This document shows, one piece after another, positions 1 to 64,000 of a stretch of 64,000 nt of DNA. The first letter of the stretch is position 1, and the number at the start of each line of letters is the position of its first letter. The DNA is taken from contig JBAZNZ010000005.1 of the NCBI GenBank assembly GCA_041648975.1, positions 10,332 to 74,331 on the forward strand, read 5' to 3'. This DNA comes from Candidatus Omnitrophota bacterium. Its GTDB lineage: Bacteria; Omnitrophota; Gorgyraeia; 2-01-FULL-45-10. A program made the translations under genes and the position numbers. The notes under the pieces are model-generated. The model did not search any database. It saw only the letters and a program-made list of their open reading frames with translations, and was not told where the DNA came from.

Positions 1-568
1 TTATGATTTTCATCCTGGCGGGATCTTGCCCGGCCAATTTCAGATAACCGTTACGCACCCTCTTGTGATAAGCGATATCCTTCTTCTCCATCCTGTCAAC
101 GCCTTTTTTTCTGGCGCGCCCTAGTCCGGTCACGGCATCTACATCAAGCAGTATCGTCAGGTCAGGTTTTAAACCACCCGTAGCCGCCGTATCCAGGGTT
201 TTGATCGTCTTCATTGGGACCTTTCCGCCGTATCCCTGGTAGCTGAACGTCGCGTCATTGAACCTGTCGCATATCACGATCTTCTTCTTCGCCAGGCACG
301 GCCTTATCAGCTCTTCCACAATCTGCGAGCGGCTAGCCTCAAAAAGAAACAATTCCGTAAGGTCGGATATTTCAACACCCCTGGACCTCAAAAGGACGTC
401 CCTTATAAGCTCGCCGGCTTTGGTCCCACCAGGCTCTCTCGTTATTACGCAATCGTAAGAGAGTTTCGAAAGATGATCATAGATAAGGCGCGCCTGAGTG
501 CTCTTACCGCAGCCCTCAACACCTTCGAACGTTATGAATAAGCCGCGTTTCAGGCCTTTCTTCGCCAT
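1..568 (-). CDS. tmk: thymidylate kinase, C-terminus cut by the window edge
   Basis: Translating the minus strand from ATG at complement 566-568 gives MAKKGLKRGLFITFEGVEGCGKSTQ (P-loop) and ICDRFNDATFSYQG (DRF motif). Absent from the ORF track because it runs off the window. The start overlaps the cysS stop. Confidence 0.85.
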   Translation of the reverse strand, partial: MAKKGLKRGLFITFEGVEGCGKSTQARLIYDHLSKLSYDCVITREPGGTKAGELIRDVLLRSRGVEISDLTELFLFEASRSQIVEELIRPCLAKKKIVICDRFNDATFSYQGYGGKVPMKTIKTLDTAATGGLKPDLTILLDVDAVTGLGRARKKGVDRMEKKDIAYHKRVRNGYLKLAGQDPARMKII

Positions 569-2043
569 ACAGTGCCTTCTTTAGTGTCTTCGAGAAGCAC
601 GCCTTTGTCCGAAAGGGTCCTCCGTATATCATCGGCTTTCTTAAAATCTTTTTCGTTACGCGCCTTGTCTCTCTGGCTTATCAATTTTACAACATCCGCC
701 TCGTCTACCTGTCCGCCCGAAACGCTCTTTGCCAGGTCAAGCCCAAATACGAAACTTAGCTCTTTTATCAGCTTTCCTATGCCCGATATTACGGCCTTCT
801 CATCTTTTGAGAATTCGTCTTTGCCCTGCATCAACTTATTGGCATGCGTTACAAGGTCGAACAACGACGCGAACGCAAGAGGCGTATTGAAATCATCGTC
901 CATCGCCTCTTCGAATTTTTTTCTGAAATTTTCGATAGAAAATTTCATCCCGTCGCCGCGACGAATAGGAGCGGCAGAGGAACTACCTCCTATATCTTGA
1001 CTTTTCTCAACACGTCCTATCTTCTCGAAGAGAATGACAAACCGTTCCTTCTGGCTCTTCATCTCGCTTATCTTCTCTTCGGTGTAGTCGACCGGATGCC
1101 TGTAATGGGTATTAAGGAAGAGAAGCTTCAGATAATCAGGGTCACGGTATTTAGCGATAAAATTTTGAATCGAAATAAAATTACCCAGCGACTTCGCCAT
1201 CTTCTCGTTATTTATGGTCAGAAGGCCGTGATGCATCCAGTATTTCGCGAATTTCTTCCCGGCTCCTTCGGACTGCGCTATCTCGTTCTCGTGATGAGGG
1301 AATATCAGATCCAGGCCTCCGCCGTGTATGTCGAATTCATCTCCGAGGATATCGGAACTCATCGCGGAACATTCTATATGCCATCCAGGCCGGCCATTCC
1401 CCCAGGGGCTGGGCCAGGACGGCTCTCCCTCCTTTGCGCTTTTCCATAACGCGAAGTCGAGCGGGTCTTTCTTCTTCCCACCGGACGGTACGCGCGCGCC
1501 TACCTCCATCTTATCGAGCGACTGGCGCGACAGCTTTCCGTAATCCTTCGCCTTTTTTATGTCAAAATATACGTCCCTGCCCGATTCATAGGCGCATCCT
1601 TTTTTAATGAGAATCTCTATGAACTTAATCATCTTAGGAATGTACTCAGTAGCCTTCGGCTCTACGTCGGGTTTCCCTATGCCGAGAATCTCCATATCTT
1701 CACAATATGCTTTATAATATTTTTCTGCTACTTTTCGTGTCTGTTCGGCAAGTCCGCCTGATGTTTCACTGCTTTCTTTAATAAATGTATTCGATAGAAC
1801 GAACTTATTTGCCTTATCTATTATCTTATCATCTACATCCGTTACGTTCCTGACGAACTTGACCTTCAGCCCTTTATATATAAGATAGCGACGAATTACG
1901 TCGAATATGTAGGCGCTCCTGGCGTGGCCTATGTGCGGCTCGTCATATACCGTTGGACCGCAGACATACATGCCGACTTTATCAGGTTTGAGCGGGGCGA
2001 ATTCCTCTTTAGTCCTGGTGAGAGAATTGTATATGCGCATCAT
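550..2043 (-). CDS. cysS: cysteinyl-tRNA synthetase
   Basis: Class I HIGH motif (PHIGHARS) and KMAKSLGN (KMSKS); full-length, 497 aa. Confidence 0.95.
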   Translation of the reverse strand: MMRIYNSLTRTKEEFAPLKPDKVGMYVCGPTVYDEPHIGHARSAYIFDVIRRYLIYKGLKVKFVRNVTDVDDKIIDKANKFVLSNTFIKESSETSGGLAEQTRKVAEKYYKAYCEDMEILGIGKPDVEPKATEYIPKMIKFIEILIKKGCAYESGRDVYFDIKKAKDYGKLSRQSLDKMEVGARVPSGGKKKDPLDFALWKSAKEGEPSWPSPWGNGRPGWHIECSAMSSDILGDEFDIHGGGLDLIFPHHENEIAQSEGAGKKFAKYWMHHGLLTINNEKMAKSLGNFISIQNFIAKYRDPDYLKLLFLNTHYRHPVDYTEEKISEMKSQKERFVILFEKIGRVEKSQDIGGSSSAAPIRRGDGMKFSIENFRKKFEEAMDDDFNTPLAFASLFDLVTHANKLMQGKDEFSKDEKAVISGIGKLIKELSFVFGLDLAKSVSGGQVDEADVVKLISQRDKARNEKDFKKADDIRRTLSDKGVLLEDTKEGTVWRRKA

Positions 2044-2108
2044 AAGTTATAAGTTATAAGTTATAAGTTATAAGTTCCATGCTTACAACTTATAACTTAC
2101 GACTTACA
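2044..2108 (-). repeat. heptamer-repeat hairpin element (HRH-1), cysE to cysS junction
   Basis: (ATAAGTT)x5, loop ccatgctt, then AACTTATAACTTACGACTTACAAC; the 3' arm ends directly at the cysS ATG. Confidence 0.9.
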
Positions 2109-2109
2109 A

Positions 2110-2799
2110 CTATCTTTTCTCCAGTTTATCCAGCCTCTCCCTCAACTCATCCATCTCCTGCAATATTGGATCAAGGACATGTATATGGTCGAGGCCCACA
2201 TCTATCTTCCTACCTTCCTGTTTCGTTATTCTCCCGGGAACGCCCACAACGGTAGAATTAGGCGGGACATCTTTTATAACAACGGCGTTGGCGCCTATAT
2301 AGGAATTATCCCCTATCGTAATATTTCCCAGGACCTTTGCGCCGGTCCCTATTACAACGTTATTCCCGATGGTCGGATGGCGCTTGCCTTTTTCCTTACC
2401 TGTGCCGCCGAGCGTTACCCCCTGGTAGATGGTTACATTATCTCCCGTTATAGTCGTCTCACCTATGACCACGCCCATTCCGTGGTCGATAAAAAACGAT
2501 TTGCCTATCTGTGCCCCTGGATGTATCTCTATGCCCGTAAAGAACCTGCCCGTCTGCGACAACATCCTGGGCAATAACGGTATGCCGGCTTTACGTATGG
2601 CATGGGCAATCCTGTATATGACCATGGCGTGAAGTCCGGAATATGTCAACAAGACCTCGATGAAACTCGCTGCTGCCGGGTCGCGCTCAAATATGGCGTC
2701 TATCTCTTTCTTGAACACTATTGCCACAACGGCCCAGAATGTCGTGAATGCCGCAATGAGAATAAACAATACCTTCAGGCAAATAGTCATCATGGTCAC
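2110..2799 (-). CDS. cysE: serine O-acetyltransferase (short Bacillus-type CysE). The N-terminal 27-aa hydrophobic extension may be an artefact; an alternative GTG start lies near 2718.
   Basis: Hexapeptide-repeat core [28 protein letters not shown]...GKRHPTIG is colinear with B. subtilis CysE, which begins at the position matching FKKEIDAIF. Confidence 0.88.
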
Positions 2800-3272
2800 C
2801 TCTTTTCCTCCAGCATCACAGTGGCGAACGCGGCTATAGCGTCGCCTCTACCGATGGAGCCCACGCCTTCATTGGTAGTCGCTTTTATATTTATCCGCTC
2901 TTTCGGCATCCCCAATATCTCCGATATGGTCTGGCTCATCTTATCATTGAAAGGAAAGACCTTGGGTTCTTCGGCAAGGATCACTGTATCGACATTGATT
3001 ATCGTGAACTTCTTTTCCAGGACAAGTTCGGCCGCCCTTTTAAGTATCTTCCTGCTAGGCATATCTTTATACTGCGGATCCGTATCCGGGAAATGCTGAC
3101 CTATGTCTCCTAAGCCGAGCGCGCCCAGTATTGCGTCCGATATCGCGTGGATAACGACATCTCCGTCCGAATAACCTATTAAACCCTTTACATAGGGTAT
3201 CTCGACGCCGCCCAGGAATAACTTCCTATCCTCGACAAGCCTGTGTATATCGTAACCTATTCCGACCCGCAT
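2796..3272 (-). CDS. ispF: 2-C-methyl-D-erythritol 2,4-cyclodiphosphate synthase
   Basis: [12 protein letters not shown]...[19 protein letters not shown]; 158 aa. Confidence 0.95.
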
Positions 3273-3937
3273 AACAGCACCTCCGCAAGTTTCAGATCTT
3301 CTTTCGTCGTTATCTTTATATTGCGGTAAGAACCCATTATGACCTTCACCCTACCGCCTGCCATCTCTACAAGGCCAGCGTCATCCGTGGCTTTTGCATG
3401 CTTAAGCCTTCCGTACGCCTTTTGTATCAGATCCCGTCTGAATACCTGCGGCGTCTGGGCTCTGAATACCCTGTTCCTGTCGAGCGTATCCTTTATAAAA
3501 AGCCCGCTATCGACGAGCTTTACAGTATCGCTCTCAGGCACCGCAACTATACAGCCGCCTGTCTTTCTTGCCGCGCGTATGGATTTTTCTATTAAATAAC
3601 TTTCGATAAAAGGCCTTGCCGCGTCATGGATGAGGACAATATCGGCCGAAGGCCCTATTCTTTTCAAACAATTCCTCACGGACTCCGAGCGCGTCTTTCC
3701 TCCGACAACCACGTCCACTACTTTCTTAAAACCGCACTTTTTTACAAGTACCCTGAACCTCGCTACGCAGGATCTTTCGGCGGCTATTATAATACCGTCG
3801 ATCGAGGCGCAATCTTCAAGGGTCCGGAGGGAATAATATACGAGAGGTCTCGAGCCTAACAGGACAAAAGGTTTCTTCTGTCTAGAACCCAACCTTTTCC
3901 CGTGCCCGGCAGAGGGTATTATGGCTATAGTCTTCAT
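3257..3937 (-). CDS. ispD: 2-C-methyl-D-erythritol 4-phosphate cytidylyltransferase
   Basis: N-terminal IIPSAGHGKRLG nucleotidyltransferase motif; 226 aa; adjacent to ispF. Confidence 0.9.
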   Translation of the reverse strand: MKTIAIIPSAGHGKRLGSRQKKPFVLLGSRPLVYYSLRTLEDCASIDGIIIAAERSCVARFRVLVKKCGFKKVVDVVVGGKTRSESVRNCLKRIGPSADIVLIHDAARPFIESYLIEKSIRAARKTGGCIVAVPESDTVKLVDSGLFIKDTLDRNRVFRAQTPQVFRRDLIQKAYGRLKHAKATDDAGLVEMAGGRVKVIMGSYRNIKITTKEDLKLAEVLLCGSE

Positions 3938-3956
3938 TGAGGCTCACTTCGTCTTC

Positions 3957-4979
3957 CTACTTTCCTTTCCAACCGCCCCTGGGAGCGTCCTCAAGCCTTG
4001 CGAATATCATCCTTCCGGCGGAAGTCTGGAGAACGCTCGTGACTACTACCTTGGTGACCTGGCCGATGATACTCCTGGAATTATCCACGACCACCATGGT
4101 GCCGTCATCAAGATACGCAACGCCCTGGTTGTATTCCTTGCCTTCTTTGGTGATCCTGACTTCCATCGTCTCGCCGGGCAGGACTACGGGCCTGAGCGTG
4201 TTCGCAAGCTCATTTATGTTCAGCACCGCGACGCCCTGGAGCTCAGCGATCTTATTAAGGTTAAAATCGTTCGTGAAGACCTTGGCGCCTAAAAGCTTTG
4301 CCAGCTTTACGAGCTTGGCGTCCACCTCTTTTATCTCCGGGAAGTCCTCTTCCTGTATCCTGACGTCAAGCGCCGTCGATTTCTGTATCTTATTCAATAT
4401 ATCGAGGCCGCGCCTCCCGCGGTTCCTCTTGAGGGAATCCGACGAATCGGCGATCTGCTGCAACTCTTTCAACACGAAGCGAGGTATGACGATCCTCCCC
4501 TCGACGAAATGGGTCTGGAATATCTCGGCTATCCGGCCGTCGATTATCACGCTCGTGTCGAGCAGGATTATGTCGTCCTTCTTGTCCTGCCTGACGAACT
4601 TCACATAAGGCACAATAAGATTGAACTCGTCCTTACCCCTCATCGCGATTATCATCCCGAGATAACAGAATATCAATATCAGGATTATCTGGAGCGAGGA
4701 GAACATTTCAATAGACATCGGGATGAGTTTCATGACGCTGGTCAGTATCCATGCCATAAAGAACCCGAAGAAAAGCCCGAAGACAGCGGCAGACAAATTC
4801 CTTACGGAGAATCTCTTCATGCCCATCTCGACCAGGATTACAAGGAGAGCTCCGAAAAATCCTGCCACGGCTCCCGATAAGGCCCAGCTCATCCGCAGAT
4901 CTCCCAGCGTAGAACCAACGTAATAACCTGCAACGCTCGACAGGAATACAAAAAATATCCTAAGGAATATTACTGTCAT
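3957..4979 (-). CDS. yacL: membrane-anchored PIN/TRAM-domain protein (YacL-like)
   Basis: N-terminal TM helices, PIN-like core (ILLDTSVIIDGRI), C-terminal TRAM-like domain; lies upstream of ispD-ispF as in Bacillus. Confidence 0.7.
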   Translation of the reverse strand: MTVIFLRIFFVFLSSVAGYYVGSTLGDLRMSWALSGAVAGFFGALLVILVEMGMKRFSVRNLSAAVFGLFFGFFMAWILTSVMKLIPMSIEMFSSLQIILILIFCYLGMIIAMRGKDEFNLIVPYVKFVRQDKKDDIILLDTSVIIDGRIAEIFQTHFVEGRIVIPRFVLKELQQIADSSDSLKRNRGRRGLDILNKIQKSTALDVRIQEEDFPEIKEVDAKLVKLAKLLGAKVFTNDFNLNKIAELQGVAVLNINELANTLRPVVLPGETMEVRITKEGKEYNQGVAYLDDGTMVVVDNSRSIIGQVTKVVVTSVLQTSAGRMIFARLEDAPRGGWKGK

Positions 4980-4989
4980 ATATTACCCC

Positions 4990-5622
4990 TTATTCTTCGC
5001 TTCGCGGTTTGTTCAGCAGTTTCCAGGGATGCCTTTTGACATCCTCGCTGAATTCCCTGAAATTACCGGTCATGGCCTTCACGTCATTATATACTGCGTC
5101 TTCCATCAAAAGCTTGCCGACCGTGCCTTCGCCTTTTTTAAGTTTATCCACTATGGTCCTGACCGAATCGGAAAGGCTGGCCAGGTTCTCTGTGATCTTC
5201 TCCATTGGCACGGGATCCTTACCTATAAGCATCCCGTCATTCTGTACCAGCGGCTTTCCTATCGTTCCGGGCACTATCTCAAGATACTTTTCTCCGAGGA
5301 GACCGAGAGTGTTGATCGTCGCGACAGCATCCTCCTCGATATGCGTGCCTTCCTGTATCCAGACGGTCAATTCGGCCTTCGTCTGTTTGGCGGCCTCGTC
5401 ATATACTACTTTTATACCCTGGACCTGGCCGACGCCGACACCCGCAAGCCTCACTGGCGCGGCAGGCCCTATGCCGCTCGCGAAATTGAACGTCACCTTG
5501 ATAAGGTATCCATTTTTAGAGAAATTGATGTCGCCGATGGAAAAGACTATTAAAAATAATATAGCTATACCGATCAAAATAAAGATGCCGACCTTCAACT
5601 CAAATGTCCTTGTGCCTTCCAT
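4990..5622 (-). CDS. mlaD: Mce-domain protein MlaD
   Basis: N-terminal TM anchor plus Mce domain; adjacent to mlaF/mlaE. Confidence 0.8.
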   Translation of the reverse strand: MEGTRTFELKVGIFILIGIAILFLIVFSIGDINFSKNGYLIKVTFNFASGIGPAAPVRLAGVGVGQVQGIKVVYDEAAKQTKAELTVWIQEGTHIEEDAVATINTLGLLGEKYLEIVPGTIGKPLVQNDGMLIGKDPVPMEKITENLASLSDSVRTIVDKLKKGEGTVGKLLMEDAVYNDVKAMTGNFREFSEDVKRHPWKLLNKPRSEE

Positions 5623-5646
5623 TGTTACCCCCTTAAATTGACTTTT

Positions 5647-5731
5647 AGTTGTAAGTTGTAAGTTGTAAGTTGTAAGTTTTAAGCGGTAAGTAAAAATTTT
5701 TATCTTACGACTTACAACTTATAACTTACTG
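5647..5731 (-). repeat. heptamer-repeat hairpin element (HRH-2), mlaF to mlaD junction
   Basis: (GTAAGTT)x4...GGTAAGT, A/T loop, then CTTACGACTTACAACTTATAACTTAC. Confidence 0.9.
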
Positions 5732-5732
5732 C

Positions 5733-6500
5733 TTAAATCAGGTGTTCGAAATCTATCCCTTCGGTTATCGGCCCTTTACCAGTGCCCGTTATAAACTGAT
5801 GGACTATCGGATCTTTCGTATTTTTTATCTCTTCCGGTTTGCCGTTAGCTATTATCTTCCCGTTGTACAGCATGGCGATCCTGTTGGCTATCTTATAGGC
5901 GCTCGACATATCGTGCGTCACGGCTATAGATGTTACCTTGAGCTGGTTATGAAGCTCTACGATCAGGTCATTTATCGCGTCGCCCATTATCGGATCGACG
6001 CCCGTAGTCGGTTCATCATAAAGGATTATCTGCGGCCTTAGCGCGATCGCCCTGGCCAGGCCTACTCTCTTCCTCATACCTCCGGATAATTCCGCGGGTT
6101 TCTTATATTCGACATCTTTCAATCCCACGAGCGCAAGACATTCCTTGACCCTTTGTTTTATTTCCTGGCGGCTGGAATTCATATGCTCTATCATTCCGAA
6201 TGCGACGTTCTCCATGACATTCAGCGAATCGAAGAGCGCGGCCCCCTGGAAGAGCATGCCGAACTTCATACGAAGGGCGTTTAATTCCTTCTCATCCATC
6301 ACCGCAACGTCCTTACCGTCGACTATGACCTGGCCGCTGTCCGGTTTTAATAATCCTATGATATGTTTCAGGAGCACGCTCTTGCCGCATCCCGACCTTC
6401 CTATTATTACGGTCGTCTCGCCTGTATTGATGGCCAGGTTCAGGTTATCAAGCACCACGTGGCCTTCGAACGATTTGCACAGGTTAATGATTTCGATCAT
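5733..6500 (-). CDS. mlaF: ABC transporter ATP-binding protein MlaF
   Basis: Walker A GRSGCGKS and signature LSGGMRKRVGLARA. Confidence 0.85.
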   Translation of the reverse strand: MIEIINLCKSFEGHVVLDNLNLAINTGETTVIIGRSGCGKSVLLKHIIGLLKPDSGQVIVDGKDVAVMDEKELNALRMKFGMLFQGAALFDSLNVMENVAFGMIEHMNSSRQEIKQRVKECLALVGLKDVEYKKPAELSGGMRKRVGLARAIALRPQIILYDEPTTGVDPIMGDAINDLIVELHNQLKVTSIAVTHDMSSAYKIANRIAMLYNGKIIANGKPEEIKNTKDPIVHQFITGTGKGPITEGIDFEHLI

Positions 6501-6516
6501 GTTTAGCTTTCACTTT

Positions 6517-7302
6517 TTATTGGTTCATGACAAAATAGAATAATGCCGTAAAGAAACAATCGGACGCTATTATCAGTATGAAACTCGTTACAACGCTCGA
6601 CGTAGTCGCGCGCCCTACACCCTCCGCGCCGCCTTCCGCGGTCATACCTTCATAACAGGCTACTATACAGATTATTATCGCGAAGAAATAACTTTTTATA
6701 AGTCCGGTAAAAAGATCCTTATATTTAAGCGGATCCCACGTGTTCTTCATATAAAGTCCGTGGGATATACCGAGTTTATATACACCTATGATGTAACCGC
6801 CGAGTATGCCTATCATATCGGCAAATACCGTAAGGAGCGGAAGCATTATCATGAGCGCCATGAACCGGGGGACAACCAGATATTTCACGGGATTCGTGGC
6901 CAGCGTCTCAAGAGCGTCTATCTGCTCGGTAACCTTCATTGTGCCGAGTTCGGCGGTGATAGACGCTCCTACCCTGCCCGCGACTATCAAAGCCGTCAGG
7001 ACGGGACCGAGCTCCCTTGTCATCGATATGCACACCAGTGAGGCTATATACATCTCAGCGGAAAACCTCTTCATCTGATATGCGCTCTGCAGGGCGAGCA
7101 CCATTCCGGTAAAAAAGCTTATAAGAGCTACTATGGGAAGGCTGTCAACCCCTATCTTGGACATCTGTTCTGTTATCTGCTTCCTCCTCAAAGGCGGGAT
7201 AGGTATCCAGAAAAGTGTCTGCCCCATCAGTACCGAAAGCCCTCCCGCATACCTGATAAACTGCATGAAGCCGCTGCCGAGACCCTCTAATACCTTTCTC
7301 AT
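6517..7302 (-). CDS. mlaE: ABC transporter permease MlaE
   Basis: Multi-TM protein with the MlaE family pattern (TRELGPVLTALIVAGRVGASITAELGTMKVTEQIDALE). Confidence 0.85.
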   Translation of the reverse strand: MRKVLEGLGSGFMQFIRYAGGLSVLMGQTLFWIPIPPLRRKQITEQMSKIGVDSLPIVALISFFTGMVLALQSAYQMKRFSAEMYIASLVCISMTRELGPVLTALIVAGRVGASITAELGTMKVTEQIDALETLATNPVKYLVVPRFMALMIMLPLLTVFADMIGILGGYIIGVYKLGISHGLYMKNTWDPLKYKDLFTGLIKSYFFAIIICIVACYEGMTAEGGAEGVGRATTSSVVTSFILIIASDCFFTALFYFVMNQ

Positions 7303-8774
7303 CAGAATTTATCCTTATGTTCAAACCCTAAGAAATCCTCATCCTGCCCAAGCATCATCTTAAGACTTTCATGCTGATGAAGCTTATACTCGAGCTGGAC
7401 CTCGTCCGTATGCCCGATGCTTTCTCCCATCTTCTCCTCGGCGATGAATTTCTTGAAATCGAGGCTGATCACATCGTCTATCTTCTTTGTCATTCGTATT
7501 TCCTGGGCATCCTTTAGCTTTGTAGTCTCCAACACGTCCCAAGAAAGAGCCTGATCATCGTTCAGGATCTTTATTCCCGCAAAGAGATCGTTCCTGCCTA
7601 TCTTACGCAGGTCCATCTCGCCGGACAGCGTAAAGTAACCGCTCTCCCGGGTTATTCGTGAGTCCTCGATATGCATAATAGGCCCGTCACCTGTAAAACT
7701 GGCTGTCAGATATTTGAAATCCAGCGTCGCGATAGTCCCGTTGCGTATTTCCATGCGTATATCAGTTTTCAGGGTTTCCGGCTTACCTTTAAATGCGAAC
7801 TTTCCGTTCAAAGTGCCCGACAACATGGAAGAAGGATCTTTTACCCCCAGGTTGGCAAACAACCAGGTCAAGCTTACGTTATTTGCGGTAAATACGGCGT
7901 CTACGTTATAGGGTTTACTTAAAAATATTTTCGCTCGGGCTTTGACTATCTCACCGAAACTAAAATCGGGGATCTCAAGCATACCGCCTGAATAACGATA
8001 AGACGCCTTAGCGTTAAATAACGGCCTGAAATTGACCACGAGGTTTTCCGCATCCACTTCTCCTTCTACAAAGGCCTTTTTTACACCGCCCCCCGCGCCC
8101 TCTATCCTGTTCTTTAAATTCAGGTCGCATACTATATCGCATCCGTATAGTTGTATATGTTCAACCCTTATTTTGGCGTCAAGAACGCCGCTTGACGATA
8201 ACGCCCCTTTTGCTTTTAATGTGCCTGCCGCCGGACGTATCTCTATGTCAAAAGAGTCATCTTTGACCTTTCCTACAAAATCGACTTTCTCTTTATTGGG
8301 CAGATTGACGTACCCTTTAACATCGGCGTCGGCAAAGCTCCCTTCCAGCTTAACAAAACCGGTCATACCGCCGTTCTTCGTGACAAAATTTATATAAACG
8401 GAAGAGTCCCCGGATAATACATCACATACCGCGGGGCCGCCTTTTCCGTCCCTGCAAAAGACAGAGAACAGAAAATCCCATATCCTGTAGTCGGTCCTGA
8501 TGCTGTTAATATCCACGGACGAGAAGAGGAATGTCCCTTTTTTGTCCTCTATTTTTATATCATTGAAGACGAAGGGCCTGAATACGCCGCCGTCTATGCT
8601 GCCTATCGAAAAACTGACTTTATCATTAAAGGTCTTTTCGATGCCCATTTCGGCAAGATTCTTCATCTGCGGGACAAACGCTTCCATCCTGCTCTCGGCG
8701 AATACCGTCAGGCAGGTTATGAGGAGCGCCGCCAGTATAAATTTAAACCTTCTTCTCGTTCTTGAATGCCGCAT
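7302..8774 (-). CDS. hypothetical signal-anchored beta-rich envelope protein (possibly AsmA/TamB-like)
   Basis: 490-aa ORF with an N-terminal TM anchor, directly downstream of clpC and upstream of mlaE. The product assignment is weak. Confidence 0.45.
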
Positions 8775-11205
8775 CGCTTACCGTTTTGAACTCCAGATGA
8801 TCGACCTTTGCGGTTACCAGTACCCTGCCGCCTTTTTTAAAAGACCCTCTTATTATCTCCTCGGCCAGCGGATCCTCCAGGAACCGCTGTATCGTCCTCT
8901 TGAGGGGACGCGCGCCGAAAGCCTTATCGAACCCCTTATCGATCAGGAAGTTCTTTGCCTCGTCGTTAAGGTCTATCTTTATGTCTTGCTCCTTGAGCCT
9001 TGACTCGACGTCCTTTATCTCAAGCTCTACTATATGCACCAGGTCATCCCTCGTAAGGGACCTGAATACTATTATATCGTCAACCCTGTTAAGGAATTCC
9101 GGCTTGAATGCCCTTTTCACTTCGTCCAGGAGCCTCTCCTTCATACCCTGATAGGTAACGTCCTCGGCCTGCGATTTGAACCCTAAAGACCCCTGCTTCT
9201 TCAGCATCTCAGCGCCTATATTGGAGGTCATGATAATAATGGTATTCTTGAAATCGACCTTCCGCCCGAAAGAATCGGTCAGGCGGCCTTCCTCAAGCAT
9301 CTGCAGGAGCAGGTTGAATACGTCCGGATGCGCCTTTTCGATCTCGTCCAGCAGCACTACGGAATAAGGACGGCGCCTTACCTTCTCTGTCAGCTGGCCC
9401 CCTTCTTCGTATCCGACGTAACCGGGAGGCGCGCCAACGAGTCTGGAGACATTGAATTTCTCCATGTACTCCGACATATCGATCTGTATAATAGCGTCGT
9501 CGTCACCGAACATGAATTCGGCAAGAGCCCGCCCTACCAGCGTCTTCCCCACTCCGGTAGGCCCCAGGAACACGAATGACCCTATGGGCCGCTTCGGGTC
9601 TTTGATGCCCGCGCGCGAACGCCTGACGGCGTGCGCTATAGCGCTTATGGCCTCGTCCTGCCCTATGACACGTTTATGCAGGGTCGCTTCCATCTTCAGG
9701 AACTTATCCTGTTCTTTCTCTTCAAGTTTAAGGATAGGGATGCCCGTCCATTTGGATACTATAGTGGCGATATCATCCTCGCCGACTTTGGGCTCGAATT
9801 TCCCCTTTGACTCTTTCCACTCCCTTTTTATCTTGTTAAGTTCGTCTTTGATCTTGCGTTCCTCATCCCTGTACTTCGCGGCCTTCTCGAAATCCTGGTC
9901 TTTTACGGCGGATTCCTTCTCTTTTTTTACTCCCGCCATCTTGTCCTCGATATGTTTTACGTCCGGCGGCGCGGTCATAACGGAAAGCCTTGCCCGCGAG
10001 CCCGCTTCGTCCATAAGATCTATAGCCTTGTCGGGCAGGTACCTGCCGCTGATGTATCTGTCGGAAAGCTTTGCGGCAGCCTCAAGCGCCTCGTCGGTAA
10101 ATTTTACCTTGTGATGCGCCTCGTACTTGTCGCGAAGCCCTTTCAATATCTCTATCGACTCTTCAACGCTCGGCGGCTCGACCATTATCGTCTGGAACCT
10201 TCTCTCGAGCGCCGCGTCCTTCTCGATGTGTTTCCTGAATTCATCCAGGGTGGTGGCGCCTATGCACTGTATCTCACCCCTCGACAATGCCGGCTTCAAT
10301 ATATTCGAGGCGTCTATGGCGCCTTCAGCCCCTCCGGCGCCTACCAGCGTATGCAGTTCGTCTATGAATACGATCACGTCCTCGGAACGCTTTATCTCGT
10401 CCATGACGGCCTTGATCCTCTCCTCGAATTGCCCCCTGTATTTTGTGCCGGCTACCATCATAGCCAGGTCCAGGATTATCAGCCTCTTATCCTTAAGGGT
10501 CTCAGGCACATCTCCGGCTATTATCTTCTGGGCGAGGCCTTCAACGATAGCGGTCTTCCCAACGCCGGCCTCTCCCAGAAGGACGGGATTATTTTTGGTC
10601 CGGCGCGACAATATCTGTATGACGCGCTCTATCTCGTTCTTCCTGCCTATGACCGGATCGAGTTTATTGTCCTTTGCCAATTTTGTCAGGTCTCTCCCGA
10701 ACGCATCCAGAGCCGGCGTCTTCGCATGGGACACCTTCTGCCCCATCTCGTATCCGGGAATCTCCGATCCAAGCAGGTTCATGACCTCTTCTCTGACCTT
10801 TTCAAGCTCAAGCCCGAGATTCATCAATACCTGGGAAGCCACGCCTTCGCCTTCCCTGATCAATCCCAAAAGCAGATGCTCCGTCCCAATATAATTATGG
10901 CCAAGCGAGCGCGCCTCATCCATCGCAAGTTCTATGACCTTTTTTGCCTTAGGAGTAAACGGGAGGTCACCGGATATAACAGTGCTCGGGCCCGGCTGGA
11001 CGAGCTTTTCGACCTCAAGCCTGATCTTATCCGCACCCATCCCAAAGCTGGCCAGGACAGCGGCGGCAACGCCTTCGCCCTCCCTTACGAGCCCCAGCAG
11101 TATATGTTCCGTCCCTATATAATCATGATTAAACCTCTTGGCCTCCTCCTTAGCCAGGAGTATGACCTTCCTCGCTCTTTCCGTAAATCTATTGAACATT
11201 GGCAT
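8743..11205 (-). CDS. clpC: ATP-dependent Clp protease ATP-binding subunit ClpC
   Basis: Two Clp_N repeats at the N-terminus, two AAA+ modules ([15 protein letters not shown]; [15 protein letters not shown]), UVR linker; 820 aa. Confidence 0.95.
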
Positions 11206-11232
11206 GTGTAACTACCCTCCGTCTCAAGTTTC

Positions 11233-11299
11233 AGTTATAAGTTATAAGTTTTTGGTTGTAACTAAATCGCTTACAACTTACGACTTATAACTTACAACT
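11233..11299 (-). repeat. heptamer-repeat hairpin element (HRH-3), mcsB to clpC junction
   Basis: AGTTATAAGTTATAAGTT, loop, then CTTACAACTTACGACTTATAACTTACAAC. Confidence 0.9.
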
Positions 11300-12353
11300 A
11301 TTTCAGTTTTTCCTTAACCAGATCCGCCCGCTTTATATCCCTCTCGCTGGGATTCAGCGTCTTGCCCCACAATTTCTGGAGATGGCCCGGTTGCGTCAAT
11401 ATGAATAGCTCGTTCACCATCCTCCTGTCGAGGTTCTTCACTATCCCCAGATCCACGCCGAGCCGTATAGCTGAGAGAAGCGTAACGGTCTCATTGCTCG
11501 TGATTATATGCGCGTTCTTCAGCGTCCCGTAGGCCCTGGAGATCCTGTCTACAAGGGCTTCTTTGGATCTCGTCAGTATCGATTTCCGCGTCGCGTCTTC
11601 CCTGGATATCAACTGGTTGGTCACCCTTTCGATATTGTCTATCGAGTCGGCTTCGGTTATACCCATGGCAACCTGGTTCGATATCTGGAAAATATTACCC
11701 ATGGCTTCCGTGCCTTCGCCGTACAATCCCCTGATATTCAATCCTAGTTTAGCGATCGCCTGCAGTACCTTGCCTATCTGCCCGGCGAAGACAAGCGCAG
11801 GCAGGTGCAGCATAGTTGAACATCTCAAACCTGTCCCTGTATTCGTGGGGCATGCAGTAAGGTATCCCCATCTTGCGGAATATGAGTAAGAAAGCTTCTT
11901 GCTTAAGTCCGTATCTATCTCGTCTATGATCCGCCAGCATTCGAGCAGGTTCAGGCCCGACTGCATGACCTGTATCCTTAAGTGGTCCTCTTCATTGACC
12001 ATTATGCTGACTATCTCTTTGGGATCGACGATTAGCGCCTTATACTCGACGTCTTTCGCGTGCTCCGGGCTCATCAGGTGCCGTTCCACCAACAGCATCC
12101 TATCGGTCTCGTTCAGGTCCTTCAACCGCAGGAACATGGCGTCTTTAAGAAAATTACATGACCTGGCCGCGTCCCTGACCGAACCGAGGATCTCCTCAAG
12201 CTGTTTCTTGTTCGCCCAGTTCGAGAACGGGACCTTATCGAGGTTCCTCGCCAGCCTTGTGCGGGACGACATAACTATGTTGGAGCTCGGTCCCGACCCC
12301 TTCAACCATTCGCAATTCTGTCCCAGGAAATCGTCCATCTTCACCCCGCCCAT
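11298..12353 (-). CDS. mcsB: protein arginine kinase McsB
   Basis: ATP:guanido phosphotransferase signature CPTNTGTGLR; lies between mcsA and clpC. Confidence 0.9.
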   Translation of the reverse strand: MGGVKMDDFLGQNCEWLKGSGPSSNIVMSSRTRLARNLDKVPFSNWANKKQLEEILGSVRDAARSCNFLKDAMFLRLKDLNETDRMLLVERHLMSPEHAKDVEYKALIVDPKEIVSIMVNEEDHLRIQVMQSGLNLLECWRIIDEIDTDLSKKLSYSYSARWGYLTACPTNTGTGLRCSTMLHLPALVFAGQIGKVLQAIAKLGLNIRGLYGEGTEAMGNIFQISNQVAMGITEADSIDNIERVTNQLISREDATRKSILTRSKEALVDRISRAYGTLKNAHIITSNETVTLLSAIRLGVDLGIVKNLDRRMVNELFILTQPGHLQKLWGKTLNPSERDIKRADLVKEKLK

Positions 12354-12443
12354 TCCTCCCCTCGCAAACCAATCCTGACTGTTAAATCTGTATAGTCGAT
12401 ATAAAAATCTTTGCCATTATTAAGAATATATGAATGGGCGGGG
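12343..12443 (-). repeat. GC-rich hairpin (CCCCGCCC family) spanning the mcsA to mcsB junction; 13-bp perfect stem, 68-nt loop
   Basis: ACCCCGCCCATTC ... GAATGGGCGGGGT. The 5' arm follows AATGA, which overlaps the mcsA stop; the 3' arm contains the mcsB start. Confidence 0.8.
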
Positions 12444-12444
12444 T

Positions 12445-12957
12445 TCATTTTTTCTCGCCGCCGTTCTTGCTCTTCGACTCAAGTTCTTTTATCTCATCAC
12501 GGAGCTTCGCAGCCTCTTCAAATTGCTCCGCCTGGATGGCCTTTTCCATCCTCAATTTAAGCTCCTGCAATGTCCTCGTATCCTTTACGGTCTTGCCGAC
12601 CCTTAACGGCACCTTCCCGACATGCCTGTCGGCGCCGTGTATCCTTTTAAGCAAAGGAGCTAACTGCCCCTTAAAAATCTCGTAACAGTTGCCGCAGCCC
12701 AACCTCCCCGTCTTTTTAAAATCCAAAAAAGTAAACCCGCAGGTAGGGCACTTCATGATATCCGTAGATTCAGGTTCTATATTAGCCCCAAGGTCCGCCA
12801 GTCCCGCCAGGAGATCGCTCAGTCCGAAGTGCTCTTCCATCTCGCTTCCCTTTTCCTTAGCGCACCCCTCGCAAAGATGGAGTTTCGTCACCTTTTCGTT
12901 AACGATCTCTGTCAGGTGCACTGTCGCTTCATTCTTACCGCAAACGTCGCATATCAT
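12445..12957 (-). CDS. mcsA: McsA (zinc-finger plus UVR-domain activator of McsB)
   Basis: CxxC zinc-finger pairs (CDVCGKN...CEGC; CPTCGF...CGNC) and a C-terminal UVR motif (EEAAKLRDEIKELE). Confidence 0.8.
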   Translation of the reverse strand: MICDVCGKNEATVHLTEIVNEKVTKLHLCEGCAKEKGSEMEEHFGLSDLLAGLADLGANIEPESTDIMKCPTCGFTFLDFKKTGRLGCGNCYEIFKGQLAPLLKRIHGADRHVGKVPLRVGKTVKDTRTLQELKLRMEKAIQAEQFEEAAKLRDEIKELESKSKNGGEKK

Positions 12958-12958
12958 T

Positions 12959-13840
12959 TTAGTATTTCACTCCATCGGTCTTCGTCAGTTCCTTAAACCT
13001 TTCGGTAAGCTTGAGCGTAATCTCGCCCGGCTTACCGTCGCCTATCTTCCTCTCGTCTATATTCACGACCGGTATCAGCTCAGCTGCAGTCCCGGTCAGG
13101 AAGACCTCGTCCGCGCCGTAAAGATCGTCCATCTTCAGGAGTTTTTCTGTAAATGGTATATCCATGCCCTTGGCCAGGCTTATCACGGCGTCCCTTGTGA
13201 TGCCCTCCAGCGCTCCGAGGCTGACCGGCGGCGTAATGAGCTCTCCGTTCTTCACCATGAATATATTGTCTCCGGTGCATTCCGCGACATAGCCCTCATA
13301 TGTAAGCATGATCGCCTCTTCAGTACCTGATTTAATAGCGTCGATCTTGGCAAGGATGTTGTTCAGGTAATTCAGGCTCTTTATCCGCCCGTCGAGAGCC
13401 TGTGGAAGATTCCGCCGGGTAGTCGCGGTGACGATCTTCAGCCCTTTCTGGTAAAACTCTTTCGGGTAGAGGGCGATCTTATCGGTGATTATGAATACCG
13501 TCGGGATTTTGCATTTCCTGGGATCCAAACCGAGATCGCCGACCCCTCTGGTGACGACAAGCCTGATATAGGCGTCTTTAAGCGAGTTAGCTTTCAGCGT
13601 GACGATAACAGCCTCTATCATTTCGATCTTGGTAAGGGGGATCTTCAGCTCGATAGCGTCGGCAGACTTATAAAGCCTGTCAATATGTTCTTTCAGCCTG
13701 AAGACGAGGCAATTGTATGAGCGGATACCTTCGAACACACCATCGCCGTATAAAAGGCCATGGTCAAAGACCGAGATCTGCGCTTTAATCTTCTCTACAA
13801 GTTTTCCATTCAGGTATATCTTCACCCCGCCCACTCCCAA
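12959..13840 (-). CDS. ilvE: branched-chain amino acid aminotransferase (class IV)
   Basis: GDGVFEGIR...; class IV aminotransferase fold, 293 aa. The start region overlaps a GC hairpin. Confidence 0.85.
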   Translation of the reverse strand: MGVGGVKIYLNGKLVEKIKAQISVFDHGLLYGDGVFEGIRSYNCLVFRLKEHIDRLYKSADAIELKIPLTKIEMIEAVIVTLKANSLKDAYIRLVVTRGVGDLGLDPRKCKIPTVFIITDKIALYPKEFYQKGLKIVTATTRRNLPQALDGRIKSLNYLNNILAKIDAIKSGTEEAIMLTYEGYVAECTGDNIFMVKNGELITPPVSLGALEGITRDAVISLAKGMDIPFTEKLLKMDDLYGADEVFLTGTAAELIPVVNIDERKIGDGKPGEITLKLTERFKELTKTDGVKY

Positions 13841-13869
13841 ACCCCTAACCCATCATAGGATGGGCGGGG
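13825..13869 (-). repeat. GC-rich hairpin (CCCCGCCC family) in the ilvE leader/start
   Basis: Minus strand reads ATGGACCCCGCCCATCC...GGGTTAGGGGTTTGGGAGTGGGCGGGGTG. 9-bp stem with a G-tract loop. Confidence 0.75.
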
Positions 13870-13900
13870 TCCATTATCTTAGCCTTATAATAATTATATA

Positions 13901-13929
13901 AGTATATTATATAAACAATATAGTGTCAA
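13901..13929 (-). promoter_or_regulatory. consensus sigma70 promoter upstream of ilvE-mcsA-mcsB-clpC
   Basis: Minus strand TTGACA-N17-TATACT about 30 nt upstream of the ATGGACCCCGCCC hairpin. Confidence 0.6.
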
Positions 13930-13937
13930 ATGGAAAC

Positions 13938-14414
13938 CTACATTATGTGGGCGCTGCGGTTGGGTTCGGCGTACTCGATGTGCGGGTTTTGCTTCAATTT
14001 CGTCACTGCCTCTTCTACATTCATGCCTTCGGACAAGGTAACCTCGCAACTTCTATATAGCGACTTTTCTACCTCCGGCAAATCGTTGTAGGCCGCTGCA
14101 AATACCTCTTCATCGGTCATAGCCGCCGCTTCAGGGTGGTCCTTCTTATATCTAGTCACAGCAGGTTTTATCGTATGGATGCGCCTTATTTCCTTCGATT
14201 CTATTCCTGCGGATCGCAATATATCCCGCGGATCGACGCCTTCTTTAAATTTAACCAGGATCTCGCCCGGCGCGTATTGCGGGCCATTCGATTGTTCGAC
14301 GATGGCGGACGAGCCGTCTACCACCACACTGTTAACGAGATCGTTGAAAAATAGGGCAAGCGCCGTAAAACCTACAACAAGTACAACACTCTTAATTACG
14401 GTATTCGCATTCAT
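13938..14414 (-). CDS. hypothetical secreted protein resembling a stand-alone subtilase N-terminal propeptide (I9-like)
   Basis: Signal anchor, then GEILVKFKEGVDP...VEEAVTKLKQNPHIEYAEPN, a pattern typical of S8 pro-domains; no peptidase domain. Confidence 0.4.
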   Translation of the reverse strand: MNANTVIKSVVLVVGFTALALFFNDLVNSVVVDGSSAIVEQSNGPQYAPGEILVKFKEGVDPRDILRSAGIESKEIRRIHTIKPAVTRYKKDHPEAAAMTDEEVFAAAYNDLPEVEKSLYRSCEVTLSEGMNVEEAVTKLKQNPHIEYAEPNRSAHIM

Positions 14415-14417
14415 AGG

Positions 14418-15116
14418 TTAAATAATTTTTCCGTCTCTCATCATGATGCCTTCGTCGGTCCGGCGGGATATTTTCTCGTCGTGGGTCACGATGGCAAGGG
14501 CCATCTTCGACCGCGATTTCAGGTCAAACAGGAGCTCATATATCGACTCACTGGTCTTTGAATCGAGATTGCCGGTCGGTTCGTCGCATAATAGAATTTC
14601 AGGTTCGTTGATAAGGGCTCTCGCAATCGCGACGCGCTGGGATTCACCGCCCGATAATTCGCCGGGCCTGTGGTTCGCCCTACGTTCCAACCCTACCGAT
14701 TTTAAAACTTCGCTCGCCCTCTCTTTGATAGCTGATAGCTGAAAGCTGAATGCCGACAGCTTTATCAGCGCCGGCATCATAACGTTCTCCAACGCAGTGA
14801 ACTCAGGTAAGAGATGGTAGAATTGAAAAACGAATCCCACCCTCTTATTCCTGATTCGGGACCTTTCTCTATCGGAAAGTCTGTAGATATCAATGCCGTC
14901 CATGGTGACTTTCCCTGATGTAGGCCTATCCAGACCTCCAAGTATATGCAGAAGCGTCGACTTCCCCGCGCCGGACGGTCCTATGATAGCTATTGATTTG
15001 CCGTTCTTTACGCTCAGGTCTATCCCGTTCACAGCCCGGACTTCTTTTGAGCCGTTCTTATACGCCTTATGCAGGCCATATCCCATTAATAATATCTTAT
15101 CCATAGTTATCCACAA
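14418..15116 (-). CDS. lolD: lipoprotein-releasing ABC transporter ATP-binding protein LolD
   Basis: GPSGAGKSTLL, LSGGESQRVAIARAL; adjacent to a LolC/E permease gene. Confidence 0.8.
   Translation of the reverse strand: MWITMDKILLMGYGLHKAYKNGSKEVRAVNGIDLSVKNGKSIAIIGPSGAGKSTLLHILGGLDRPTSGKVTMDGIDIYRLSDRERSRIRNKRVGFVFQFYHLLPEFTALENVMMPALIKLSAFSFQLSAIKERASEVLKSVGLERRANHRPGELSGGESQRVAIARALINEPEILLCDEPTGNLDSKTSESIYELLFDLKSRSKMALAIVTHDEKISRRTDEGIMMRDGKII
14727..14769 (-). repeat. AGCTGA-type heptamer-repeat element in-frame inside lolD
   Basis: GATAGCTGATAGCTGAAAGCTGAATGCCGACAGCTTTATCAGC encodes LSAFSFQLSA, an extra segment in the short linker region relative to E. coli LolD (LLIGKKKPAEINSRA). 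Confidence 0.6.
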
Positions 15117-15143
15117 TGTAGCTGACGTTTAAACGTCAGCTAC
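15107..15143 (+). repeat. REP-A singlet with DnaA-box between lolD and lolE
   Basis: TTATCCACAATGTAGCTGACGTTTAAACGTCAGCTAC. Confidence 0.9.
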
Positions 15144-16378
15144 TATTCGTATCTCAACACCTCTATCGGATCGAGCCGCGACGCCTTGAAAGCGGGATAT
15201 ATCGCGGCAATAAGGCTAAGTAAAATACTCGAGCATATTATTACAGATATATCCTGGAGATCCAGCTTAACGGGTAACTTATCAATATAATAAATATCTT
15301 TAGGCAATGTTATGAATTTATATGTCTTAAGACACCAGCAGACGCCGACCCCCAGCAAGGCTCCGGACAACGTACCCAGCAACCCTATGATCCCGCCCTG
15401 GATAGAGAATATGGTCATCATATCCGACCTTGTAGCGCCTATCGATTTCAGTATGCCTATATCTTTCGTCTTTTCCAGAACGGTCATGATGAGGGCGCTG
15501 GCAATATTAAAGCAGGCTACCGTCACAATAAGCGTCAATATTATGAACATCACGGTCTTCTCCAGCTTTATCGCCTCAAGAAAATTCCTGTTAGAGTCCA
15601 TCCACGTCCTTACCACATAAGGAACGCCTAACTTGGCCTGAAGCTCTCTCTTCAAATCTTCCACCGCCAGAGGGTCGTCAGACCTTACCGCTATACCGCT
15701 CGCCATATCCTTGACGCCCAACAGCTCCTGCGCCGCGGTTATGTTCACATAAACTAGATTCATGTCGTATTCGTACATGCCGGAAGTGAATATACCGGTT
15801 ACCTTGAAGGATTTGCCTTTGGCATAGTTCGACGGGTTAAGGAAAAATTTATTTTCAAGGTTCGCGTTCGTTGGCGAGACCAGGGAGACTGTGTCGCCGA
15901 TCTTTACGTTCAGTTTGTTCGCAAGCTCGCTTCCCAGCACCACCGAATCGCCGTTAAGGTCCAGAGATCCGGATTTTATGTACCCGCCTATCTTCTTTAC
16001 CTTCACTTCGTCTTCGCTCACGATGCCTTTGGCCACAACGCCCATGATATTGTCGCCGCTGCGCACGAGGGCCTGGCTGTTCAGGAAATAGGCCGATGCC
16101 TCTACGTGTTTTGCGCTATTTATCGCATCGGTAAGTTCTGCGGAGGGCTTCACGCCGTATTCGGAGAGTATCTCTATGTGGGAATATGTGCCTATTATCT
16201 TCTCTTTCAGGTCTTCATCGAACCCGCTCATGACGGATATAACTATGATGAGCGCGGCTACGCCTATCGCCACCCCAAGTATCGAGATGAGGCTTACCAG
16301 AGAAATGAACTTCTCTTTAGGTTTTGCAGTGAGATATCGCAGAGCTACGAATAACTGCCAGACCATTGTTATTCTCAA
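15143..16378 (-). CDS. lolE: lipoprotein-releasing system permease LolC/LolE (FtsX-like)
   Basis: Four-TM MacB/FtsX topology with a large periplasmic loop; 411 aa. Confidence 0.8.
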   Translation of the reverse strand: MRITMVWQLFVALRYLTAKPKEKFISLVSLISILGVAIGVAALIIVISVMSGFDEDLKEKIIGTYSHIEILSEYGVKPSAELTDAINSAKHVEASAYFLNSQALVRSGDNIMGVVAKGIVSEDEVKVKKIGGYIKSGSLDLNGDSVVLGSELANKLNVKIGDTVSLVSPTNANLENKFFLNPSNYAKGKSFKVTGIFTSGMYEYDMNLVYVNITAAQELLGVKDMASGIAVRSDDPLAVEDLKRELQAKLGVPYVVRTWMDSNRNFLEAIKLEKTVMFIILTLIVTVACFNIASALIMTVLEKTKDIGILKSIGATRSDMMTIFSIQGGIIGLLGTLSGALLGVGVCWCLKTYKFITLPKDIYYIDKLPVKLDLQDISVIICSSILLSLIAAIYPAFKASRLDPIEVLRYE

Positions 16379-16388
16379 ACTCCTTAGC

Positions 16389-16470
16389 CGTAAGCTATAA
16401 GTTGTAAGCTGTAAGCTATTTTTAAAACTTAATTTATTGCTTATAGCTTAAAGCTTATGGCTTAAAGCTA
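16389..16470 (-). repeat. heptamer-repeat hairpin element, TAAGCT variant (HRH-4), lysS to lolE junction
   Basis: CGTAAGCTATAAGTTGTAAGCTGTAAGCT, loop, then GCTTATAGCTTAAAGCTTATGGCTTAAAGCT. Confidence 0.85.
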
Positions 16471-17939
16471 TCGCTCTCGGGTTTTAACTGAGGAAACAAT
16501 ATGACGTCGCGGATCGAAGGCGAATCCGTAAGTATCATGACGAGCCTGTCGATCCCTATGCCGAGCCCGCCGGCAGGCGGCATCCCGTATTCGAGCGCGC
16601 GCACGAAGTCTTCGTCTATAGATCGCGGGGCGTCGGCGTCTTTGCGCCCGGAGTTCTTCGCGGCCTTCAACTCTTCTTCGAACCTCATCTTCTGTTCTAT
16701 CGGGTCGTTAAGCTCCGAATACGCGTTGGCGATCTCCATCCCGCCCATATACAGCTCAAACCTGTCCGTGAGGAGAGGGTTGTCGGCTTTTGTCTTTGCG
16801 AGAGGGCACATCTCTTTGAATATATCTACGACGAATACAGGATGGTTCCCGGCTTTAGGCTCGACGAGCTCCCCGACTATGTTCACGATCTGAGTGCGCG
16901 AGACGTCCTTGCCTTCTATCTCGATCCCCTTCTTCTTCAATTTCTTTATCCACTCTTCCTGCGTGTCCGAAGGAGATATTCCGAACTGCTCTTTCATCAG
17001 GTCGGCGAACGAGACCCTCTCCCATTTCGACAGGTCGATCGTCCGGCCCTGGTATTGGAGCTCGGTCTTTCCGAGCACTTCACGCGCAAGGCTTGTGACC
17101 AGCTCTTCCGTCAACTTCATCATCCCTTCGCAATCTGAATACGCCTGGTAGACCTCGAGCATGGTAAATTCCGGATTGTGCCTTACGGAGATCCCTTCAT
17201 TCCTGAAGTTCCTGTTTATCTCATAGACTCTATCAAATCCGCCGACCAGCAGCCGCTTCAGATATAATTCAGGCGCGATCCTCAAATACAGGTCGATGCC
17301 GAGCGCCTCGTGGTGCGTCTTGAAAGGCTTCCCGGCCGCGCCGCCCGGCATGCTCTGCATCATCGGCGTCTCCACTTCAACAAAACCCTTCTCGTCGAGG
17401 AATCTTCTTATACGGCTCACTATCCTTGAGCGCGCGATGAAGACCTTCTTCACCTCATCGTTCACTATCAGGTCTACATAACGCCGGCGGTATCTCGTCT
17501 CGACGTCCTTTAACCCGTGCCATTTTTCAGGGAGCGGACGGAGGGATTTTGACAATATCGTCAATTCTTTTACGACAATGGTCGGCTCACCTGTCCTCGT
17601 CTTGAACGTATCGCCTTTCACGCCCACAAAATCCCCTATATCTAGATTCTTCAAAAATTCAAATTTCTGCGGCCCGATGATATCGGCCTTTATGTATGCC
17701 TGGATCTTACCGGACGAATCTTTCAGGTCGTAGAACAGGCTCTTCCCGTGTTCGCGGCACGCCATGATGCGGCCGGCCACAGATACTGTCTTCCCTTCGG
17801 AAAAATTGTCCTTAAGGCCTTTTATATCCGTCGAAAAGTCAAAACGTCCGCCGTAGGCATAGATGCCGCCGCTTGTTATGCTTTCGAGCTTCGCCTTCCT
17901 TTTCTTTATAAGCTCGTTCTCTTCCACATGCTCATTCAT
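16455..17939 (-). CDS. lysS: lysyl-tRNA synthetase (class II)
   Basis: OB-fold N-domain plus class II core motifs; 494 aa. Confidence 0.95.
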   Translation of the reverse strand: MNEHVEENELIKKRKAKLESITSGGIYAYGGRFDFSTDIKGLKDNFSEGKTVSVAGRIMACREHGKSLFYDLKDSSGKIQAYIKADIIGPQKFEFLKNLDIGDFVGVKGDTFKTRTGEPTIVVKELTILSKSLRPLPEKWHGLKDVETRYRRRYVDLIVNDEVKKVFIARSRIVSRIRRFLDEKGFVEVETPMMQSMPGGAAGKPFKTHHEALGIDLYLRIAPELYLKRLLVGGFDRVYEINRNFRNEGISVRHNPEFTMLEVYQAYSDCEGMMKLTEELVTSLAREVLGKTELQYQGRTIDLSKWERVSFADLMKEQFGISPSDTQEEWIKKLKKKGIEIEGKDVSRTQIVNIVGELVEPKAGNHPVFVVDIFKEMCPLAKTKADNPLLTDRFELYMGGMEIANAYSELNDPIEQKMRFEEELKAAKNSGRKDADAPRSIDEDFVRALEYGMPPAGGLGIGIDRLVMILTDSPSIRDVILFPQLKPESDSFKP

Positions 17940-17940
17940 T

Positions 17941-19530
17941 TTATTCTCTTCCCTTCTTCGTTTCGATCACCTTCAGAAAAGCCCCGACCACTACAGGGTC
18001 GAATTGCGTGCCTGCGCCTTTCCTGATTATCTTTATGGCCTCTTTTTCGGAAAAGGCTTTTCGGTACGGCCTGTCCGATATCAGCGCCTGATAGACGTCC
18101 GCGACGGCGATGATGCGTCCGCCGACGGATATCTCCTCCCCCTTCAGTCCGTCGGGATAACCCTTACCGTCCCACCTTTCGTGATGGCGAAGGATCAGGG
18201 GGATGACATCGTGCAGGAATTGTATAGGCCTTATGATATCGACCCCTATCTGGGGATGTCTCTTTATCTCCTCATATTCCTTTTTTGTAAGGATGCCTTT
18301 TTTATGCAATATTTTTTCGCTTATCCCGACCTTACCAAGATCGTGCAGTATAGCCGCCCTCTTTATCCGCTCTATTTCGTGTTCAGGCAGGCGAAGCTCC
18401 CTGGCAATATCCGTAGCGTATAATACGGTCTTTTCCACATGTTTGCCCGTGTAGTTGTCTTTCAATTCGATCGTCTTGGCAAACGCGAATATCGCCTCGA
18501 TCAGGCTCTGGTTCGCGCGTTTGGTCAATTTATCTATCTTCTCTTTAAGAAAGCCTACATCCTCTTTAGTCTTACCGTTCTCATCATAAGACGGCGCGCA
18601 GGTCCTGAGGTCCAGGGACGAACATACTTTGTTGCCGCCGAATTCCTTGGACTTGTCCAATACCTCTTGAGCCAGGTTCAGCAGATCCGAAGGCCTGGTG
18701 ACACCGTCTTCCGGATATGACGCTACGGACAGGCTTATCCTGAGTTTCACAGACTGCTTCCTGTTCCCGAAATTCTGCAGGTTAGTGGCCTCGAGGATCC
18801 TATGGGCCAGGTTTATGACTCCGGTCCTGTAAGCTCCGGGTGCGACTATGACAAACTCTTCGCCGCCGTATCTGACGATCACATCATATCTGCGCAGCAC
18901 TTTCCTGAGATGGCCCGCAAATTGTTTCAGCGCCATATCACCGAACTGATGGCCATAGACGTCATTTATTGATTTGAAATAGTCTATGTCGACCATTATT
19001 ATCGACACGGGCTTCGATTCCCTCTTGGCCCTGGCAAACTCCGCCTCCATCGCGTCTTCGAGATAACGATGGTTATAGAGCCCGGTCTCGAAGTCCTTCA
19101 TCACCATCTGTTTCAGCCTGGCATTGGTCTTCGAAAGCTCCTTATTCAGCGCAACCACTTTCCCTTGCGCCTTCTTGAGCCCGGTGATATCGGTTATTAT
19201 AGCCTCTGCCATCTTTTCTCCCGTCACCGGATCTGCAGTAAGAAACGATTCGCTGATGACCCACCTGTCATCCCCTTTTAATGTCTTAAAATGGTATTCG
19301 TATCCGTGAACCTCGCCTTTCTTCAGAAGGATCTTCCTTAGCGCTTGCTCCGACTCCACATACACCATCATTTCCTTCAAAAGTTTGCCTTCCAGATCGG
19401 AAGCCTTGCAATCAAGGCCCAGGATATTCACAAACCCCTGGTTTGCCGAAATTATCCTGCCTTCGTCAAAAGAATAGCTCAATACACCGTCTTTGGTAAG
19501 TTCAAATAATCTCGAGTATTTTCCTGACAT
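17941..19530 (-). CDS. PAS-GGDEF-HD-GYP signalling protein (diguanylate cyclase / c-di-GMP phosphodiesterase)
   Basis: GGEEF motif (RYGGEEFVIV), HD (ILHDLGK) and GYP (HHERWDGKGYPDG). Confidence 0.9.
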   Translation of the reverse strand: MSGKYSRLFELTKDGVLSYSFDEGRIISANQGFVNILGLDCKASDLEGKLLKEMMVYVESEQALRKILLKKGEVHGYEYHFKTLKGDDRWVISESFLTADPVTGEKMAEAIITDITGLKKAQGKVVALNKELSKTNARLKQMVMKDFETGLYNHRYLEDAMEAEFARAKRESKPVSIIMVDIDYFKSINDVYGHQFGDMALKQFAGHLRKVLRRYDVIVRYGGEEFVIVAPGAYRTGVINLAHRILEATNLQNFGNRKQSVKLRISLSVASYPEDGVTRPSDLLNLAQEVLDKSKEFGGNKVCSSLDLRTCAPSYDENGKTKEDVGFLKEKIDKLTKRANQSLIEAIFAFAKTIELKDNYTGKHVEKTVLYATDIARELRLPEHEIERIKRAAILHDLGKVGISEKILHKKGILTKKEYEEIKRHPQIGVDIIRPIQFLHDVIPLILRHHERWDGKGYPDGLKGEEISVGGRIIAVADVYQALISDRPYRKAFSEKEAIKIIRKGAGTQFDPVVVGAFLKVIETKKGRE

Positions 19531-19531
19531 A

Positions 19532-22456
19532 TTATCTCATCTTCCTTATTTTTATACCGGTGCGCCTTTCTCTCTTTACGGGTTTTTTCGCCGGCGTCTC
19601 TTTTTTCAAAATTATCAACAGGGCGTCCACGACAAGCGGATCAAACTGTGTGCCGGCGCCGTTCTTTATTATCCTCATGGCCTCATTTTTAGGATACGCT
19701 TTCCGGTATGTGCGATTAGAGGTGAGCGCCTGATATACGTCGGCGATGGCTATTATGCGCGCTCCCATCGGTATTTCATCGCCTGCCATGCCGGCCGGAT
19801 AACCGTTACCGTCCCATCTCTCATGATGGTAAAGGACAAGCGGCACGATGTCATGCATAAATTGGACCGGCCTTATGATGTCGGCCGCTATCTGGGGATG
19901 TCTCTTTATCTCCTCATATTCCTTTTTACTCAGCTTCGACTTCTTATGCAGTATCTTGTCGCTTACGCCTATCTTCCCGAGATCATGCAGGACAGCCGCC
20001 TGTTTGATATTCTCGATCTCTTCCGGAGGCAGGTCAAGCACCTTCGCTATCTGGGTAGCGTAATGCACGGTCTTCTCCACATGCTCCCCGGTGTAATGAT
20101 CTTTCAGCTCGATCGTCCTTGCAAACGCGAATATTGATTCGATCAGGTTCTGTTTTCCGCGCTTGGTAAGTTTTTCTATCCTGTCTTTCAAGAACCGCAC
20201 ATCAGTGCTGGCGTTTTTTCCCTCATCATCCTTCTTCTCTTTATTTAAATTCTCCGAGGAATAGATACTATTCCCCCCGCTCTCCTTGACTTTGCTCAAT
20301 ATGCTGTCGGCCATGTTAACGAGATCCATCCCTATCATGATCTTGTCTTCAGGATACGCCGCTACGGCGACGCTCATCTTTAATCTTACGGAATGTTCCT
20401 TATCTCCGAAATTGTAAAGGTTGATGGCGTCCAGGATCCTCTGTCCGAGCGCAAACGCCTTATCCCTGGCTATTCCCGATGACAATATGATAAACTCCTC
20501 CCCTCCGAAACGGATCACTACGTCATACCTGCGGACCATCCTCTTCAGATAATGGGCTAGCTGTTTCAACACAAGATCCCCGAATTCATGTCCGTAAAGG
20601 TCGTTTATCGATTTGAAATAATCGATATCGAGCATTATAAGCGAAAGAGGATGACTATACCTCTTGGCCCGGTAGAACTCGGACTCGATCATCTCGCTCA
20701 AGTACCGATGGTTATACAGCCCTGTCTGCGTATCTTTCAGCGCCAATTGTTTCAGGCGTTCATTCGACTTAACAAGCTCGGCGTGCAGGTCCTCGCGCGA
20801 CTTTTCCGCTTCGGAGCGCTTAGTTATATCTTCCGCGAACCCGTAGAAATTCACGATATCGCCGCTTGCGTCCCGGTACGGCACAACCACGAGCCGGCAG
20901 CGGACGAATCTGCCGCTCCTGTGCACCATGTTAAGTTCCCTGTCGAAGATACCCTCTTTCGCGGCTGTGCGCAGGACCTCATCGGCGTCTTCCTTCGATT
21001 CATGGATATCCGCGGGCGTCAGCTTGCCTATCGCCTCCTCCGAGGTATATCCGAACATTTTCTCGGAATACTTGTTCCATATAGAAAACTTCCCGGACTT
21101 ATCAATGACGCCGATATGAAGCGGTATGTTTTCGGTCACCAGCTTATGTCTTTTGCCGCTCTCTGAAAGCGCGCTCGCAGCCTCTTTTACGTTTACTACC
21201 ATTTTCGCGTTTTCCAAAGCCACCGCGGCGCCTGCGGCCAATCCCTGAAGCATAAAGACATCCTGGGTATCAAAGGGACCATGGTCTTTCTTGTTATGCA
21301 TAGACAGGCATCCGAGAAGTTCACCGGAATACCCTATGATAGGGATATTTACAAGATTGTAAAAACCAAACTCTTTCCCTGCCTCGGGGAGAATATGAGA
21401 GTCATGCTCGGGATCATTCGCTATATAAGGCTTCATAGTATTAATGACCCAGCCTGCCACGCCGCTGCCCGGTCCGAATACATAATGTACAGGTTCTAGA
21501 CGCCCTCCCCTGTTATATTCATTAAATTCCATGACGCCGCCCGCTAAAAGGCCGGCTGTCCCCGCATTCGCTTCGACAAGCTCCATCGCTGCGGCGACAA
21601 GCGTCCGCAATATGACAGGCGCCTCAAGTATCTGGTTTATATGCTGACTCGTACGCGACAATATCTCCAACTGGTAATCTCGTTTAACCAGCGCGTCGGA
21701 TTCGAGCCTCCGCTCTTCCTCCACGCCGATGGCTGACGCGAGGATCCCTATTATCTTCTTATCTTCGACGCTCGGCACGTAATCGTACGTATATACCACA
21801 CAGAGCGAACCGACGCACGCCCCTCCAAACTTTACCGGATAACCCATATATGACTTGAGATTATATTGAGCTATATTAGGATCGGTCTTCGCGTATTCGC
21901 TGTCCTGGAGGTTCGGCATAAAAACAGCGTCTTCGCCACCGCCTTTTATGACGTCGTAGCATATATGGCCGTCGGGTTTACCGCTGGGGTTGAAACCGGG
22001 AGGCGTGTTCCACTGCCCGCACGAACACAGCAGGCCCTTTTCCAGCCTATTATAGAGGGCGGAGTCCGCGTTAAGAAGTTTGCCGCAAAGCGCTGTAAGA
22101 TGGTTTATGTTTTCAAGGGGCTCGGTCGTAAATGCCAAAAATGCCTCATTTATCGCCTCCAGCCTCTGTTCAGTCTGTTTACGTTCGTCTATGTCGCGCA
22201 CCATCGCCAGAAGCCTGTACCTGCCGCCTATAACCGCGCGCTTGAGATTTACCTCGACCCAGAAGAGCCTTCCCAGTTTGTCTCTCGCAAGCCATTCAAA
22301 TATTTGAGGCTCGTCGTCAGCCGCTTTTCGCATGAACTTCATCGCCTCATCCTGAGTAAACGGTTTTTCTCCGGCGCTCAAGGCATGGACGCTCAGATTA
22401 AGCATCTCCTCCTTGGGATAGAAATACATCTCACAGGTCTTATTATTGACATCCAC
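19532..22456 (-). CDS. PAS-GAF-PAS-GGDEF-HD-GYP signalling protein; the N-terminal PAS is truncated by an apparent frameshift, and the called start is a GTG
   Basis: RFGGEEFIIL, VLHDLGK, HHERWDGNGYPAG. The C-terminal half is paralogous to the 17941-19530 gene. Confidence 0.9.
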   Translation of the reverse strand: MDVNNKTCEMYFYPKEEMLNLSVHALSAGEKPFTQDEAMKFMRKAADDEPQIFEWLARDKLGRLFWVEVNLKRAVIGGRYRLLAMVRDIDERKQTEQRLEAINEAFLAFTTEPLENINHLTALCGKLLNADSALYNRLEKGLLCSCGQWNTPPGFNPSGKPDGHICYDVIKGGGEDAVFMPNLQDSEYAKTDPNIAQYNLKSYMGYPVKFGGACVGSLCVVYTYDYVPSVEDKKIIGILASAIGVEEERRLESDALVKRDYQLEILSRTSQHINQILEAPVILRTLVAAAMELVEANAGTAGLLAGGVMEFNEYNRGGRLEPVHYVFGPGSGVAGWVINTMKPYIANDPEHDSHILPEAGKEFGFYNLVNIPIIGYSGELLGCLSMHNKKDHGPFDTQDVFMLQGLAAGAAVALENAKMVVNVKEAASALSESGKRHKLVTENIPLHIGVIDKSGKFSIWNKYSEKMFGYTSEEAIGKLTPADIHESKEDADEVLRTAAKEGIFDRELNMVHRSGRFVRCRLVVVPYRDASGDIVNFYGFAEDITKRSEAEKSREDLHAELVKSNERLKQLALKDTQTGLYNHRYLSEMIESEFYRAKRYSHPLSLIMLDIDYFKSINDLYGHEFGDLVLKQLAHYLKRMVRRYDVVIRFGGEEFIILSSGIARDKAFALGQRILDAINLYNFGDKEHSVRLKMSVAVAAYPEDKIMIGMDLVNMADSILSKVKESGGNSIYSSENLNKEKKDDEGKNASTDVRFLKDRIEKLTKRGKQNLIESIFAFARTIELKDHYTGEHVEKTVHYATQIAKVLDLPPEEIENIKQAAVLHDLGKIGVSDKILHKKSKLSKKEYEEIKRHPQIAADIIRPVQFMHDIVPLVLYHHERWDGNGYPAGMAGDEIPMGARIIAIADVYQALTSNRTYRKAYPKNEAMRIIKNGAGTQFDPLVVDALLIILKKETPAKKPVKRERRTGIKIRKMR

Positions 22457-22470
22457 TATATGGCCGTTCT

Positions 22471-22656
22471 CTATATCGTGAACGAAGATGGCGTCGTTGC
22501 CGCGTTGAATATGGCGCTGTAAGTGGCCTCCTGCAAGAGTTCCGCCACGTTCAATTTTTCACCGTCTATCTTAGACGATTTAAGGCTCGACACAAGCTGT
22601 TTCAACGTCTCCAGCTGCGCCGTAAGCTCTTCTATTGTCTTATCTTTGTCTTCCAT
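22471..22656 (-). pseudogene. frameshifted N-terminal coiled-coil/PAS fragment belonging to the 19532-22456 gene
   Basis: The 61-aa ORF ends ...YSAIFNAATTPSSFTI*. The neighbouring frame continues with the PAS consensus NDAIFVHDIENGHIVDVNNK into the large ORF; a single-base indel near 22495 would join them. Confidence 0.6.
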
Positions 22657-22814
22657 GAATGTATTTATCCTTATTAATTGCTAATAGTATAATAGAGTAT
22701 ACTATCTGGATCCTAATAAGTCAAATGGGACAGGAAAAAGCTGATTGAGCGGCTATTTGATATTTAATTAAAAATGATTTGACTTTTTAACATATATTAT
22801 GTTACCCTGCCGTA

Positions 22815-23426
22815 ATGAAAGCAGGAGATAATGGCAGGGACGAAAAACTTATAGACGCCTGTCTGAAAAGAGACGCAGCCGCATGGGCCTTATTTGTGGA
22901 AAAATACTCCGGGCTCGTCTCAACTTCTATCACAAACCGTTTGAAGAAATACGGGCTGGCGCTTGCGCATCAGGAGATAGAGGACATTCGGCAGGACGTC
23001 TTCACGTCCATATGGAGTGGCGATAAACTCGGGAGCGTAAAGAACCGTAAGGCCATATCGTACTGGCTCTCTATAGTTTCCGGTAATACGGCGCTCGAAT
23101 ACATGCGAAGCAAACTCCGGAAGGAACCTGTAAAGCCTCTATCTATATCCGACAAGATAGGCGAAACCGAACTGGCGGGGCTGATCCCCTCTTCGGGACC
23201 ATCTCCTTATAAAAAGCTGGAAATAGACACTATCGTATCAGGGATAGAATCGGCCATAGAATCGCTTGGCGGAAAAGATAGATTGATAATGAAATTAAAT
23301 ATCCTGTATGACAAGAAGCATGAAGAGATTGCGGAAATATTGAATATTCCAGCCGGGACTGTCTCATGCTACATAAAGAGGTCCAAGGAAATATTGAGGA
23401 GAAAATTGCGGGATTTGATGGAGTGA
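22815..23426 (+). CDS. ECF-type RNA polymerase sigma factor
   Basis: Sigma-70 region 2 (DIRQDVFTSIW) and region 4 (HEEIAEILNIPAGTVSCYIKRSK); about 200 aa. Confidence 0.85.
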   Translation: MKAGDNGRDEKLIDACLKRDAAAWALFVEKYSGLVSTSITNRLKKYGLALAHQEIEDIRQDVFTSIWSGDKLGSVKNRKAISYWLSIVSGNTALEYMRSKLRKEPVKPLSISDKIGETELAGLIPSSGPSPYKKLEIDTIVSGIESAIESLGGKDRLIMKLNILYDKKHEEIAEILNIPAGTVSCYIKRSKEILRRKLRDLME

Positions 23427-23442
23427 AAAAATGTTAAAATAG

Positions 23443-23484
23443 TTGCAAGAAAATCCCGATTTTTACCGTCTTATATAGTGGGGG
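23443..23484 (+). promoter_or_regulatory. conserved 41-nt promoter-like motif, copy 1 (between the ECF sigma and anti-sigma genes)
   Basis: TTGCAAGAAAATCCCGATTTTTACCGTCTTATATAGTGGGG. Confidence 0.5.
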
Positions 23485-23493
23485 GCTAAAAGA

Positions 23494-23516
23494 TATAAGT
23501 CGTAAGTTATAAGTTA
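23494..23516 (+). repeat. half heptamer-repeat element (5' arm only) just upstream of the anti-sigma RBS
   Basis: ATAAGTCGTAAGTTATAAGTTAT followed by ATGGAGG and the ATG. Confidence 0.7.
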
Positions 23517-23528
23517 TATGGAGGAAAG

Positions 23529-23975
23529 ATGATAGATATAAAAAGTCATACGACCCATCCGACAGACGTAGAGCTTGCCGGCTTCCTCGGCAACTCGCTC
23601 GCCGCTGACGATAGAAAACGCGTTGAAACTCATATCTACGGGTGCGAGGAATGCCTTGCCAGGGTCGTTTCAGCTTATGAATCGGTCAATTCGTTCAACA
23701 AGAAAGGTCTGCCTAAAAAAAGAAAGGGTAACATTATGAATAGGATAAACCTCTATTTCGTGCTGGCCGCTATATCGTTCGCACTGTCTTTCGCGGTCCC
23801 CAGGTACTTCCTGCAGTTACTGGCAGCTACTCTGCTTTTGGGGGCAAAGTGGATAGCCGATTCAAAAACGACAAAGATGCTCGTAATGATCCATGAGGCA
23901 TGGAAAAACGGCGGCGGAAGAGAAGCTTCCAGAGTGCTAGAAAAGTTTGAATCGGCGTATAAGGGAAGGTTATAG
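23529..23975 (+). CDS. putative membrane anti-sigma factor (zinc-binding HxxxCxxC type)
   Basis: HIYGCEEC motif, one TM helix, immediately downstream of the ECF sigma gene. Confidence 0.6.
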   Translation: MIDIKSHTTHPTDVELAGFLGNSLAADDRKRVETHIYGCEECLARVVSAYESVNSFNKKGLPKKRKGNIMNRINLYFVLAAISFALSFAVPRYFLQLLAATLLLGAKWIADSKTTKMLVMIHEAWKNGGGREASRVLEKFESAYKGRL

Positions 23976-24498
23976 ATTATCAATGGAGAAAGCCGAAAGA
24001 TGACTGATATCTTAAATCGACGCCATCAATATGTATCTTTCGGCATAAATTCGGCCTAACGGTCAAACATCACAAACAACTTATGTTCGCTAACGCTCTA
24101 TAAGTTGTGGCCTCATTTAAGAAAAAGGCCCAAGTCTATTTAGGCTTGGGTCAGTTCCTGAAGAAGGTATACCTTCCGCTTTTCAGCGGCTTGAGATCGA
24201 TCTATGCGAGAAGAAGATCTCAAAACCGGCAAAGCGTCTTTCAATCGCCCCCTTTGAGGTTAATGCCGATCGTGATACGGCCGCCCTTTCGGGTGACCAT
24301 CCGGCTTCTCCGTAGAAAAGCCGTACTTCTTTCGTTCAATCGACCACTCTCCCTTCTTCTAAATAAAGTATAACACACCCTCAGCAATTTTCAATAGCCG
24401 GCGCTCTTCCTATTTTATTATTAACAAAATAGTTATTTAAACAAACATTGCCTCGGTCGGAGACCTCGGCACACGGCAAATAGACTTTTTTAAAAAAC

Positions 24499-24539
24499 TT
24501 GCAAGAATTTTGGCGATTTTACCGTCTTATATAGTAGGG
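24499..24539 (+). promoter_or_regulatory. conserved 41-nt promoter-like motif, copy 2 (upstream of spoVG-yraN-comM)
   Basis: TTGCAAGAATTTTGGCGATTTTACCGTCTTATATAGTAGGG; shares the ACCGTCTTATATAGT core with copy 1. Confidence 0.5.
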
Positions 24540-24564
24540 ACAATTCCGGAGGGAGGTGATAACT

Positions 24565-24828
24565 ATGATAAAAGATGACCTGAAGCTGGAGGTATCAAGG
24601 CTGCACAAGCTCGACGGCAGCGGCGCGACAAAGGCGTTTTGCGATATCTCAATATTCGGCAGCCTTGTGATAAACGGCCTGCGCGTTGTCGAGGGAAAGG
24701 ACGGCCTCTTTGTAAGTATGCCCAGAGAGGAAGGCAAAGACGGAAAGTGGTACAACACCGTGATACCGTTGAACAGGGATGTAAAAGATGAGATAGAAAA
24801 GGTCGTATTGGAGGCTTACGGAGGGTAG
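24565..24828 (+). CDS. spoVG: SpoVG family protein
   Basis: MIKDDLKLEVSRLHKL...ISIFGSLVINGLRVVEGKDGLFVSMP is colinear with B. subtilis SpoVG. RBS GGAGGGAGG lies upstream; the ORF track begins at an upstream GTG (24556). Confidence 0.8.
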   Translation: MIKDDLKLEVSRLHKLDGSGATKAFCDISIFGSLVINGLRVVEGKDGLFVSMPREEGKDGKWYNTVIPLNRDVKDEIEKVVLEAYGG

Positions 24829-24832
24829 ATAG

Positions 24833-25207
24833 ATGGGCCGCGAGAAGAAGATAGTCGGCGCGATCGGGGAAAAGGTCGCGATAAAGTTTTTAAAGGATAA
24901 AGGTTATAAGATCCTCGAAACCAACTATCGCACCACATTCGGAGAACTGGATGCGATAGCTAATAAAGACGGCTTAATGATCTTTATCGAAATAAAAACA
25001 CGGGCTTCTTCTTCTCTCGGCCCTCCCTATCTCGCGGTTACGGCATTAAAAATTCGGCACATAATAAAGAACGCGCTCTATTACCTGAAGCTGCGCGGCC
25101 GCGTATTTTGCGACTGGCGGATCGATGTCGTATCTGTAAAATTAGGACCCGATAATAAAATCGAATCGATAGAATTAATCGAAAACGCGGTTTGCGACAA
25201 CTACTAA
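24833..25207 (+). CDS. yraN: YraN family (UPF0102) endonuclease
   Basis: GELDAIA...IFIEIKTR pattern; 124 aa; upstream of comM as commonly seen. Confidence 0.8.
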   Translation: MGREKKIVGAIGEKVAIKFLKDKGYKILETNYRTTFGELDAIANKDGLMIFIEIKTRASSSLGPPYLAVTALKIRHIIKNALYYLKLRGRVFCDWRIDVVSVKLGPDNKIESIELIENAVCDNY

Positions 25208-25217
25208 GGAGAAATTT

Positions 25218-26750
25218 ATGATAGCAAGGATATTTTCAAGCGGCATCGCCGGCATAGACGCATATGAGGTCACCGCAGAAACCGATATCGGCGGAGGTCT
25301 GCCGCAATTCAACATAATAGGCCTGCCCGACACCGCGATAAAAGAATCTCGCGACAGGATTAAATCCGCGATCAGGAATTCCGGTTTCGTATTTCCCTCC
25401 AAGAAGATAACGGTAAACCTCGCCCCTGCCGACAGCAGGAAAGAGGGCGCGTCCTTTGACCTGCCCATAGCCCTTTCTATCCTGGCTTATGAAGGCGTGA
25501 TCGATTGTTCGGCGCTGGCCGACTTCGTATTCTGCGGCGAGATGTCGCTGGACGGAAAATTGAAGCCTGTTAAAGGGTCCCTCTCGATAGCGATGGGCTT
25601 AAAAGCCATGGGTAAGGCCAGGCTTGGACTGCCAAAAGCTAATATTAAAGAAGCCGGAGTGGTAAAAGGTATCGAGGTCTATCCTTTGGAGACGCTTAGA
25701 GATACCGTAGCTTTCATAAACGGTAAATTAAAACTGTCTGCCTATTCCGCGAACAGCGAATGCGCGACAAAAAAAACTCCCAGATACAAAGTGGATTTCA
25801 ATGACGTAAAAGGCCAGGAACACGCGAAACGCGGCCTGGAAGTCGCTGCCGCAGGCGGCCACAATGTAATGCTGATCGGTCCCCCCGGTTCCGGAAAGAG
25901 CATGCTGGCCAAACGCCTTCCTACGATATTATCCGACATGACACTCGAGGAAAGTCTTGAGACATCTAAAATCCACAGCGTAGCAGGCTTACTGTCTCCC
26001 AACAAAGGACTGATCTGGGCCCGTCCATTCAGGTCGCCGCACCATACCATATCCGACTCGGCGCTCGTCGGCGGCGGGACGAATCCGACACCAGGAGAAA
26101 TAAGTCTGGCACATAACGGCGTATTGTTCCTCGATGAGCTTCCTGAATTCAAAAAGAACGTACTGGAAGTATTAAGGCTGCCTATTGAAGACGGTTCGAT
26201 AACTATATCTAGAGTCGCCAGGACCCTGACATACCCTTCGAAGTTCATGCTCGTGGCGGCAATGAACCCCTGCCCGTGCGGAAATTTTACAGACCCGAAG
26301 CGTGAGTGCCACTGCACTCCTATTCAGATACAGCACTATCTTTCGAGGATATCGGGGCCGCTTCTCGACAGGATAGATATTCACCTCGAGGTGCCGAGAT
26401 TAAAGGTGGAGAACCTGACGGATAAGCGGCGCGGTGAACCGTCCGAGGATATCAGGAAACGGGTCGATGAGGCACGAACGCTACAAAGACAGCGCTACAA
26501 GACCGATGCCGTATACTTCAACGCGCACCTCGAGCCAAATGAATTGGAAAGATACTGCGTCCTCGACAGAGAGAGCGAAGAATTGCTAAAGCTAGCGATA
26601 TTGGAGCTTGGTCTATCGGCCAGGGCATACGACAAGATACTCAAGGTTGCCCGAACGATCGCCGACCTGGATCATAAAGACGTGATCGAAGCCCATCACA
26701 TATCAGAGGCTATCTCTTATAGAAGCCTGGACCGCAATTTATGGGGATGA
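25218..26750 (+). CDS. comM: Mg-chelatase-like AAA+ ATPase YifB/ComM
   Basis: Lon-like N-domain, Walker A GPPGSGKSMLAKR, C-terminal ChlI domain; 510 aa. Confidence 0.9.
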   Translation: MIARIFSSGIAGIDAYEVTAETDIGGGLPQFNIIGLPDTAIKESRDRIKSAIRNSGFVFPSKKITVNLAPADSRKEGASFDLPIALSILAYEGVIDCSALADFVFCGEMSLDGKLKPVKGSLSIAMGLKAMGKARLGLPKANIKEAGVVKGIEVYPLETLRDTVAFINGKLKLSAYSANSECATKKTPRYKVDFNDVKGQEHAKRGLEVAAAGGHNVMLIGPPGSGKSMLAKRLPTILSDMTLEESLETSKIHSVAGLLSPNKGLIWARPFRSPHHTISDSALVGGGTNPTPGEISLAHNGVLFLDELPEFKKNVLEVLRLPIEDGSITISRVARTLTYPSKFMLVAAMNPCPCGNFTDPKRECHCTPIQIQHYLSRISGPLLDRIDIHLEVPRLKVENLTDKRRGEPSEDIRKRVDEARTLQRQRYKTDAVYFNAHLEPNELERYCVLDRESEELLKLAILELGLSARAYDKILKVARTIADLDHKDVIEAHHISEAISYRSLDRNLWG

Positions 26751-26754
26751 GCGA

Positions 26755-26792
26755 TTATCCACAGAGTAGCCGACGTTTAAACGTCGGCTACT
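26755..26792 (+). repeat. DnaA-box 9-mer plus REP-A hairpin (left end of the ORF77 unit)
   Basis: TTATCCACA-GA-GTAGCCGACGTTTAAACGTCGGCTAC immediately after the comM stop. Confidence 0.9.
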
Positions 26793-26814
26793 ACCAATAT
26801 AAGGAGATAAAACG

Positions 26815-27048
26815 ATGAATACAGCTACGCCTTTATCTAATATAGCTAAAGTGTATGGAAAAAATGCTGTGGTTTCCCTTGTAAATGGCTATAGCATAAT
26901 ACATCTGGATAATCCTACAGATGAACAGATAAAGCAAAGGATTAAAGAAGTACTTGAAGGACACATTGATGATGACCTCGAAGACGATTGTCCGCTTTGC
27001 CAGGAGATGAAAGGCAAACCGTACGACATCGTCTACTACAAACAATAA
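26815..27048 (+). CDS. hypothetical small protein carried inside a REP doublet
   Basis: 77-aa ORF with an AAGGAG RBS, bounded by a REP-A hairpin (26767-26792) and a REP-B hairpin (27060-27086); no recognisable family. Confidence 0.4.
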   Translation: MNTATPLSNIAKVYGKNAVVSLVNGYSIIHLDNPTDEQIKQRIKEVLEGHIDDDLEDDCPLCQEMKGKPYDIVYYKQ

Positions 27049-27059
27049 CCCAACTCTCA

Positions 27060-27097
27060 GTAGGGGATGTTTAAACGTCCCCCTACATTGTGGATAA
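27060..27097 (+). repeat. REP-B hairpin plus inverted DnaA-box 9-mer (right end of the ORF77 unit, abutting the RAYT start)
   Basis: GTAGGGGATGTTTAAACGTCCCCCTAC-AT-TGTGGATAA. Confidence 0.9.
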
Positions 27098-27100
27098 CTT

Positions 27101-27592
27101 ATGGGAAATATAAAACGATTTTACGAAATAAATGCCGCTTATTTCCTGACTACTAATACGGAAAATAATCAAACCATATTCAGCGACCCTAAAAATTGCA
27201 AAATACTTCTCGTTACACTTGAATATTTCAAGCTTGTCCTGGACTACCGCCTGTACGGCTTCTGCATTATGCCAGATCATTTACATATTGTGATACATCC
27301 CGTCGGCATATATAACTTTTCATACATTATGAAGATGATAAAAGGTTCTTTTACAAGAAAGCTAAACAAGGCTAATGGCAAAACGGGTAAGATTTGGCAG
27401 AAAGGATTTTACGATGAATATATCAGAGACGAGCTGCACCTTGTGAAGGTATTGGAATATATACATAACAATCCATTAAAAGCAAGATTAGTTGTGGAGC
27501 CTGAAGAATATCCTTTTTCGAGCTATAATCACTATTTTCAAACTACTTGCCAATCAAACCAAATCATTGAAATTGACAAGCCTGTATTATAA
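27101..27592 (+). mobile_element. REP-associated tyrosine transposase (RAYT; IS200/IS605-like Y1 HUH transposase)
   Basis: HUH motif HLHIVIHP, catalytic Tyr context YIHNNPLKARLV; flanked on both sides by GTAG...CTAC REP hairpins. Confidence 0.85.
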
Positions 27593-27594
27593 AG

Positions 27595-27675
27595 TTATCC
27601 ACAGAGTAGCTGACGTTTAAACGTCAGCTACTACTAGGTAGGGGAGGTTTAAACCTCCCCTACTAGTGTGGATAA
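27595..27675 (+). repeat. REPIN-like doublet: DnaA-box, REP-A, REP-B, inverted DnaA-box (downstream of RAYT)
   Basis: TTATCCACAGAGTAGCTGACGTTTAAACGTCAGCTAC-TACTAG-GTAGGGGAGGTTTAAACCTCCCCTAC-TAGTGTGGATAA. Confidence 0.9.
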
Positions 27676-27734
27676 CCCATCAAACTTAATCGTGATTACA
27701 GGCAAATATGGCGAATTAATGTGGCAATTCCGAA

Positions 27735-27840
27735 GGTATCCAGGACGATCGCCGACCTGGACCATAAGGACGTGATCGAAGCCCATCACATATCAGAGGC
27801 CATATCTTACAGGAGCCTGGACAGGAATTTGTGGGGCTAA
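27735..27840 (+). pseudogene. orphan duplicate of the comM 3' end (last ~32 codons plus stop)
   Basis: Encodes (K)[34 protein letters not shown], identical to the comM C-terminus apart from A to S. The DNA differs from 26645-26750 at about 20 positions, nearly all synonymous. Confidence 0.75.
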
Positions 27841-27874
27841 ATCTATGAATCTAACCAGGTTAGAAAGGAAGTAT

Positions 27875-29335
27875 TTATTTTGCCGGTTCGGCAAGGATCG
27901 CGTTCGATATTTCATACGTCTTGATCATCTTCAGGACAAGACGTTTTGGCACCTCGCCCCTGCCCCGCAAAAGATAATAATATTCACGGGCTGTTTCCAA
28001 ACCGTCAAGTTTCACCGGCTCCAACCATGTCATCCTGTTCCGCATTATGTAATAATTCACGCTCGGCTTGAACAGATGGTTTATTCCTATCCTGCATCTG
28101 CCGGGTATTTCCTTAGTTTGCATATTTATTTTGCAGATAGTACCCATGGCGTCTTTCGTCGACGCGTCGTATCTCCACTGATGGAAATAGCCGATATTCA
28201 GGCACAGCATGTTATGAACGAGCGCCGCGAATATCAAGATACAAAATACGCCCTTGTAAAGTACCCGGCAAACAACGTTTTTACCTCCATTGACATATTC
28301 CCACAATATCAGGAGAAAAATAATATACAACGGGACCAGGTATATCGCGATCCTGTCCGTTGGATATTTGATATCAAGAAAAAAGAATTGGGATTTTATG
28401 CATGCGGCAATGAGGAACAATATTGATGCCAGCGCCAGAAGATATCTGTTTAACGGTTCCGCCATTTTTTTATTCACATAATTAAAGAGCAAAATAATAA
28501 CTGCCGACGCAAACGATATGAAGATCACCGAATCTGTAAACCATATCATGTCAATATTCGCATATCCCTTTCCATAAAAATAATACCGCAGGATGCTGTC
28601 AACTGTATCGACCCAAAAACCCGCTGTTCCCCCATATTCCGCAACACCCTGAAAAATCGCTTTTAAGGCCGACGGCGGATATACGATCATCAAAAAAAGC
28701 GCCGCAATAACGACGGGAAACATTATTCTTATTATTCCTTTTATCTCAATAAAAAACATAACGGCGATTACCGCGATAAAGACATTTAAAAAGGACAGGT
28801 TAGACAATACAGCCAATGTCAGCATTGCAACAGACGCTGCATTATATCCTGTGTTCTTTCGGGTATCCCGGCATTCTATCCTCTTCAGTAAAAAATAAAG
28901 CGCCGCTGCGGTGAAGCCTATGCCGATGGAATAACCTCTGGCGCATGAGAAGAAATCGAGTAAAAAAGGATTTGACGCGGCCAGGAGGAAGCCGACAGCA
29001 AACCTTCCTCCCTTCAAAAACATTTTCAATATATTGAAAATGCTTACCAGATAAATGGCGTGCCCTGCCAGGGCCGGTATCCGTATAACGAATTCCGAAT
29101 TCCCGAAAAAGTGAGCAAGGACCTTGATAGCTAGCGTATTGAGCAGATGGTTATTTGATCCCACAGGGCCCTCGAAGGAAAAAATATGCTTCAGGCTGCC
29201 GCAGGAATGATACAGGTAAGTCCACGCCTCATCAAACGATAGAGACAGATTATATGCGCGCATGCAGGTATAGGCAAAAAAAGCCGCTCCCGCCAGGATG
29301 GCGATATTCTCATATAAGTCTCTTTTCCGTATCAT
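27875..29335 (-). CDS. GT-C family glycosyltransferase (GT39/GT83, ArnT/PMT-like)
   Basis: About 12 TM helices with an N-terminal loop DE motif (SFDEAWTY), typical of ArnT/PMT enzymes. Confidence 0.65.
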   Translation of the reverse strand: MIRKRDLYENIAILAGAAFFAYTCMRAYNLSLSFDEAWTYLYHSCGSLKHIFSFEGPVGSNNHLLNTLAIKVLAHFFGNSEFVIRIPALAGHAIYLVSIFNILKMFLKGGRFAVGFLLAASNPFLLDFFSCARGYSIGIGFTAAALYFLLKRIECRDTRKNTGYNAASVAMLTLAVLSNLSFLNVFIAVIAVMFFIEIKGIIRIMFPVVIAALFLMIVYPPSALKAIFQGVAEYGGTAGFWVDTVDSILRYYFYGKGYANIDMIWFTDSVIFISFASAVIILLFNYVNKKMAEPLNRYLLALASILFLIAACIKSQFFFLDIKYPTDRIAIYLVPLYIIFLLILWEYVNGGKNVVCRVLYKGVFCILIFAALVHNMLCLNIGYFHQWRYDASTKDAMGTICKINMQTKEIPGRCRIGINHLFKPSVNYYIMRNRMTWLEPVKLDGLETAREYYYLLRGRGEVPKRLVLKMIKTYEISNAILAEPAK

Positions 29336-29583
29336 CTATACCTGACCTTCATCGCTAATATCAAAAGTATAAAAAATAGCGTGACACAATTGGCTATGAT
29401 GATGGGGCGTTCGCCTATGGTTATACCGTATATCAGCCACAACAGGACCCCGAGAGAAAAAATAAGGAACATCAGTATAGACAGATCTTTGGCATTCTTG
29501 GTCTTATATATTTTTATTATCTGCGGTATGAAAGATATTGTGGTAAGAGTCCCGGCGATAATACCTATAGTGAAACTATCCAT
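29332..29583 (-). CDS. SemiSWEET / PQ-loop small membrane protein
   Basis: 83 aa, 3 TM helices, PQ motif (IPQIIKIYKTK). Confidence 0.7.
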   Translation of the reverse strand: MDSFTIGIIAGTLTTISFIPQIIKIYKTKNAKDLSILMFLIFSLGVLLWLIYGITIGERPIIIANCVTLFFILLILAMKVRYR

Positions 29584-29588
29584 ATGGC

Positions 29589-31145
29589 TTATCTCCTGAT
29601 ATAAAATAAATTCACGAACAGATAAAACACCGCCAGTAAAGCGCAGGCGTACGCAAAAAGGTCGCCATAGGCGGTATAGAAAGTCCTGGTGTTCGTCAAT
29701 ATCATCCCGTTAACCGCGACGCCGTTCACGAAGAGGTCCCTGCCGAGCTCCTCTACCCTTTTAACTATACGTCCCTTCTGGTCTATAAAACAGGATAATC
29801 CTGTATTGGCGGCCCTTACGACATTCAACCTGTTCTCGACGGCCCTGAATACGGAACTCTGGGCATGCTGGTAAGGCGCGCTCGTATTTCCGAACCAGGC
29901 GTCATTGGTGATGACTACCAAAAAGTCCGCGCCGCTGTGCGCAAATTGCCTGACAAGCCCGGGGAAGATATCCTCGAAACATATAAGGCAGGAAAAACTC
30001 ACCTTCTTTACCAGCCTCCTGACATAATCCTTATCTCTGGAGCTCCTCTGCGTAAATACCTTAAAGACCGTATAGTCTTTTCCTCCCCTGAAATCGCCTA
30101 TGGGGTTGGGAGCGAAATTTTCGACGAATGAGAGGATGCCTTTGAACGGCAGATACTCGCCGAACGGCACGAGATGGATCTTATCATACCGGCCTGAAAT
30201 CCCGCCTTCCTCATCGAATAATACAGCGCTGTTATAATACGCGTCAGGCAAAGCTGGATCTTCTCTTGGGGCGCCGACAAGAAGCGGTGTCCTGACCCCT
30301 TTGGCAAGAGCCTCTACGCGTCCAAACAGGTCGTGCTCACTCTCCAGGAATCCGGGCACCGATGTCTCAGGCCAGATTATCAAGTCAACTTCCTCTTTTG
30401 CCGCGTCTTTTGTAAGACTTTCGTACTTACCTAATATTTCCTGCCTGAAACTCGCGTCCCACTTCTCTGTCTGGGGAATATTGCCCTGCACGACGGCTGC
30501 ATTAAAAATTTCTCCCGTAAATATATTCTTTACCCTTATTATTCCGTATGCAAGCGAGACAAAAATAAGAATCAGCGCTATGCCCAGGATCGGCGACGAG
30601 TATTCCTTTTTCCGCAAGTCCTTTATGGTGAGAAAAATTGCCGCGTTGGCCATCATAACGAGAAAGCTCACCCCATAAGCGCCTGTGATATCGGCGATCT
30701 GTATAACGGGTAGGCAATTACTCTGGGAATGGCTTAGCAGGGCCCATCCGAAACCGCTGAAGACATTTGAACGGGTGAGCTCCAGCGCCACCCATGCCGC
30801 GGGCGCAAAAAATAATACCGCCAATGGTTTCGACCTTCCCATGACAAAGGAAAGCGCCGAGCCAAATAATGCGAAATATAGCGCAAGATAGGCGGCCACT
30901 ATGATCATGCCGGGAAGCGTCACATGGATAAGCCAGTAGATGGTCCCCAGGAAGAAAAGGAATCCGGTAATATAGGATATGAGGAATGACTTAAGCGGTT
31001 TCCGGCCGTCTATCGCGAAAAAGAGGGGCACAAACGCTATCCAGGCAAGAGGCCATAAATTGAAATTCGGGAATGCAAGTATTTGAAGAGATGCAGATAC
31101 TACGGCAAGTACAAGCTGAAGGCTTTTTCTCATTTTCCGCAGCAC
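29589..31145 (-). CDS. lnt: apolipoprotein N-acyltransferase
   Basis: N-terminal multi-TM segment plus a C-terminal CN-hydrolase domain; 518 aa. Confidence 0.9.
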
Positions 31146-33886
31146 TTTTTATATTTTTTACCGCTCCCGCACGGGCAAGGCTCATTCCTTCCGACTTTAG
31201 GCTCTTCCCTTTTATAAGTCGGCACTTTCTCCTGCGGCAATTGTCCTTCATAAGGCCCGGTAAAAGATCCCCCTTCCGGAGATTGCGATAACGGCACGTC
31301 CTGGAATTGCGCCTTCTCTTCATGCATAGTATTCTGCTTGCTGAGATCGAATACAGCCGCTTCCTTCTCTTCCTTCACTGCCTTTATCTTGAAGAGGTAC
31401 TCCAGCGTCTCTTCTTTAATCCTCTCTATCATGTCCATGAACATGGAGTAAGCCTCATGCTGGTATTCCACCAGTGGATCGCGCTGGCCATACGCCCTTA
31501 ATCCTATGCCTTCTTTCAGGCTGTCCATGGCATACAGGTGGTCCTTCCATCTCGAGTCGACGACCTGAAGAAGTATCATCTTTTCCAGGTACCTGGCCAT
31601 CTCGCTGCCTAAAGCGGTTTCCTTCTCTTCGTAACGCTTTTTCATCAATTCCAGGACCGCATCCTTGACCTCGGGTATCCTCATCTCCTCCATGTTAAGT
31701 TCGTTCGTCTTGATAGAGAACCTCAGCTCGACATACTGCCTGAACCCGTCGTAATCCCATCTATCGGCGCTCACCTTTTCATTGAGGTATGTATCAACAG
31801 CTCTGTCGAGCACCTCTTCCATTATCTCATAGATATATTCCTTGAGGTCCTTCCCCGATAATATCTTTTTCCTCTCGTCGTATATGACCTCGCGCTGCCG
31901 GTTCATAACGTTGTCGTATTCCAGAAGGTGCTTCCTTATCTCAAAGTTATGCTGTTCCACCCTCTTCTGCGCGGTCTCAATAGCCTTCGTGATAAACGGA
32001 TGTTGTATGTCCTGTCCTTCCTCCATCCCGAGCTTGTCCATTATGAGTTTTATCCTGTCCGAACCGAATATCCTCATCAGGTCGTCTTCCAGGGACATAT
32101 AGAACTTGCTCGAACCGGGATCGCCCTGCCTGCCGGATCGTCCGCGCAACTGGTTGTCTATGCGTCTTGCTTCATGCCTCTCTGTGCCCAGGACATGAAG
32201 GCCGCCTTTTTCCGCTACATCGTCGCCCAAGACTATATCCGTTCCTCGGCCGGCCATATTCGTAGCTATAGTGACGGAATACTTCTGTCCCGCGTTCGCT
32301 ATTATCTGCGCTTCCTGTTCGTGGTATTTTGCGTTCAGGACATGATGCGGGATACCCATCTTTTTCAGGAAATTGCTTAAGGTCTCTGATTTCGATATAG
32401 AGATCGTACCGACCAGGACGGGCCGGCCTATCTTATAAAGCTCGGCTATCTCCGCGCACGCGGCGTTGAACTTCTCTCTCTCTGTCTTATATATTACATC
32501 GGGGTGATTAGTCCGGCTCATAGGCTTGTTCGTAGGCATTACTACTACGTCGAGGCCGTATATCTTCGCGAATTCCGCGGCTTCAGTCTCCGCGGTGCCT
32601 GTCATGCCGGCAAGCTTCCGGTACATCCTGAAATAATTCTGGAATGTGATGGTCGCAAGCGTCTGGTTCTCCCTCTCGATCTTAACGCCCTCTTTCGCCT
32701 CAACTGCCTGATGGAGGCCGTCCGACCACCGCCTGCCCGGCATAAGCCGGCCGGTAAATTCATCCACTATGAGGACTTCCCCGTCTTTGACGACGTAGTC
32801 TACGTCATTCTTATACAGGACGTGGGCCCTTATGGCCTGCCGTATGTGATGTTCCCATTCCGACTGGATATCGTCATATAGATTTTTAACGCCGAGCATC
32901 TCCTGGCACCTGACAACGCCTTCCTCGGTAAGATTTGCGGTATGGTTCTTCTCGTTGACTATATAATCTATGCCCTTCTCTATGTCCAGCCCCTTATGCT
33001 TGGCCTCGATCTCTTCTTTGTCCGTTATTATCTTGCCTTTCAATTTCGGGACTATCTTGTTGATGATATAATATTTGTCCGTCGATTCCTCGGCGGGACC
33101 GGATATGATGAGCGGCGTCCTGGATTCATCGATCAGTATGGAATCGACCTCGTCTACGATCGCGTAGTTAAGCGGCCTCTGGACCATCTCCTGTTCGCTG
33201 ACCACCATATTATCCCTCAGGTAGTCAAAACCGAATTCGTTGTTCGTGCCGTATGTGATATCGCAGGCGTATGCCGCTTTCCTGTCCCTGGGATGCATAT
33301 CGTGCTGTATGACGCCGATCGTCAGCCCCAGGAATTCGTATATGGGCCCCATCCAGTTCCTGTCCCTCTTCGCGAGGTAATCGTTCACCGTCACGACGTG
33401 CACGCCTTCGCCGGTTAACGCGTTCAGGTATACCGGAAGGGTAGCGACAAGGGTCTTCCCTTCGCCTGTGGCCATCTCGGATATCTTTCCCTGGTGAAGG
33501 ACGAGCCCGCCCATCAGCTGGACATCAAAATGGCGCATCTTCACGGTCCGTTTCGCGGCTTCGCGCACTACCGCGAACGCCTCCGGTAATACGCCCTCAA
33601 AGATCCTGTTCTTTGAATCGCGCAGCTTTCTCTTGAGCTTCTCCTTTTCATCGGGCGAAGTGGAACTTAAGAATATCTCCTCCAATCCTTTTATCTCATC
33701 CGCGAGCTCTTCGCGGGCCCTGGTTATCCTTGCTCTGAATTCGTCTGTCTTGGCGCGCAGCTGGGTGTCGGACAGTTTGGAAACGGCCTCTTCATGAGAG
33801 TTTATCGCGTCTACTGTCGGCCGCAGGACCTTCACGACCCGTTCATTTTGGGTACCTATTATTTTCTTAAGAATAAAATTGATCAT
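31130..33886 (-). CDS. secA: preprotein translocase ATPase SecA
   Basis: DEAD-like motor domains and a C-terminal zinc finger ([15 protein letters not shown]); 918 aa. Confidence 0.97.
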
Positions 33887-33897
33887 ACGTTATCCTG

Positions 33898-35002
33898 TTA
33901 CGCAACCTTTCCTTGTCTCCACTTCAAATACGCCTCTATAAACTCATCGAGCTCGCCGTTAAGGACGGCCTCGGCCTTGCCCGTCTCATAACTTGTCCTG
34001 TGGTCCTTTACCATCGAGTAAGGATGAAGTACATAAGACCTGATCTGGCTTCCCCATGCGATCTCCTTTTTAGCGTCGTAAGCGTTCTCAATCTCTTTTG
34101 CCTTCTTCATCCGTTCTTTTTCATAAAGTTTTGCCTTTAATATCTTCATCGCCACAGATTTATTCTTGAGCTGAGACCGCTCGTTCTGGCACTGGACGAC
34201 TATCCCCGTCGGCATGTGCGTTATCCTTACGGCGGAATCGGTCTTGTTGACATGCTGGCCGCCCTTGCCGCCGGCGCGGTATGTGTCTATCTTAAGCTCC
34301 GCTTCTTTTACATCCACCTGTATGTCATCCGATATCTCCGGGATGACGTCTATGGACGCGAAAGAGGTATGCCTCCTCTTATTTGAATCAAAAGGCGATA
34401 TCCGCACAAGGCGGTGTACGCCCGACTCCGACTTTAAATATCCGTAGGAATATTCGCCCTTCACCAGCATGGTCGCGTTCTTGATGCCGGCCTCTTCACC
34501 GGAAAGCTGGTCGGTCACGCTGATCTGGCGGCCCCTGGCTTCAGCCCATTTAACATACATACGCAGGAGCATCGCCGCCCAATCACACGACTCGGTTCCG
34601 CCCGCGCCCGCGTTGACGCTCAGGATGGCATTATTCTTATCGGTTGGATCGTTTAAGAGGGTCTTGAACTCAAGGTCGTCTATCTTGCGCCTGAGCTTGG
34701 ATATGTCCTTTTTGAAATATTCGAGAGATTCCGCGTCCTCCGGCCCCGCGATCCCGATGACATCTTTCATCTCCTTAAGCTCTTTTTCGATGTCCGCCAC
34801 CGGTTCCGTGACCGTCTTCAGGTCTTTCAGCTCCTTAAATACCTCCTTAGACCTCGATTCATCATTCCAAAATTCGGAACCCGACGCTTCGCCTTCGAGG
34901 ACCTTGGCCCTTGACATCTTTTTATCAACGTCAAAGATACCTCCGCAGATCCCTCATCTTCTCTTCCAGAAACTTCAGTTCTTCAAATATCTCTTCTATC
35001 AT
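33898..35002 (-). CDS. prfB: peptide chain release factor 2, produced by a programmed +1 frameshift
   Basis: Frame-0 leader MIEEIFEELKFLEEKMRDLRRYL ends at CTT TGA C (complement 34930-34936), preceded by an internal SD GGAGG. The +1 frame continues DVDKKMSRAKVLE... through SPF and GGQ motifs. Confidence 0.9.
34930..34945 (-). promoter_or_regulatory. prfB programmed +1 frameshift site
   Basis: Minus strand GGAGG TAT CTT TGA C: internal SD, 3-nt spacer, the CUU codon, then in-frame UGA. Confidence 0.85.
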
Positions 35003-35158
35003 TAATTCCTCGCAATATCCAAGGTGTAATTAAGCGATTCTGAAGTAAGATAAACTTGGCGATTAAGTAATTAAGTCGTGCTTAATCGCTACGCGTATTC
35101 TACCAGCAGAATCGCTAAGCGGGTCAGACTGGCAAATCGCTTAATCACCTGCATGTCG

Positions 35159-35491
35159 CTATACTGGATTATAACAATGTTTTCCGTTGCCGTCAATGGC
35201 TTCACGCCTAAGCAGCCGCGCTTTCATGGCAGAGCCCTTAGCATACCCGCCTATAGAGCCGTCCGACTTTATGACACGGTGGCACGGGATCTCGCCCGGG
35301 TAGGGGTTCTTATTGAGCGCATTGCCTACAGCCCTGCAGGCTCCCGGCGCAAGCGCCTCTTTTGCGACCCATTTGTATGTCCTAACCTCGCCGGACGGTA
35401 TCCTGCATACAGCCCTGTAAACCCTCTTTTCGAATTCACTGAAATCTTTATCTTTTAAAATATCCGATAACGCTCCGCGCCGATCTTTCAT
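35159..35491 (-). CDS. ogt: methylated-DNA-protein-cysteine methyltransferase-like protein (MGMT DNA-binding domain with a PCHRV active site)
   Basis: PCHRV motif and HTH-like wing; 110 aa. Confidence 0.75.
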   Translation of the reverse strand: MKDRRGALSDILKDKDFSEFEKRVYRAVCRIPSGEVRTYKWVAKEALAPGACRAVGNALNKNPYPGEIPCHRVIKSDGSIGGYAKGSAMKARLLRREAIDGNGKHCYNPV

Positions 35492-36926
35492 CTATGCCTT
35501 TCACCTGTAAAAGCTCATCAAGGCTTGCCGCCTTTATCCTGTCCACCGACCCGAAATGATTGATAAGCAGTCTTTTGCGTTTTGATCCTATCCCGCTTAT
35601 AGCATCGAGTTCAGACGCCTCTATCTTCTTAGACAACAGACTCTTATGATAAGTTATCGCGAACCTATGGGCCTCATCCCTTATCCTGTCCAGCAGATGG
35701 AGCGTCTTTGACTCCTTAGGAAGCGTAACGGGTTCCTTCCTGTCTTTCAGGTAAATATGTTCGGATTCGCCGCCTGAAGGCCTGCGCTCCGCAGGGCGGA
35801 CCTGCCCACCTGCAAGTGCTTCCCTTTTGGGCAGGCGGGCCTGCTTTGCTATGCCGATAGCCGGTATCCGGGAGAGCCCGAGTTTTTCAAGCTCATCCAA
35901 GACAGCCGAAAGGTGCCCCTTTCCGCCGTCTATAAGTATGAGGTCCGGCAGGCCTTTCATCTCCCGCAAAAGCCTCGAATATCTCCTGCGCACCAGTTCG
36001 CGCATCATCGAGTAATCGTCTATCGCATCGACCGTCTTTATCCTGAACTTCCTGTATTCGTTCTTCCTGGGCCTTCCTTTGTAGAAATATATCATCGAAC
36101 CGACAGCGGACTTTCCCATTATGTTTGAAACGTCGAACGCTTCTATCACATCGAGCGGCCCTTTCACATCCAATATATTCTTAAGCTCTTCTATCTCCCC
36201 CGATGGCGCGTAATCGACCGCCTTTTCTCTTATAGAGCCGAGCGCCTCAAGCCTAATCTTGATCCGGGCGGCCTCCTCGAACCTTTCGGCCCTTGAGGCT
36301 TCAGCCATCTTTTTCGATAACAGCGATAGAAGCTCCGGCCTCTTGCCCTCCAAGAACATCTTCAATTCCGACACGATCTCGCCATAACCGGAATCGTCTA
36401 TCTTGCCTTCGCACGGCCCGAGACATTGTCCGATATGATAATAGAGGCATACACTTTTGGGAAGCTTGCCGCAGCTTCTTAAAGAAAATACCTGGCGCAG
36501 ACCCAGTAAAGCCTGACGCAGCAGCGTAGCGTCGCTGTAAGGTCCGTAATATATGCTCCCGTCATCCTTCTTCTGCCTGGATATGAAAAGACGCGGATAT
36601 TTTTCATTGATCGTCAACTTGAGCATGGGATAACTCTTATCGTCCCTGAGCGCCACGTTATATTTCGGGGCCAGCTGCTTTATGAGGCTGTTCTCATATA
36701 TCAGAGCCTCTGCCTCTGTGGACGTAGGGATACAGGAGATATCCCTGACCTTATCTACCATGATCTCGATCCTCTCCTGCAGCCGCCGGCTCGGCCTGAA
36801 ATAAGATGAGACCCTTTTACGCAGGCTTGACGATTTGCCCACATACAGGACTATGCCGGATCCGTCCTTCATTAAATATACGCCCGGGGTGTCCGGGAGG
36901 GTTTTTATCTTCTCTTTGATGTCCAT
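35448..36926 (-). CDS. uvrC: excinuclease ABC subunit C
   Basis: GIY-YIG N-terminus (GVYLMKDGSGIVLYVGKS), UVR domain, C-terminal HhH. Confidence 0.85.
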   Translation of the reverse strand: MDIKEKIKTLPDTPGVYLMKDGSGIVLYVGKSSSLRKRVSSYFRPSRRLQERIEIMVDKVRDISCIPTSTEAEALIYENSLIKQLAPKYNVALRDDKSYPMLKLTINEKYPRLFISRQKKDDGSIYYGPYSDATLLRQALLGLRQVFSLRSCGKLPKSVCLYYHIGQCLGPCEGKIDDSGYGEIVSELKMFLEGKRPELLSLLSKKMAEASRAERFEEAARIKIRLEALGSIREKAVDYAPSGEIEELKNILDVKGPLDVIEAFDVSNIMGKSAVGSMIYFYKGRPRKNEYRKFRIKTVDAIDDYSMMRELVRRRYSRLLREMKGLPDLILIDGGKGHLSAVLDELEKLGLSRIPAIGIAKQARLPKREALAGGQVRPAERRPSGGESEHIYLKDRKEPVTLPKESKTLHLLDRIRDEAHRFAITYHKSLLSKKIEASELDAISGIGSKRKRLLINHFGSVDRIKAASLDELLQVKGIDERSARSVIGYFKR

Positions 36927-38443
36927 GCGATAAAGTCTCTTGCCTCCTTGACGTTAAACAAAAAACAGGCCGCGAAAAAAACCATACCTCCTATCAACAA
37001 GGAGACGATAAGGCTGAAAATACCGAAATCGGCCGTCCTGACGACAAATATCTTTACTGCAACTCCCATAGCGACAGACGCATACAATACCCGGAGGAAA
37101 GAATCTACTATGCTCCTGGTCCCGAAATCGCCCAGTTTCTTCCTGAGGAGGATAAACAGGGCCACGAAATTGAATGTGGCCGATATCGACGTGGCAAGCG
37201 CCAGTCCGCCCAACTTCAGATGCCGCATAAGAGCGAGGCTCAGGATGATGTTTATTATAACGGCCGCAAATGCCGTCTTCACCGGAGTCATGGTGTCGTG
37301 CATGGAATAAAAAGAGGTGACAAGGAGTTTTACTCCTCCGTAAGCCAGCAGCCCGAATGAATAATAGAAGAGCGCGCTTTGCGTAATGGCTGTAGAGTAA
37401 GAAGTAAATTCGCCTCTTTCAAAGAGTATCCTTATTATGGGCTCACCCAGGACCGCAAGGCCTATCCCGGAAGGCACCATTATCAGGAATACCATCCTGA
37501 GCGAAAAACACAAAGTATCTTTGAACCTCTCAATGTCATTTTTTGCGAATTCCTCGCTCATCTTCGGGAGAGCCGCCTGGGCGAGCGCGATGCCGAATAT
37601 CCCGAGCGGGAATTGTATAAGCCTGTTGGCGTAATAAAGGGCCGCGACGCCGCCGGAGCCGACTATCCATGCCAACGAGGCTAATATTGTGTCGACAAAT
37701 ATATTTATCTGGTATACGGCTGTGCCGATCGTCCTCGGGACGAGCAATCTGCCTATCCTCGAAACAGCCGCGTGACGGAAACCCTCCTTAAAATCGATCT
37801 TTATCCCGTTCCTGTACAGGAACGGGATATTCAATCCAAGCTGGAAAACCCCGCCTATGAGCACGCCTATCACGAGCCCCATAACACCTATCCTGGGACA
37901 GAACCAGACAGCCGAACCTATGAGCGCGATATTTAAAAGCGCCGGACCGAACGCGGGACCGGCAAAGTGTTTCATGGCGTTCAATACACCCATCGAATAC
38001 GCTGTTAGGCCTATAAGTATGAGATATGGGAATATCACCCTGTTCAGGGTCACGGTGAGATTGAATTTGTCCGGCTCTGCGGTAAACCCGGGCGCAATAA
38101 GCCGGACGATCACGGGCGAAAATAATATACCGAGGATCGTGAGAACGGAAAGGACTACGAACGAGATATTGAACAGTATTTTGGATACACGTAAGAACTC
38201 TTTTTCATCGTTAAGCGACCTGTATTCTGTAAGCACGGGCACTATAGCCGAATTAGTCGCTCCTTCTCCGACAAGGTCCCTGAGGCTGTTAGGTATCCTG
38301 AAAGCCACTACGAATGCTTGAGCACCGAGGCTAGTCCCGAAGTAATTCGCTATTACTATATCCCTTACGAAGCCAAGGCCCCTGGATAAAGCGGTAGCTA
38401 TGCCTATTACACCCGTTGATTTTATAAGAGTGGCTTTGCTCAC
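36905..38443 (-). CDS. murJ: lipid II flippase MurJ
   Basis: 14-TM MOP-superfamily protein with a MviN-family N-terminus (GLGFVRDIVIANYFG). Confidence 0.9.
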   Translation of the reverse strand: MSKATLIKSTGVIGIATALSRGLGFVRDIVIANYFGTSLGAQAFVVAFRIPNSLRDLVGEGATNSAIVPVLTEYRSLNDEKEFLRVSKILFNISFVVLSVLTILGILFSPVIVRLIAPGFTAEPDKFNLTVTLNRVIFPYLILIGLTAYSMGVLNAMKHFAGPAFGPALLNIALIGSAVWFCPRIGVMGLVIGVLIGGVFQLGLNIPFLYRNGIKIDFKEGFRHAAVSRIGRLLVPRTIGTAVYQINIFVDTILASLAWIVGSGGVAALYYANRLIQFPLGIFGIALAQAALPKMSEEFAKNDIERFKDTLCFSLRMVFLIMVPSGIGLAVLGEPIIRILFERGEFTSYSTAITQSALFYYSFGLLAYGGVKLLVTSFYSMHDTMTPVKTAFAAVIINIILSLALMRHLKLGGLALATSISATFNFVALFILLRKKLGDFGTRSIVDSFLRVLYASVAMGVAVKIFVVRTADFGIFSLIVSLLIGGMVFFAACFLFNVKEARDFIAWTSKRR

Positions 38444-38503
38444 CCTTCACCTTCTCCTAATGTCCTGCCCTTCTTTAGAAGGTGCAGGACTAATAGTTTT
38501 AGA

Positions 38504-38532
38504 TTGACCTTTAAAGGATTAAATGATACAAT
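38504..38532 (+). promoter_or_regulatory. sigma70 promoter of rpsT
   Basis: TTGACC-N17-TACAAT, about 35 nt upstream of the TTG start. Confidence 0.65.
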
Positions 38533-38566
38533 TTGTTCCTTAGTAATAACAAAAAGGAGAACTAAA

Positions 38567-38851
38567 TTGCCAAGAAAAAAAGCAGCCTACAAGGCTATCA
38601 GGAAATCGAAACTGCGCCGCTTCAAGAACATATCGACAGTCTCTGAATTAAGGAGCTTATCGAAAAATTTTGAGAAGTTCATCTCCCAAAAGAAGCTCGA
38701 TGAGGCCAAGAAGATGATCGGTACGCTCGTCTCAAAAATAGACAAGGCCGCTTCAAAAGGAGTAATAACAAAAAATAACGCTTCCAGGAAAGTCGCCCGC
38801 CTTATGAAGAAGCTCTCGTCGCCGGAAAGGTCCCGCCCGGACTCAAACTAG
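38567..38851 (+). CDS. rpsT: 30S ribosomal protein S20 (TTG start)
   Basis: PRKKAAYKAIRKSKLRR...; RBS AAAGGAGA 6 nt upstream of TTG. The ORF track's upstream extension is unlikely to be real. Confidence 0.85.
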   Translation: MPRKKAAYKAIRKSKLRRFKNISTVSELRSLSKNFEKFISQKKLDEAKKMIGTLVSKIDKAASKGVITKNNASRKVARLMKKLSSPERSRPDSN

Positions 38852-48480: not shown

Positions 48481-50139
48481 TTATTTCGGTTTTCTTGAAT
48501 AGTAGTAGGAATAGTAGCGGTAGTTCTCGCTATGGATAGAGATCTTATTGAGGACGATGCCGATGATCCTCGCCTTGGCGTCTTCGAGAAGTTTATGTAT
48601 TCGCGGTAGTATCTTCTTCGATGTCTTCCCGCTCTCCAGGACCATGATGATGCCGTCCGTTATGCCTGAAAGTATGACCGCATCGGTAAGTATCGCTATC
48701 GGCGGAGTGTCTATAAGCACATAATCAAACTTTTTCATGGCCTCGTCGCAAAAAGTCTTCATCTTGTGGCTCGCAAGAAGCTCGGACGGATTCGGAGGAT
48801 GGATGCCGCTCGGGACCAAGGCAATATTTTCAATGTCCGTCTTCTGCACCACTTCGCTAAATCCGGCCTGTCCCGACAGAAATGTGCTGAGGCCGGTCTC
48901 GTTCTCTTTCTTGAAAACCTCATGAAGCCTGGGATTGCGCATGTCGGCGTCTACGAGAAGGACCTTCTTCTGGTTCTGCGCTATGGCTATGCCGAGGTTA
49001 CAGAGCGTCATAGTCTTCCCTTCCTGCGGGCCCGGGCTCGTTATAACTATAGTCCTCAAAGGGTTCTCTTCGGTCGAAGAGAACGCTATGCTCGTCCTGA
49101 TAGACCTGTATGTCTCCGCTACGGGGTCTTTAGGCTGGGCATGGACAAATATATCTTTTTCAAGCTCGCCCATCTTCCCGCCCTGGTTGACCTTTGGAAC
49201 GCTCCCCAGAAAAGGCCATTTAACAGTCTTGTCGATCTCGTGCGGCTCTTTTACCGTATCGTCCATGTATTCGAAGAAGAAGGCCAAAAAAACGCCTCCA
49301 AAAAGCCCTACCACTATGGACAGCAGGATATTAAATAACTTTTTTGGCCGCAGGGGGACAGGAGGCGTTACGGCAGGCGCGAGAACGCTGACGTTGTTCG
49401 CTTTCAAGCCTTCCAGGGCGTGCTTAAAATTATCCAGAAGCTTCTCTTCCTCGCTGTAATCATGCCTGAAAGACATCGACTTTTCTTTCTCAATGTTGTC
49501 GATGACCTCATCTATCTCTTTCTTCAGCCGGATCATTTCGGGATGCTTTTCTTTATATACTTTATTATATTCCGACAGCTTCGCGTCAAGCTTCAGGTAT
49601 TCGTTCTTAAGAAGGTTCAGGAGCTCCGTTTTTGAGATGTAGTAGAGATTCCTTTTTACATATATCTCGGCTATCCTGTTGGCTATCTTAGCGGCAAGTA
49701 CAGGGTCTTTATTTTCGACATAAAGGTCAAGAAGCCTGGTATCGCGCACCGGCTGCACGCTGATCGTCTTCATGAATTTTTTCAACGGCTCCTTGACGTT
49801 CGCGTAATCTTTCGTATTCGCAAGGCCGAACTCATCGAAAACCTTCTGCATTATCGGCGTCGACGTTATTATTCCCATCTGGCTCTGGTAATATTCCTTG
49901 TACGAATAATAATTCTGAGATTGTATCTCGACTACACCGGTGGCTGTAAGCACGTTCGGGTTCTCCAAGTCTACCATCAAAGCCGCTTTTGCCCGGTAGA
50001 CCGGCTTCATCATGAAAGAGCCTATCGTAACGACCAACACCGTCGTGATGAAGAAGAGCGCGACCGTGGCCATCCTCCGCCGCAGGATATTGATATAGTC
50101 CCTCAGGTTCGACTCATTCTGTATGTGAGTGAGATCCAT
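48481..50139 (-). CDS. polysaccharide co-polymerase / tyrosine autokinase (Wzc-like BY-kinase)
   Basis: Wzz-like periplasmic domain between two TM helices, P-loop ATPase (SPGPQEGKTMT) and a C-terminal Tyr cluster (YRYYSYYYS). Confidence 0.85.
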   Translation of the reverse strand: MDLTHIQNESNLRDYINILRRRMATVALFFITTVLVVTIGSFMMKPVYRAKAALMVDLENPNVLTATGVVEIQSQNYYSYKEYYQSQMGIITSTPIMQKVFDEFGLANTKDYANVKEPLKKFMKTISVQPVRDTRLLDLYVENKDPVLAAKIANRIAEIYVKRNLYYISKTELLNLLKNEYLKLDAKLSEYNKVYKEKHPEMIRLKKEIDEVIDNIEKEKSMSFRHDYSEEEKLLDNFKHALEGLKANNVSVLAPAVTPPVPLRPKKLFNILLSIVVGLFGGVFLAFFFEYMDDTVKEPHEIDKTVKWPFLGSVPKVNQGGKMGELEKDIFVHAQPKDPVAETYRSIRTSIAFSSTEENPLRTIVITSPGPQEGKTMTLCNLGIAIAQNQKKVLLVDADMRNPRLHEVFKKENETGLSTFLSGQAGFSEVVQKTDIENIALVPSGIHPPNPSELLASHKMKTFCDEAMKKFDYVLIDTPPIAILTDAVILSGITDGIIMVLESGKTSKKILPRIHKLLEDAKARIIGIVLNKISIHSENYRYYSYYYSRKPK

Positions 50140-50155
50140 CTAAACGCTCTCCGTA

Positions 50156-50737
50156 TTAAAAGAAGCTCTCGGGGACAAAGACCACATCGTCAGGCTGCAC
50201 TACTACGTCTTTTTCCTTCTCCCCTCTTTCCGTTATATCCTTCACCTTTACTATCAGCGTCTTCCTCTTCCCATCCTCTATGCGCATGACCCTGGTCCTG
50301 TTCACATCCGCGTCTTTGGTGAAGCCTTCAGCCATGGCCACCGCCTCAAGGACCGTCATATCCCTCTCATCCGGCATATCGAACTTGCCCGGCTTATTGA
50401 CCTCTCCCATTACGGAGACCTGCCTGGGATGATACTCATCGATGAATACCAGCACCTCGGCCTTTACCAGGTAATCTTTTTCAAGCAGCTCCTTTATCTT
50501 CTCCTCAAGGTCCTGGACGGTCAAACCCCTGGCCATGACCTGGCCTATCAAAGGAAATGATATATAGCCGTCTGCGGCTATTCTAGTCTTGGTCGTCAGG
50601 TCGGGCTGGCCGTGGACGGTTATTTGAAGGATGTCGGTGGGTTGTAATTTATATTTACCCTGGGCGGCGGAATCTGCGGCAAATACAGGCACAACGAAAA
50701 CGGCCGCCAGGAGTAGGATTGTGATAAAAATCTTCAT
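50156..50737 (-). CDS. polysaccharide export protein (Wza/GumB-like, Poly_export plus SLBB)
   Basis: Signal peptide plus Poly_export motif region; 193 aa. Confidence 0.8.
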   Translation of the reverse strand: MKIFITILLLAAVFVVPVFAADSAAQGKYKLQPTDILQITVHGQPDLTTKTRIAADGYISFPLIGQVMARGLTVQDLEEKIKELLEKDYLVKAEVLVFIDEYHPRQVSVMGEVNKPGKFDMPDERDMTVLEAVAMAEGFTKDADVNRTRVMRIEDGKRKTLIVKVKDITERGEKEKDVVVQPDDVVFVPESFF

Positions 50738-50741
50738 TTTG

Positions 50742-52004
50742 TTAAAATCCTACGGTTCCGCTGAATGTGACCTTGTTGTCTGTATAATTGAAAGTGGAGA
50801 ACCTTGAATAACGCCTGGTATAGTCGTACTTCACTTCGGCCGAGAGCCATTTCTGGACATCGTACCTGAGCGAACATCCGGTGGCAAAGAAATTATCGTA
50901 TCTTTTTGCCGTAACGCCGCCTTCGGTAGTTTCGGACGGGTAGAGATTGAGCTGATACGCGCCGAACGGGCTTATGGAAACTTTTTTATTGAATTTATGG
51001 ACATACCGCAGGTCCACAATCGTCCCGTGGTAAGAATTGTTATTGGAATAGTCCGACTCGAAGACGCTCGAATCTATGCCGAAACTCCATATGTCGTCTT
51101 TAGTCTGATGGAAATCCACGCCGCCGCTCGCGGTGAAACCAAAGAAAGGCTTATCATTAAAGATATCCGATTTATCGAAATGCTGGTACTTGCATCCGCC
51201 TTTTATATCCGCGACTATCTTGTTTGTAGGCTTGCCCCTGATGCCCAAAAGCGCGTTCACAAAATACGCGTCCGGAGGGATCGAGCTGTTCATGTAGTGT
51301 ATAAAGCCAAGATCGCCTTCCACAAACAACACCGTCTTGGGCATTATCCGGTAGCTTACCGCGGCGTCTACGATGTTGGTCATCCTCACCTTATCGCCAT
51401 ACGTGACGGACTGGTAGACGAGGTCGTCCTGCTGGCTGTAGCTGTTAAAGATATTGGTGTAGCCGACGTCGAAACCGAGCTTGTTGAACTGCGCCCCCAG
51501 ATCTGTCCTGAATGTGTTCTCCTGTCTTCCTATACGCCTCGAGTTTTCATCCGCGGCCCTGTCCGTGTAATCCCTATAGACATCCTTCACCCGTATCTTG
51601 TAATCGGTAAAATTTATCTCGCCGAGGCCCCTGACAAGATGGTCGACGTGGTTTTCATTGTTATACCTGCCGTACATAAAAATACTGGGAAAATAATCGG
51701 CGCTGAAGTTGTGGTCCCCTACCGGCAGCTCGACCCCCATCGAAGGCGTCAGGATAGTTATGGCGTCAAATTTTTCCTTCCCCTTGGTTAAATATATATT
51801 CGTATCGAGCTCTTCACTGGCTTTGAAAGCGCCGTGGACTATTAAGTTGCCGACCTTTACCCCTTCCCTGTCTGGGAGATCGATATTTTTAAGTTTCACA
51901 TCCTGCAACACTTGCGCCGAGGCCATGCCGCATACATTGAGTGCTAATGCAAAAGATATGGCTAAGATCAATATAGACTTTCCGATATTATATCGCTTTT
52001 TCAT
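50742..52004 (-). CDS. predicted outer-membrane beta-barrel protein
   Basis: Signal peptide, alternating amphipathic strands, C-terminal aromatic residue (…TVGF). Preceded by a consensus sigma70 promoter and GGGAGG RBS. Confidence 0.5.
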   Translation of the reverse strand: MKKRYNIGKSILILAISFALALNVCGMASAQVLQDVKLKNIDLPDREGVKVGNLIVHGAFKASEELDTNIYLTKGKEKFDAITILTPSMGVELPVGDHNFSADYFPSIFMYGRYNNENHVDHLVRGLGEINFTDYKIRVKDVYRDYTDRAADENSRRIGRQENTFRTDLGAQFNKLGFDVGYTNIFNSYSQQDDLVYQSVTYGDKVRMTNIVDAAVSYRIMPKTVLFVEGDLGFIHYMNSSIPPDAYFVNALLGIRGKPTNKIVADIKGGCKYQHFDKSDIFNDKPFFGFTASGGVDFHQTKDDIWSFGIDSSVFESDYSNNNSYHGTIVDLRYVHKFNKKVSISPFGAYQLNLYPSETTEGGVTAKRYDNFFATGCSLRYDVQKWLSAEVKYDYTRRYSRFSTFNYTDNKVTFSGTVGF

Positions 52005-52055
52005 TATTCCTCCCGATGTAAACAGAGACTTACCTTAAACAATATGTAAAAGGAA

Positions 52056-52083
52056 TTATAACATTTACCATATATAAGTCAAT
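52056..52083 (-). promoter_or_regulatory. consensus sigma70 promoter for the OMP-wza-wzc operon
   Basis: Minus strand TTGACT-N16-TATAAT. Confidence 0.7.
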
Positions 52084-52100
52084 ATAATAATAAGAAAATG

Positions 52101-52126
52101 GGAGGTCATTAAATAATGACCTCCCA
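52101..52126 (-). terminator. rho-independent terminator after the FecR-domain gene
   Basis: GGGAGGTCATT-aaat-AATGACCTCCC; on the minus strand it is followed by ATTTTCTTATTATTAT. Confidence 0.7.
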
Positions 52127-52157
52127 AATATGCTCCAAACCTGTTTTTAGCGCCTCA

Positions 52158-52862
52158 TTACGTCTGGCTGGCCGCGCTATCGTTTATAGCATCCGGCGGA
52201 GCTATATCTACCGTCCCCGGTGCATTTTCATCTCCAGGAGTATATGGTTCCGCAACCAGGGGTATCTCTAGAAAACCCGACATGTCAGGCGGCGTTCCGA
52301 ACGGGGTAAAACCGTTCCCGCCTATGCCCATAGGCATCCCCATCCCAAGCTCAAAATTTTCATTATTAAGCAGATTTGTCAGTTGCAGGATGCTATCAGG
52401 CGAAAAAACCGACGTTGAGGCGCCGTTAAAACCCATATAGACGATCGAACCGTGCGCTCCGCAAATAGCGTTCGGCGTTTTTACAAGAAATTCCGACGGG
52501 CCATCAGCTTTATTCACGATCATTTTCAGCTCGCCAAGGCTCAATTTTACTCCGACTTTCCTAGAAAGCTCCTCATATATGATGGTCTCTACAAGAATCT
52601 CCGTACCGGGCTTCAAGGATATGCTGCTCTTATCGGGAAATTCCAGGAAGACCTTGCCGTCTTCAAGCGTCTTTATTGAATCGTTAGCCTTAAGGGCCTG
52701 GCCCGCTTTTGCATCTGCCCATTCAGTATCAAGTCCGGTTTTAACAAGGACCTGCCCCTCGATAGCCGCTACCGTTAATGCCATTTCCTGTGCAACCGCC
52801 CCTGTGGTAAATACCGCTAAAAACACCGCCAGGACAAATACACCCGTCTTGAATATCTTCAT
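52158..52862 (-). CDS. secreted FecR-domain protein
   Basis: FecR-like pattern (AKAGQALKANDSIKTLEDGKVFLEFPDKSSISLKPGTEI) after a signal peptide; followed by a terminator hairpin. Confidence 0.55.
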   Translation of the reverse strand: MKIFKTGVFVLAVFLAVFTTGAVAQEMALTVAAIEGQVLVKTGLDTEWADAKAGQALKANDSIKTLEDGKVFLEFPDKSSISLKPGTEILVETIIYEELSRKVGVKLSLGELKMIVNKADGPSEFLVKTPNAICGAHGSIVYMGFNGASTSVFSPDSILQLTNLLNNENFELGMGMPMGIGGNGFTPFGTPPDMSGFLEIPLVAEPYTPGDENAPGTVDIAPPDAINDSAASQT

Positions 52863-52909
52863 CTGTTATCCTCCATAGTCGGTTTGGGTGGAACTTAGTT
52901 TGTACTTAA

Positions 52910-52937
52910 AGTATAGCACAATTAATTTATTATTCAA
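52910..52937 (-). promoter_or_regulatory. sigma70-like promoter upstream of the FecR-domain gene
   Basis: Minus strand TTGAAT-N16-TGCTATACT (extended -10). Confidence 0.5.
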
Positions 52938-52993
52938 TATTTTTTAACTAACTTTTTTGTATTTAACAATATCGTGATCCAGACTTTCCGAAT

Positions 52994-53650
52994 CTAATCC
53001 TCATCGAGGTGCATATCGACATAAGACGCCATCAACTCTCCCACATTAGCCGGAGGTATAGTCGAAAAATAATGGTCTACTATCGCGTGACCCATCTCAT
53101 GGGCTAATACCGAATCCGATATGTCGCTGGCGCAAGTATAGATAGTCTTGTGTCGATGTATATAAAAGGACTTGTAATTTTCCCTCTTCTTAAAGATCTC
53201 ATAGTACTCGTCGTTCAACTCGCGTCGGTTCTTATATATCCTGACCTTTAGGCGCAACTTCGACGGCCACATATTGAGGATCTCTTTAGCACGAAAAAAT
53301 ATGGCGTCCAGCCTGCGGGCGATCCTGCCTTTTACGTCGGACGGCCTTTCGCCGGCAGTCAAATTATTGATATAAAATTCTCTCTCGTTTATACTATTTT
53401 CAATGTCGTCGAGATCGATAGCATCGTCGTATTCTATGGTGAAAGACTTGCTCTCTATCGTACCCCATCCGCCCGGTTTTGAGGCGCTATCGCTTCTGCC
53501 GGCGGATGAGGTCGTCAAGACGGCGTGACTTGGGGCGTTTTCCGCATGCACTCCTAAGAGAGGCGAATACCATAAGAACGGATTTGCGATGACGAACGCC
53601 ATTACCAAGGGCAACGTCATATCTTTGGATCTCGGCAAATGATTAGACAT
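52994..53650 (-). CDS. hypothetical secreted protein with an HExxH zinc-binding motif (putative metallopeptidase-like)
   Basis: HEMGH near the C-terminus; N-terminal hydrophobic segment. Confidence 0.4.
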   Translation of the reverse strand: MSNHLPRSKDMTLPLVMAFVIANPFLWYSPLLGVHAENAPSHAVLTTSSAGRSDSASKPGGWGTIESKSFTIEYDDAIDLDDIENSINEREFYINNLTAGERPSDVKGRIARRLDAIFFRAKEILNMWPSKLRLKVRIYKNRRELNDEYYEIFKKRENYKSFYIHRHKTIYTCASDISDSVLAHEMGHAIVDHYFSTIPPANVGELMASYVDMHLDED

Positions 53651-54218
53651 TGAATTTTGCGATCTCTTTCTTCATTTCTTCAAGCTTTGATCTCAGGCCT
53701 TCAGGGGCTTCTTTACAACAGGAATTTATCTCCGATTCAAGCTCTATCGAAACCTTCCTGATCCTGACTATGCGATCCCTCAGATTCGCGCTCATCCTTT
53801 CGAGCGAGGACGCAAGGGCCTTTATCTCGTCGCCCTTACGAAGATTGAACCTGATATTAAGATTGCCCGCGGTTATCTCATCGATGTCTTTCTCCAACCT
53901 GTATAAAGGGCCGGCTATCTTATGAGAAGTAAGCAAGGTCACCGCGATGGTCGCAAGCCCTATCAGCACTATGACCACCGCGCTGGACAAAAATACCGCC
54001 GGCAACAGATAATCGGCGGTACTTTTTATGGTAAGGCGCGAATTTATGAATGTCGTGGTCACCGTCGCCCTGGACATCGAGTAGATTATATACCCGGATA
54101 TCGCCGCCCCCAGCGCTACCAAAGAGCAGAACTTGATTATAAAATTCGTCTGGAACTTCTTGTCTATATAATAGTTCCTTCTTCTATTCGCGAATTTATT
54201 GTCCATCGCCGCCCCCAA
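53643..54218 (-). CDS. membrane HAMP-domain protein with no output domain
   Basis: Two TM helices followed by a HAMP linker (KIAGPLYRLEKDIDEITAGNLNIRF) and a short coiled coil. Confidence 0.6.
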   Translation of the reverse strand: MGAAMDNKFANRRRNYYIDKKFQTNFIIKFCSLVALGAAISGYIIYSMSRATVTTTFINSRLTIKSTADYLLPAVFLSSAVVIVLIGLATIAVTLLTSHKIAGPLYRLEKDIDEITAGNLNIRFNLRKGDEIKALASSLERMSANLRDRIVRIRKVSIELESEINSCCKEAPEGLRSKLEEMKKEIAKFNV

Positions 54219-54813
54219 TCTGCCTCAACCTTATATCGCTGAGCACCTTTTTATCTATCCTGACCGCTGTCTTCTTGCGCAGGTCAGCGATCCATTTCTC
54301 AAAGGCCTCCCGCTCCCTTCTCCTGACGATATTTTTTCTTATCCTCGGGGCCATATCTTCAAAGGAGCCGGCCTTCGACCCTTCACTGGCCAGCATCCGC
54401 TCATATTCTTCCTTCATATCCTGCTCTCTCACTATTATATCGGAAGAGAATTCCCGCGACTTCTTCTTTATGAGCAGCTTTAGCAGGGCCTGCTCCCAGT
54501 ACCTCTCTATCTCCTTCATAAAGGCCTTGTCCTTATCGAAATCCTGGGCCTGCGCTTCCATCAAAAGTATCTTCTTCACTATCATCTCGTCAAGGATCTC
54601 CTCCCTGGCCTTAGCCGGGTCGTCGGACAAATACTTGTTCTCCGCAATGAGATCCGCTTCATTCTTAAAATCTTCCACCGTCATCTCGTAATTGCCTATT
54701 CTCGCGACTATCACCTTTTCGTCGGGCCCTGTCCTCTTTTCACCGCATCCCGCGACGATAAGAAATAACGACAGGACCAATGCCGGTAACGCGACATTAC
54801 GCTTTTTTATCAT
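54196..54813 (-). CDS. SurA N-terminal-domain-like lipoprotein
   Basis: Lipobox LIVAGC; helical chaperone-like domain. Confidence 0.45.
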   Translation of the reverse strand: MIKKRNVALPALVLSLFLIVAGCGEKRTGPDEKVIVARIGNYEMTVEDFKNEADLIAENKYLSDDPAKAREEILDEMIVKKILLMEAQAQDFDKDKAFMKEIERYWEQALLKLLIKKKSREFSSDIIVREQDMKEEYERMLASEGSKAGSFEDMAPRIRKNIVRRREREAFEKWIADLRKKTAVRIDKKVLSDIRLRQIGGGDGQ

Positions 54814-54837
54814 GGTAATCTCCCATTGTAATACGGA

Positions 54838-56292
54838 TCAGGACGCGCCTATGCCGAAGAGCACGACCGGTACCGTCTTAAATAATATTTTGAAGTCAAG
54901 TCCCAGCGACCAATTGTCGATATACTGCAGGTCGAGCCTCATCCATTCCTCAAAACCTATCTTATTCCTTCCGCTTATCTGCCAGATGCATGTTATGCCG
55001 GGCCTCATCGACAGGCGCCTGCGCTGCCACGGCTCATATTGCGACACCTCTTTAGGGATCGGCGGACGGGGCCCGACGAGGCTCATCTCGCCTACGAAGA
55101 CGTTGAAGAGTTGAGGAAGCTCATCTATGCTGAATTTCCTTAGGAGCTTACCGAGCGCCGTGACGCGCGGATCGTTCTTCATCTTGAAGACCGGCCCCTT
55201 CATCTCGTTCTTCTCCACCAGTTCCGAGAGCCGCTCGTGCGCGCCCTTCTGCATCGACCGGAACTTGTAAAGTATAAAACGCCTTCCGTTCAAACCGACT
55301 CTCTTCTGTAAATAAAACACCGGCCCGGGAGACGTCAATTTTATCAATAACGCCGTTATTACCAGGATCGGGCTAAGCGCTATAATGCCCAAACCCGACA
55401 CGATGATATCAATGGCCCTCTTGATAAATAACTCCCATTCCTGCGCTATCGTGGTCTCAAAAGATATCAAGGGAACGCCGTCCAGCTCGGTCTGGCGCGC
55501 CTTGGCTATCTTCAGGTCAAACAGGTCTATGGCGATCGTCGTCTTGACGCCTTGAGTCTCGCAAACATACAGCGAATTCTCTATAGCGGTAAGCTTGGAT
55601 CTCGGGATCACAAATACAACCTCGTCTATAGTGCGGCCGCTAAGTATCTTTGGTATATCGTCGAGCATACCTATTACCTTGCTGCCGTCCACTGCCTTGC
55701 CCATGTGGGACTCTTCATATTCGATGACGCCTACTATCTTAAAGCCCCACTCCGGGTGATTATTGATCTTGCCCATGAATTGCAGGGCGCGTTTTCCGGT
55801 CCCGACGATAAGAAGCCTCCTGAAATTATAACCCTGTTTTCTCACATAGCGCATTATCGAAAAGATCGCCACCTTCTCGGCGATCACGGCCATCGAGCTT
55901 AATGCCAGAAATATGGCAAAGAAGCCGCGGCTTACGAACCTCAATTTAAGCAAGAAGGCCGCCGCGCCGAATATTATAGCGGTAAGAAAGACGGATTTAA
56001 GTATGATGAATAGGACTTCAGTAAGCTTCTTGGTGCGCAGGCTCTTATACATTCCGTTCGCGTAAAGCGAAAAGCTCCATATCGGAATCACGAAAAAAAG
56101 GACTATCAGATAATCGCTTATGGATAGGTCGCTTGCGTCGGCAAATACCCTGACGAAAGGTATCAAATCGAATTTATACAAGACGTGGAAATACTGGCGA
56201 AGGAAGAAAGAGATGAAAAATACGAACGCTACGATGAATATGTCAAATATTATCATCGCCCTTCGAATTACTTCCTCTTTCTCACGCAGCAT
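54838..56292 (-). CDS. undecaprenyl-phosphate hexose-1-phosphate transferase (WbaP/polyprenyl glycosylphosphotransferase)
   Basis: Five-TM N-domain plus a C-terminal bacterial sugar transferase domain (FYLQKRVGLNGRRFILYKFRSM). Confidence 0.9.
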   Translation of the reverse strand: MLREKEEVIRRAMIIFDIFIVAFVFFISFFLRQYFHVLYKFDLIPFVRVFADASDLSISDYLIVLFFVIPIWSFSLYANGMYKSLRTKKLTEVLFIILKSVFLTAIIFGAAAFLLKLRFVSRGFFAIFLALSSMAVIAEKVAIFSIMRYVRKQGYNFRRLLIVGTGKRALQFMGKINNHPEWGFKIVGVIEYEESHMGKAVDGSKVIGMLDDIPKILSGRTIDEVVFVIPRSKLTAIENSLYVCETQGVKTTIAIDLFDLKIAKARQTELDGVPLISFETTIAQEWELFIKRAIDIIVSGLGIIALSPILVITALLIKLTSPGPVFYLQKRVGLNGRRFILYKFRSMQKGAHERLSELVEKNEMKGPVFKMKNDPRVTALGKLLRKFSIDELPQLFNVFVGEMSLVGPRPPIPKEVSQYEPWQRRRLSMRPGITCIWQISGRNKIGFEEWMRLDLQYIDNWSLGLDFKILFKTVPVVLFGIGAS

Positions 56293-56323
56293 ATCTAATC
56301 TTCTCCCAATCAGTAACTATTCA

Positions 56324-56349
56324 GTAGGGGAGGTTTAAACCTCCCCTAC
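56324..56349 (+). repeat. REP-B singlet between the wbaP-like gene and the ligase-like gene
   Basis: GTAGGGGAGGTTTAAACCTCCCCTAC, directly abutting the ligase stop codon. Confidence 0.9.
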
Positions 56350-57612
56350 TTATTTCTTCATGATAATAGCCGCATACACGGTAAATAATAGCATATTTGC
56401 GGGTATGTGGAAATTAAAATCAATCAGGCCGTGAAGCGCCAGGCTCAATACGCCTGCGGCGCATCCGACGGAGCGAAGACTATTACGTGCTTCTTTAGTA
56501 AATCCCGTCTTTATGATCACGACAAAGATCCAGAGCATTAGAAAAGGCGCCAGCAGGCCCATCTCCGCGGCCATCTGCAGATAGTCGTTATGCGCGGCAT
56601 TTGCCAGGGCAACGAGGCCCTCGGGCCGGAAACGCGGGAATCCCCAGATGAACGTCCCTATTCCGGTACCTATCGCCGGATTATGAATTATCATGTCAAC
56701 GCTGCCTTTCCATATCTTTAGGCGCGTTCCGTCAAAGAGGTCGGCGCCGTAAGGCGCATAAGCAAGTTTTAGCCTGTCCGATATCGTCTCTCTGCCTAAA
56801 TATACGAATGAGAATATTATCATCAGGACGAGAATAAATATAAGTATGCTCTTAATATTTATTGTCCTTCTCTTCCTTATGACGAGCATCATGACGATCA
56901 ATGATACGCCCATACTAAGCCATGCGCCGCGCGATTGGGCCAATATAAAAGCGGAGGCCATAAATATCAATGCTGTCACCAGAAATACTCTATGGTCCTT
57001 CGCCACGCGGACATCCCCTTTCAACCGAGACATCTGGTTGAATAACTCGGCTATAGCGACCGGCATAGCGAGTTCCAGGTAGCCGGCAAAGTGGTTATGA
57101 TTTACATAAGTTGATGCGAGAAAATCCTGCGGAATCCACCATGAATGGGGCAGCGTTCCGAAATATTGAAAAAGTCCGTATAGCGAAAGACACCCGCCCA
57201 TGGATATGATGAGATATATCAGGCGTTTAACCATTTGTCCGTCAAATTCATTGATGATCACGTAATACACCCCTATGTATCCTAAAAGCCTCAAGAGGGC
57301 GTAAAAACTGTCATGTTTGTATATGGAGAAGACGAATGATATGGCGGCCAGGACCGTTAAGAGCAGGATGGGCAGATCGATGGAATTAGTTGTAAGTCGT
57401 AAGTTGTAAGTTGTAAGTTTGGGTTTTGCAGGGTTCGGGGAGACATTGACAACCTTAAAAAGCCACAGAAATATGATGATAAGCTCGACGAGCAGGATCG
57501 GCGTCATCGCCCATAGCCGGACAGATGCGCCTCTGGCTATCGGCGAAAATATGAGTATCGCCGCCAGCAGTATCCACAAAAGCTTTTTATACACCCTATA
57601 CTTTTTTACCAT
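56350..57612 (-). CDS. O-antigen ligase/polymerase family membrane protein (Wzy_C/WaaL-like)
   Basis: About 10-12 TM helices with a large periplasmic loop carrying the Wzy_C-like region; an in-frame heptamer-repeat insertion sits in the N-terminal loop. Confidence 0.7.
   Translation of the reverse strand: MVKKYRVYKKLLWILLAAILIFSPIARGASVRLWAMTPILLVELIIIFLWLFKVVNVSPNPAKPKLTTYNLRLTTNSIDLPILLLTVLAAISFVFSIYKHDSFYALLRLLGYIGVYYVIINEFDGQMVKRLIYLIISMGGCLSLYGLFQYFGTLPHSWWIPQDFLASTYVNHNHFAGYLELAMPVAIAELFNQMSRLKGDVRVAKDHRVFLVTALIFMASAFILAQSRGAWLSMGVSLIVMMLVIRKRRTINIKSILIFILVLMIIFSFVYLGRETISDRLKLAYAPYGADLFDGTRLKIWKGSVDMIIHNPAIGTGIGTFIWGFPRFRPEGLVALANAAHNDYLQMAAEMGLLAPFLMLWIFVVIIKTGFTKEARNSLRSVGCAAGVLSLALHGLIDFNFHIPANMLLFTVYAAIIMKK
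57388..57419 (-). repeat. half heptamer-repeat element inserted in-frame in the O-antigen-ligase-like CDS
   Basis: On the minus strand AACTTACAACTTACAACTTACGACTTACAACT encodes ...[13 protein letters not shown]... within a loop region. Confidence 0.8.
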
Positions 57613-57686
57613 TGTTATAATCTACATGCTCTTAAAAATTATTATGTTAAGAAATAAAATCTATTGCCTAATATCTTTCCTGTGTT

Positions 57687-58961
57687 TTATTCAGCATATG
57701 TTATGCTAACATCTCCAATCTCTATATTTCGCTCTTCAAAATTAACTGGATTATAATATTCATCGTTAACGAAAGAAACACTAAGCACTCTTATACCCCC
57801 ATCTGTTTTTGCGGAAAAGGTGTATTTATTCCATTCTTCTTTTTTAATAAACATTTCCCCAATTTCTTCATCATCTACTCTCACTATTATATATGGATAA
57901 AATCTTTGGTGGTTAGAATCCGCCAACTTTGTCATAAGAAATCTTCTGGCGTTTATTGTTATAACCGCACAACCGGGCTTCATCTTAAGGGGAACGTATA
58001 CTGTACCATTCCAATACATAACCCCATTTACAATTTCGGTTTTTTCATCATATGCCTTGCCGCGCCACTCTTCTTTAGAAATAGCGTATGAAATATCTAT
58101 TGATTCCGTCTGTTTCATAAACGATCTCTTGATATCTTGTATCCGCTTTAATTCATTCCTTCTTTCTTTCTCGAACACAACCGGCTCTTCCAGATGTTTG
58201 TAATAATTCAATTTGGCAATGACTTCTTTGCGGAATTGCCAAAGATTATTGTTTACGATAAAAGCGTATAGGTTTTGATCCGATACTAGATTCTCAGGCG
58301 TTATCGTCTGAAACACCTTGAAATCTTCTGTATGATTCCATAGTTTCGAGTATATATATCCGGATCTGCTGGGATACATCAATATGACATACCGCAGTCT
58401 TTCCAGAATAAATTTTCTTTCTTCGGCATCCAACAACTTCCATATAGAAATGGCCGCATACCCTATCATATATGAAGTATATACACCGGATGGATCTTTC
58501 CGGAAAGCCTCTTTAAAATATTCCATCGTTTTCCTGCGTCCGTCTATTTTTCCGGATTCCGGCTTTCCGGCGCCGGAATACAATTCTATGGTTCCAAGCC
58601 TAATCCAGTATTCGGCATTCGACGGATTAAGCGCTGCCGCCTTCCTATATAGCATCGAAGCCGTATCAAAAACGGCCTCCGAAGTGACTTGCCCCTTGCC
58701 CTGCTCCGTCAGTATATCGCCCAGCCCGGCAGGATATTCGGCATTGAACGGGTCAAGCCTGATGGCAGTCTGCATCTTTCCCTCTGCCTCCGCCCATTGA
58801 TGCCGCGCAGCCAGCTTTTGTGCGGCCGCAGATTCGATCTCGGCTAAGAGCGGGACAAAAATGATGATACAGAGAAACACAAGCAGCGCCGCCAAAACAA
58901 AATTGACCACGATTAATTTCATATACATTACAGTGTTTGACAATAGGATATGCATTGTCAT
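57687..58961 (-). CDS. hypothetical membrane-anchored TPR-repeat protein
   Basis: N-terminal TM helix, TPR-like repeats, C-terminal domain of unknown family. Confidence 0.4.
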   Translation of the reverse strand: MTMHILLSNTVMYMKLIVVNFVLAALLVFLCIIIFVPLLAEIESAAAQKLAARHQWAEAEGKMQTAIRLDPFNAEYPAGLGDILTEQGKGQVTSEAVFDTASMLYRKAAALNPSNAEYWIRLGTIELYSGAGKPESGKIDGRRKTMEYFKEAFRKDPSGVYTSYMIGYAAISIWKLLDAEERKFILERLRYVILMYPSRSGYIYSKLWNHTEDFKVFQTITPENLVSDQNLYAFIVNNNLWQFRKEVIAKLNYYKHLEEPVVFEKERRNELKRIQDIKRSFMKQTESIDISYAISKEEWRGKAYDEKTEIVNGVMYWNGTVYVPLKMKPGCAVITINARRFLMTKLADSNHQRFYPYIIVRVDDEEIGEMFIKKEEWNKYTFSAKTDGGIRVLSVSFVNDEYYNPVNFEERNIEIGDVSITYAE

Positions 58962-58987
58962 GCCGATTCTTTCTTGAATTCAGCAGG

Positions 58988-59890
58988 TTATTCCAGATTT
59001 ACCGCACTAATCATATAATGATAATTGTGGTACGTCTTTATCCAATCATTTTTTTTAAATAATTTATATATCTTATAATTGAGTCGACCAACGGAAGGAT
59101 ACGAATCATTTGGATAAACTTTAATATTGCCGAATCCAATATCCCGTAGAATTTTTTTAACTTCCCAGACATTTGTCGGAAACTCATAATCTGCCGGCCT
59201 ATGGTCAGATCGTTTTAATCTATGATAAATGGTGCGCAATGAACTATATAGAGACCTGGGAAGGAGTATGGATTTAATAAATTGGAACATGCCCCACGCG
59301 TTGGGATCCTCCAGGAATAGAATCCCTCCCGGCTTCAGCAGGCCACGAATAGATTTCAGTAAATATTCTAATTTATTACTCTCGTGGTGCACAACGTCTA
59401 CGCATACAACATAATCAAAAGCATTTTTTTTGAAAGGCAAAAATAAAATATCCCCGGCTACGCAGTTCTTTGCGGCGGAATTTGTTTTTAGATAGTGAAG
59501 CATGCTGTAAACCATATCGAAATTAACAAAAAAATACCCCTTATTTTCAAAATCAGTAAAATTTGTATCATAACCGCATCCTATATTAACAATAGCCTTA
59601 GGTGCTGGCCCGATATTTTGTCTTACCATATTCCAGAATTCCACCTTAGAATTTTTCCACTGCGTTCTTGAAAACTCTTCTTTTTTATTAAAACCGAACG
59701 TCATCATACGCGCAAGGTTCTCTTCTTCTATCAAGTGCGATTTGTCGGTATTTATAGTATATAAAAGAGGGATTTCATTCTTGATTTCGTACGTCATTTT
59801 GCACTGACAGCATCCTAAGTCGCTGCCGTTTTTGATTAAGTTACCGCCGCAGGAAGGACATGCCAAAACTTGCAATATCTCACTATTCAT
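58988..59890 (-). CDS. class I SAM-dependent methyltransferase with an N-terminal Trm112-like zinc ribbon
   Basis: LACPSCGGNL...CCQCK zinc ribbon; Rossmann motif I (VNIGCGYD). Confidence 0.7.
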   Translation of the reverse strand: MNSEILQVLACPSCGGNLIKNGSDLGCCQCKMTYEIKNEIPLLYTINTDKSHLIEEENLARMMTFGFNKKEEFSRTQWKNSKVEFWNMVRQNIGPAPKAIVNIGCGYDTNFTDFENKGYFFVNFDMVYSMLHYLKTNSAAKNCVAGDILFLPFKKNAFDYVVCVDVVHHESNKLEYLLKSIRGLLKPGGILFLEDPNAWGMFQFIKSILLPRSLYSSLRTIYHRLKRSDHRPADYEFPTNVWEVKKILRDIGFGNIKVYPNDSYPSVGRLNYKIYKLFKKNDWIKTYHNYHYMISAVNLE

Positions 59891-59905
59891 TATATTTGAT
59901 ATACC

Positions 59906-61054
59906 TTATTGTATTCGTTTTGAATGACATTGACATTTCAGACCTTCAACCATATATACATTCAACGTTTCTATTGCAACATCATCCCAATTAAATCTTT
60001 TCCTGACCAGTTCAATCTGGCACTTTTTATGTTCCTGCTTCAACATACCGGCAAAAATAGAAATTTTCTCTTTCAATTCATGTATATCCCCCACTTTAAA
60101 ATATCTTTCATCGGCCAATCCTAATTTTTTATTCGGCGGTATGTCGCTCGCTATACAGGATAAACCGTAACTCATTGCTTCAAGTAGTACTATCGGCATA
60201 CCTTCATAATAGGACGGGAGAACAAACAAACCCGCATGGCTGTAAAGCTCTTCGAGAGCTGTCCCGGTAAGCGACCCGGTCAATACAATATCCGGATTGC
60301 GACCGGCCCTCTCCTCGATCGAGGCCGCATACCTGTCTTTATGATCCGAGGCCCCGACGATAACAAGTTTCCATTTTTCACCGGCTATCATGCCGCCCTG
60401 TATCAAACTAAACGCGTCAATCAGGTCGCCGAAACCTTTTTCCGGAACAAACCTCCCTACAGCAAGTATATATCTGTTCTTTGCGAGTGAATATTTCTTA
60501 AGCATCTCCTGGCTCTCAGACGGACTTTTTACGTCCACTCCGTTAGGTATGACGAAGACTCGACGTTTAAACCTACCCGCTATATCGTCTCCGATATGGC
60601 TGGAGATGCATATTACCTCATTGGAAAAGATGCTGCCTGCAGTCTCACCCGCGCGTAAAACAATTCTCGCAAAGATACCCCACTTCTTTCGCTTGTAATC
60701 CGGGCCGTGATTTGTCATCACGACTCTCATTCCTAAAAAGCGGGCTAACGGAACAAACACAGATGGCCCTATGGCATGTATATGAAGAATATCCGGGTCT
60801 ATACGCTTTGCGGCAAAGACACCAATAAACGTATGGATAAAGGCTTCGAGGAATTTATTCTTCGGGCACCGCAGAGGCAATAATTTCACGCCCTCGTATT
60901 CCCGGACCGCGTTGCCGGTATAAGGCTCCCGGGTAAAAATGGTAACATCGCATCCTTTACGGACTAGCCGCGGATATAGATGTTCGCAGTGCGACTCGAC
61001 TCCGCCCTGGATATCTGGAAAACCTCGCGTTCCGAGTACGGCTATCTTCATCAT
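59906..61054 (-). CDS. glycosyltransferase family 4
   Basis: GT-B fold with a GT4-family C-terminal region and the EG..P motif (YEGMPIVLLEAMSYG). Confidence 0.85.
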   Translation of the reverse strand: MMKIAVLGTRGFPDIQGGVESHCEHLYPRLVRKGCDVTIFTREPYTGNAVREYEGVKLLPLRCPKNKFLEAFIHTFIGVFAAKRIDPDILHIHAIGPSVFVPLARFLGMRVVMTNHGPDYKRKKWGIFARIVLRAGETAGSIFSNEVICISSHIGDDIAGRFKRRVFVIPNGVDVKSPSESQEMLKKYSLAKNRYILAVGRFVPEKGFGDLIDAFSLIQGGMIAGEKWKLVIVGASDHKDRYAASIEERAGRNPDIVLTGSLTGTALEELYSHAGLFVLPSYYEGMPIVLLEAMSYGLSCIASDIPPNKKLGLADERYFKVGDIHELKEKISIFAGMLKQEHKKCQIELVRKRFNWDDVAIETLNVYMVEGLKCQCHSKRIQ

Positions 61055-62061
61055 TTAAAGCGCCAATCGATATCGTATTTCAACATCAACCTTACCTTGT
61101 TCTTGATGACCCATATGATCGGTTTCAATATGTTTTTCTTCATAGCCGGCGCGACAGAGCCTACCATCCAACAGTTTTTGCCGCATTTCTTCGCCTCTTT
61201 CCTCACTTCTTCGGCTCTGGCGCCATTCCATATCTTACGAAAAGGCTCTTTTTTAATATTTCCCATGCTCATTTCAAATGCATTGCACGCCATTACCTCC
61301 CCCAACGGATCTATGAAAAATAAATCCACACCGGCGGCACACGGCAGTAACCTATTATTACCATGGGCGTAATTAAGAAGCCCATAATTGAAATAAGCCC
61401 TGAACCAGTCCTTCACCCTTATGTTCATCAATTGATCGGTCATAAGTTTCATTAATTCCCTGTCAAAATCCGCTATTCTGGTTATCGTATTATCAAACTT
61501 ATGGAAATAGTAGGAATTATGGACACAAGCAGTCGCGAACTCCATACCCATATCTTTGGATAAAATATATAGCCCCATCATATCAGATATGTTAGCGTCG
61601 GAAAGCGTTATACCAAAACCGATATCCTTAATCCCCATGCCCTTTAATTCCGTTAATGTCCTCATGCCGCGGTCAAAACAGTCTTTCATGCCTCGCAGAT
61701 CATCATTTACCGTCCGCAATCCCTCAAGACTCACCCTTATCCCGACAGAAGGATATTTCCGGGCTACTGCCAAAATCTTTTCTGTATAATAACCGTTGGT
61801 ACTTATAACGACTCTTCGCGCCTTTAAACTCAATATCCTCACAAAATCGGCAATGTCGTCCCGTATGAAGGGCTCTCCGCCTGTAATGTTACAGAAAGCA
61901 AGGCCGGGCAACGATTCTAAATCCTGCGGTTTTATTTCGTCTTTAGGATCGGTTGGATGCTGCCACGTATTGCACATGCGGCACCTTGCGTTGCACCTAT
62001 ATGTGACTATAACACAACCATCCATCTTGTCTCCATCGTTTATCACGGCTCCATTTAACAA
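61051..62061 (-). CDS. radical SAM protein with a C-terminal SPASM/twitch-like Cys cluster
   Basis: CNARCRMC (CxxxCxxC) plus downstream Cys-rich region (CAAGVD...ACN). Confidence 0.8.
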   Translation of the reverse strand: MLNGAVINDGDKMDGCVIVTYRCNARCRMCNTWQHPTDPKDEIKPQDLESLPGLAFCNITGGEPFIRDDIADFVRILSLKARRVVISTNGYYTEKILAVARKYPSVGIRVSLEGLRTVNDDLRGMKDCFDRGMRTLTELKGMGIKDIGFGITLSDANISDMMGLYILSKDMGMEFATACVHNSYYFHKFDNTITRIADFDRELMKLMTDQLMNIRVKDWFRAYFNYGLLNYAHGNNRLLPCAAGVDLFFIDPLGEVMACNAFEMSMGNIKKEPFRKIWNGARAEEVRKEAKKCGKNCWMVGSVAPAMKKNILKPIIWVIKNKVRLMLKYDIDWRFK

Positions 62062-62077
62062 TTGTCTTTTTCTTAAT

Positions 62078-62719
62078 TCAAAATATAATAATGAAATCGA
62101 GAGTAAAAAATAAAAATCTATTTCTTATAATTTTGTAGCCGGATATATGCGCATCGGATAAAATATTTTTTATCTCCCGCAATGATAATATATTCATATA
62201 AGCGTCCGTTGCCCATTTTTTTCCCGTAATACAAAGATACTTATCGAATAAATTTTTGGGCAATAAATGCAGCAGTGGGGTCCGTGTATGAACCTCTATT
62301 GGAAAATACCGGTTGGGTGTTGTTATAAATACCGAATCCGCAACTCTTTTCGCTTCCCGCAAAAACAATACCTGGCTATCCCTTCTTCCTACATGTTCTA
62401 TTACCGCGTTCGACCAGCAAATATCAAATTGTTTATCTCTGAAAGGAAAAATTCCTCCTTTATACGTGACCGCCTTTACCAGTGGATATCTTTCCGAAAA
62501 CTTATGAGGCGCATCTATCCCTAATGCCGTTATGTTTCCCGGATATGGATAATGTTTTTCTAAAAAATTATCGGATGGACCGTACTCTTCATCGCTGAAA
62601 CCGACATCTATAATAGTGCTTTCGGACGTTGGTTTTAAAATATTTAAAAAAAGCCCCATTTTCTTTGCTCTATTATATGCGGATATTTTCTCAGCGATAG
62701 ACATTTTACCGGGTTTCAT
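62078..62719 (-). CDS. class I SAM-dependent methyltransferase
   Basis: Rossmann motif I (IIDVGFSDE) and methyltransferase type 11-like core. Confidence 0.7.
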   Translation of the reverse strand: MKPGKMSIAEKISAYNRAKKMGLFLNILKPTSESTIIDVGFSDEEYGPSDNFLEKHYPYPGNITALGIDAPHKFSERYPLVKAVTYKGGIFPFRDKQFDICWSNAVIEHVGRRDSQVLFLREAKRVADSVFITTPNRYFPIEVHTRTPLLHLLPKNLFDKYLCITGKKWATDAYMNILSLREIKNILSDAHISGYKIIRNRFLFFTLDFIIIF

Positions 62720-63953
62720 GTTTACTTATTGCCTCATTATATAATTCAATTAATTTTTCATAGTGCTTTTCGCTGTTTAACTCTTCCCTGACAAAAACTA
62801 CGGCGTTTTTGCCCATTTCCATAATCTTCCCTGGGTTAGTTATTAGATATCGAATTTTCGCAACAAGATCGTTTGTATCCCCGGGCTCAAAAGCAAGGCC
62901 GGTAAAACCTTCCTTCACAAGCTCCGCGATCCCCCCTATCCTGGCTCCGATAACAGGCTTTCCTAAAGCAAATCCTTCCATTATCGATCTTGGATTATTC
63001 TCACACCATTCGGAAGGAAGTATGGTGAACATCGATTTCCTTATCTCTTCTTTTAATTCTTTGCCCATTTTATATCCCAAGAATCTTATATTTTGCAGAT
63101 TGAGGCCTTTAACCTCATGTTCTAAAGAGCTTCTCATCGGGCCTTCGCCGATTATTTTTAAAGTTATATTTTTTATATCCTTCATGGCTCTTAACAGGGT
63201 TAAGAGTCCTTTCTCTTCGGAAAGCCTGCCAAAATAAACTACCGACTCTTCTTTCCATGTAAAATCCGGATGGAAATCTTCCATAAATACAAAATTAGGT
63301 AAATATACTATTTTACCCTTAAACCCCATATCCTCTACGGTAGACTTTAAAAATCTGCTCGGCGCTATAAAGACATCGATATAGTCATATATATGAAGTA
63401 TTATATGGTGCAGATACATCTCCGCTTCGTTGACAAGACTCTTTAAAGCCGAATTCTTCACGCATCTTTGCGTAAAACAATTGTAAAACTTTCCATCTTT
63501 GCATAACCTGCATACTTTACCACCTGATATGAGACGATAAGATGCACATACCATTTTATAATCATGCATGGTCATAACCACGGGAATATTATATTTTCTA
63601 ATAGCGTGCAAAATCGAAGGAGATATTTGATGGGCAAAATTATTTAAATGGATTATGTCCGGTTTCACGATTTTTATTAAATCGTCCATCTTTTTTTTTG
63701 CGTCAAGAGAGTATAGAATATTGAAAGCGATCTTTATCCTGCCGGCAATGCCGCCGGGATTTACAAGATCCGCATACGGCACAAAATAATCCTGATAGGG
63801 ATATTCCGGATTGAGAGGATGTTTCATGCCCCAGTATATGACATCGTGGCCTTTTGAAGACAATAACCTGCCGGTAGCGAGAGAGCTCAATGCGTCTCCG
63901 CCTGCATTATACAAAAATTTGTTTACGATCAGGATTTTCATCTTGTACGTCAA
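62706..63953 (-). CDS. glycosyltransferase family 4
   Basis: GT-B fold with a GT4 C-terminal domain (FGRLSEEKG...PSEWCENNPRSIMEGFALGKPVI). Confidence 0.85.
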   Translation of the reverse strand: MTYKMKILIVNKFLYNAGGDALSSLATGRLLSSKGHDVIYWGMKHPLNPEYPYQDYFVPYADLVNPGGIAGRIKIAFNILYSLDAKKKMDDLIKIVKPDIIHLNNFAHQISPSILHAIRKYNIPVVMTMHDYKMVCASYRLISGGKVCRLCKDGKFYNCFTQRCVKNSALKSLVNEAEMYLHHIILHIYDYIDVFIAPSRFLKSTVEDMGFKGKIVYLPNFVFMEDFHPDFTWKEESVVYFGRLSEEKGLLTLLRAMKDIKNITLKIIGEGPMRSSLEHEVKGLNLQNIRFLGYKMGKELKEEIRKSMFTILPSEWCENNPRSIMEGFALGKPVIGARIGGIAELVKEGFTGLAFEPGDTNDLVAKIRYLITNPGKIMEMGKNAVVFVREELNSEKHYEKLIELYNEAISKHETR

Positions 63954-64000
63954 TGTGTTCCGATTACAGCCAATATCTTATTTATACTCAACATGACTAT

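Follow-up and report, generated by a model that had tools for sequence, protein, structure and literature searches.

Four hairpin elements built of heptamers

The stretch of Candidatus Omnitrophota DNA analysed here (64,000 nucleotides; hereafter "the window") contains a gene cluster in which four repeat elements occupy the junctions between neighboring genes. Element 1 lies between cysE and cysS (2042..2111), element 2 between mlaF and mlaD (5645..5735), element 3 between mcsB and clpC (11231..11301) and element 4 between lysS and lolE (16386..16469). The elements are read on the minus strand and all of the genes that flank them are on the minus strand as well, which corrects an earlier note on this DNA; the positions and the flanking gene names given there for the four junctions were right. 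For each element we determined the tandem arrays, the fold and the stem geometry.

The common architecture that had been proposed for the four elements is real: every spacer has the form (TAAGTTR)n-loop-(YAACTTA)n. Tandem Repeats Finder detected period-7 arrays in both arms of each element, with 2.6-6.4 copies over the eight arms. When up to two mismatches were allowed, TAAGTTRTAAGTT gave 34 matches compared to 2.3 expected, and none of the shuffles reached that count. Among the 22 window spacers of at least 35 nt, lag-7 autocorrelation was 0.52-0.78 in the four element spacers only and 0.16-0.37 in the others.

While these four elements were correctly recognized, three more arrays, of this family or of one related to it, had been overlooked. 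The first is a single-arm array, TAAGTCG TAAGTTA TAAGTTA (23490..23518, plus strand), directly 5' of the SD and ATG of a plus-strand ORF (23529-23975). The second is a single array (57386..57419, minus strand) within an ORF of the O-antigen-ligase family (56350-57612), where it is read in the CAACTTA direction, is free of stops and is translated. The third lies within lolD (14726..14761, minus strand), has GCTATCA-type units in the sense direction and forms an in-frame insertion of seven residues (21 nt, three units). Four of the six TAAGTT-family arrays in the window are paired hairpins, and five of the six share the sub-pattern TAAGTCG-TAAGTTR.

Element 3 is base-for-base identical in Logan SRR8542065 (L002) and NCBI GCA_028715235.1 (L130), and so is element 4 in the latter. 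This identity across independent assemblies rules out the assembly artefact that the earlier note had named as a possible refutation. No differences in repeat number were found among the three assemblies, which probably represent one strain. The cluster had been described as one long operon; there is a strong internal promoter match at 13929-13901, conserved in relatives, and the cluster is therefore not demonstrably a single operon.

Folding of the junctions, as the earlier note had suggested, gave a long hairpin from each element on both strands (z -5.7 to -8.7 in seven of eight folds; z -2.8 for the sense strand of element 4). The stems of the mRNA strand are 26-32 bp long, and in all four cases the upstream gene ends with a stop codon in or at the first repeat unit. 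The 5' arm, which adjoins the upstream gene, is poor in C and has stops in all three frames; the 3' array, which adjoins the downstream gene, is poor in G and has no ATG, GTG or TTG. The elements had been said to share one orientation relative to transcription. What stands is the polarity of the arms, since the G-containing arm is always 5'; orientation itself is nearly meaningless because the elements are palindromes, and either strand gives (TAAGTTR)n...(YAACTTA)n.

In mRNA order, element 1 consists of a UAG stop within a degenerate AUAGUUG, about four heterogeneous UAAGUYR-type units, a loop, five perfect UAACUUA units and the AUG. Its loop is CCATGC and not the A/T loop that had been described. 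The stem (29 bp, MFE -32.6 kcal/mol, z -8.7) has the stop codon overlapping its first pair and the AUG 1 nt past its end; element 1 is the only one in which the 3' arm is 1 nt from the AUG and there is no SD, the distance being 7-26 nt, with an SD, in elements 2-4. In element 2 (stem 32 bp) the first unit, TAAGCAG, supplies the UAA stop with its TAA, which lies within the lower stem, and the SD (GGGGG) and AUG follow 16 nt past the stem. In element 3 the stem (26 bp) begins with the first base of its stop codon, UAG, and one of the units is TAACTGA (plus strand TCAGTTA at 11231). Element 4 uses the variant TAAGCTR / YAGCTTA (stem 29 bp); LysS reads 11 nt into this stem and has five extra residues (DSFKP) compared to its L123 counterpart.

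The same junctions in relatives and heptamers across phyla

We compared the junctions with those of relatives that have 74-87% McsB identity. The cysE and cysS genes of relatives share 4 nt (ATGA or GTGA), and L124, L125 and L128 have 15-20 nt between mlaF and mlaD. The junctions of L124 and L126-L129 have no hairpins and are 8-49 nt long or 4-nt overlaps. Those of L123 and L125 hold hairpins of other heptamers (AAAAGGT/CTTTTAC, AGCGTAT/CTATACG, GTTGNNN/CAACNNN and GCGATTA/TAATCGC), with at least five unrelated families at equivalent junctions within the single genome L123. Even where one spacer and another have different families, the two arms of any one spacer come from a single unit family. 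Downstream (3') of element 3 the ancestral SD spacer has been kept (compare L124, ACTTAAGGAGAGTTACAG). These comparisons indicate that the ancestral junctions were tight. Hairpins are present in some lineages only and consist of different heptamers, which points to expansion in place and away from both mobility and conservation as an RNA. Two further species of Omnitrophota, L064 and L032, have this layout of stop, G-arm, loop, C-arm and SD-ATG as well, the L032 element having no SD.

The O-antigen ligase homologue of L123 has ELTTYNLQLTTF at the site of the 57386-57419 array; in homologues that are more distant, this site is taken by an unrelated loop of smaller length. In lolD of L123, the codons that correspond to the window array hold an array of GCTATAC type, and LolD of L124 is without the seven residues. 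Between the window and L123, both arrays persist at fixed codon positions while the unit drifts.

In a survey of 1.9 Mb of loci from many phyla, we found 469 period-7 arrays compared to 77 of period 6 and 78 of period 8. Outside the TAAGTT family there were 136 distinct units; the TAAGTTR unit itself recurs in at least a dozen phyla. Of the 109 neighboring period-7 array pairs, 48 were related as reverse complements, which marks such pairs as a genuine class, and inverted pairs had the G-arm first in 37 cases and the C-arm first in 7. Relative to genes, this polarity was seen at 25 to 6 for gene ends and 29 to 5 for gene starts in the cross-phylum loci, and unit families other than TAAGTT gave 24 to 11 (ends) and 23 to 13 (starts). 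A metagenome replicate gave 30 to 8 for gene ends, and for gene starts a weak bias of 25 to 14 (p = 0.11).

Probable growth in place and its alternatives

The explanation that we favor, with a probability of roughly 0.6 for the whole, is that the elements belong to a known class of heptamer repeats, grew in place by slippage, have the arm order that translation tolerates and have either a modest effect on translational coupling or a nearly neutral one. Slippage had already been offered as their origin and is a reasonable idea. The arrays would have arisen in very short or overlapping cistron junctions and lengthened 7 nt at a time as replication slipped. Each arm would homogenise separately, and the complementarity of the unit families in the two arms may be kept by hairpin-templated (quasi-palindrome) repair or by selection for pairing. 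The products of slippage would then be filtered by translational tolerance: G-arm-first is probably the only order compatible with translation of both the gene before and the gene after the spacer, and this would account for its prevalence across phyla. The 23490-23518 array, an exception to the usual polarity, violates this account based on start and stop codons, and the weak gene-start bias of the metagenome replicate also speaks against it.

In a polycistronic mRNA, the 26-32 bp stem would start at the stop codon, so that a terminating ribosome would have to melt its base. The stem of element 1 would bring the UAG and the SD-less AUG to within 1-2 nt of each other and so mimic the ancestral ATGA overlap. 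The likely outcome is modest tuning, or near-neutral preservation, of the translational coupling between adjacent genes; as judged from sequence, the four elements likely act neither in termination nor as a conserved functional RNA. Slippage alone leaves three observations unaccounted for: the preference for 7 nt, the recurrence of TAAGTTR in a dozen or more phyla, and the presence of same-family arms in every spacer.

It could be speculated that the hairpins are selected RNA elements, kept in polycistronic mRNA as RNase III processing sites, 3'-exonuclease barriers or modulators of differential translation; the earlier note had proposed RNA-level roles of this kind (processing, stabilisation or differential translation). 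The long, nearly perfect stems are placed exactly between cistrons, the arms of each spacer come from one family, inverted pairs are strongly enriched among neighboring arrays, the layout is repeated in three Omnitrophota species, and the heptamer repeats of Xanthomonas are mostly transcribed (Rehm et al. 2015, PMC4692102). We consider this unlikely, however, as selection for such a role is not supported: the same junctions are without hairpins in five relatives and have unrelated units in two. There is no compensatory covariation between the arms, and in element 1 five perfect units face a heterogeneous arm. The sense fold was the more stable one in 6 of 10 cases, so that the two strands hardly differ in stability, and the mRNA-strand stems of elements 2 and 4 contain A.C mismatches. 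In the window, only two tRNAs reached the Rfam gathering score and the elements had no match; a permissive search returned only sub-threshold matches to eukaryotic miRNA precursors, a generic hairpin resemblance, and no bacterial family. A co-occurring nuclease gene, which the earlier note had proposed to look for, was not found; the PIN-TRAM gene of the cluster occurs in relatives both with and without hairpins.

A more doubtful possibility is that the heptamers are multimeric sites that are bound, as RNA or as ssDNA, by a regulator of translation initiation such as ribosomal protein S1, a cold-shock protein or some other protein. The 3' arm (TAACTTA)n, read towards the start codon, is one base off TAACTGA, for whose repeats a protein-binding role has been proposed (MacGregor 2015, PMC4679880), and the unit has UAACUU in common with the T7 gene 10 epsilon enhancer UUAACUUUAA (PMC9590205), although this is a resemblance only. 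Arrays across phyla end 0-15 nt from start codons, an SD is lacking both in element 1 and in the L032 element, and deletion of heptamer repeats reportedly alters the regulation of a reporter (Nostoc preprint). On the other hand, a sequence-specific binder cannot account for the unrelated families at equivalent L123 junctions, the proposed single-stranded site is paired in the hairpin form, and three of the four window elements have a normal SD outside the array.

We give slightly less credence still to the idea that hairpins of 7-nt periodicity, in which a C-arm always follows a G-arm, are a general, sequence-independent punctuation of bacterial gene boundaries with a lineage-specific activity behind them. 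If so, they would be made or kept by a replication or repair property, or by a structure-recognising protein, of heptamer-rich genomes only, and they would set termination-reinitiation coupling or ribosome stalling at stop codons, or shield C-rich RNA from Rho. The spread of TAAGTTR over a dozen phyla, the matched arms and the patchy distribution would then be marks of this activity and not of neutral slippage.

It is very unlikely that the elements are MITE- or REP-like copies that transpose into intergenic sites. There are several copies in 16 kb, the TAAGTCG-TAAGTTR sub-pattern is shared by most family arrays of the window, and presence differs between relatives; however, neither termini nor loop are conserved, and each copy has its own number and order of units. 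When filled sites are compared with empty ones, the insert is seen to separate the stop codon from the old SD spacer with no target-site duplication. In addition, the gene clusters examined contain no transposase or RAYT gene, other heptamers occupy the same sites in relatives, and arrays stay put while the unit drifts. A MITE would be expected to have terminal inverted repeats, a target-site duplication and near-identical copies, and the elements do not fit this description. Finally, within the limits of sequence analysis, terminators or attenuators and assembly artefacts are already refuted, since the strong stem-loops between genes are AT-rich and have no U-tract (post-stem sequences AACUUAUGAUG and CUAAAAGUC), no terminator- or promoter-like site lies within any element, as the earlier note had held for terminators, and the three independent assemblies agree.

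Relation to known repeats

In enterobacteria and pseudomonads, transcription of REP and BIME (REPIN) elements yields mRNA hairpins able to affect mRNA stability. A REP that is no more than about 15 nt away from a stop codon reportedly lowers translation of the upstream gene (Liang, Rudd and Deutscher 2015). The RNA-level role put forward in the earlier note matches the supposed working of these elements. Like them, the window elements are imperfect palindromes between operon cistrons. REP copies share a family sequence that is conserved, and RAYT transposases move them; in contrast, the window elements have no conserved core, are composed of tandem 7-mers and have units that differ between relatives. 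The copies share no conserved palindromic sequence, as loops, unit order and unit number differ in all of them. No RAYT (IS200/IS605-like) transposase was present in the gene calls of the examined loci (64-82 kb of this genome).

The earlier note had not recognized the elements as a described repeat family. As far as the class is concerned this is mistaken, since there are published heptamer repeats in intergenic regions (PMC4692102, PMC4679880). As relayed in these two papers, heptamer SSRs are over-represented in prokaryotes and slippage has been proposed (Mrazek 2007); period 7 is the commonest class of long SSR, sporadic among genomes and mainly non-coding (Mrazek 2007; Mazel et al. 1990, cyanobacterial STRR). 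In that form the surveys include neither hairpin pairs at cistron junctions nor Omnitrophota, while the window elements have both. The four elements are a new member, here in Candidatus Omnitrophota, of this intergenic heptanucleotide simple-sequence-repeat class, which is itself poorly understood.

Rehm et al. (2015, PMC4692102) described GGGAATC and GGGGA(C/T)T heptamers in Xanthomonas and Nostoc, about 90% of them intergenic and mostly in two convergent arrays able to form stem-loops or cruciforms. The G-rich strand of convergent inverted pairs faces away from the nearest gene, sister species share array sites between genes while length and sequence vary, and one case, pecE/pecF, is intercistronic; no function was identified. 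The window elements likewise have tandem units of 7 nt, convergent inverted pairs and this polarity towards neighboring ORFs, the rule being followed by all four elements and by the cross-phylum loci, with the 23490 array as an exception and two arrays inside ORFs. As in that class, length and sequence vary at one junction (filled in the window, L123 and L125; empty in L124 and L126-L129). They differ in their Omnitrophota host, in having the upstream stop codon within the first unit, and in the AT-rich unit TAAGTTR, which cannot form G-quadruplexes, so that the G4 rationale of the Rehm family does not apply.

MacGregor (2015, PMC4679880) described direct repeats of TAACTGA in Cyanobacteria, Bacteroidetes and marine Beggiatoaceae. 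These arrays point at start codons and often abut them, with ends 1 nt 5' of the start codon and mostly no RBS; their units vary within an array, close relatives without repeats have shorter spacers, and copies inside ORFs are stop-free in orientation. The window unit is TAACTTA or CAACTTA, the former differing by one base, and element 3 includes one TAACTGA unit. Inverted repeats make up 1 of 170 TAACTGA sets in BOGUAY compared to the four paired arrays among six here, and most window elements retain an SD where TAACTGA repeats often replace the RBS. Like the TAACTGA repeats, all four 3' arms of the window point at a start codon.

Heptamer hairpins at four cistron junctions

Tandem Repeats Finder reported period-7 arrays in both arms of each of the four intercistronic elements: at 2042-2076 and 2082-2111 for element 1 (cysE/cysS), 5647-5691 and 5704-5729 for element 2 (mlaF/mlaD), 11233-11250 and 11270-11299 for element 3 (mcsB/clpC), and 16386-16417 and 16434-16469 for element 4 (lysS/lolE). 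The positions are those of the earlier note, which also named the flanking genes correctly; every flanking gene lies on the minus strand. The two-unit pattern TAAGTTRTAAGTT, with up to 2 mismatches, matched the window 34 times as compared to 2.3 expected. Among the 22 window spacers of at least 35 nt, lag-7 autocorrelation was 0.52-0.78 in the four element spacers and 0.16-0.37 in the others. When the junctions were folded, as the earlier note had proposed, a long hairpin was predicted for all four elements on both strands, with z of -2.8 for the sense strand of element 4 and of -5.7 to -8.7 for the other seven folds. Elements 3 and 4 have the same sequence, with no difference in repeat number, in independent assemblies of the organism from other samples (L002 for element 3, L130 for both), and they are therefore not assembly artefacts. 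The feature is real and was accurately described; three more arrays in the window, belonging to the family or to a related one (14726-14761, 23490-23518 and 57386-57419), had been missed.

The best match of the window's McsB was a Candidatus Omnitrophota MAG protein with 100% identity, and the window is contained in ENA contig ERZ27247363:k141_914292. The gene order lysS-lolE-lolD-...-mcsA-mcsB-clpC-...-mlaE-mlaF-mlaD-PIN/TRAM-ispD-ispF-cysE-cysS is kept in eight relatives with 74-87% McsB identity. The region's best promoter match is a near-consensus TTGACA-17-TATACT (13929-13901, minus strand). It precedes the aminotransferase-mcsA-mcsB-clpC block, and all relatives examined have kept it. 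On this conserved match, what had been taken for one long operon is probably at least two transcription units.

On the mRNA strand, each stem begins at or near the end of the upstream gene. In element 1, the cysE UAG overlaps the first pair of a 29-bp stem, and the cysS AUG follows 1 nt past the stem without a Shine-Dalgarno sequence (SD). In element 2, the first unit contributes its TAA as the mlaF stop (UAA), within the lower part of a 32-bp stem, and an SD and AUG lie 16 nt beyond the stem. The U of the mcsB UAG starts the 26-bp stem of element 3, with its SD and AUG 26 nt beyond. The 29-bp stem of element 4 is entered for 11 nt by the lysS reading frame (16455-16470); because this frame runs into the first units before reaching TAA, the LysS C-terminus is five residues longer (DSFKP) than that of the relative L123, whose LysS terminates ...QLKAES. 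The 5' arms of all four elements contain at least one stop codon per reading frame, while ATG, GTG and TTG are absent from all four 3' arrays.

A site scan found neither promoter-like nor terminator-like sites within any of the four elements, which bears out the earlier statement that they are not terminators. It also led us to reject a promoter role, suggested by the resemblance of three TTGTAAG plus TTATAAG to TTGACA-N16-TATAAT. Searches of Rfam gave only sub-threshold resemblance of the elements to eukaryotic miRNA-precursor hairpins. The sense fold was more stable than the antisense fold in 6 of 10 hairpins when G.U and A.C asymmetry was checked, a mixed result that gives no support for constraint at the RNA level. 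Arm covariation and mRNA-strand bias were both absent.

The same junctions in related genomes

The stop-to-start gaps in the window are 88 nt at lysS/lolE, 92 nt at mcsB/clpC, 110 nt at mlaF/mlaD and 66 nt at cysE/cysS. Taken in the same order, the gaps are 135, 199, 93 and 93 nt in L123 (87% McsB identity); 19, 18 and 15 nt and a 4-nt overlap in L124 (80%); 105, 38 and 49 nt in L126 (79%), where cysE/cysS is not comparable; 0, 26 and 45 nt and an overlap in L127 (79%); and 8, 31, 45 and 7 nt in L129 (74%). The lysS/lolE junction is not comparable in L128 (78%), with 22 and 20 nt and an overlap at the other three, or in L125 (77%), with 121, 19 and 79 nt. For the P0015 contig (82%), gene calls alone gave 14 nt at lysS/lolE and 33 nt at mcsB/clpC. 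The short or overlapping junctions in relatives show that the ancestral junctions were tight, and that cysE/cysS originally had an ATGA or GTGA stop/start overlap. The old SD spacer is kept 3' of the window insert, as in ACTTGAGACGGAGGGTAGTTACAC compared with ACTTAAGGAGAGTTACAG of L124.

In most of the long spacers of L123 and L125, short tandem units likewise form hairpins, and these units are unrelated to those of the window: AAAAGGT/CTTTTAC, AGCGTAT/CTATACG, GTTGNNN/CAACNNN, GCGATTA/TAATCGC and the 8-mer TAAGTAAT/ACTTAATC. Carriage of heptamer repeats differs sharply between close relatives. The elements are a derived state that has been turned over between relatives. A mobile element was rejected as their source, as the window copies, compared with relatives, have no target-site duplication, no shared loop and no shared termini. 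The relatives' junctions, either tight or built of unrelated units, are decisive evidence against a mobile element and a conserved RNA alike.

Arrays also occur outside the four junctions. Within lolD, an array of GCTATCA-type units (14726-14761, minus strand) accounts for a 7-residue in-frame insertion (21 nt, three units) that reads LSAFSFQ in the window; L123 has LYAIRYT at this position, and LolD of L124 lacks the insertion. The lolD array of L123 (8130-8160) consists of GCTATAC-type units, and GCTATAC also occurs in the mlaF/mlaD hairpin of L123. A CAACTTA array at 57386-57419 (minus strand), inside the O-antigen-ligase-family ORF 56350-57612, is translated as 12 residues in a loop of this membrane protein; the equivalent site of the L123 homologue has ELTTYNLQLTTF, likewise a CAACTTA array translation, and in more distant homologues this loop is shorter and unrelated. 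The in-ORF arrays are in the stop-free orientation. To judge from these pairs, arrays persist at fixed sites while their unit sequence drifts. The third array is a single TAAGTTR arm (23490-23518) between an ECF sigma factor gene and a putative anti-sigma gene, and its TAAGTT direction is toward the downstream SD and ATG, the minority orientation.

Several other inverted repeats were noted at gene junctions. The lolE/lolD spacer of the window (15105-15142) holds a different intercistronic element, in which TAGCTGACGTTTAAACGTCAGCTA, a perfect palindrome of 24 nt, precedes CATTGTGGATAACT, and a related sequence, TTGTAGGGGACGTTTAAACGTCCCCTACAATGTGGATAACT, lies at the lepA/signal peptidase junction of L128 (5461-5525); palindromes of the TAGCTGACGTTTAAACGTCAGCTA type may be a small family of dispersed hairpins whose 3' tail is conserved. 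L123 has two copies of a non-heptamer inverted repeat of ~100 nt, CCAGCACCTTCT...AGAAGGTGCTGG (15148-15255 and 20553-20645), one of them at cysE/cysS. Another of ~100 nt, CCCGTTACATCTCC...GGAGATGTAACGGG, also non-heptamer and unrelated to the window hairpins, occupies lysS/lolE of L126 (6561-6665). In this lineage, cistron junctions in general seem to accept palindromic inserts.

Distribution and polarity beyond the lineage

The exact three-unit TAAGTTR pattern occurred in at least 120 species-representative genomes, and a variant pattern in at least 117 metagenome contigs. Taxa among the matches listed were Bacteroidota (~45 loci), Poribacteria, Patescibacteria, Omnitrophota, Cyanobacteria, Proteobacteria, Acidobacteriota, Planctomycetota, Elusimicrobia, Firmicutes and one Methanobrevibacter. 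In 1.9 Mb of loci among these listed matches, arrays of period 7 numbered 469, as compared to 77 of period 6, 78 of period 8 and 56 of period 9, and 136 distinct heptamers other than the TAAGTT family were present.

With arrays oriented as TAAGTT, gene edges adjoined the left side far more than the right: 25 to 6 for gene ends and 29 to 5 for gene starts in the genome loci, and 30 to 8 and 25 to 14, respectively, in the metagenome replicate. For other heptamer families, oriented G-rich, the counts were 24 to 11 and 23 to 13.

Neighboring period-7 arrays were related by reverse complement in 48 of 109 pairs. Inverted pairs had the G-containing arm first in 37 cases and the C-arm first in 7, as compared to 16 and 10 for unrelated neighbors. 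A partner arm was present for only ~7% of TAAGTTR arrays overall, but pairs predominate in Omnitrophota. Two other species of this phylum (L064 and L032) show the window's arrangement, in which the stop is followed by (TAAGTTR)n, the loop and (YAACTTA)n, and then by SD and ATG. A simple meeting of two independent arrays in a spacer was rejected as a full explanation, because both arms always come from a single unit family and there is strong enrichment of inverted pairs.

Three Poribacteria loci (L090, L098 and L105) have a TAAGTTA array, then a recurring CTCTTGTGGCAG-like motif, then CCACAG, with degenerate TAACTGA or CAACTGA units ~90 nt past the array. In three further loci (L008, L023 and L040), TAAGTTA is likewise separated from degenerate complementary units by a "loop" that is long and sequence-rich. 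The long-loop loci suggest a composite element in which two heptamer arms flank a structured core. In scans of viral contigs for the two arm orders, only L131 (IMG/VR UViG_3300011231_000004) had TAAGTTR/AACTTAY pairs, clustered in ~220 nt (6879-7096) and in both arm orders.

Possible origin and relation to published heptamer repeats

The arrays may grow by slippage in 7-nt steps, with either selection or hairpin-templated repair keeping the arms complementary. C is missing from all three stop codons, and each of the three start codons has a G; the polarity may therefore arise because a C-poor arm would be harmless, even useful, after a gene and a G-poor arm would offer no spurious starts before one. 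A more speculative alternative to this codon-based account is that the C-rich arm, emerging second, would be paired at once and hence hidden from Rho. A terminating ribosome would be forced to open the base of the mRNA stem. The stem of element 1 would keep the UAG next to the SD-less AUG and, by doing so, may preserve or tune termination-reinitiation. It is unlikely that the heptamer hairpins are an active, general punctuation mechanism.

The elements belong to a known, poorly understood class of heptamer repeats. Heptanucleotides are the most abundant class of long simple-sequence repeat (SSR) in prokaryotes, for which slippage has been proposed (Mrazek 2007, as cited in PMC4679880). Of the 170 sets of TAACTGA direct repeats described by MacGregor (2015, PMC4679880), 147 point toward a start codon, usually stopping 1 nt short of it and without an RBS, and one is inverted; the repeats are absent from close relatives, and binding of S1, Csp or CsrA was suggested. 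A Nostoc preprint reports regulatory effects when heptamer repeats near start codons are deleted. In the repeats reported by Rehm et al. (2015, PMC4692102), the unit is GGGAATC in Xanthomonas and GGGGAYT in Nostoc. Some 90% of these repeats lie between genes, convergent inverted pairs of GGGAATC number 70-75 per Xanthomonas genome, and sister species carry arrays of variable length and sequence between the same genes; most are transcribed, and no function was found. The earlier note had not recognized a described repeat family, but convergent pairing and polarity, arrived at independently here, were already in print for this GGGAATC-type unit. As a lead only, the heptamer unit has UAACUU in common with the T7 gene 10 epsilon enhancer (PMC9590205), to which it may bear no more than a resemblance.

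Three points leave this classification unaffected. The repeats can insert exactly into an overlapping ATGA stop/start junction between essential genes (such as cysS, lysS and clpC); with a stop in the first unit and one start without an SD, such junctions provide a clean natural setting in which to test termination-reinitiation over a stem. The persistence of sites despite unit turnover, including the in-frame 21-nt insertions within ORFs, is a useful added fact. Finally, TAAGTTR shares convergent pairing and polarity toward ORFs with the G-quadruplex-forming GGGAATC but is not G-rich, so that G4 formation is not a general explanation. To the published repeats, the window adds a non-G4 unit, a new phylum and, at junctions that formerly overlapped, a geometry in which the stop codon lies in the first unit.

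Follow-up and report, generated by a model that had tools for sequence, protein, structure and literature searches.

The locus described here raises the question of which form of RNA polymerase reads a 41-nt motif that occurs twice, about 1 kb apart, once between the genes for an ECF sigma factor and an anti-sigma factor and once upstream of spoVG. The first-pass annotation had proposed an ECF-type rather than a sigma70 promoter, autoregulatory and described at these two sites. Both the repetition and the gene context were borne out: in the window (the whole 64,000-nt stretch of DNA that was analyzed), sequence reading and pattern searches placed copy 1 (P1) at 23443 to 23483 and copy 2 (P2) at 24499 to 24539, both on the + strand, as are the genes and promoter elements given coordinates below.

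Two motif copies at a sigma/anti-sigma locus

P1 and P2 align over 41 nt each without a gap. Positions 1 to 9 (TTGCAAGAA) are the same in both copies, positions 10 to 18 diverge (one T is common to both), and positions 19 to 41 (TTTTACCGTCTTATATAGTRGGG) are again the same save for one R. The 37-nt pattern TTGCAAGAA-N9-TTTTACCGTCTTATATAGT matched the window twice (0.00 matches expected; 100 dinucleotide-preserving shuffles), and the 15-mer ACCGTCTTATATAGT occurred exactly twice. The sole further near match of this 15-mer, at 54872 (2 mismatches), was set aside as a chance match, being without the TTGCAA block and within a minus-strand ORF. Segmental duplication was also rejected, given that the likeness between P1 and P2 ends at the motif edges. 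The two copies stem neither from a recent duplication nor from a dispersed repeat. Rfam covariance models gave no credible match between 23900 and 24600 at E values up to 10, and across the whole window only two tRNAs reached the gathering score. A candidate ncRNA lies on the minus strand at 24118 to 24362. Repeats of other kinds, namely REP-like palindromes and heptamer hairpins, are plentiful in the window.

The motif is laid out as an A/T-rich upstream block, TTGCAAY, CGTCTT at an invariant 24 nt downstream, TATA, and a G-run. In P1, the putative -35 element TGCAAG (23444 to 23449) is followed by a putative -10 element CGTCTT (23467 to 23472) and then by TATAGT and the G-run; the P2 counterparts are TGCAAG at 24500 to 24505 and CGTCTT at 24523 to 24528. 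Predicted start sites lie near 23477 to 23481 (∼50 nt before the anti-sigma ATG) and near 24533 to 24537 (∼30 nt before the spoVG ATG). The A/T-rich block upstream of P1 (GAAAAAATGTTAAAATAG, 23426 to 23442) resembles an UP element; that of P2 (ATAGACTTTTTTAAAAAAC, 24482 to 24498) was read from the sequence and from conservation in metagenome sites. The arrangement TGCAA(C/T/G)-N17-CGTC fits that of ECF promoters (AAC in the -35, CGT in the -10, 16 to 17 nt apart), and CGTC starts 17 nt past AAG, within the range given by the first-pass annotation. At the third base of the -35 "AAC," most genomes have C or T; the G of this window is uncommon among ECF promoters. A sigma70 promoter (TTGACA, 17 ± 1 nt, TATAAT) does not emerge from the same letters: the spacer between TTGCAA and TATATA is indeed 23 nt, previously judged too long, and a sigma70 scan yielded no site on the + strand ahead of the anti-sigma gene or spoVG. 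Since other genes in the window do have canonical TTGACx-N16-18-TATAAT promoters, the motif is evidently not the housekeeping promoter type.

The gene at 22815 to 23426 is predicted to encode a true ECF (group 4) sigma factor of 203 aa. It matched TIGR02937 (sigma70-ECF) with 64.5 bits over residues 23 to 198 (cutoff 42.9), as well as Pfam Sigma70_r4_2, and a profile built from 17 homologues recovered the structures of SigW, AlgU, and RpoE (E ∼1e-14), with SigW as the top-scoring solved relative. Homologues that are 36 to 56% identical are all labeled Omnitrophota wherever the source gives a name. No NCBIfam equivalog-level model reached its cutoff, and so no named ECF subgroup was assigned. 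Directly upstream, we read a predicted sigma70-type promoter (22779 to 22808): TTGACT (22779 to 22784), an 18-nt spacer, and an extended -10 element, TGT-TACCCT (22800 to 22808), which stops 6 nt short of the sigma ATG (22815). Because no Shine-Dalgarno sequence precedes this ATG, the sigma mRNA is predicted to be leaderless. The form TTGACx-N17/18-(TG)nTAcccT recurs just before the sigma start codon in six relatives (L006, L010, L011, L013, L014, and L018), suggesting that the sigma gene is expressed from its own sigma70-type, apparently leaderless promoter.

The 148-aa protein encoded downstream (23529 to 23975) is the predicted cognate anti-sigma factor of the ZAS type, adjacent to its sigma factor and recognized by an HxxxCxxC motif, zf-HC2, and orthologue alignment. 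H10, H35, C39, and C42 are invariant among 17 orthologues, and zf-HC2 (PF13490) matches all 17, at E values down to 8e-8 but only 0.037 for the protein encoded in the window. Residues 8 to 47 gave weak matches to RslA and ChrR. Two membrane helices are also predicted in the protein, and its C-terminal tail is strongly conserved; a PDB profile search with this tail returned only spurious matches to designed repeat proteins. Downstream of P2 lies an operon of spoVG (24565 to 24828; Pfam SpoVG), yraN/UPF0102 (24833 to 25207; Pfam UPF0102), and comM (25218 to 26750; Pfam Mg_chelatase/ChlI), separated by gaps of 4 and 10 nt. This order is kept in all 11 genome loci that reach comM (L006, L007, L008, L010, L011, L014, L015, L017, L018, L019, and L021).

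Conservation of P1 and P2 among Omnitrophota

We compared 17 Omnitrophota genome loci whose sigma factors are 36 to 54% identical. An orthologous P1 was present between the sigma and zinc-finger anti-sigma genes in 13 of the 17, and P2 in every genome locus long enough to reach spoVG. Across these orthologues, TTGCAA occupies positions 1 to 6 and CGTC positions 25 to 28 throughout, positions 13 to 18 vary freely, and the spacing between the blocks is invariant at all 25 sites. In a degenerate lineage, represented by the L147 sites and L018 P2, GCAAY and CGTCTT have been kept while the T-tract has gone; L018 P2, pared down to the core GTGCAAT-N17-CGTCTT, is missing TATA as well. Beyond the P1 and P2 positions, 237 kb of sigma loci held no motif copies. 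Because orthologous sites persist across genomes whose proteins are only 40 to 55% identical, P1 and P2 appear to have been kept by selection. Together with the fixed spacing and a genuine ECF sigma/ZAS anti-sigma pair, conservation across the 17 loci sides firmly with the ECF-type reading that the first-pass annotation preferred to a sigma70 promoter.

The proposed autoregulation survived in part. It is consistent with P1 for the anti-sigma gene; for the sigma gene itself it did not hold, as a PWM scan found no motif copy upstream of that gene in any of the 17 loci. Thus, positive autoregulation is not indicated, and the signature by which ECF sigma factors and promoters are usually paired is missing. 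Covariation gave no support for the pairing either: in the aligned sigma factors no column splits CGTC from CATC genomes, and the switch arose several times, even between sigma factors 87% identical, which makes this test uninformative. Within each genome, the choice between CGTC and CATC agrees between P1 and P2 (14 of 14 genomes), which speaks for the ECF reading.

These results bear on the reading that the motif is a promoter for a different alternative sigma factor encoded elsewhere, with the adjacent pair merely one target. The absence of the motif ahead of the adjacent sigma gene and the lack of any sigma residue that covaries with CGTC/CATC both speak for it, and the sigma genes of this genome were inspected within the 64-kb window only. 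On the other side, the order sigma-P1-anti-sigma-P2 is conserved across the 17 genomes (P1 itself in 13 of 17), and a sigma-dependent promoter that drives the cognate anti-sigma gene only is documented (PMC3489674). The distribution of sites in metagenomes, given next, weighs further against it.

Motif sites beyond the sigma locus

A taxon-blind metagenome scan recovered at least 99 further full motif sites, all of them intergenic, in which the block spacing is set by the search pattern. A co-oriented ORF with a Shine-Dalgarno sequence begins 14 to 250 nt downstream of 93 of them; the other 6 have no such ORF in reach and lie mostly at contig ends. The genes downstream encode ORF6N proteins, REP-type Y1 transposases, SpoVG, anti-sigma factors, RecA, DNA methylases, and toxin-antitoxin systems. 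The median stop-free frame across the motif was 64 codons at the 99 sites, versus 386 at 30 chance matches. P1 or P2 make up 21 to 23 of the 99 sites, from which we estimate roughly 10 strict sites per genome. About one-fifth of strict sites therefore belong to this single locus, and none of the 99 has another sigma gene downstream; such a site would be expected if a different, autoregulated ECF sigma factor read the motif. We consider control by a different alternative sigma factor unlikely.

The association with recA was assessed in six Omnitrophota recA loci of 19 to 21 kb each, fetched via the RecA protein alone. The motif was present upstream of recA or ORF6N-recA in all six (five by PWM at 24 to 43 bits, one in a relaxed form), two of which share MAGs with the sigma loci L006 and L018. 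Each locus carried one PWM site, or two relaxed-core sites in the case of L147, upstream of recA/ORF6N genes; one recA-linked L147 site has an N16 spacer. Some 300 kb of related loci held no extra copies outside the sigma and recA positions. Beyond the two sites that the first-pass annotation described, the motif thus appears to mark a wider regulon that includes recA.

Copies in such number, many adjoining Y1 transposases, ORF6N, or toxin-antitoxin genes in metagenome contigs, could also derive from a dispersed repeat, or from a miniature mobile element, and lack any promoter role, and the richness of the window in other repeats would suit this reading. A REP or MITE family, however, has many copies in either orientation, independent of gene starts. 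Here, the 64-kb window holds two copies only and the related loci none in excess; sites are orthologous across genomes with considerably diverged proteins; the motif is oriented toward a nearby start codon; and two conserved blocks enclose a free spacer, unlike the uniform identity of repeat copies. No terminal repeats were found, and 2.9 million viral contigs contained 0 motif matches, on which ground a viral origin of the motif was also rejected. The first-pass annotation had named a repeat in nonpromoter contexts as the outcome that would count against it; the extra copies are instead gene-proximal and co-oriented with the downstream gene. A repeat without promoter function is thus highly improbable.

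Conservation also extends past the two core blocks. Positions -17 to -1, on which the search pattern put no constraint, are conserved (AAA.TATTTTAAAAaA.T) in 94 metagenome sites. In total, ∼60 nt are conserved, including a near-palindromic upstream block, TATTTTAAAATA, and the TATA and G-run downstream. A minimal ECF promoter would need less, and a further regulator may bind at TATTTTAAAATA or at the TATA-G-run. An inverted copy of CTTATATA was found downstream in 32 of 121 sites (∼9 expected from shuffled sequence; ∼3.5-fold) but was not enriched relative to a control in which downstream regions were swapped between sites, and its distance varied from 4 to 16 nt or more. Given this variable spacing and the lack of excess over the swapped control, the inverted copy is at most a tentative operator or hairpin candidate, and the ECF reading does not account for it.

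The extended conservation raises a third reading, in which the housekeeping sigma factor uses TATAGT, TATATA, or TAGTAT as the true -10, followed by a GGG discriminator, while TTGCAA and the palindrome TATTTTAAAATA are activator or repressor sites. These would lie class II-like, ∼40 nt upstream of the start, in an operator-promoter unit such as that of a DNA damage regulator. Such a unit would accommodate conservation as far as position 42 with the TATA box and G-run included, the near-palindromic upstream block, the palindrome TTGCAA itself, and the excess of inverted CTTATATA over shuffled controls; moreover, recA, nucleases, and mobile elements resemble SOS-type regulons, which are usually repressor controlled. 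Its geometry is the difficulty. The TATA box is 23 to 24 nt away from TTGCAA, conservation shows no -35-like hexamer at the 17-nt distance, and the inverted copies are too variably placed to suit a dimeric operator. CGTCTT, which would be mere spacer, is conserved as strongly as TTGCAA among sites picked by position alone, and L018 P2 retains GCAAT-N17-CGTCTT without a TATA box. We regard a housekeeping promoter with flanking operators as quite improbable.

A candidate circuit and known systems

We conclude that P1 and P2 are probably ECF-class promoters read by RNA polymerase with the sigma factor encoded at 22815 to 23426. Their elements would be the A/T-rich upstream block, the -35 TGCAA(C/T/G), a 17-nt spacer ending in a T-tract, and the -10 CGTCTT, followed by an A/T-rich melting region and the G-run, with transcription probably starting in or just before the latter. 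The sigma gene would be transcribed from its sigma70-type promoter, and read-through into the anti-sigma gene is likely, as no terminator separates the two genes. The membrane-anchored zinc-finger anti-sigma factor would keep the sigma factor inactive until some signal frees it; P1 would then fire, and the additional anti-sigma factor would shut the response off. Given that the motif stands at the anti-sigma gene while the sigma gene has its own sigma70-type promoter, such a circuit would be one of negative feedback through the anti-sigma factor. The freed sigma factor would also fire P2, for spoVG-yraN-comM, and elsewhere in the genome the promoter of recA, often as ORF6N-recA-recX. Further targets would be REP-type Y1 transposases, ORF6N genes, DNA methylases, and toxin-antitoxin genes. 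The outcome, we infer, is a small regulon centered on DNA recombination and mobile DNA.

Omnitrophota are an abundant, uncultivated phylum, and a full-text literature search returned no work on promoters or ECF sigma factors of this phylum, nor on a link between ECF sigma factors and spoVG. At this locus, sigma factor, promoter, and anti-sigma factor form a concrete set open to experiment, the consensus is sharply defined, and sequence alone yields a first regulon map, in which an alternative sigma factor would control recA, SpoVG, and the recombination helicase ComM. Practical gains include predicted start sites and operon boundaries for genome annotation, a promoter/sigma part that is probably orthogonal and could serve synthetic biology, and a handle on the signal that would switch on recombination and mobile-element genes. 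More tentatively, and with doubts that outweigh our confidence, the sigma/anti-sigma pair could be the master switch of an inducible recombination or competence-like program in the Omnitrophota lineage, comprising recA-recX, spoVG-yraN-comM, REP-type transposases, ORF6N, DNA methylases, and toxin-antitoxin genes and triggered via the membrane-anchored zinc anti-sigma factor. If so, a phylum of uncultivated nano-sized bacteria would possess an ECF-driven functional counterpart of the SOS and ComX regulons, domesticated REP transposase activity would be tied to the same signal, and the anti-sigma factor would bear a new conserved cytoplasmic tail.

Several known systems resemble parts of this arrangement. 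The sigma70 UP-element consensus reportedly given by Estrem et al. in 1998 is AAAWWTWTTTTNNNAAA; the conserved AAA.TATTTTAAAAAA directly upstream of the -35 is like it but is shifted by ∼3 to 4 nt relative to the Escherichia coli register and is near-palindromic, and the A/T block could instead be a protein-binding site. Streptococcal ComX (sigmaX) is a small alternative sigma factor that switches on recA and DNA-processing genes, and spoVG of Bacillus subtilis is a classic sigmaH-dependent gene. The likeness of these sigma factors to ours, as activators of recA and DNA-processing genes or of spoVG, is a functional comparison only: ComX and the SigH-family sigma factors of Firmicutes are not known to be under ZAS anti-sigma control, and their promoter motifs (the cin-box, TACGAATA, for ComX; RNAGGAWWW/GAAT for sigmaH) are unlike this motif. 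No DNA uptake genes were seen among the targets here.

In promoter architecture, the motif recalls those of B. subtilis sigmaM, sigmaX, sigmaV, and sigmaW, with two blocks, an AAC-type -35, a CGTC -10, and a spacer T-tract. The sigmaV promoter is GCAAAC/CGTC, CGTC is the -10 element common to sigmaM, sigmaX, and sigmaV, and a T-tract near the -35 modulates ECF promoters (PMC5758882). Here, the T-tract adjoins the -10 rather than lying only near the -35, and conservation, unlike that of the Bacillus ECF promoters, reaches the upstream A/T block and the downstream TATA and G-run. The Bacillus factors also differ in that they stimulate their own genes through an upstream promoter and have envelope stress targets.

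The SigH-RshA pair of Corynebacterium glutamicum belongs to an unrelated phylum and has a different promoter consensus, of the GGAA...GTT type. RshA senses redox state as a soluble protein; the anti-sigma factor here has a conserved C-terminal tail and, by prediction, two membrane helices. Likewise, the SigH regulon concerns thiol and heat stress, whereas the predicted regulon here contains recA, comM, spoVG, and mobile-element genes. Nevertheless, sigH-rshA provides an experimental precedent for the circuit (Busche et al. 2012, PMC3489674). As proposed here, the ECF sigma gene is transcribed from one or more housekeeping promoters and a separate sigma-dependent promoter serves the downstream ZAS anti-sigma gene only, a feedback that turns the response off; positive autoregulation is common among ECF sigma factors but not universal (PMC3489674). 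The SigH-RshA regulon also includes DNA repair (SOS) genes, paralleling the DNA-handling genes predicted for the Omnitrophota sigma factor.

Two copies of the motif in the window and at related sigma loci

The 41-nt promoter-like motif occurs twice on the forward strand, at 23443 to 23483 (copy 1, P1) and 24499 to 24539 (copy 2, P2), and the copies align with each other without gaps. They share a 9-base block, TTGCAAGAA, and a later 23-base block, TTTTACCGTCTTATATAGTRGGG; the nine bases between these blocks differ except for one common T. A 37-nt pattern of the motif matched twice in the window, compared to 0.00 matches expected in shuffles. The duplication reported in the first-pass annotation is therefore a real finding. 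The sequences flanking P1 and P2 are unrelated to each other, which rules out a duplicated segment as their origin and indicates conservation of the two blocks themselves. Gene coordinates also confirmed the placement of one copy between the sigma and anti-sigma genes and the other upstream of spoVG: a 102-nt gap holding P1 separates the 203-aa ECF sigma gene (22815 to 23426) from a 148-aa HxxxCxxC gene (23529 to 23975), and P2 ends 26 nt upstream of the spoVG ATG (24565), with yraN/UPF0102 and comM following at gaps of 4 and 10 nt.

A search with the sigma alignment, covering a single genome of each species, yielded 17 Omnitrophota loci (L005 to L021). Wherever the contig allows, gene order is kept: a GGDEF/HD gene on the opposite strand, sigma, anti-sigma, spoVG, yraN, and comM. 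P1 was present in 13 of the 17 loci; it is missing from one subclade (L008, L012, L016, and L017), in which the sigma and anti-sigma genes are much closer together. P2 was found in every genome locus of sufficient length. Across these sites, motif positions 1 to 6 are always TTGCAA and 25 to 28 always CGTC or CATC, while 13 to 18 vary freely. The -35 block of several genomes contains the sigma stop codon (TTGCAATAA). The choice of CGTC or CATC was the same in P1 and P2 of a genome (14/14 cases), and no sigma residue tracks this switch. At locus L018, only GTGCAAT-N17-CGTCTT is left of P2, the T-tract and TATA having been lost; this remnant shows which parts of the motif are indispensable. A position weight matrix (PWM) applied to both strands of 237 kb of sigma loci detected no further site above 16 bits and no site upstream of any sigma gene in the 17 loci.

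Sites at recA and in metagenomes

Six Omnitrophota recA loci were fetched through the RecA protein alone, independently of the motif. In five, a PWM match (24 to 43 bits) precedes either recA or a small gene lying between motif and recA (ORF6N, or 23S_rRNA_IVP in L145), and this match was the only one in each 19- to 21-kb locus. The sixth, L147, gave no PWM match; a relaxed core, CTGCAAC-N16-CGTCTTTATAG, precedes its ORF6N-recA genes, and a second relaxed site lies upstream of another ORF6N gene. Loci L146 and L147 belong to MAGs that also supplied sigma loci L006 and L018. At recA genes with the motif immediately in front, a canonical TTTACA-N18-TATAAT lies between motif and gene (L148, 7978 to 8115; L149, 9852 to 10001; metagenome loci L064, L068, L118, L131, L135, and L144), thus placing predicted constitutive and motif-type promoters in tandem. 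The canonical promoter is embedded in a conserved CGCTTTACAGAAAGGAGG...TATAAT that at first resembles a ribosome-binding site. Giant genes, with called products of 3,291 to 10,714 residues, adjoin the cinA-ligT / recA cluster (L145, 1 to 7281; L147, 1 to 6709; L149, 1 to 7816; L150, 1 to 7898).

JGI metagenome contigs were scanned without regard to taxon for TTGCAABAA-N9-TTTT-NN-CRTCTTWWW, and at least 129 sites on at least 120 contigs matched. Among the matches listed, 99/129 sites also carried the TATA and G-run, which lie outside the search pattern. We rejected the other 30 as chance matches inside long open frames (median stop-free frame over the motif, 386 codons versus 64 for the 99 full sites). 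In the 94 unique full sites listed, conservation extended upstream (AAA.TATTTTAAAAaA.T, positions -17 to -1) and downstream to motif position 42, both beyond the pattern, and the first gene downstream of full sites was co-oriented and began 14 to 250 nt away. Genes downstream of the listed full sites encoded ORF6N (at least 21 sites), Y1 transposase-like proteins (at least 20), SpoVG (at least 11), anti-sigma (at least 10), RecA (at least 6), N6/N4 DNA methylases (5 to 6), DUF1016/YhcG nucleases and BNR-like secreted proteins (at least 2 each), and BrnT, Gp49/HigB-like, and Phd-like proteins (a single site each). The RecA of one motif-bearing contig clusters at 90% identity with RecA proteins of Omnitrophota from NCBI, and one 85-kb contig (L094 and L096) combines a sigma locus having P1 and P2 with a third copy in front of an antitoxin gene. 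Viral contigs gave no motif match. Because P1 and P2 make up about one-fifth of the strict sites listed, we estimate about ten such promoters per genome, a typical ECF regulon size. The earlier proposal that the motif drives the anti-sigma gene and spoVG-yraN-comM is probably right in essence; the predicted regulon is wider than these two sites, including recA.

The sigma factor, its anti-sigma, and neighboring elements

The sigma protein has an exact match in MAG GCA_028715235.1 (NCBI; labeled Candidatus Omnitrophota) and on an 82-kb ENA contig, and its homologues (40 to 56% identity) are labeled Omnitrophota or Omnitrophica wherever the source names an organism. It passed the ECF superfamily model TIGR02937 (64.5 bits; cutoff, 42.9; residues 23 to 198), and a profile of 17 homologues matched SigW, AlgU, and RpoE structures. 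Upstream of the gene lie TTGACT (22779 to 22784, forward strand) and, after an 18-nt spacer, TGT-TACCCT (22800 to 22808, forward strand), 6 nt from the ATG (22815) and with no Shine-Dalgarno sequence. This layout, which recurs in L006, L010, L011, L013, L014, and L018, is a predicted extended -10 sigma70 promoter whose mRNA would be leaderless. Canonical sigma70 promoters precede other window genes, so the usual housekeeping consensus is in use in this organism, and the motif is of another type. Divergent from sigma are two adjoining paralogous PAS/GAF-GGDEF-HD(HD_5) genes (17941 to 19530 and 19532 to 22456, reverse strand) that share a 300-nt stretch of 75% identity; many relatives keep such a neighbor next to their sigma locus.

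The protein encoded after sigma is a zinc-binding anti-sigma, judging by residues H10, H35, C39, and C42, invariant among 17 orthologues, zf-HC2 matches in 17/17, and weak similarity of its N terminus to RslA and ChrR. Two hydrophobic, predicted membrane helices are followed by a C-terminal tail (residues ~100 to 148; 23826 to 23972; KWIxDSKSTKMLVMIYEAWKxGGEKEASRIL) whose conservation exceeds that of the sigma-binding domain and is the highest in the protein. This tail, which had no relative in Pfam, NCBIfam, or PDB, may serve in sensing or in binding a partner.

Antisense between anti-sigma and spoVG lies a candidate ncRNA gene of ~245 nt (24118 to 24362, reverse strand), with a candidate promoter (TTGAAA-N16-TGnTATACT, 24367 to 24394), an intrinsic terminator (24128 to 24145), and a minimum free energy of -95.6 kcal/mol (z = -5.5). 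Conserved counterparts occupy this position in L061, L006, L010, L011, L094, L089, L012, and L018, with a long closing stem and compensatory changes in 24/50 predicted pairs; there was no Rfam match at E up to 10. Many intergenic regions contain long hairpins in which tandem heptamers, (TAAGTTR)n, precede their inverted copies (2029 to 2127, 5645 to 5729, 11217 to 11301, 16384 to 16450, and 57372 to 57434); one arm, a half-copy at 23490 to 23516, sits in the anti-sigma 5' leader directly after P1. REP-like palindromes, GTAGCTGACGTTTAAACGTCAGCTAC and GTAGGGGAGGTTTAAACCTCCCCTAC (26753 to 27665; also 15105 and 56310), flank a 77-aa ORF (26815 to 27048) and a REP-associated tyrosine transposase (27101 to 27592; NF047646, 124.5 bits). 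The last ~104 nt of comM (26643 to 26746) are repeated at 27733 to 27836 (88% identity), as if this cassette had inserted into the end of comM. This ORF-transposase pair also lies 3' of comM in L006 and L010; in L018 the Y1 gene is present and the 77-aa ORF is not detectable.

The motif as a probable ECF promoter

Our best reading of the motif is an ECF promoter, because its TGCAAY -35 and CGTC -10 elements, 17 nt apart, fit that class, an ECF sigma and anti-sigma are encoded beside it, and no other sigma gene lies downstream of it at any listed site. Transcription by ECF sigmas usually starts 6 to 9 nt after CGTC, which predicts start sites near 23477 to 23481 (P1) and 24533 to 24537 (P2).

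Conservation nevertheless spans ~60 nt, and a second regulator may act on the same promoters. Upstream, the conserved block looks like an UP element yet is almost a palindrome (TATTTTAAAATA), and CGTC is followed by a TATA and G-run conserved beyond the needs of an ECF promoter; the G-run doubles as the anti-sigma Shine-Dalgarno sequence in some P1 sites but lies 100 to 250 nt from the start codon at other sites. An inverted copy of CTTATATA follows about one-fourth of sites at varying spacing (32/121, versus ~9 expected from shuffles). In the window, the P1 -10 region (23467 to 23476, CGTCTTATAT) is inverted at 23493 to 23502 (ATATAAGTCG), 16 nt downstream of P1.

With the motif read as an ECF promoter, all ECF membership features that could be tested here were found except positive autoregulation, which is not universal among ECF sigmas. 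Sigma would be produced from its housekeeping promoter and the anti-sigma gene served by P1 as an extra sigma-dependent promoter, and the additional anti-sigma would exert negative feedback. The autoregulation first proposed would thus act by way of anti-sigma alone.

The gene content of the predicted regulon suggests functions in DNA recombination, repair, and mobile DNA, not in envelope stress. Full-text searching yielded no publication on sigma factors or promoters of Omnitrophota. Each part belongs to a known kind (ECF sigma, ZAS anti-sigma, and AAC/CGTC promoter). The novelty lies in the lineage, in the extended promoter with its sharp conservation, in an anti-sigma with a membrane anchor and conserved tail, and in a predicted regulon of recA-recX, spoVG-yraN-comM, REP-type transposases, ORF6N genes, methylases, and toxin-antitoxin genes. 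The motif (TGCAAY/CGTC) resembles the Bacillus subtilis sigmaV promoter (GCAAAC/CGTC), whose -10 element is common to sigmaM/X/V (PMC5758882). The proposed circuit has the layout of Corynebacterium glutamicum sigH-rshA, for which an extra sigma-dependent anti-sigma promoter was shown experimentally and whose regulon likewise includes SOS genes (PMC3489674).

Follow-up and report, generated by a model that had tools for sequence, protein, structure and literature searches.

The ligase-family gene and its in-frame heptamer array

The window, by which we mean the whole 64-kb stretch of DNA from a Candidatus Omnitrophota bacterium that was analysed, contains on its minus strand a gene (56350..57612) for a 420-aa membrane protein of the Wzy_C/O-antigen-ligase family. 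The encoded protein matched the Pfam family Wzy_C (5.7e-23, 81.8 bits, with a gathering cutoff of 31.7) and was 100% identical to the NCBI entry 'O-antigen ligase family protein [Candidatus Omnitrophota bacterium]'; searches with NCBIfam profiles gave matches far under their cutoffs. An AlphaFold model built from 40 orthologues (pTM 0.88) had the multi-helix fold of WaaL, and its best match in the PDB was the WaaL ligase 7TPG (E 2.7e-6, TM 0.60-0.62). From the profile match and the model, the host gene is a WaaL-fold member of the Wzy_C family, a putative ligase or polymerase. The adjoining genes encode a Bac_transf sugar transferase, a TPR/CBM60 protein and a methyltransferase, and a syntenic locus in a related genome (L001) additionally carries genes for glycosyltransferases, Wzz/GNVR-ParA and Poly_export. 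Based on these neighbours in the window and in L001, the host locus is a surface-polysaccharide cluster of the EPS/O-antigen type.

Within this gene, positions 57419 to 57388 of the minus strand form a 32-base run of three perfect AACTTAC units, an interrupted fourth unit (GACTTAC) and a partial AACT. Tandem Repeats Finder (TRF) reported this array (57388..57419) as having period 7, 4.6 copies and 92% matches, and it is thus a head-to-tail tandem of a 7-nt unit in more than about three copies. From gene offset 193 onward, the array codes for residues K65 to T75. The minus-strand sequence and TRF both bear out the original prediction of an in-frame heptamer array inside this CDS. When the window was searched for three AACTTAY units with at most three mismatches, 28 overlapping matches at seven loci were found, as compared to none in 100 dinucleotide-preserving shuffles. 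At equivalent thresholds, the window held ten period-7 arrays and zero to one array for each of the periods 5, 6 and 8-12, and all ten were of the TAAGTTR/YAACTTA type or near variants of it. The shuffle result and the excess of period 7 establish that the array is genuine and non-random.

In the AlphaFold model, residues 57-78 of the host protein form a coil flanked by helices 33-56 and 79-94, which agrees with the predicted position of the array in a loop between transmembrane (TM) helices; the mean pLDDT of residues 61-70 was 55. Since the N-terminal 56 residues are conserved among orthologues, the array is internal to the protein and not part of a leader region. By analogy with the N-in topology of WaaL, and given a positive-inside pattern in which the N-terminus and the loop are rich in K and R, we infer that this TM2-TM3 loop is cytoplasmic.

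The heptamer family within and beyond the window

The AACTTAY unit recurs between genes of the window, where four complete elements have the form 5'-(TAAGTTR)n-short loop-(YAACTTA)n-3' and fold as RNA into long hairpins (dG -27 to -39 kcal/mol, z -4 to -7). The first, (ATAAGTT)5-loop-(CTTAYAA)4 at 2042..2111 (dG -33, z -6.5), fills the gap between a hexapeptide-transferase gene and cysS, with its first 5'-arm unit providing the TAG stop of the upstream gene. The second (5647..5729; dG -38.9, z -7.2) is located between two convergent genes, and the third (11233..11299; z -4.9) abuts the TAG stop of the upstream member of a co-directional pair of mcsB-like and clpC-like genes. The fourth (16386..16469; z -4.0), built of the variant units AGCTRTA and TTAWAGC, separates lysS from a lolC/E-like gene, and a TAA within its 5' arm terminates the lysS ORF. 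Overall, three of the four full hairpins fill gaps between co-directional housekeeping genes, and the intergenic hairpins either abut the upstream stop codon or provide it from their first 5'-arm units. Since AACTTAY forms the 3' arm in all four, the label '3'-arm type' that had been given to the array in the ligase-family gene is correct, and its assignment to an intergenic heptamer family of the window holds.

Unpaired halves are present as well. An intergenic half-element of the 5'-arm type (TAAGTYR x3; plus strand, 23490..23518) lies 3' of a sigma-70-family gene and just 5' of the SD and ATG of the gene at 23529-23975. A second in-CDS array of the sense GCTATCA type (minus strand, 14726..14761) is in frame in a gene for a lolD-like ABC ATPase, where it encodes LSAFSFQLSAI in a variable loop; the score of this protein against TIGR02211 (289.7 bits) is slightly under the model cutoff of 307.75. 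Five of the seven AACTTAY loci of the window lie between genes, next to or across stop codons, and the recurrence of the unit at seven loci in 64 kb is beyond both chance and the recurrence of other unit sizes.

The hairpins were considered as intrinsic (Rho-independent) terminators and rejected, the stems being A+T-rich and followed by no T-run, and none of the four was among the terminator-like sites found by a terminator scan. An Rfam scan of the window at the gathering threshold returned two tRNAs only, with no known RNA family covering the hairpins. The REP/BIME sequences of enterobacteria are intergenic palindromic elements, and the full elements of the window resemble them in being dispersed intergenic imperfect palindromes in intercistronic or convergent 3' regions of housekeeping operons, without a T-tract; in contrast to REP/BIME, the hairpin arms of the window are made of tandem heptamers. 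We know of no REPs embedded in frame in coding loops.

Both in-CDS arrays of the window, the one at 57388-57419 and the one in lolD, occur in the stop-free orientation, with stops in none of the three sense frames and in all three antisense frames. In sense, the AACTTAC unit reads CAA CTT ACA ACT TAC AAC TTA (Q-L-T-T-Y-N-L) and is open in all three frames. The 5'-arm unit TAAGTTG contains TAA, and because 7 mod 3 = 1, three of these units place a stop in every frame; TGATAGC, the reverse complement of the lolD array unit, also contains stops. Judged from these sequences, AACTTAC is the sole orientation able to survive in a CDS, where neither a full hairpin nor a 5' arm could persist, and this asymmetry in stop codons between the two arms explains why only a half-element is found in the coding sequence.

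In a wider survey that took in 1.07 Mb of GTDB genomes at 78 orthologue loci, there were 38 period-7 arrays against one of period 8 and two of period 10. The heptamer units vary between these genomes, inverted pairs are frequent, and L001 has a hairpin made from TTTAGRG units. A metagenome scan for (AACTTAC)3 yielded at least 119 contigs with a GC content of 0.27-0.62; among the matches listed, about 35 were mid-ORF, in-frame (AACTTAC)n arrays, only mid-ORF cases being cited here because the classification of spanning ORFs is noisy for arrays at gene edges. None of the listed matches corresponded to the window or the host gene. Ten hosts on unrelated metagenome contigs were confirmed by Pfam and include enolase, UvrC, PolyA_pol/CCA, RrnaAD (KsgA), FolD, GT1, NTP-transferase and another Wzy_C protein; the array in enolase sits at the junction of the N and C domains. 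Heptamer arrays thus occur in frame within core enzymes (enolase, UvrC, KsgA, FolD and LolD) of many uncultivated bacteria. Since the arrays in lolD, enolase and FolD replace a loop of similar length and do not lengthen it, simple insertion appears not to be the whole account of in-CDS arrays generally.

Dispersed heptamers have been described in other bacteria. Direct repeats of TAACTGA are found in marine Beggiatoaceae, some Cyanobacteria and Bacteroidetes (MacGregor 2015, PMC4679880); the forward unit has stops in all three frames, and in-ORF copies occur in the reverse orientation only. As in that system, the window has dispersed 7-nt tandem repeats of 2-6 or more copies that are mainly intergenic and often overlap the upstream stop, and the copies in ORFs have the stop-free orientation and encode a 7-aa repeat (LSVISYQ in TAACTGA and LTTYNLQ in the window). 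The two systems differ in unit sequence and in the arrangement of the intergenic copies, which in the window are paired inverted arrays with long hairpins, whereas only one indirect repeat was reported in BOGUAY (PMC4679880); furthermore, the in-ORF copies of the window lie within conserved proteins, at internal loops, and are kept across species, whereas those of TAACTGA are found mainly in hypothetical ORFs or at the termini of proteins. Heptamers are also over-represented among bacterial SSRs, for which a polymerase-slippage hypothesis has been mentioned (Rehm et al. 2015, PMC4692102). The window shares with the cyanobacterial STRR and the Xanthomonas/Nostoc GGGAATC and GGGGAYT repeats (PMC4692102) lineage-specific tandem heptamers that are over-represented compared to other unit sizes, a preference for gaps between co-oriented ORFs and for the vicinity of stop codons, and occasional inverted arrays. 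However, the GGGAATC-type repeats are G-rich and G-quadruplex-forming with a bias to four units (PMC4692102), while the unit of the window is AT-rich and hairpin-forming and its in-CDS copy is length-invariant. Since all defining features are present, the array of the window is a member of this kind of dispersed heptanucleotide repeat (STRR, TAACTGA, GGGAATC), a little-studied phenomenon that is thereby extended to Omnitrophota. The family is set apart from its precedents by the hairpin form of the intergenic copies and by in-ORF copies that occupy internal loops in conserved proteins and are retained across species.

Ancestry of the loop insert

In order to determine whether the segment is an insertion, as the original prediction had proposed to check by alignment with orthologous ligases, loop length was measured between the near-invariant residues L51 and P81 in 40 orthologues. 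The loop was 29 aa long in the window protein and in P0003, the protein of the L001 locus, as compared to a mode of 18 aa and a median of 19. The excess over the mode is 11 aa (33 nt) and equals the length of the array, which indicates that the segment is inserted and supports the proposal of a tolerated in-frame insertion of the intergenic element family. P0003 is the syntenic orthologue and is 66% identical to the window protein at the amino acid level. Its gene has a perfect (AACTTAC)4.7 array that agrees with the one in the window in codon position, phase and length and encodes ELTTYNLQLTT; 32 of 33 nt are identical between the two arrays, against a gene-wide nucleotide identity of 69%. 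Just upstream of the array, 4 of 12 loop residues are identical between the window and L001. The sister orthologue P0002 (65% identical) has no array, and a neighbour-joining tree gave the topology (P0002,(window,P0003)). The shared codon, phase and length in L001, the absence from P0002 and the tree are explained most parsimoniously by one insertion that took place before the window and L001 lineages split and was kept thereafter. The window's own lineage is absent among GTDB representatives, in which the best orthologue is 51% identical.

According to the original prediction, the same peptide in an orthologue from a genome lacking the repeat family would mean that the segment is ancestral coding sequence. 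This was found in part: the L001 orthologue has the segment, and no other AACTTAY array was present in the 21 kb of its genome examined, so that the segment is ancestral to these two lineages, and its origin from a repeat family of the L001 genome itself is no more than a possibility. When compared with P0002 and the remainder of the protein family, the segment nevertheless counts as an insertion. The TM2-TM3 loop carries independent heptamer arrays or other inserts in several further orthologues (L046, P0025, P0028, P0030 and P0031), with an independent heptamer array in L046, and the sequence comparison suggests that this loop is tolerant of inserts; in L020, such an array lies in a different loop. 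A candidate array of CGCGGAC x3 in the corresponding loop of L002 (21 nt, two mismatches) was set aside, being compatible with chance at that threshold.

Overall, the array is probably an old, stable and tolerated insertion of the repeat family that is now ordinary coding sequence and not a high-frequency switch. By this account it would represent one arm's worth of the lineage's dispersed heptamer family, whose normal form is the intergenic hairpin directly after a stop codon, and its fixation, as 33 nt (11 codons) added cleanly and in frame to the TM2-TM3 loop, would date to an ancestor that the window and L001 organisms share. The sequences compared show the anatomy of the array, its family membership, the size of the insert, its shared ancestry, its stability and the asymmetry in stop codons. 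Because stepwise growth by 7 nt would pass through frameshifts, the pre-formed array may have been acquired in one step, by recombination or template switching. The insert would now behave as stable coding sequence in the form of a polar, disordered extension of the loop, presumably lacking a role at the protein level. As such, the locus would offer a clean and dated case of a dispersed heptanucleotide repeat turned into permanent coding sequence, of 11 codons and in one orientation, kept while the host proteins diverged to 66% identity and in a loop that has repeatedly accepted inserts.

Codon conservation and copy-number stability

A merely tolerated insert should have drifted in a loop as poorly conserved as this one, and in this respect the codons of the array run counter to the tolerated-insertion account. 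All nine array residues shared by the window and L001 use identical codons (P~7e-4), whereas identical amino acids share their codon only 52.5% of the time gene-wide. This probability was calculated from per-residue codon identities (L 0.34, T 0.43, Y 0.69, N 0.71) taken from the host gene and the neighbouring Bac_transf gene of the window/L001 pair, and the test is unbiased since that pair was found by protein homology. From concerted-evolution theory, homogenisation within the array alone would not be expected to slow the divergence of the unit consensus. Given the identity of all nine codons and the insufficiency of homogenisation, a constraint on the DNA, RNA or peptide of the array is implied by the sequence comparison, and the contrast with the 4 of 12 residues kept upstream points in the same direction.

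One explanation for such a constraint would be that the array is a selected cis-acting nucleic-acid element in the gene, for example a candidate site for a factor that reads the intergenic heptamer arrays; in a variant, the array would be a putative mRNA target that pairs in trans with unpaired (UAAGUUR)n transcripts, such as one from 23490-23518. Taken jointly, these two options are possible but rather unlikely. Conservation of the DNA beyond what the peptide needs is what they would account for, and the array region of the host mRNA is predicted to be unstructured, and hence accessible, its local fold being no better than that of shuffles (z +1.06) and no 5' partner arm being found in the host mRNA; unpaired halves of both arm types exist in the window, as described above. 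Two other diverged orthologue pairs (L098/L190 and L113/L194) also had identical in-CDS arrays between flanks that were 77-81% identical, but since both orthologues had to match a 21-mer exactly for a pair to be picked, the sample is skewed in favour of conserved arrays. Against a cis-acting element, the analysis turned up no factor, sRNA or Rfam family, L001 has no partner arrays within its 21 kb, and the lolD array is without a counterpart in any orthologue, which argues that in-CDS arrays are not all conserved. In its most far-reaching form, this explanation would make heptamer arrays actively maintained elements and not passive products of slippage: they would overwrite or extend loops in essential proteins, after which their DNA sequence would be kept unchanged because they act as factor sites or trans-pairing partners. 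We regard this as doubtful; if true, it would amount to a genome-wide cis-regulatory code inside the coding sequence of Omnitrophota and other uncultivated bacteria. The synonymous-site conservation in the array nevertheless provides a lead on a nucleic-acid-level function of heptamer arrays, and together with the recurrence in core enzymes it is worth following.

The original prediction had also suggested that copy-number changes in 21-nt steps would tune the length of the loop without breaking the frame, so that the array could be a phase-variable module. In silico, gain or loss of one or two units shifts the frame and produces stops at aa 70-89, and only a change of three units keeps it; single 7-nt units therefore break the frame, and the array, if mutable at all, would be an on/off switch and not a tuner of loop length. 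A contingency locus of this kind, in which slipped-strand mispairing toggles the surface polysaccharide, for example under phage pressure, would fit a tract located in the 5' portion of a gene for surface polysaccharide, the early stops and the purity of the repeat across species (perfect in L001, x4.7). The window, the 66%-identical orthologue and all four assemblies of the L001 strain, from four samples (L001, L200, L201 and L202), nonetheless agree in copy number, and the four assemblies also share an identical intergenic heptamer hairpin; within the P0003 protein cluster, the sequences that cover the loop (P0003, P0122 and P0123) likewise have an identical ELTTYNLQLTTFS segment. There were no frameshifted or C-terminal-fragment alleles among the protein matches to the host protein, and the one apparent OFF allele, a GAG>TAG change in L202 that may be a null allele or an error, is a point change 65 nt upstream of the array and not slippage. 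The established phase-variable hmw promoters of H. influenzae, which like the window have tandem 7-nt units, (ATCTTTC)n, at a surface-structure gene, have 13-24 units with documented length variation (PMC8262952), whereas the 4.6 units of the window are interrupted after three perfect ones and showed no variation in the comparisons made. In addition, similar arrays lie in essential genes (lolD, enolase, FolD and KsgA), in which an OFF state would be lethal. Given a short tract that showed no variation in length, phase variation by the array is unlikely as judged from consensus assemblies, and we give a polysaccharide-toggling contingency locus very little weight. The tolerated-insertion reading is retained, and for annotation the case cautions that sequence alone is insufficient for calling such tracts phase-variable.

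Finally, chance periodicity in ancestral coding sequence or an assembly artefact, for which the shortness of the tract is the sole support, is effectively refuted by the shuffles and the enrichment unique to period 7, by the presence of the array in independent assemblies from two species, and by a reading frame and a conserved protein sequence that are both intact downstream of the array.

Intergenic hairpins and the cysS start

Four intergenic hairpin elements, each with inverted tandem heptamer arrays as its two arms, were found in the window (2042-2111, 5647-5729, 11233-11299 and 16386-16469), where they adjoin or provide the upstream gene's stop codon. Neither a T-tract nor a matching Rfam family was found for any of the four, and they may be candidate REP-like mRNA-end or processing elements. 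The only Rfam matches in the window were two tRNA genes on the minus strand, at 48108-48190 and 48407-48477. The start of cysS, with its annotated ATG at 2041-2043 and a second ATG at 2038-2040 (site 2038-2046), directly follows the 3' arm of a hairpin and lacks an intervening Shine-Dalgarno sequence, unlike the genes 3' of the other window hairpins, at which GGAGG/AAGGAG is present.

Further in-frame heptamer arrays

The lolD-like ABC ATPase gene (14418-15116) contains the second in-frame heptamer array of the window, at 14726-14761 on the minus strand. Its unit is of the GCTRTCA type, with stops present in the antisense TGATAGC, and it encodes the peptide LSAFSFQLSAI; the loop holding this peptide varies among orthologues but keeps a similar length. 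The array was absent from all 19 orthologues compared (64-75% identity). A second in-frame array was also observed in the DUF2229/HGD-D protein gene of a pair of orthologous loci (L113, ~1540-1565; L194), where the in-frame (AACTTAC)3.7 array is followed, ~25 nt further downstream in the same gene, by (GTTGTCA)x3, and both arrays are kept in the two orthologues (81% nucleotide identity).

Variation in the Wzy_C gene

In the alignment of 40 Wzy_C orthologues (columns 90-135 and 250-270), further inserts in the TM2-TM3 loop that holds the window's array were seen in P0025, P0028, P0030 and P0031. These inserts (…NEIASGASRPRNDD…, …CFVVPPAAGLLAMTG…, …GTVPFLS…) look like translated dispersed repeats; GTVPLGRQ was found in two separate loops of P0028. 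Four assemblies represent the strain carrying the syntenic orthologue locus L001, and they are identical except that in L202 the Wzy_C gene has a premature stop (GAG>TAG) 65 nt upstream of its heptamer array (L202 ~258; column 159 of alignment A4). This may be a null allele of natural origin or an error in the consensus.

Heptamer arrays at other loci

In other taxa, long heptamer arrays were found at a contig end in a Desulfobacterales genome (GATGCTG/GATGTTT x16; L045 6-120), in an Omnitrophota MAG (AAAGACC x10; L034 303-374) and in a metagenome contig (AACTTAC x14.6; L180 9758-9859). At L001, an intergenic hairpin of CYCTAAA/TTTAGRG heptamers (12760-12885) lies downstream of the Bac_transf gene and has the same sequence in three assemblies; one of its units, TTTAGGG, is the plant telomere repeat.
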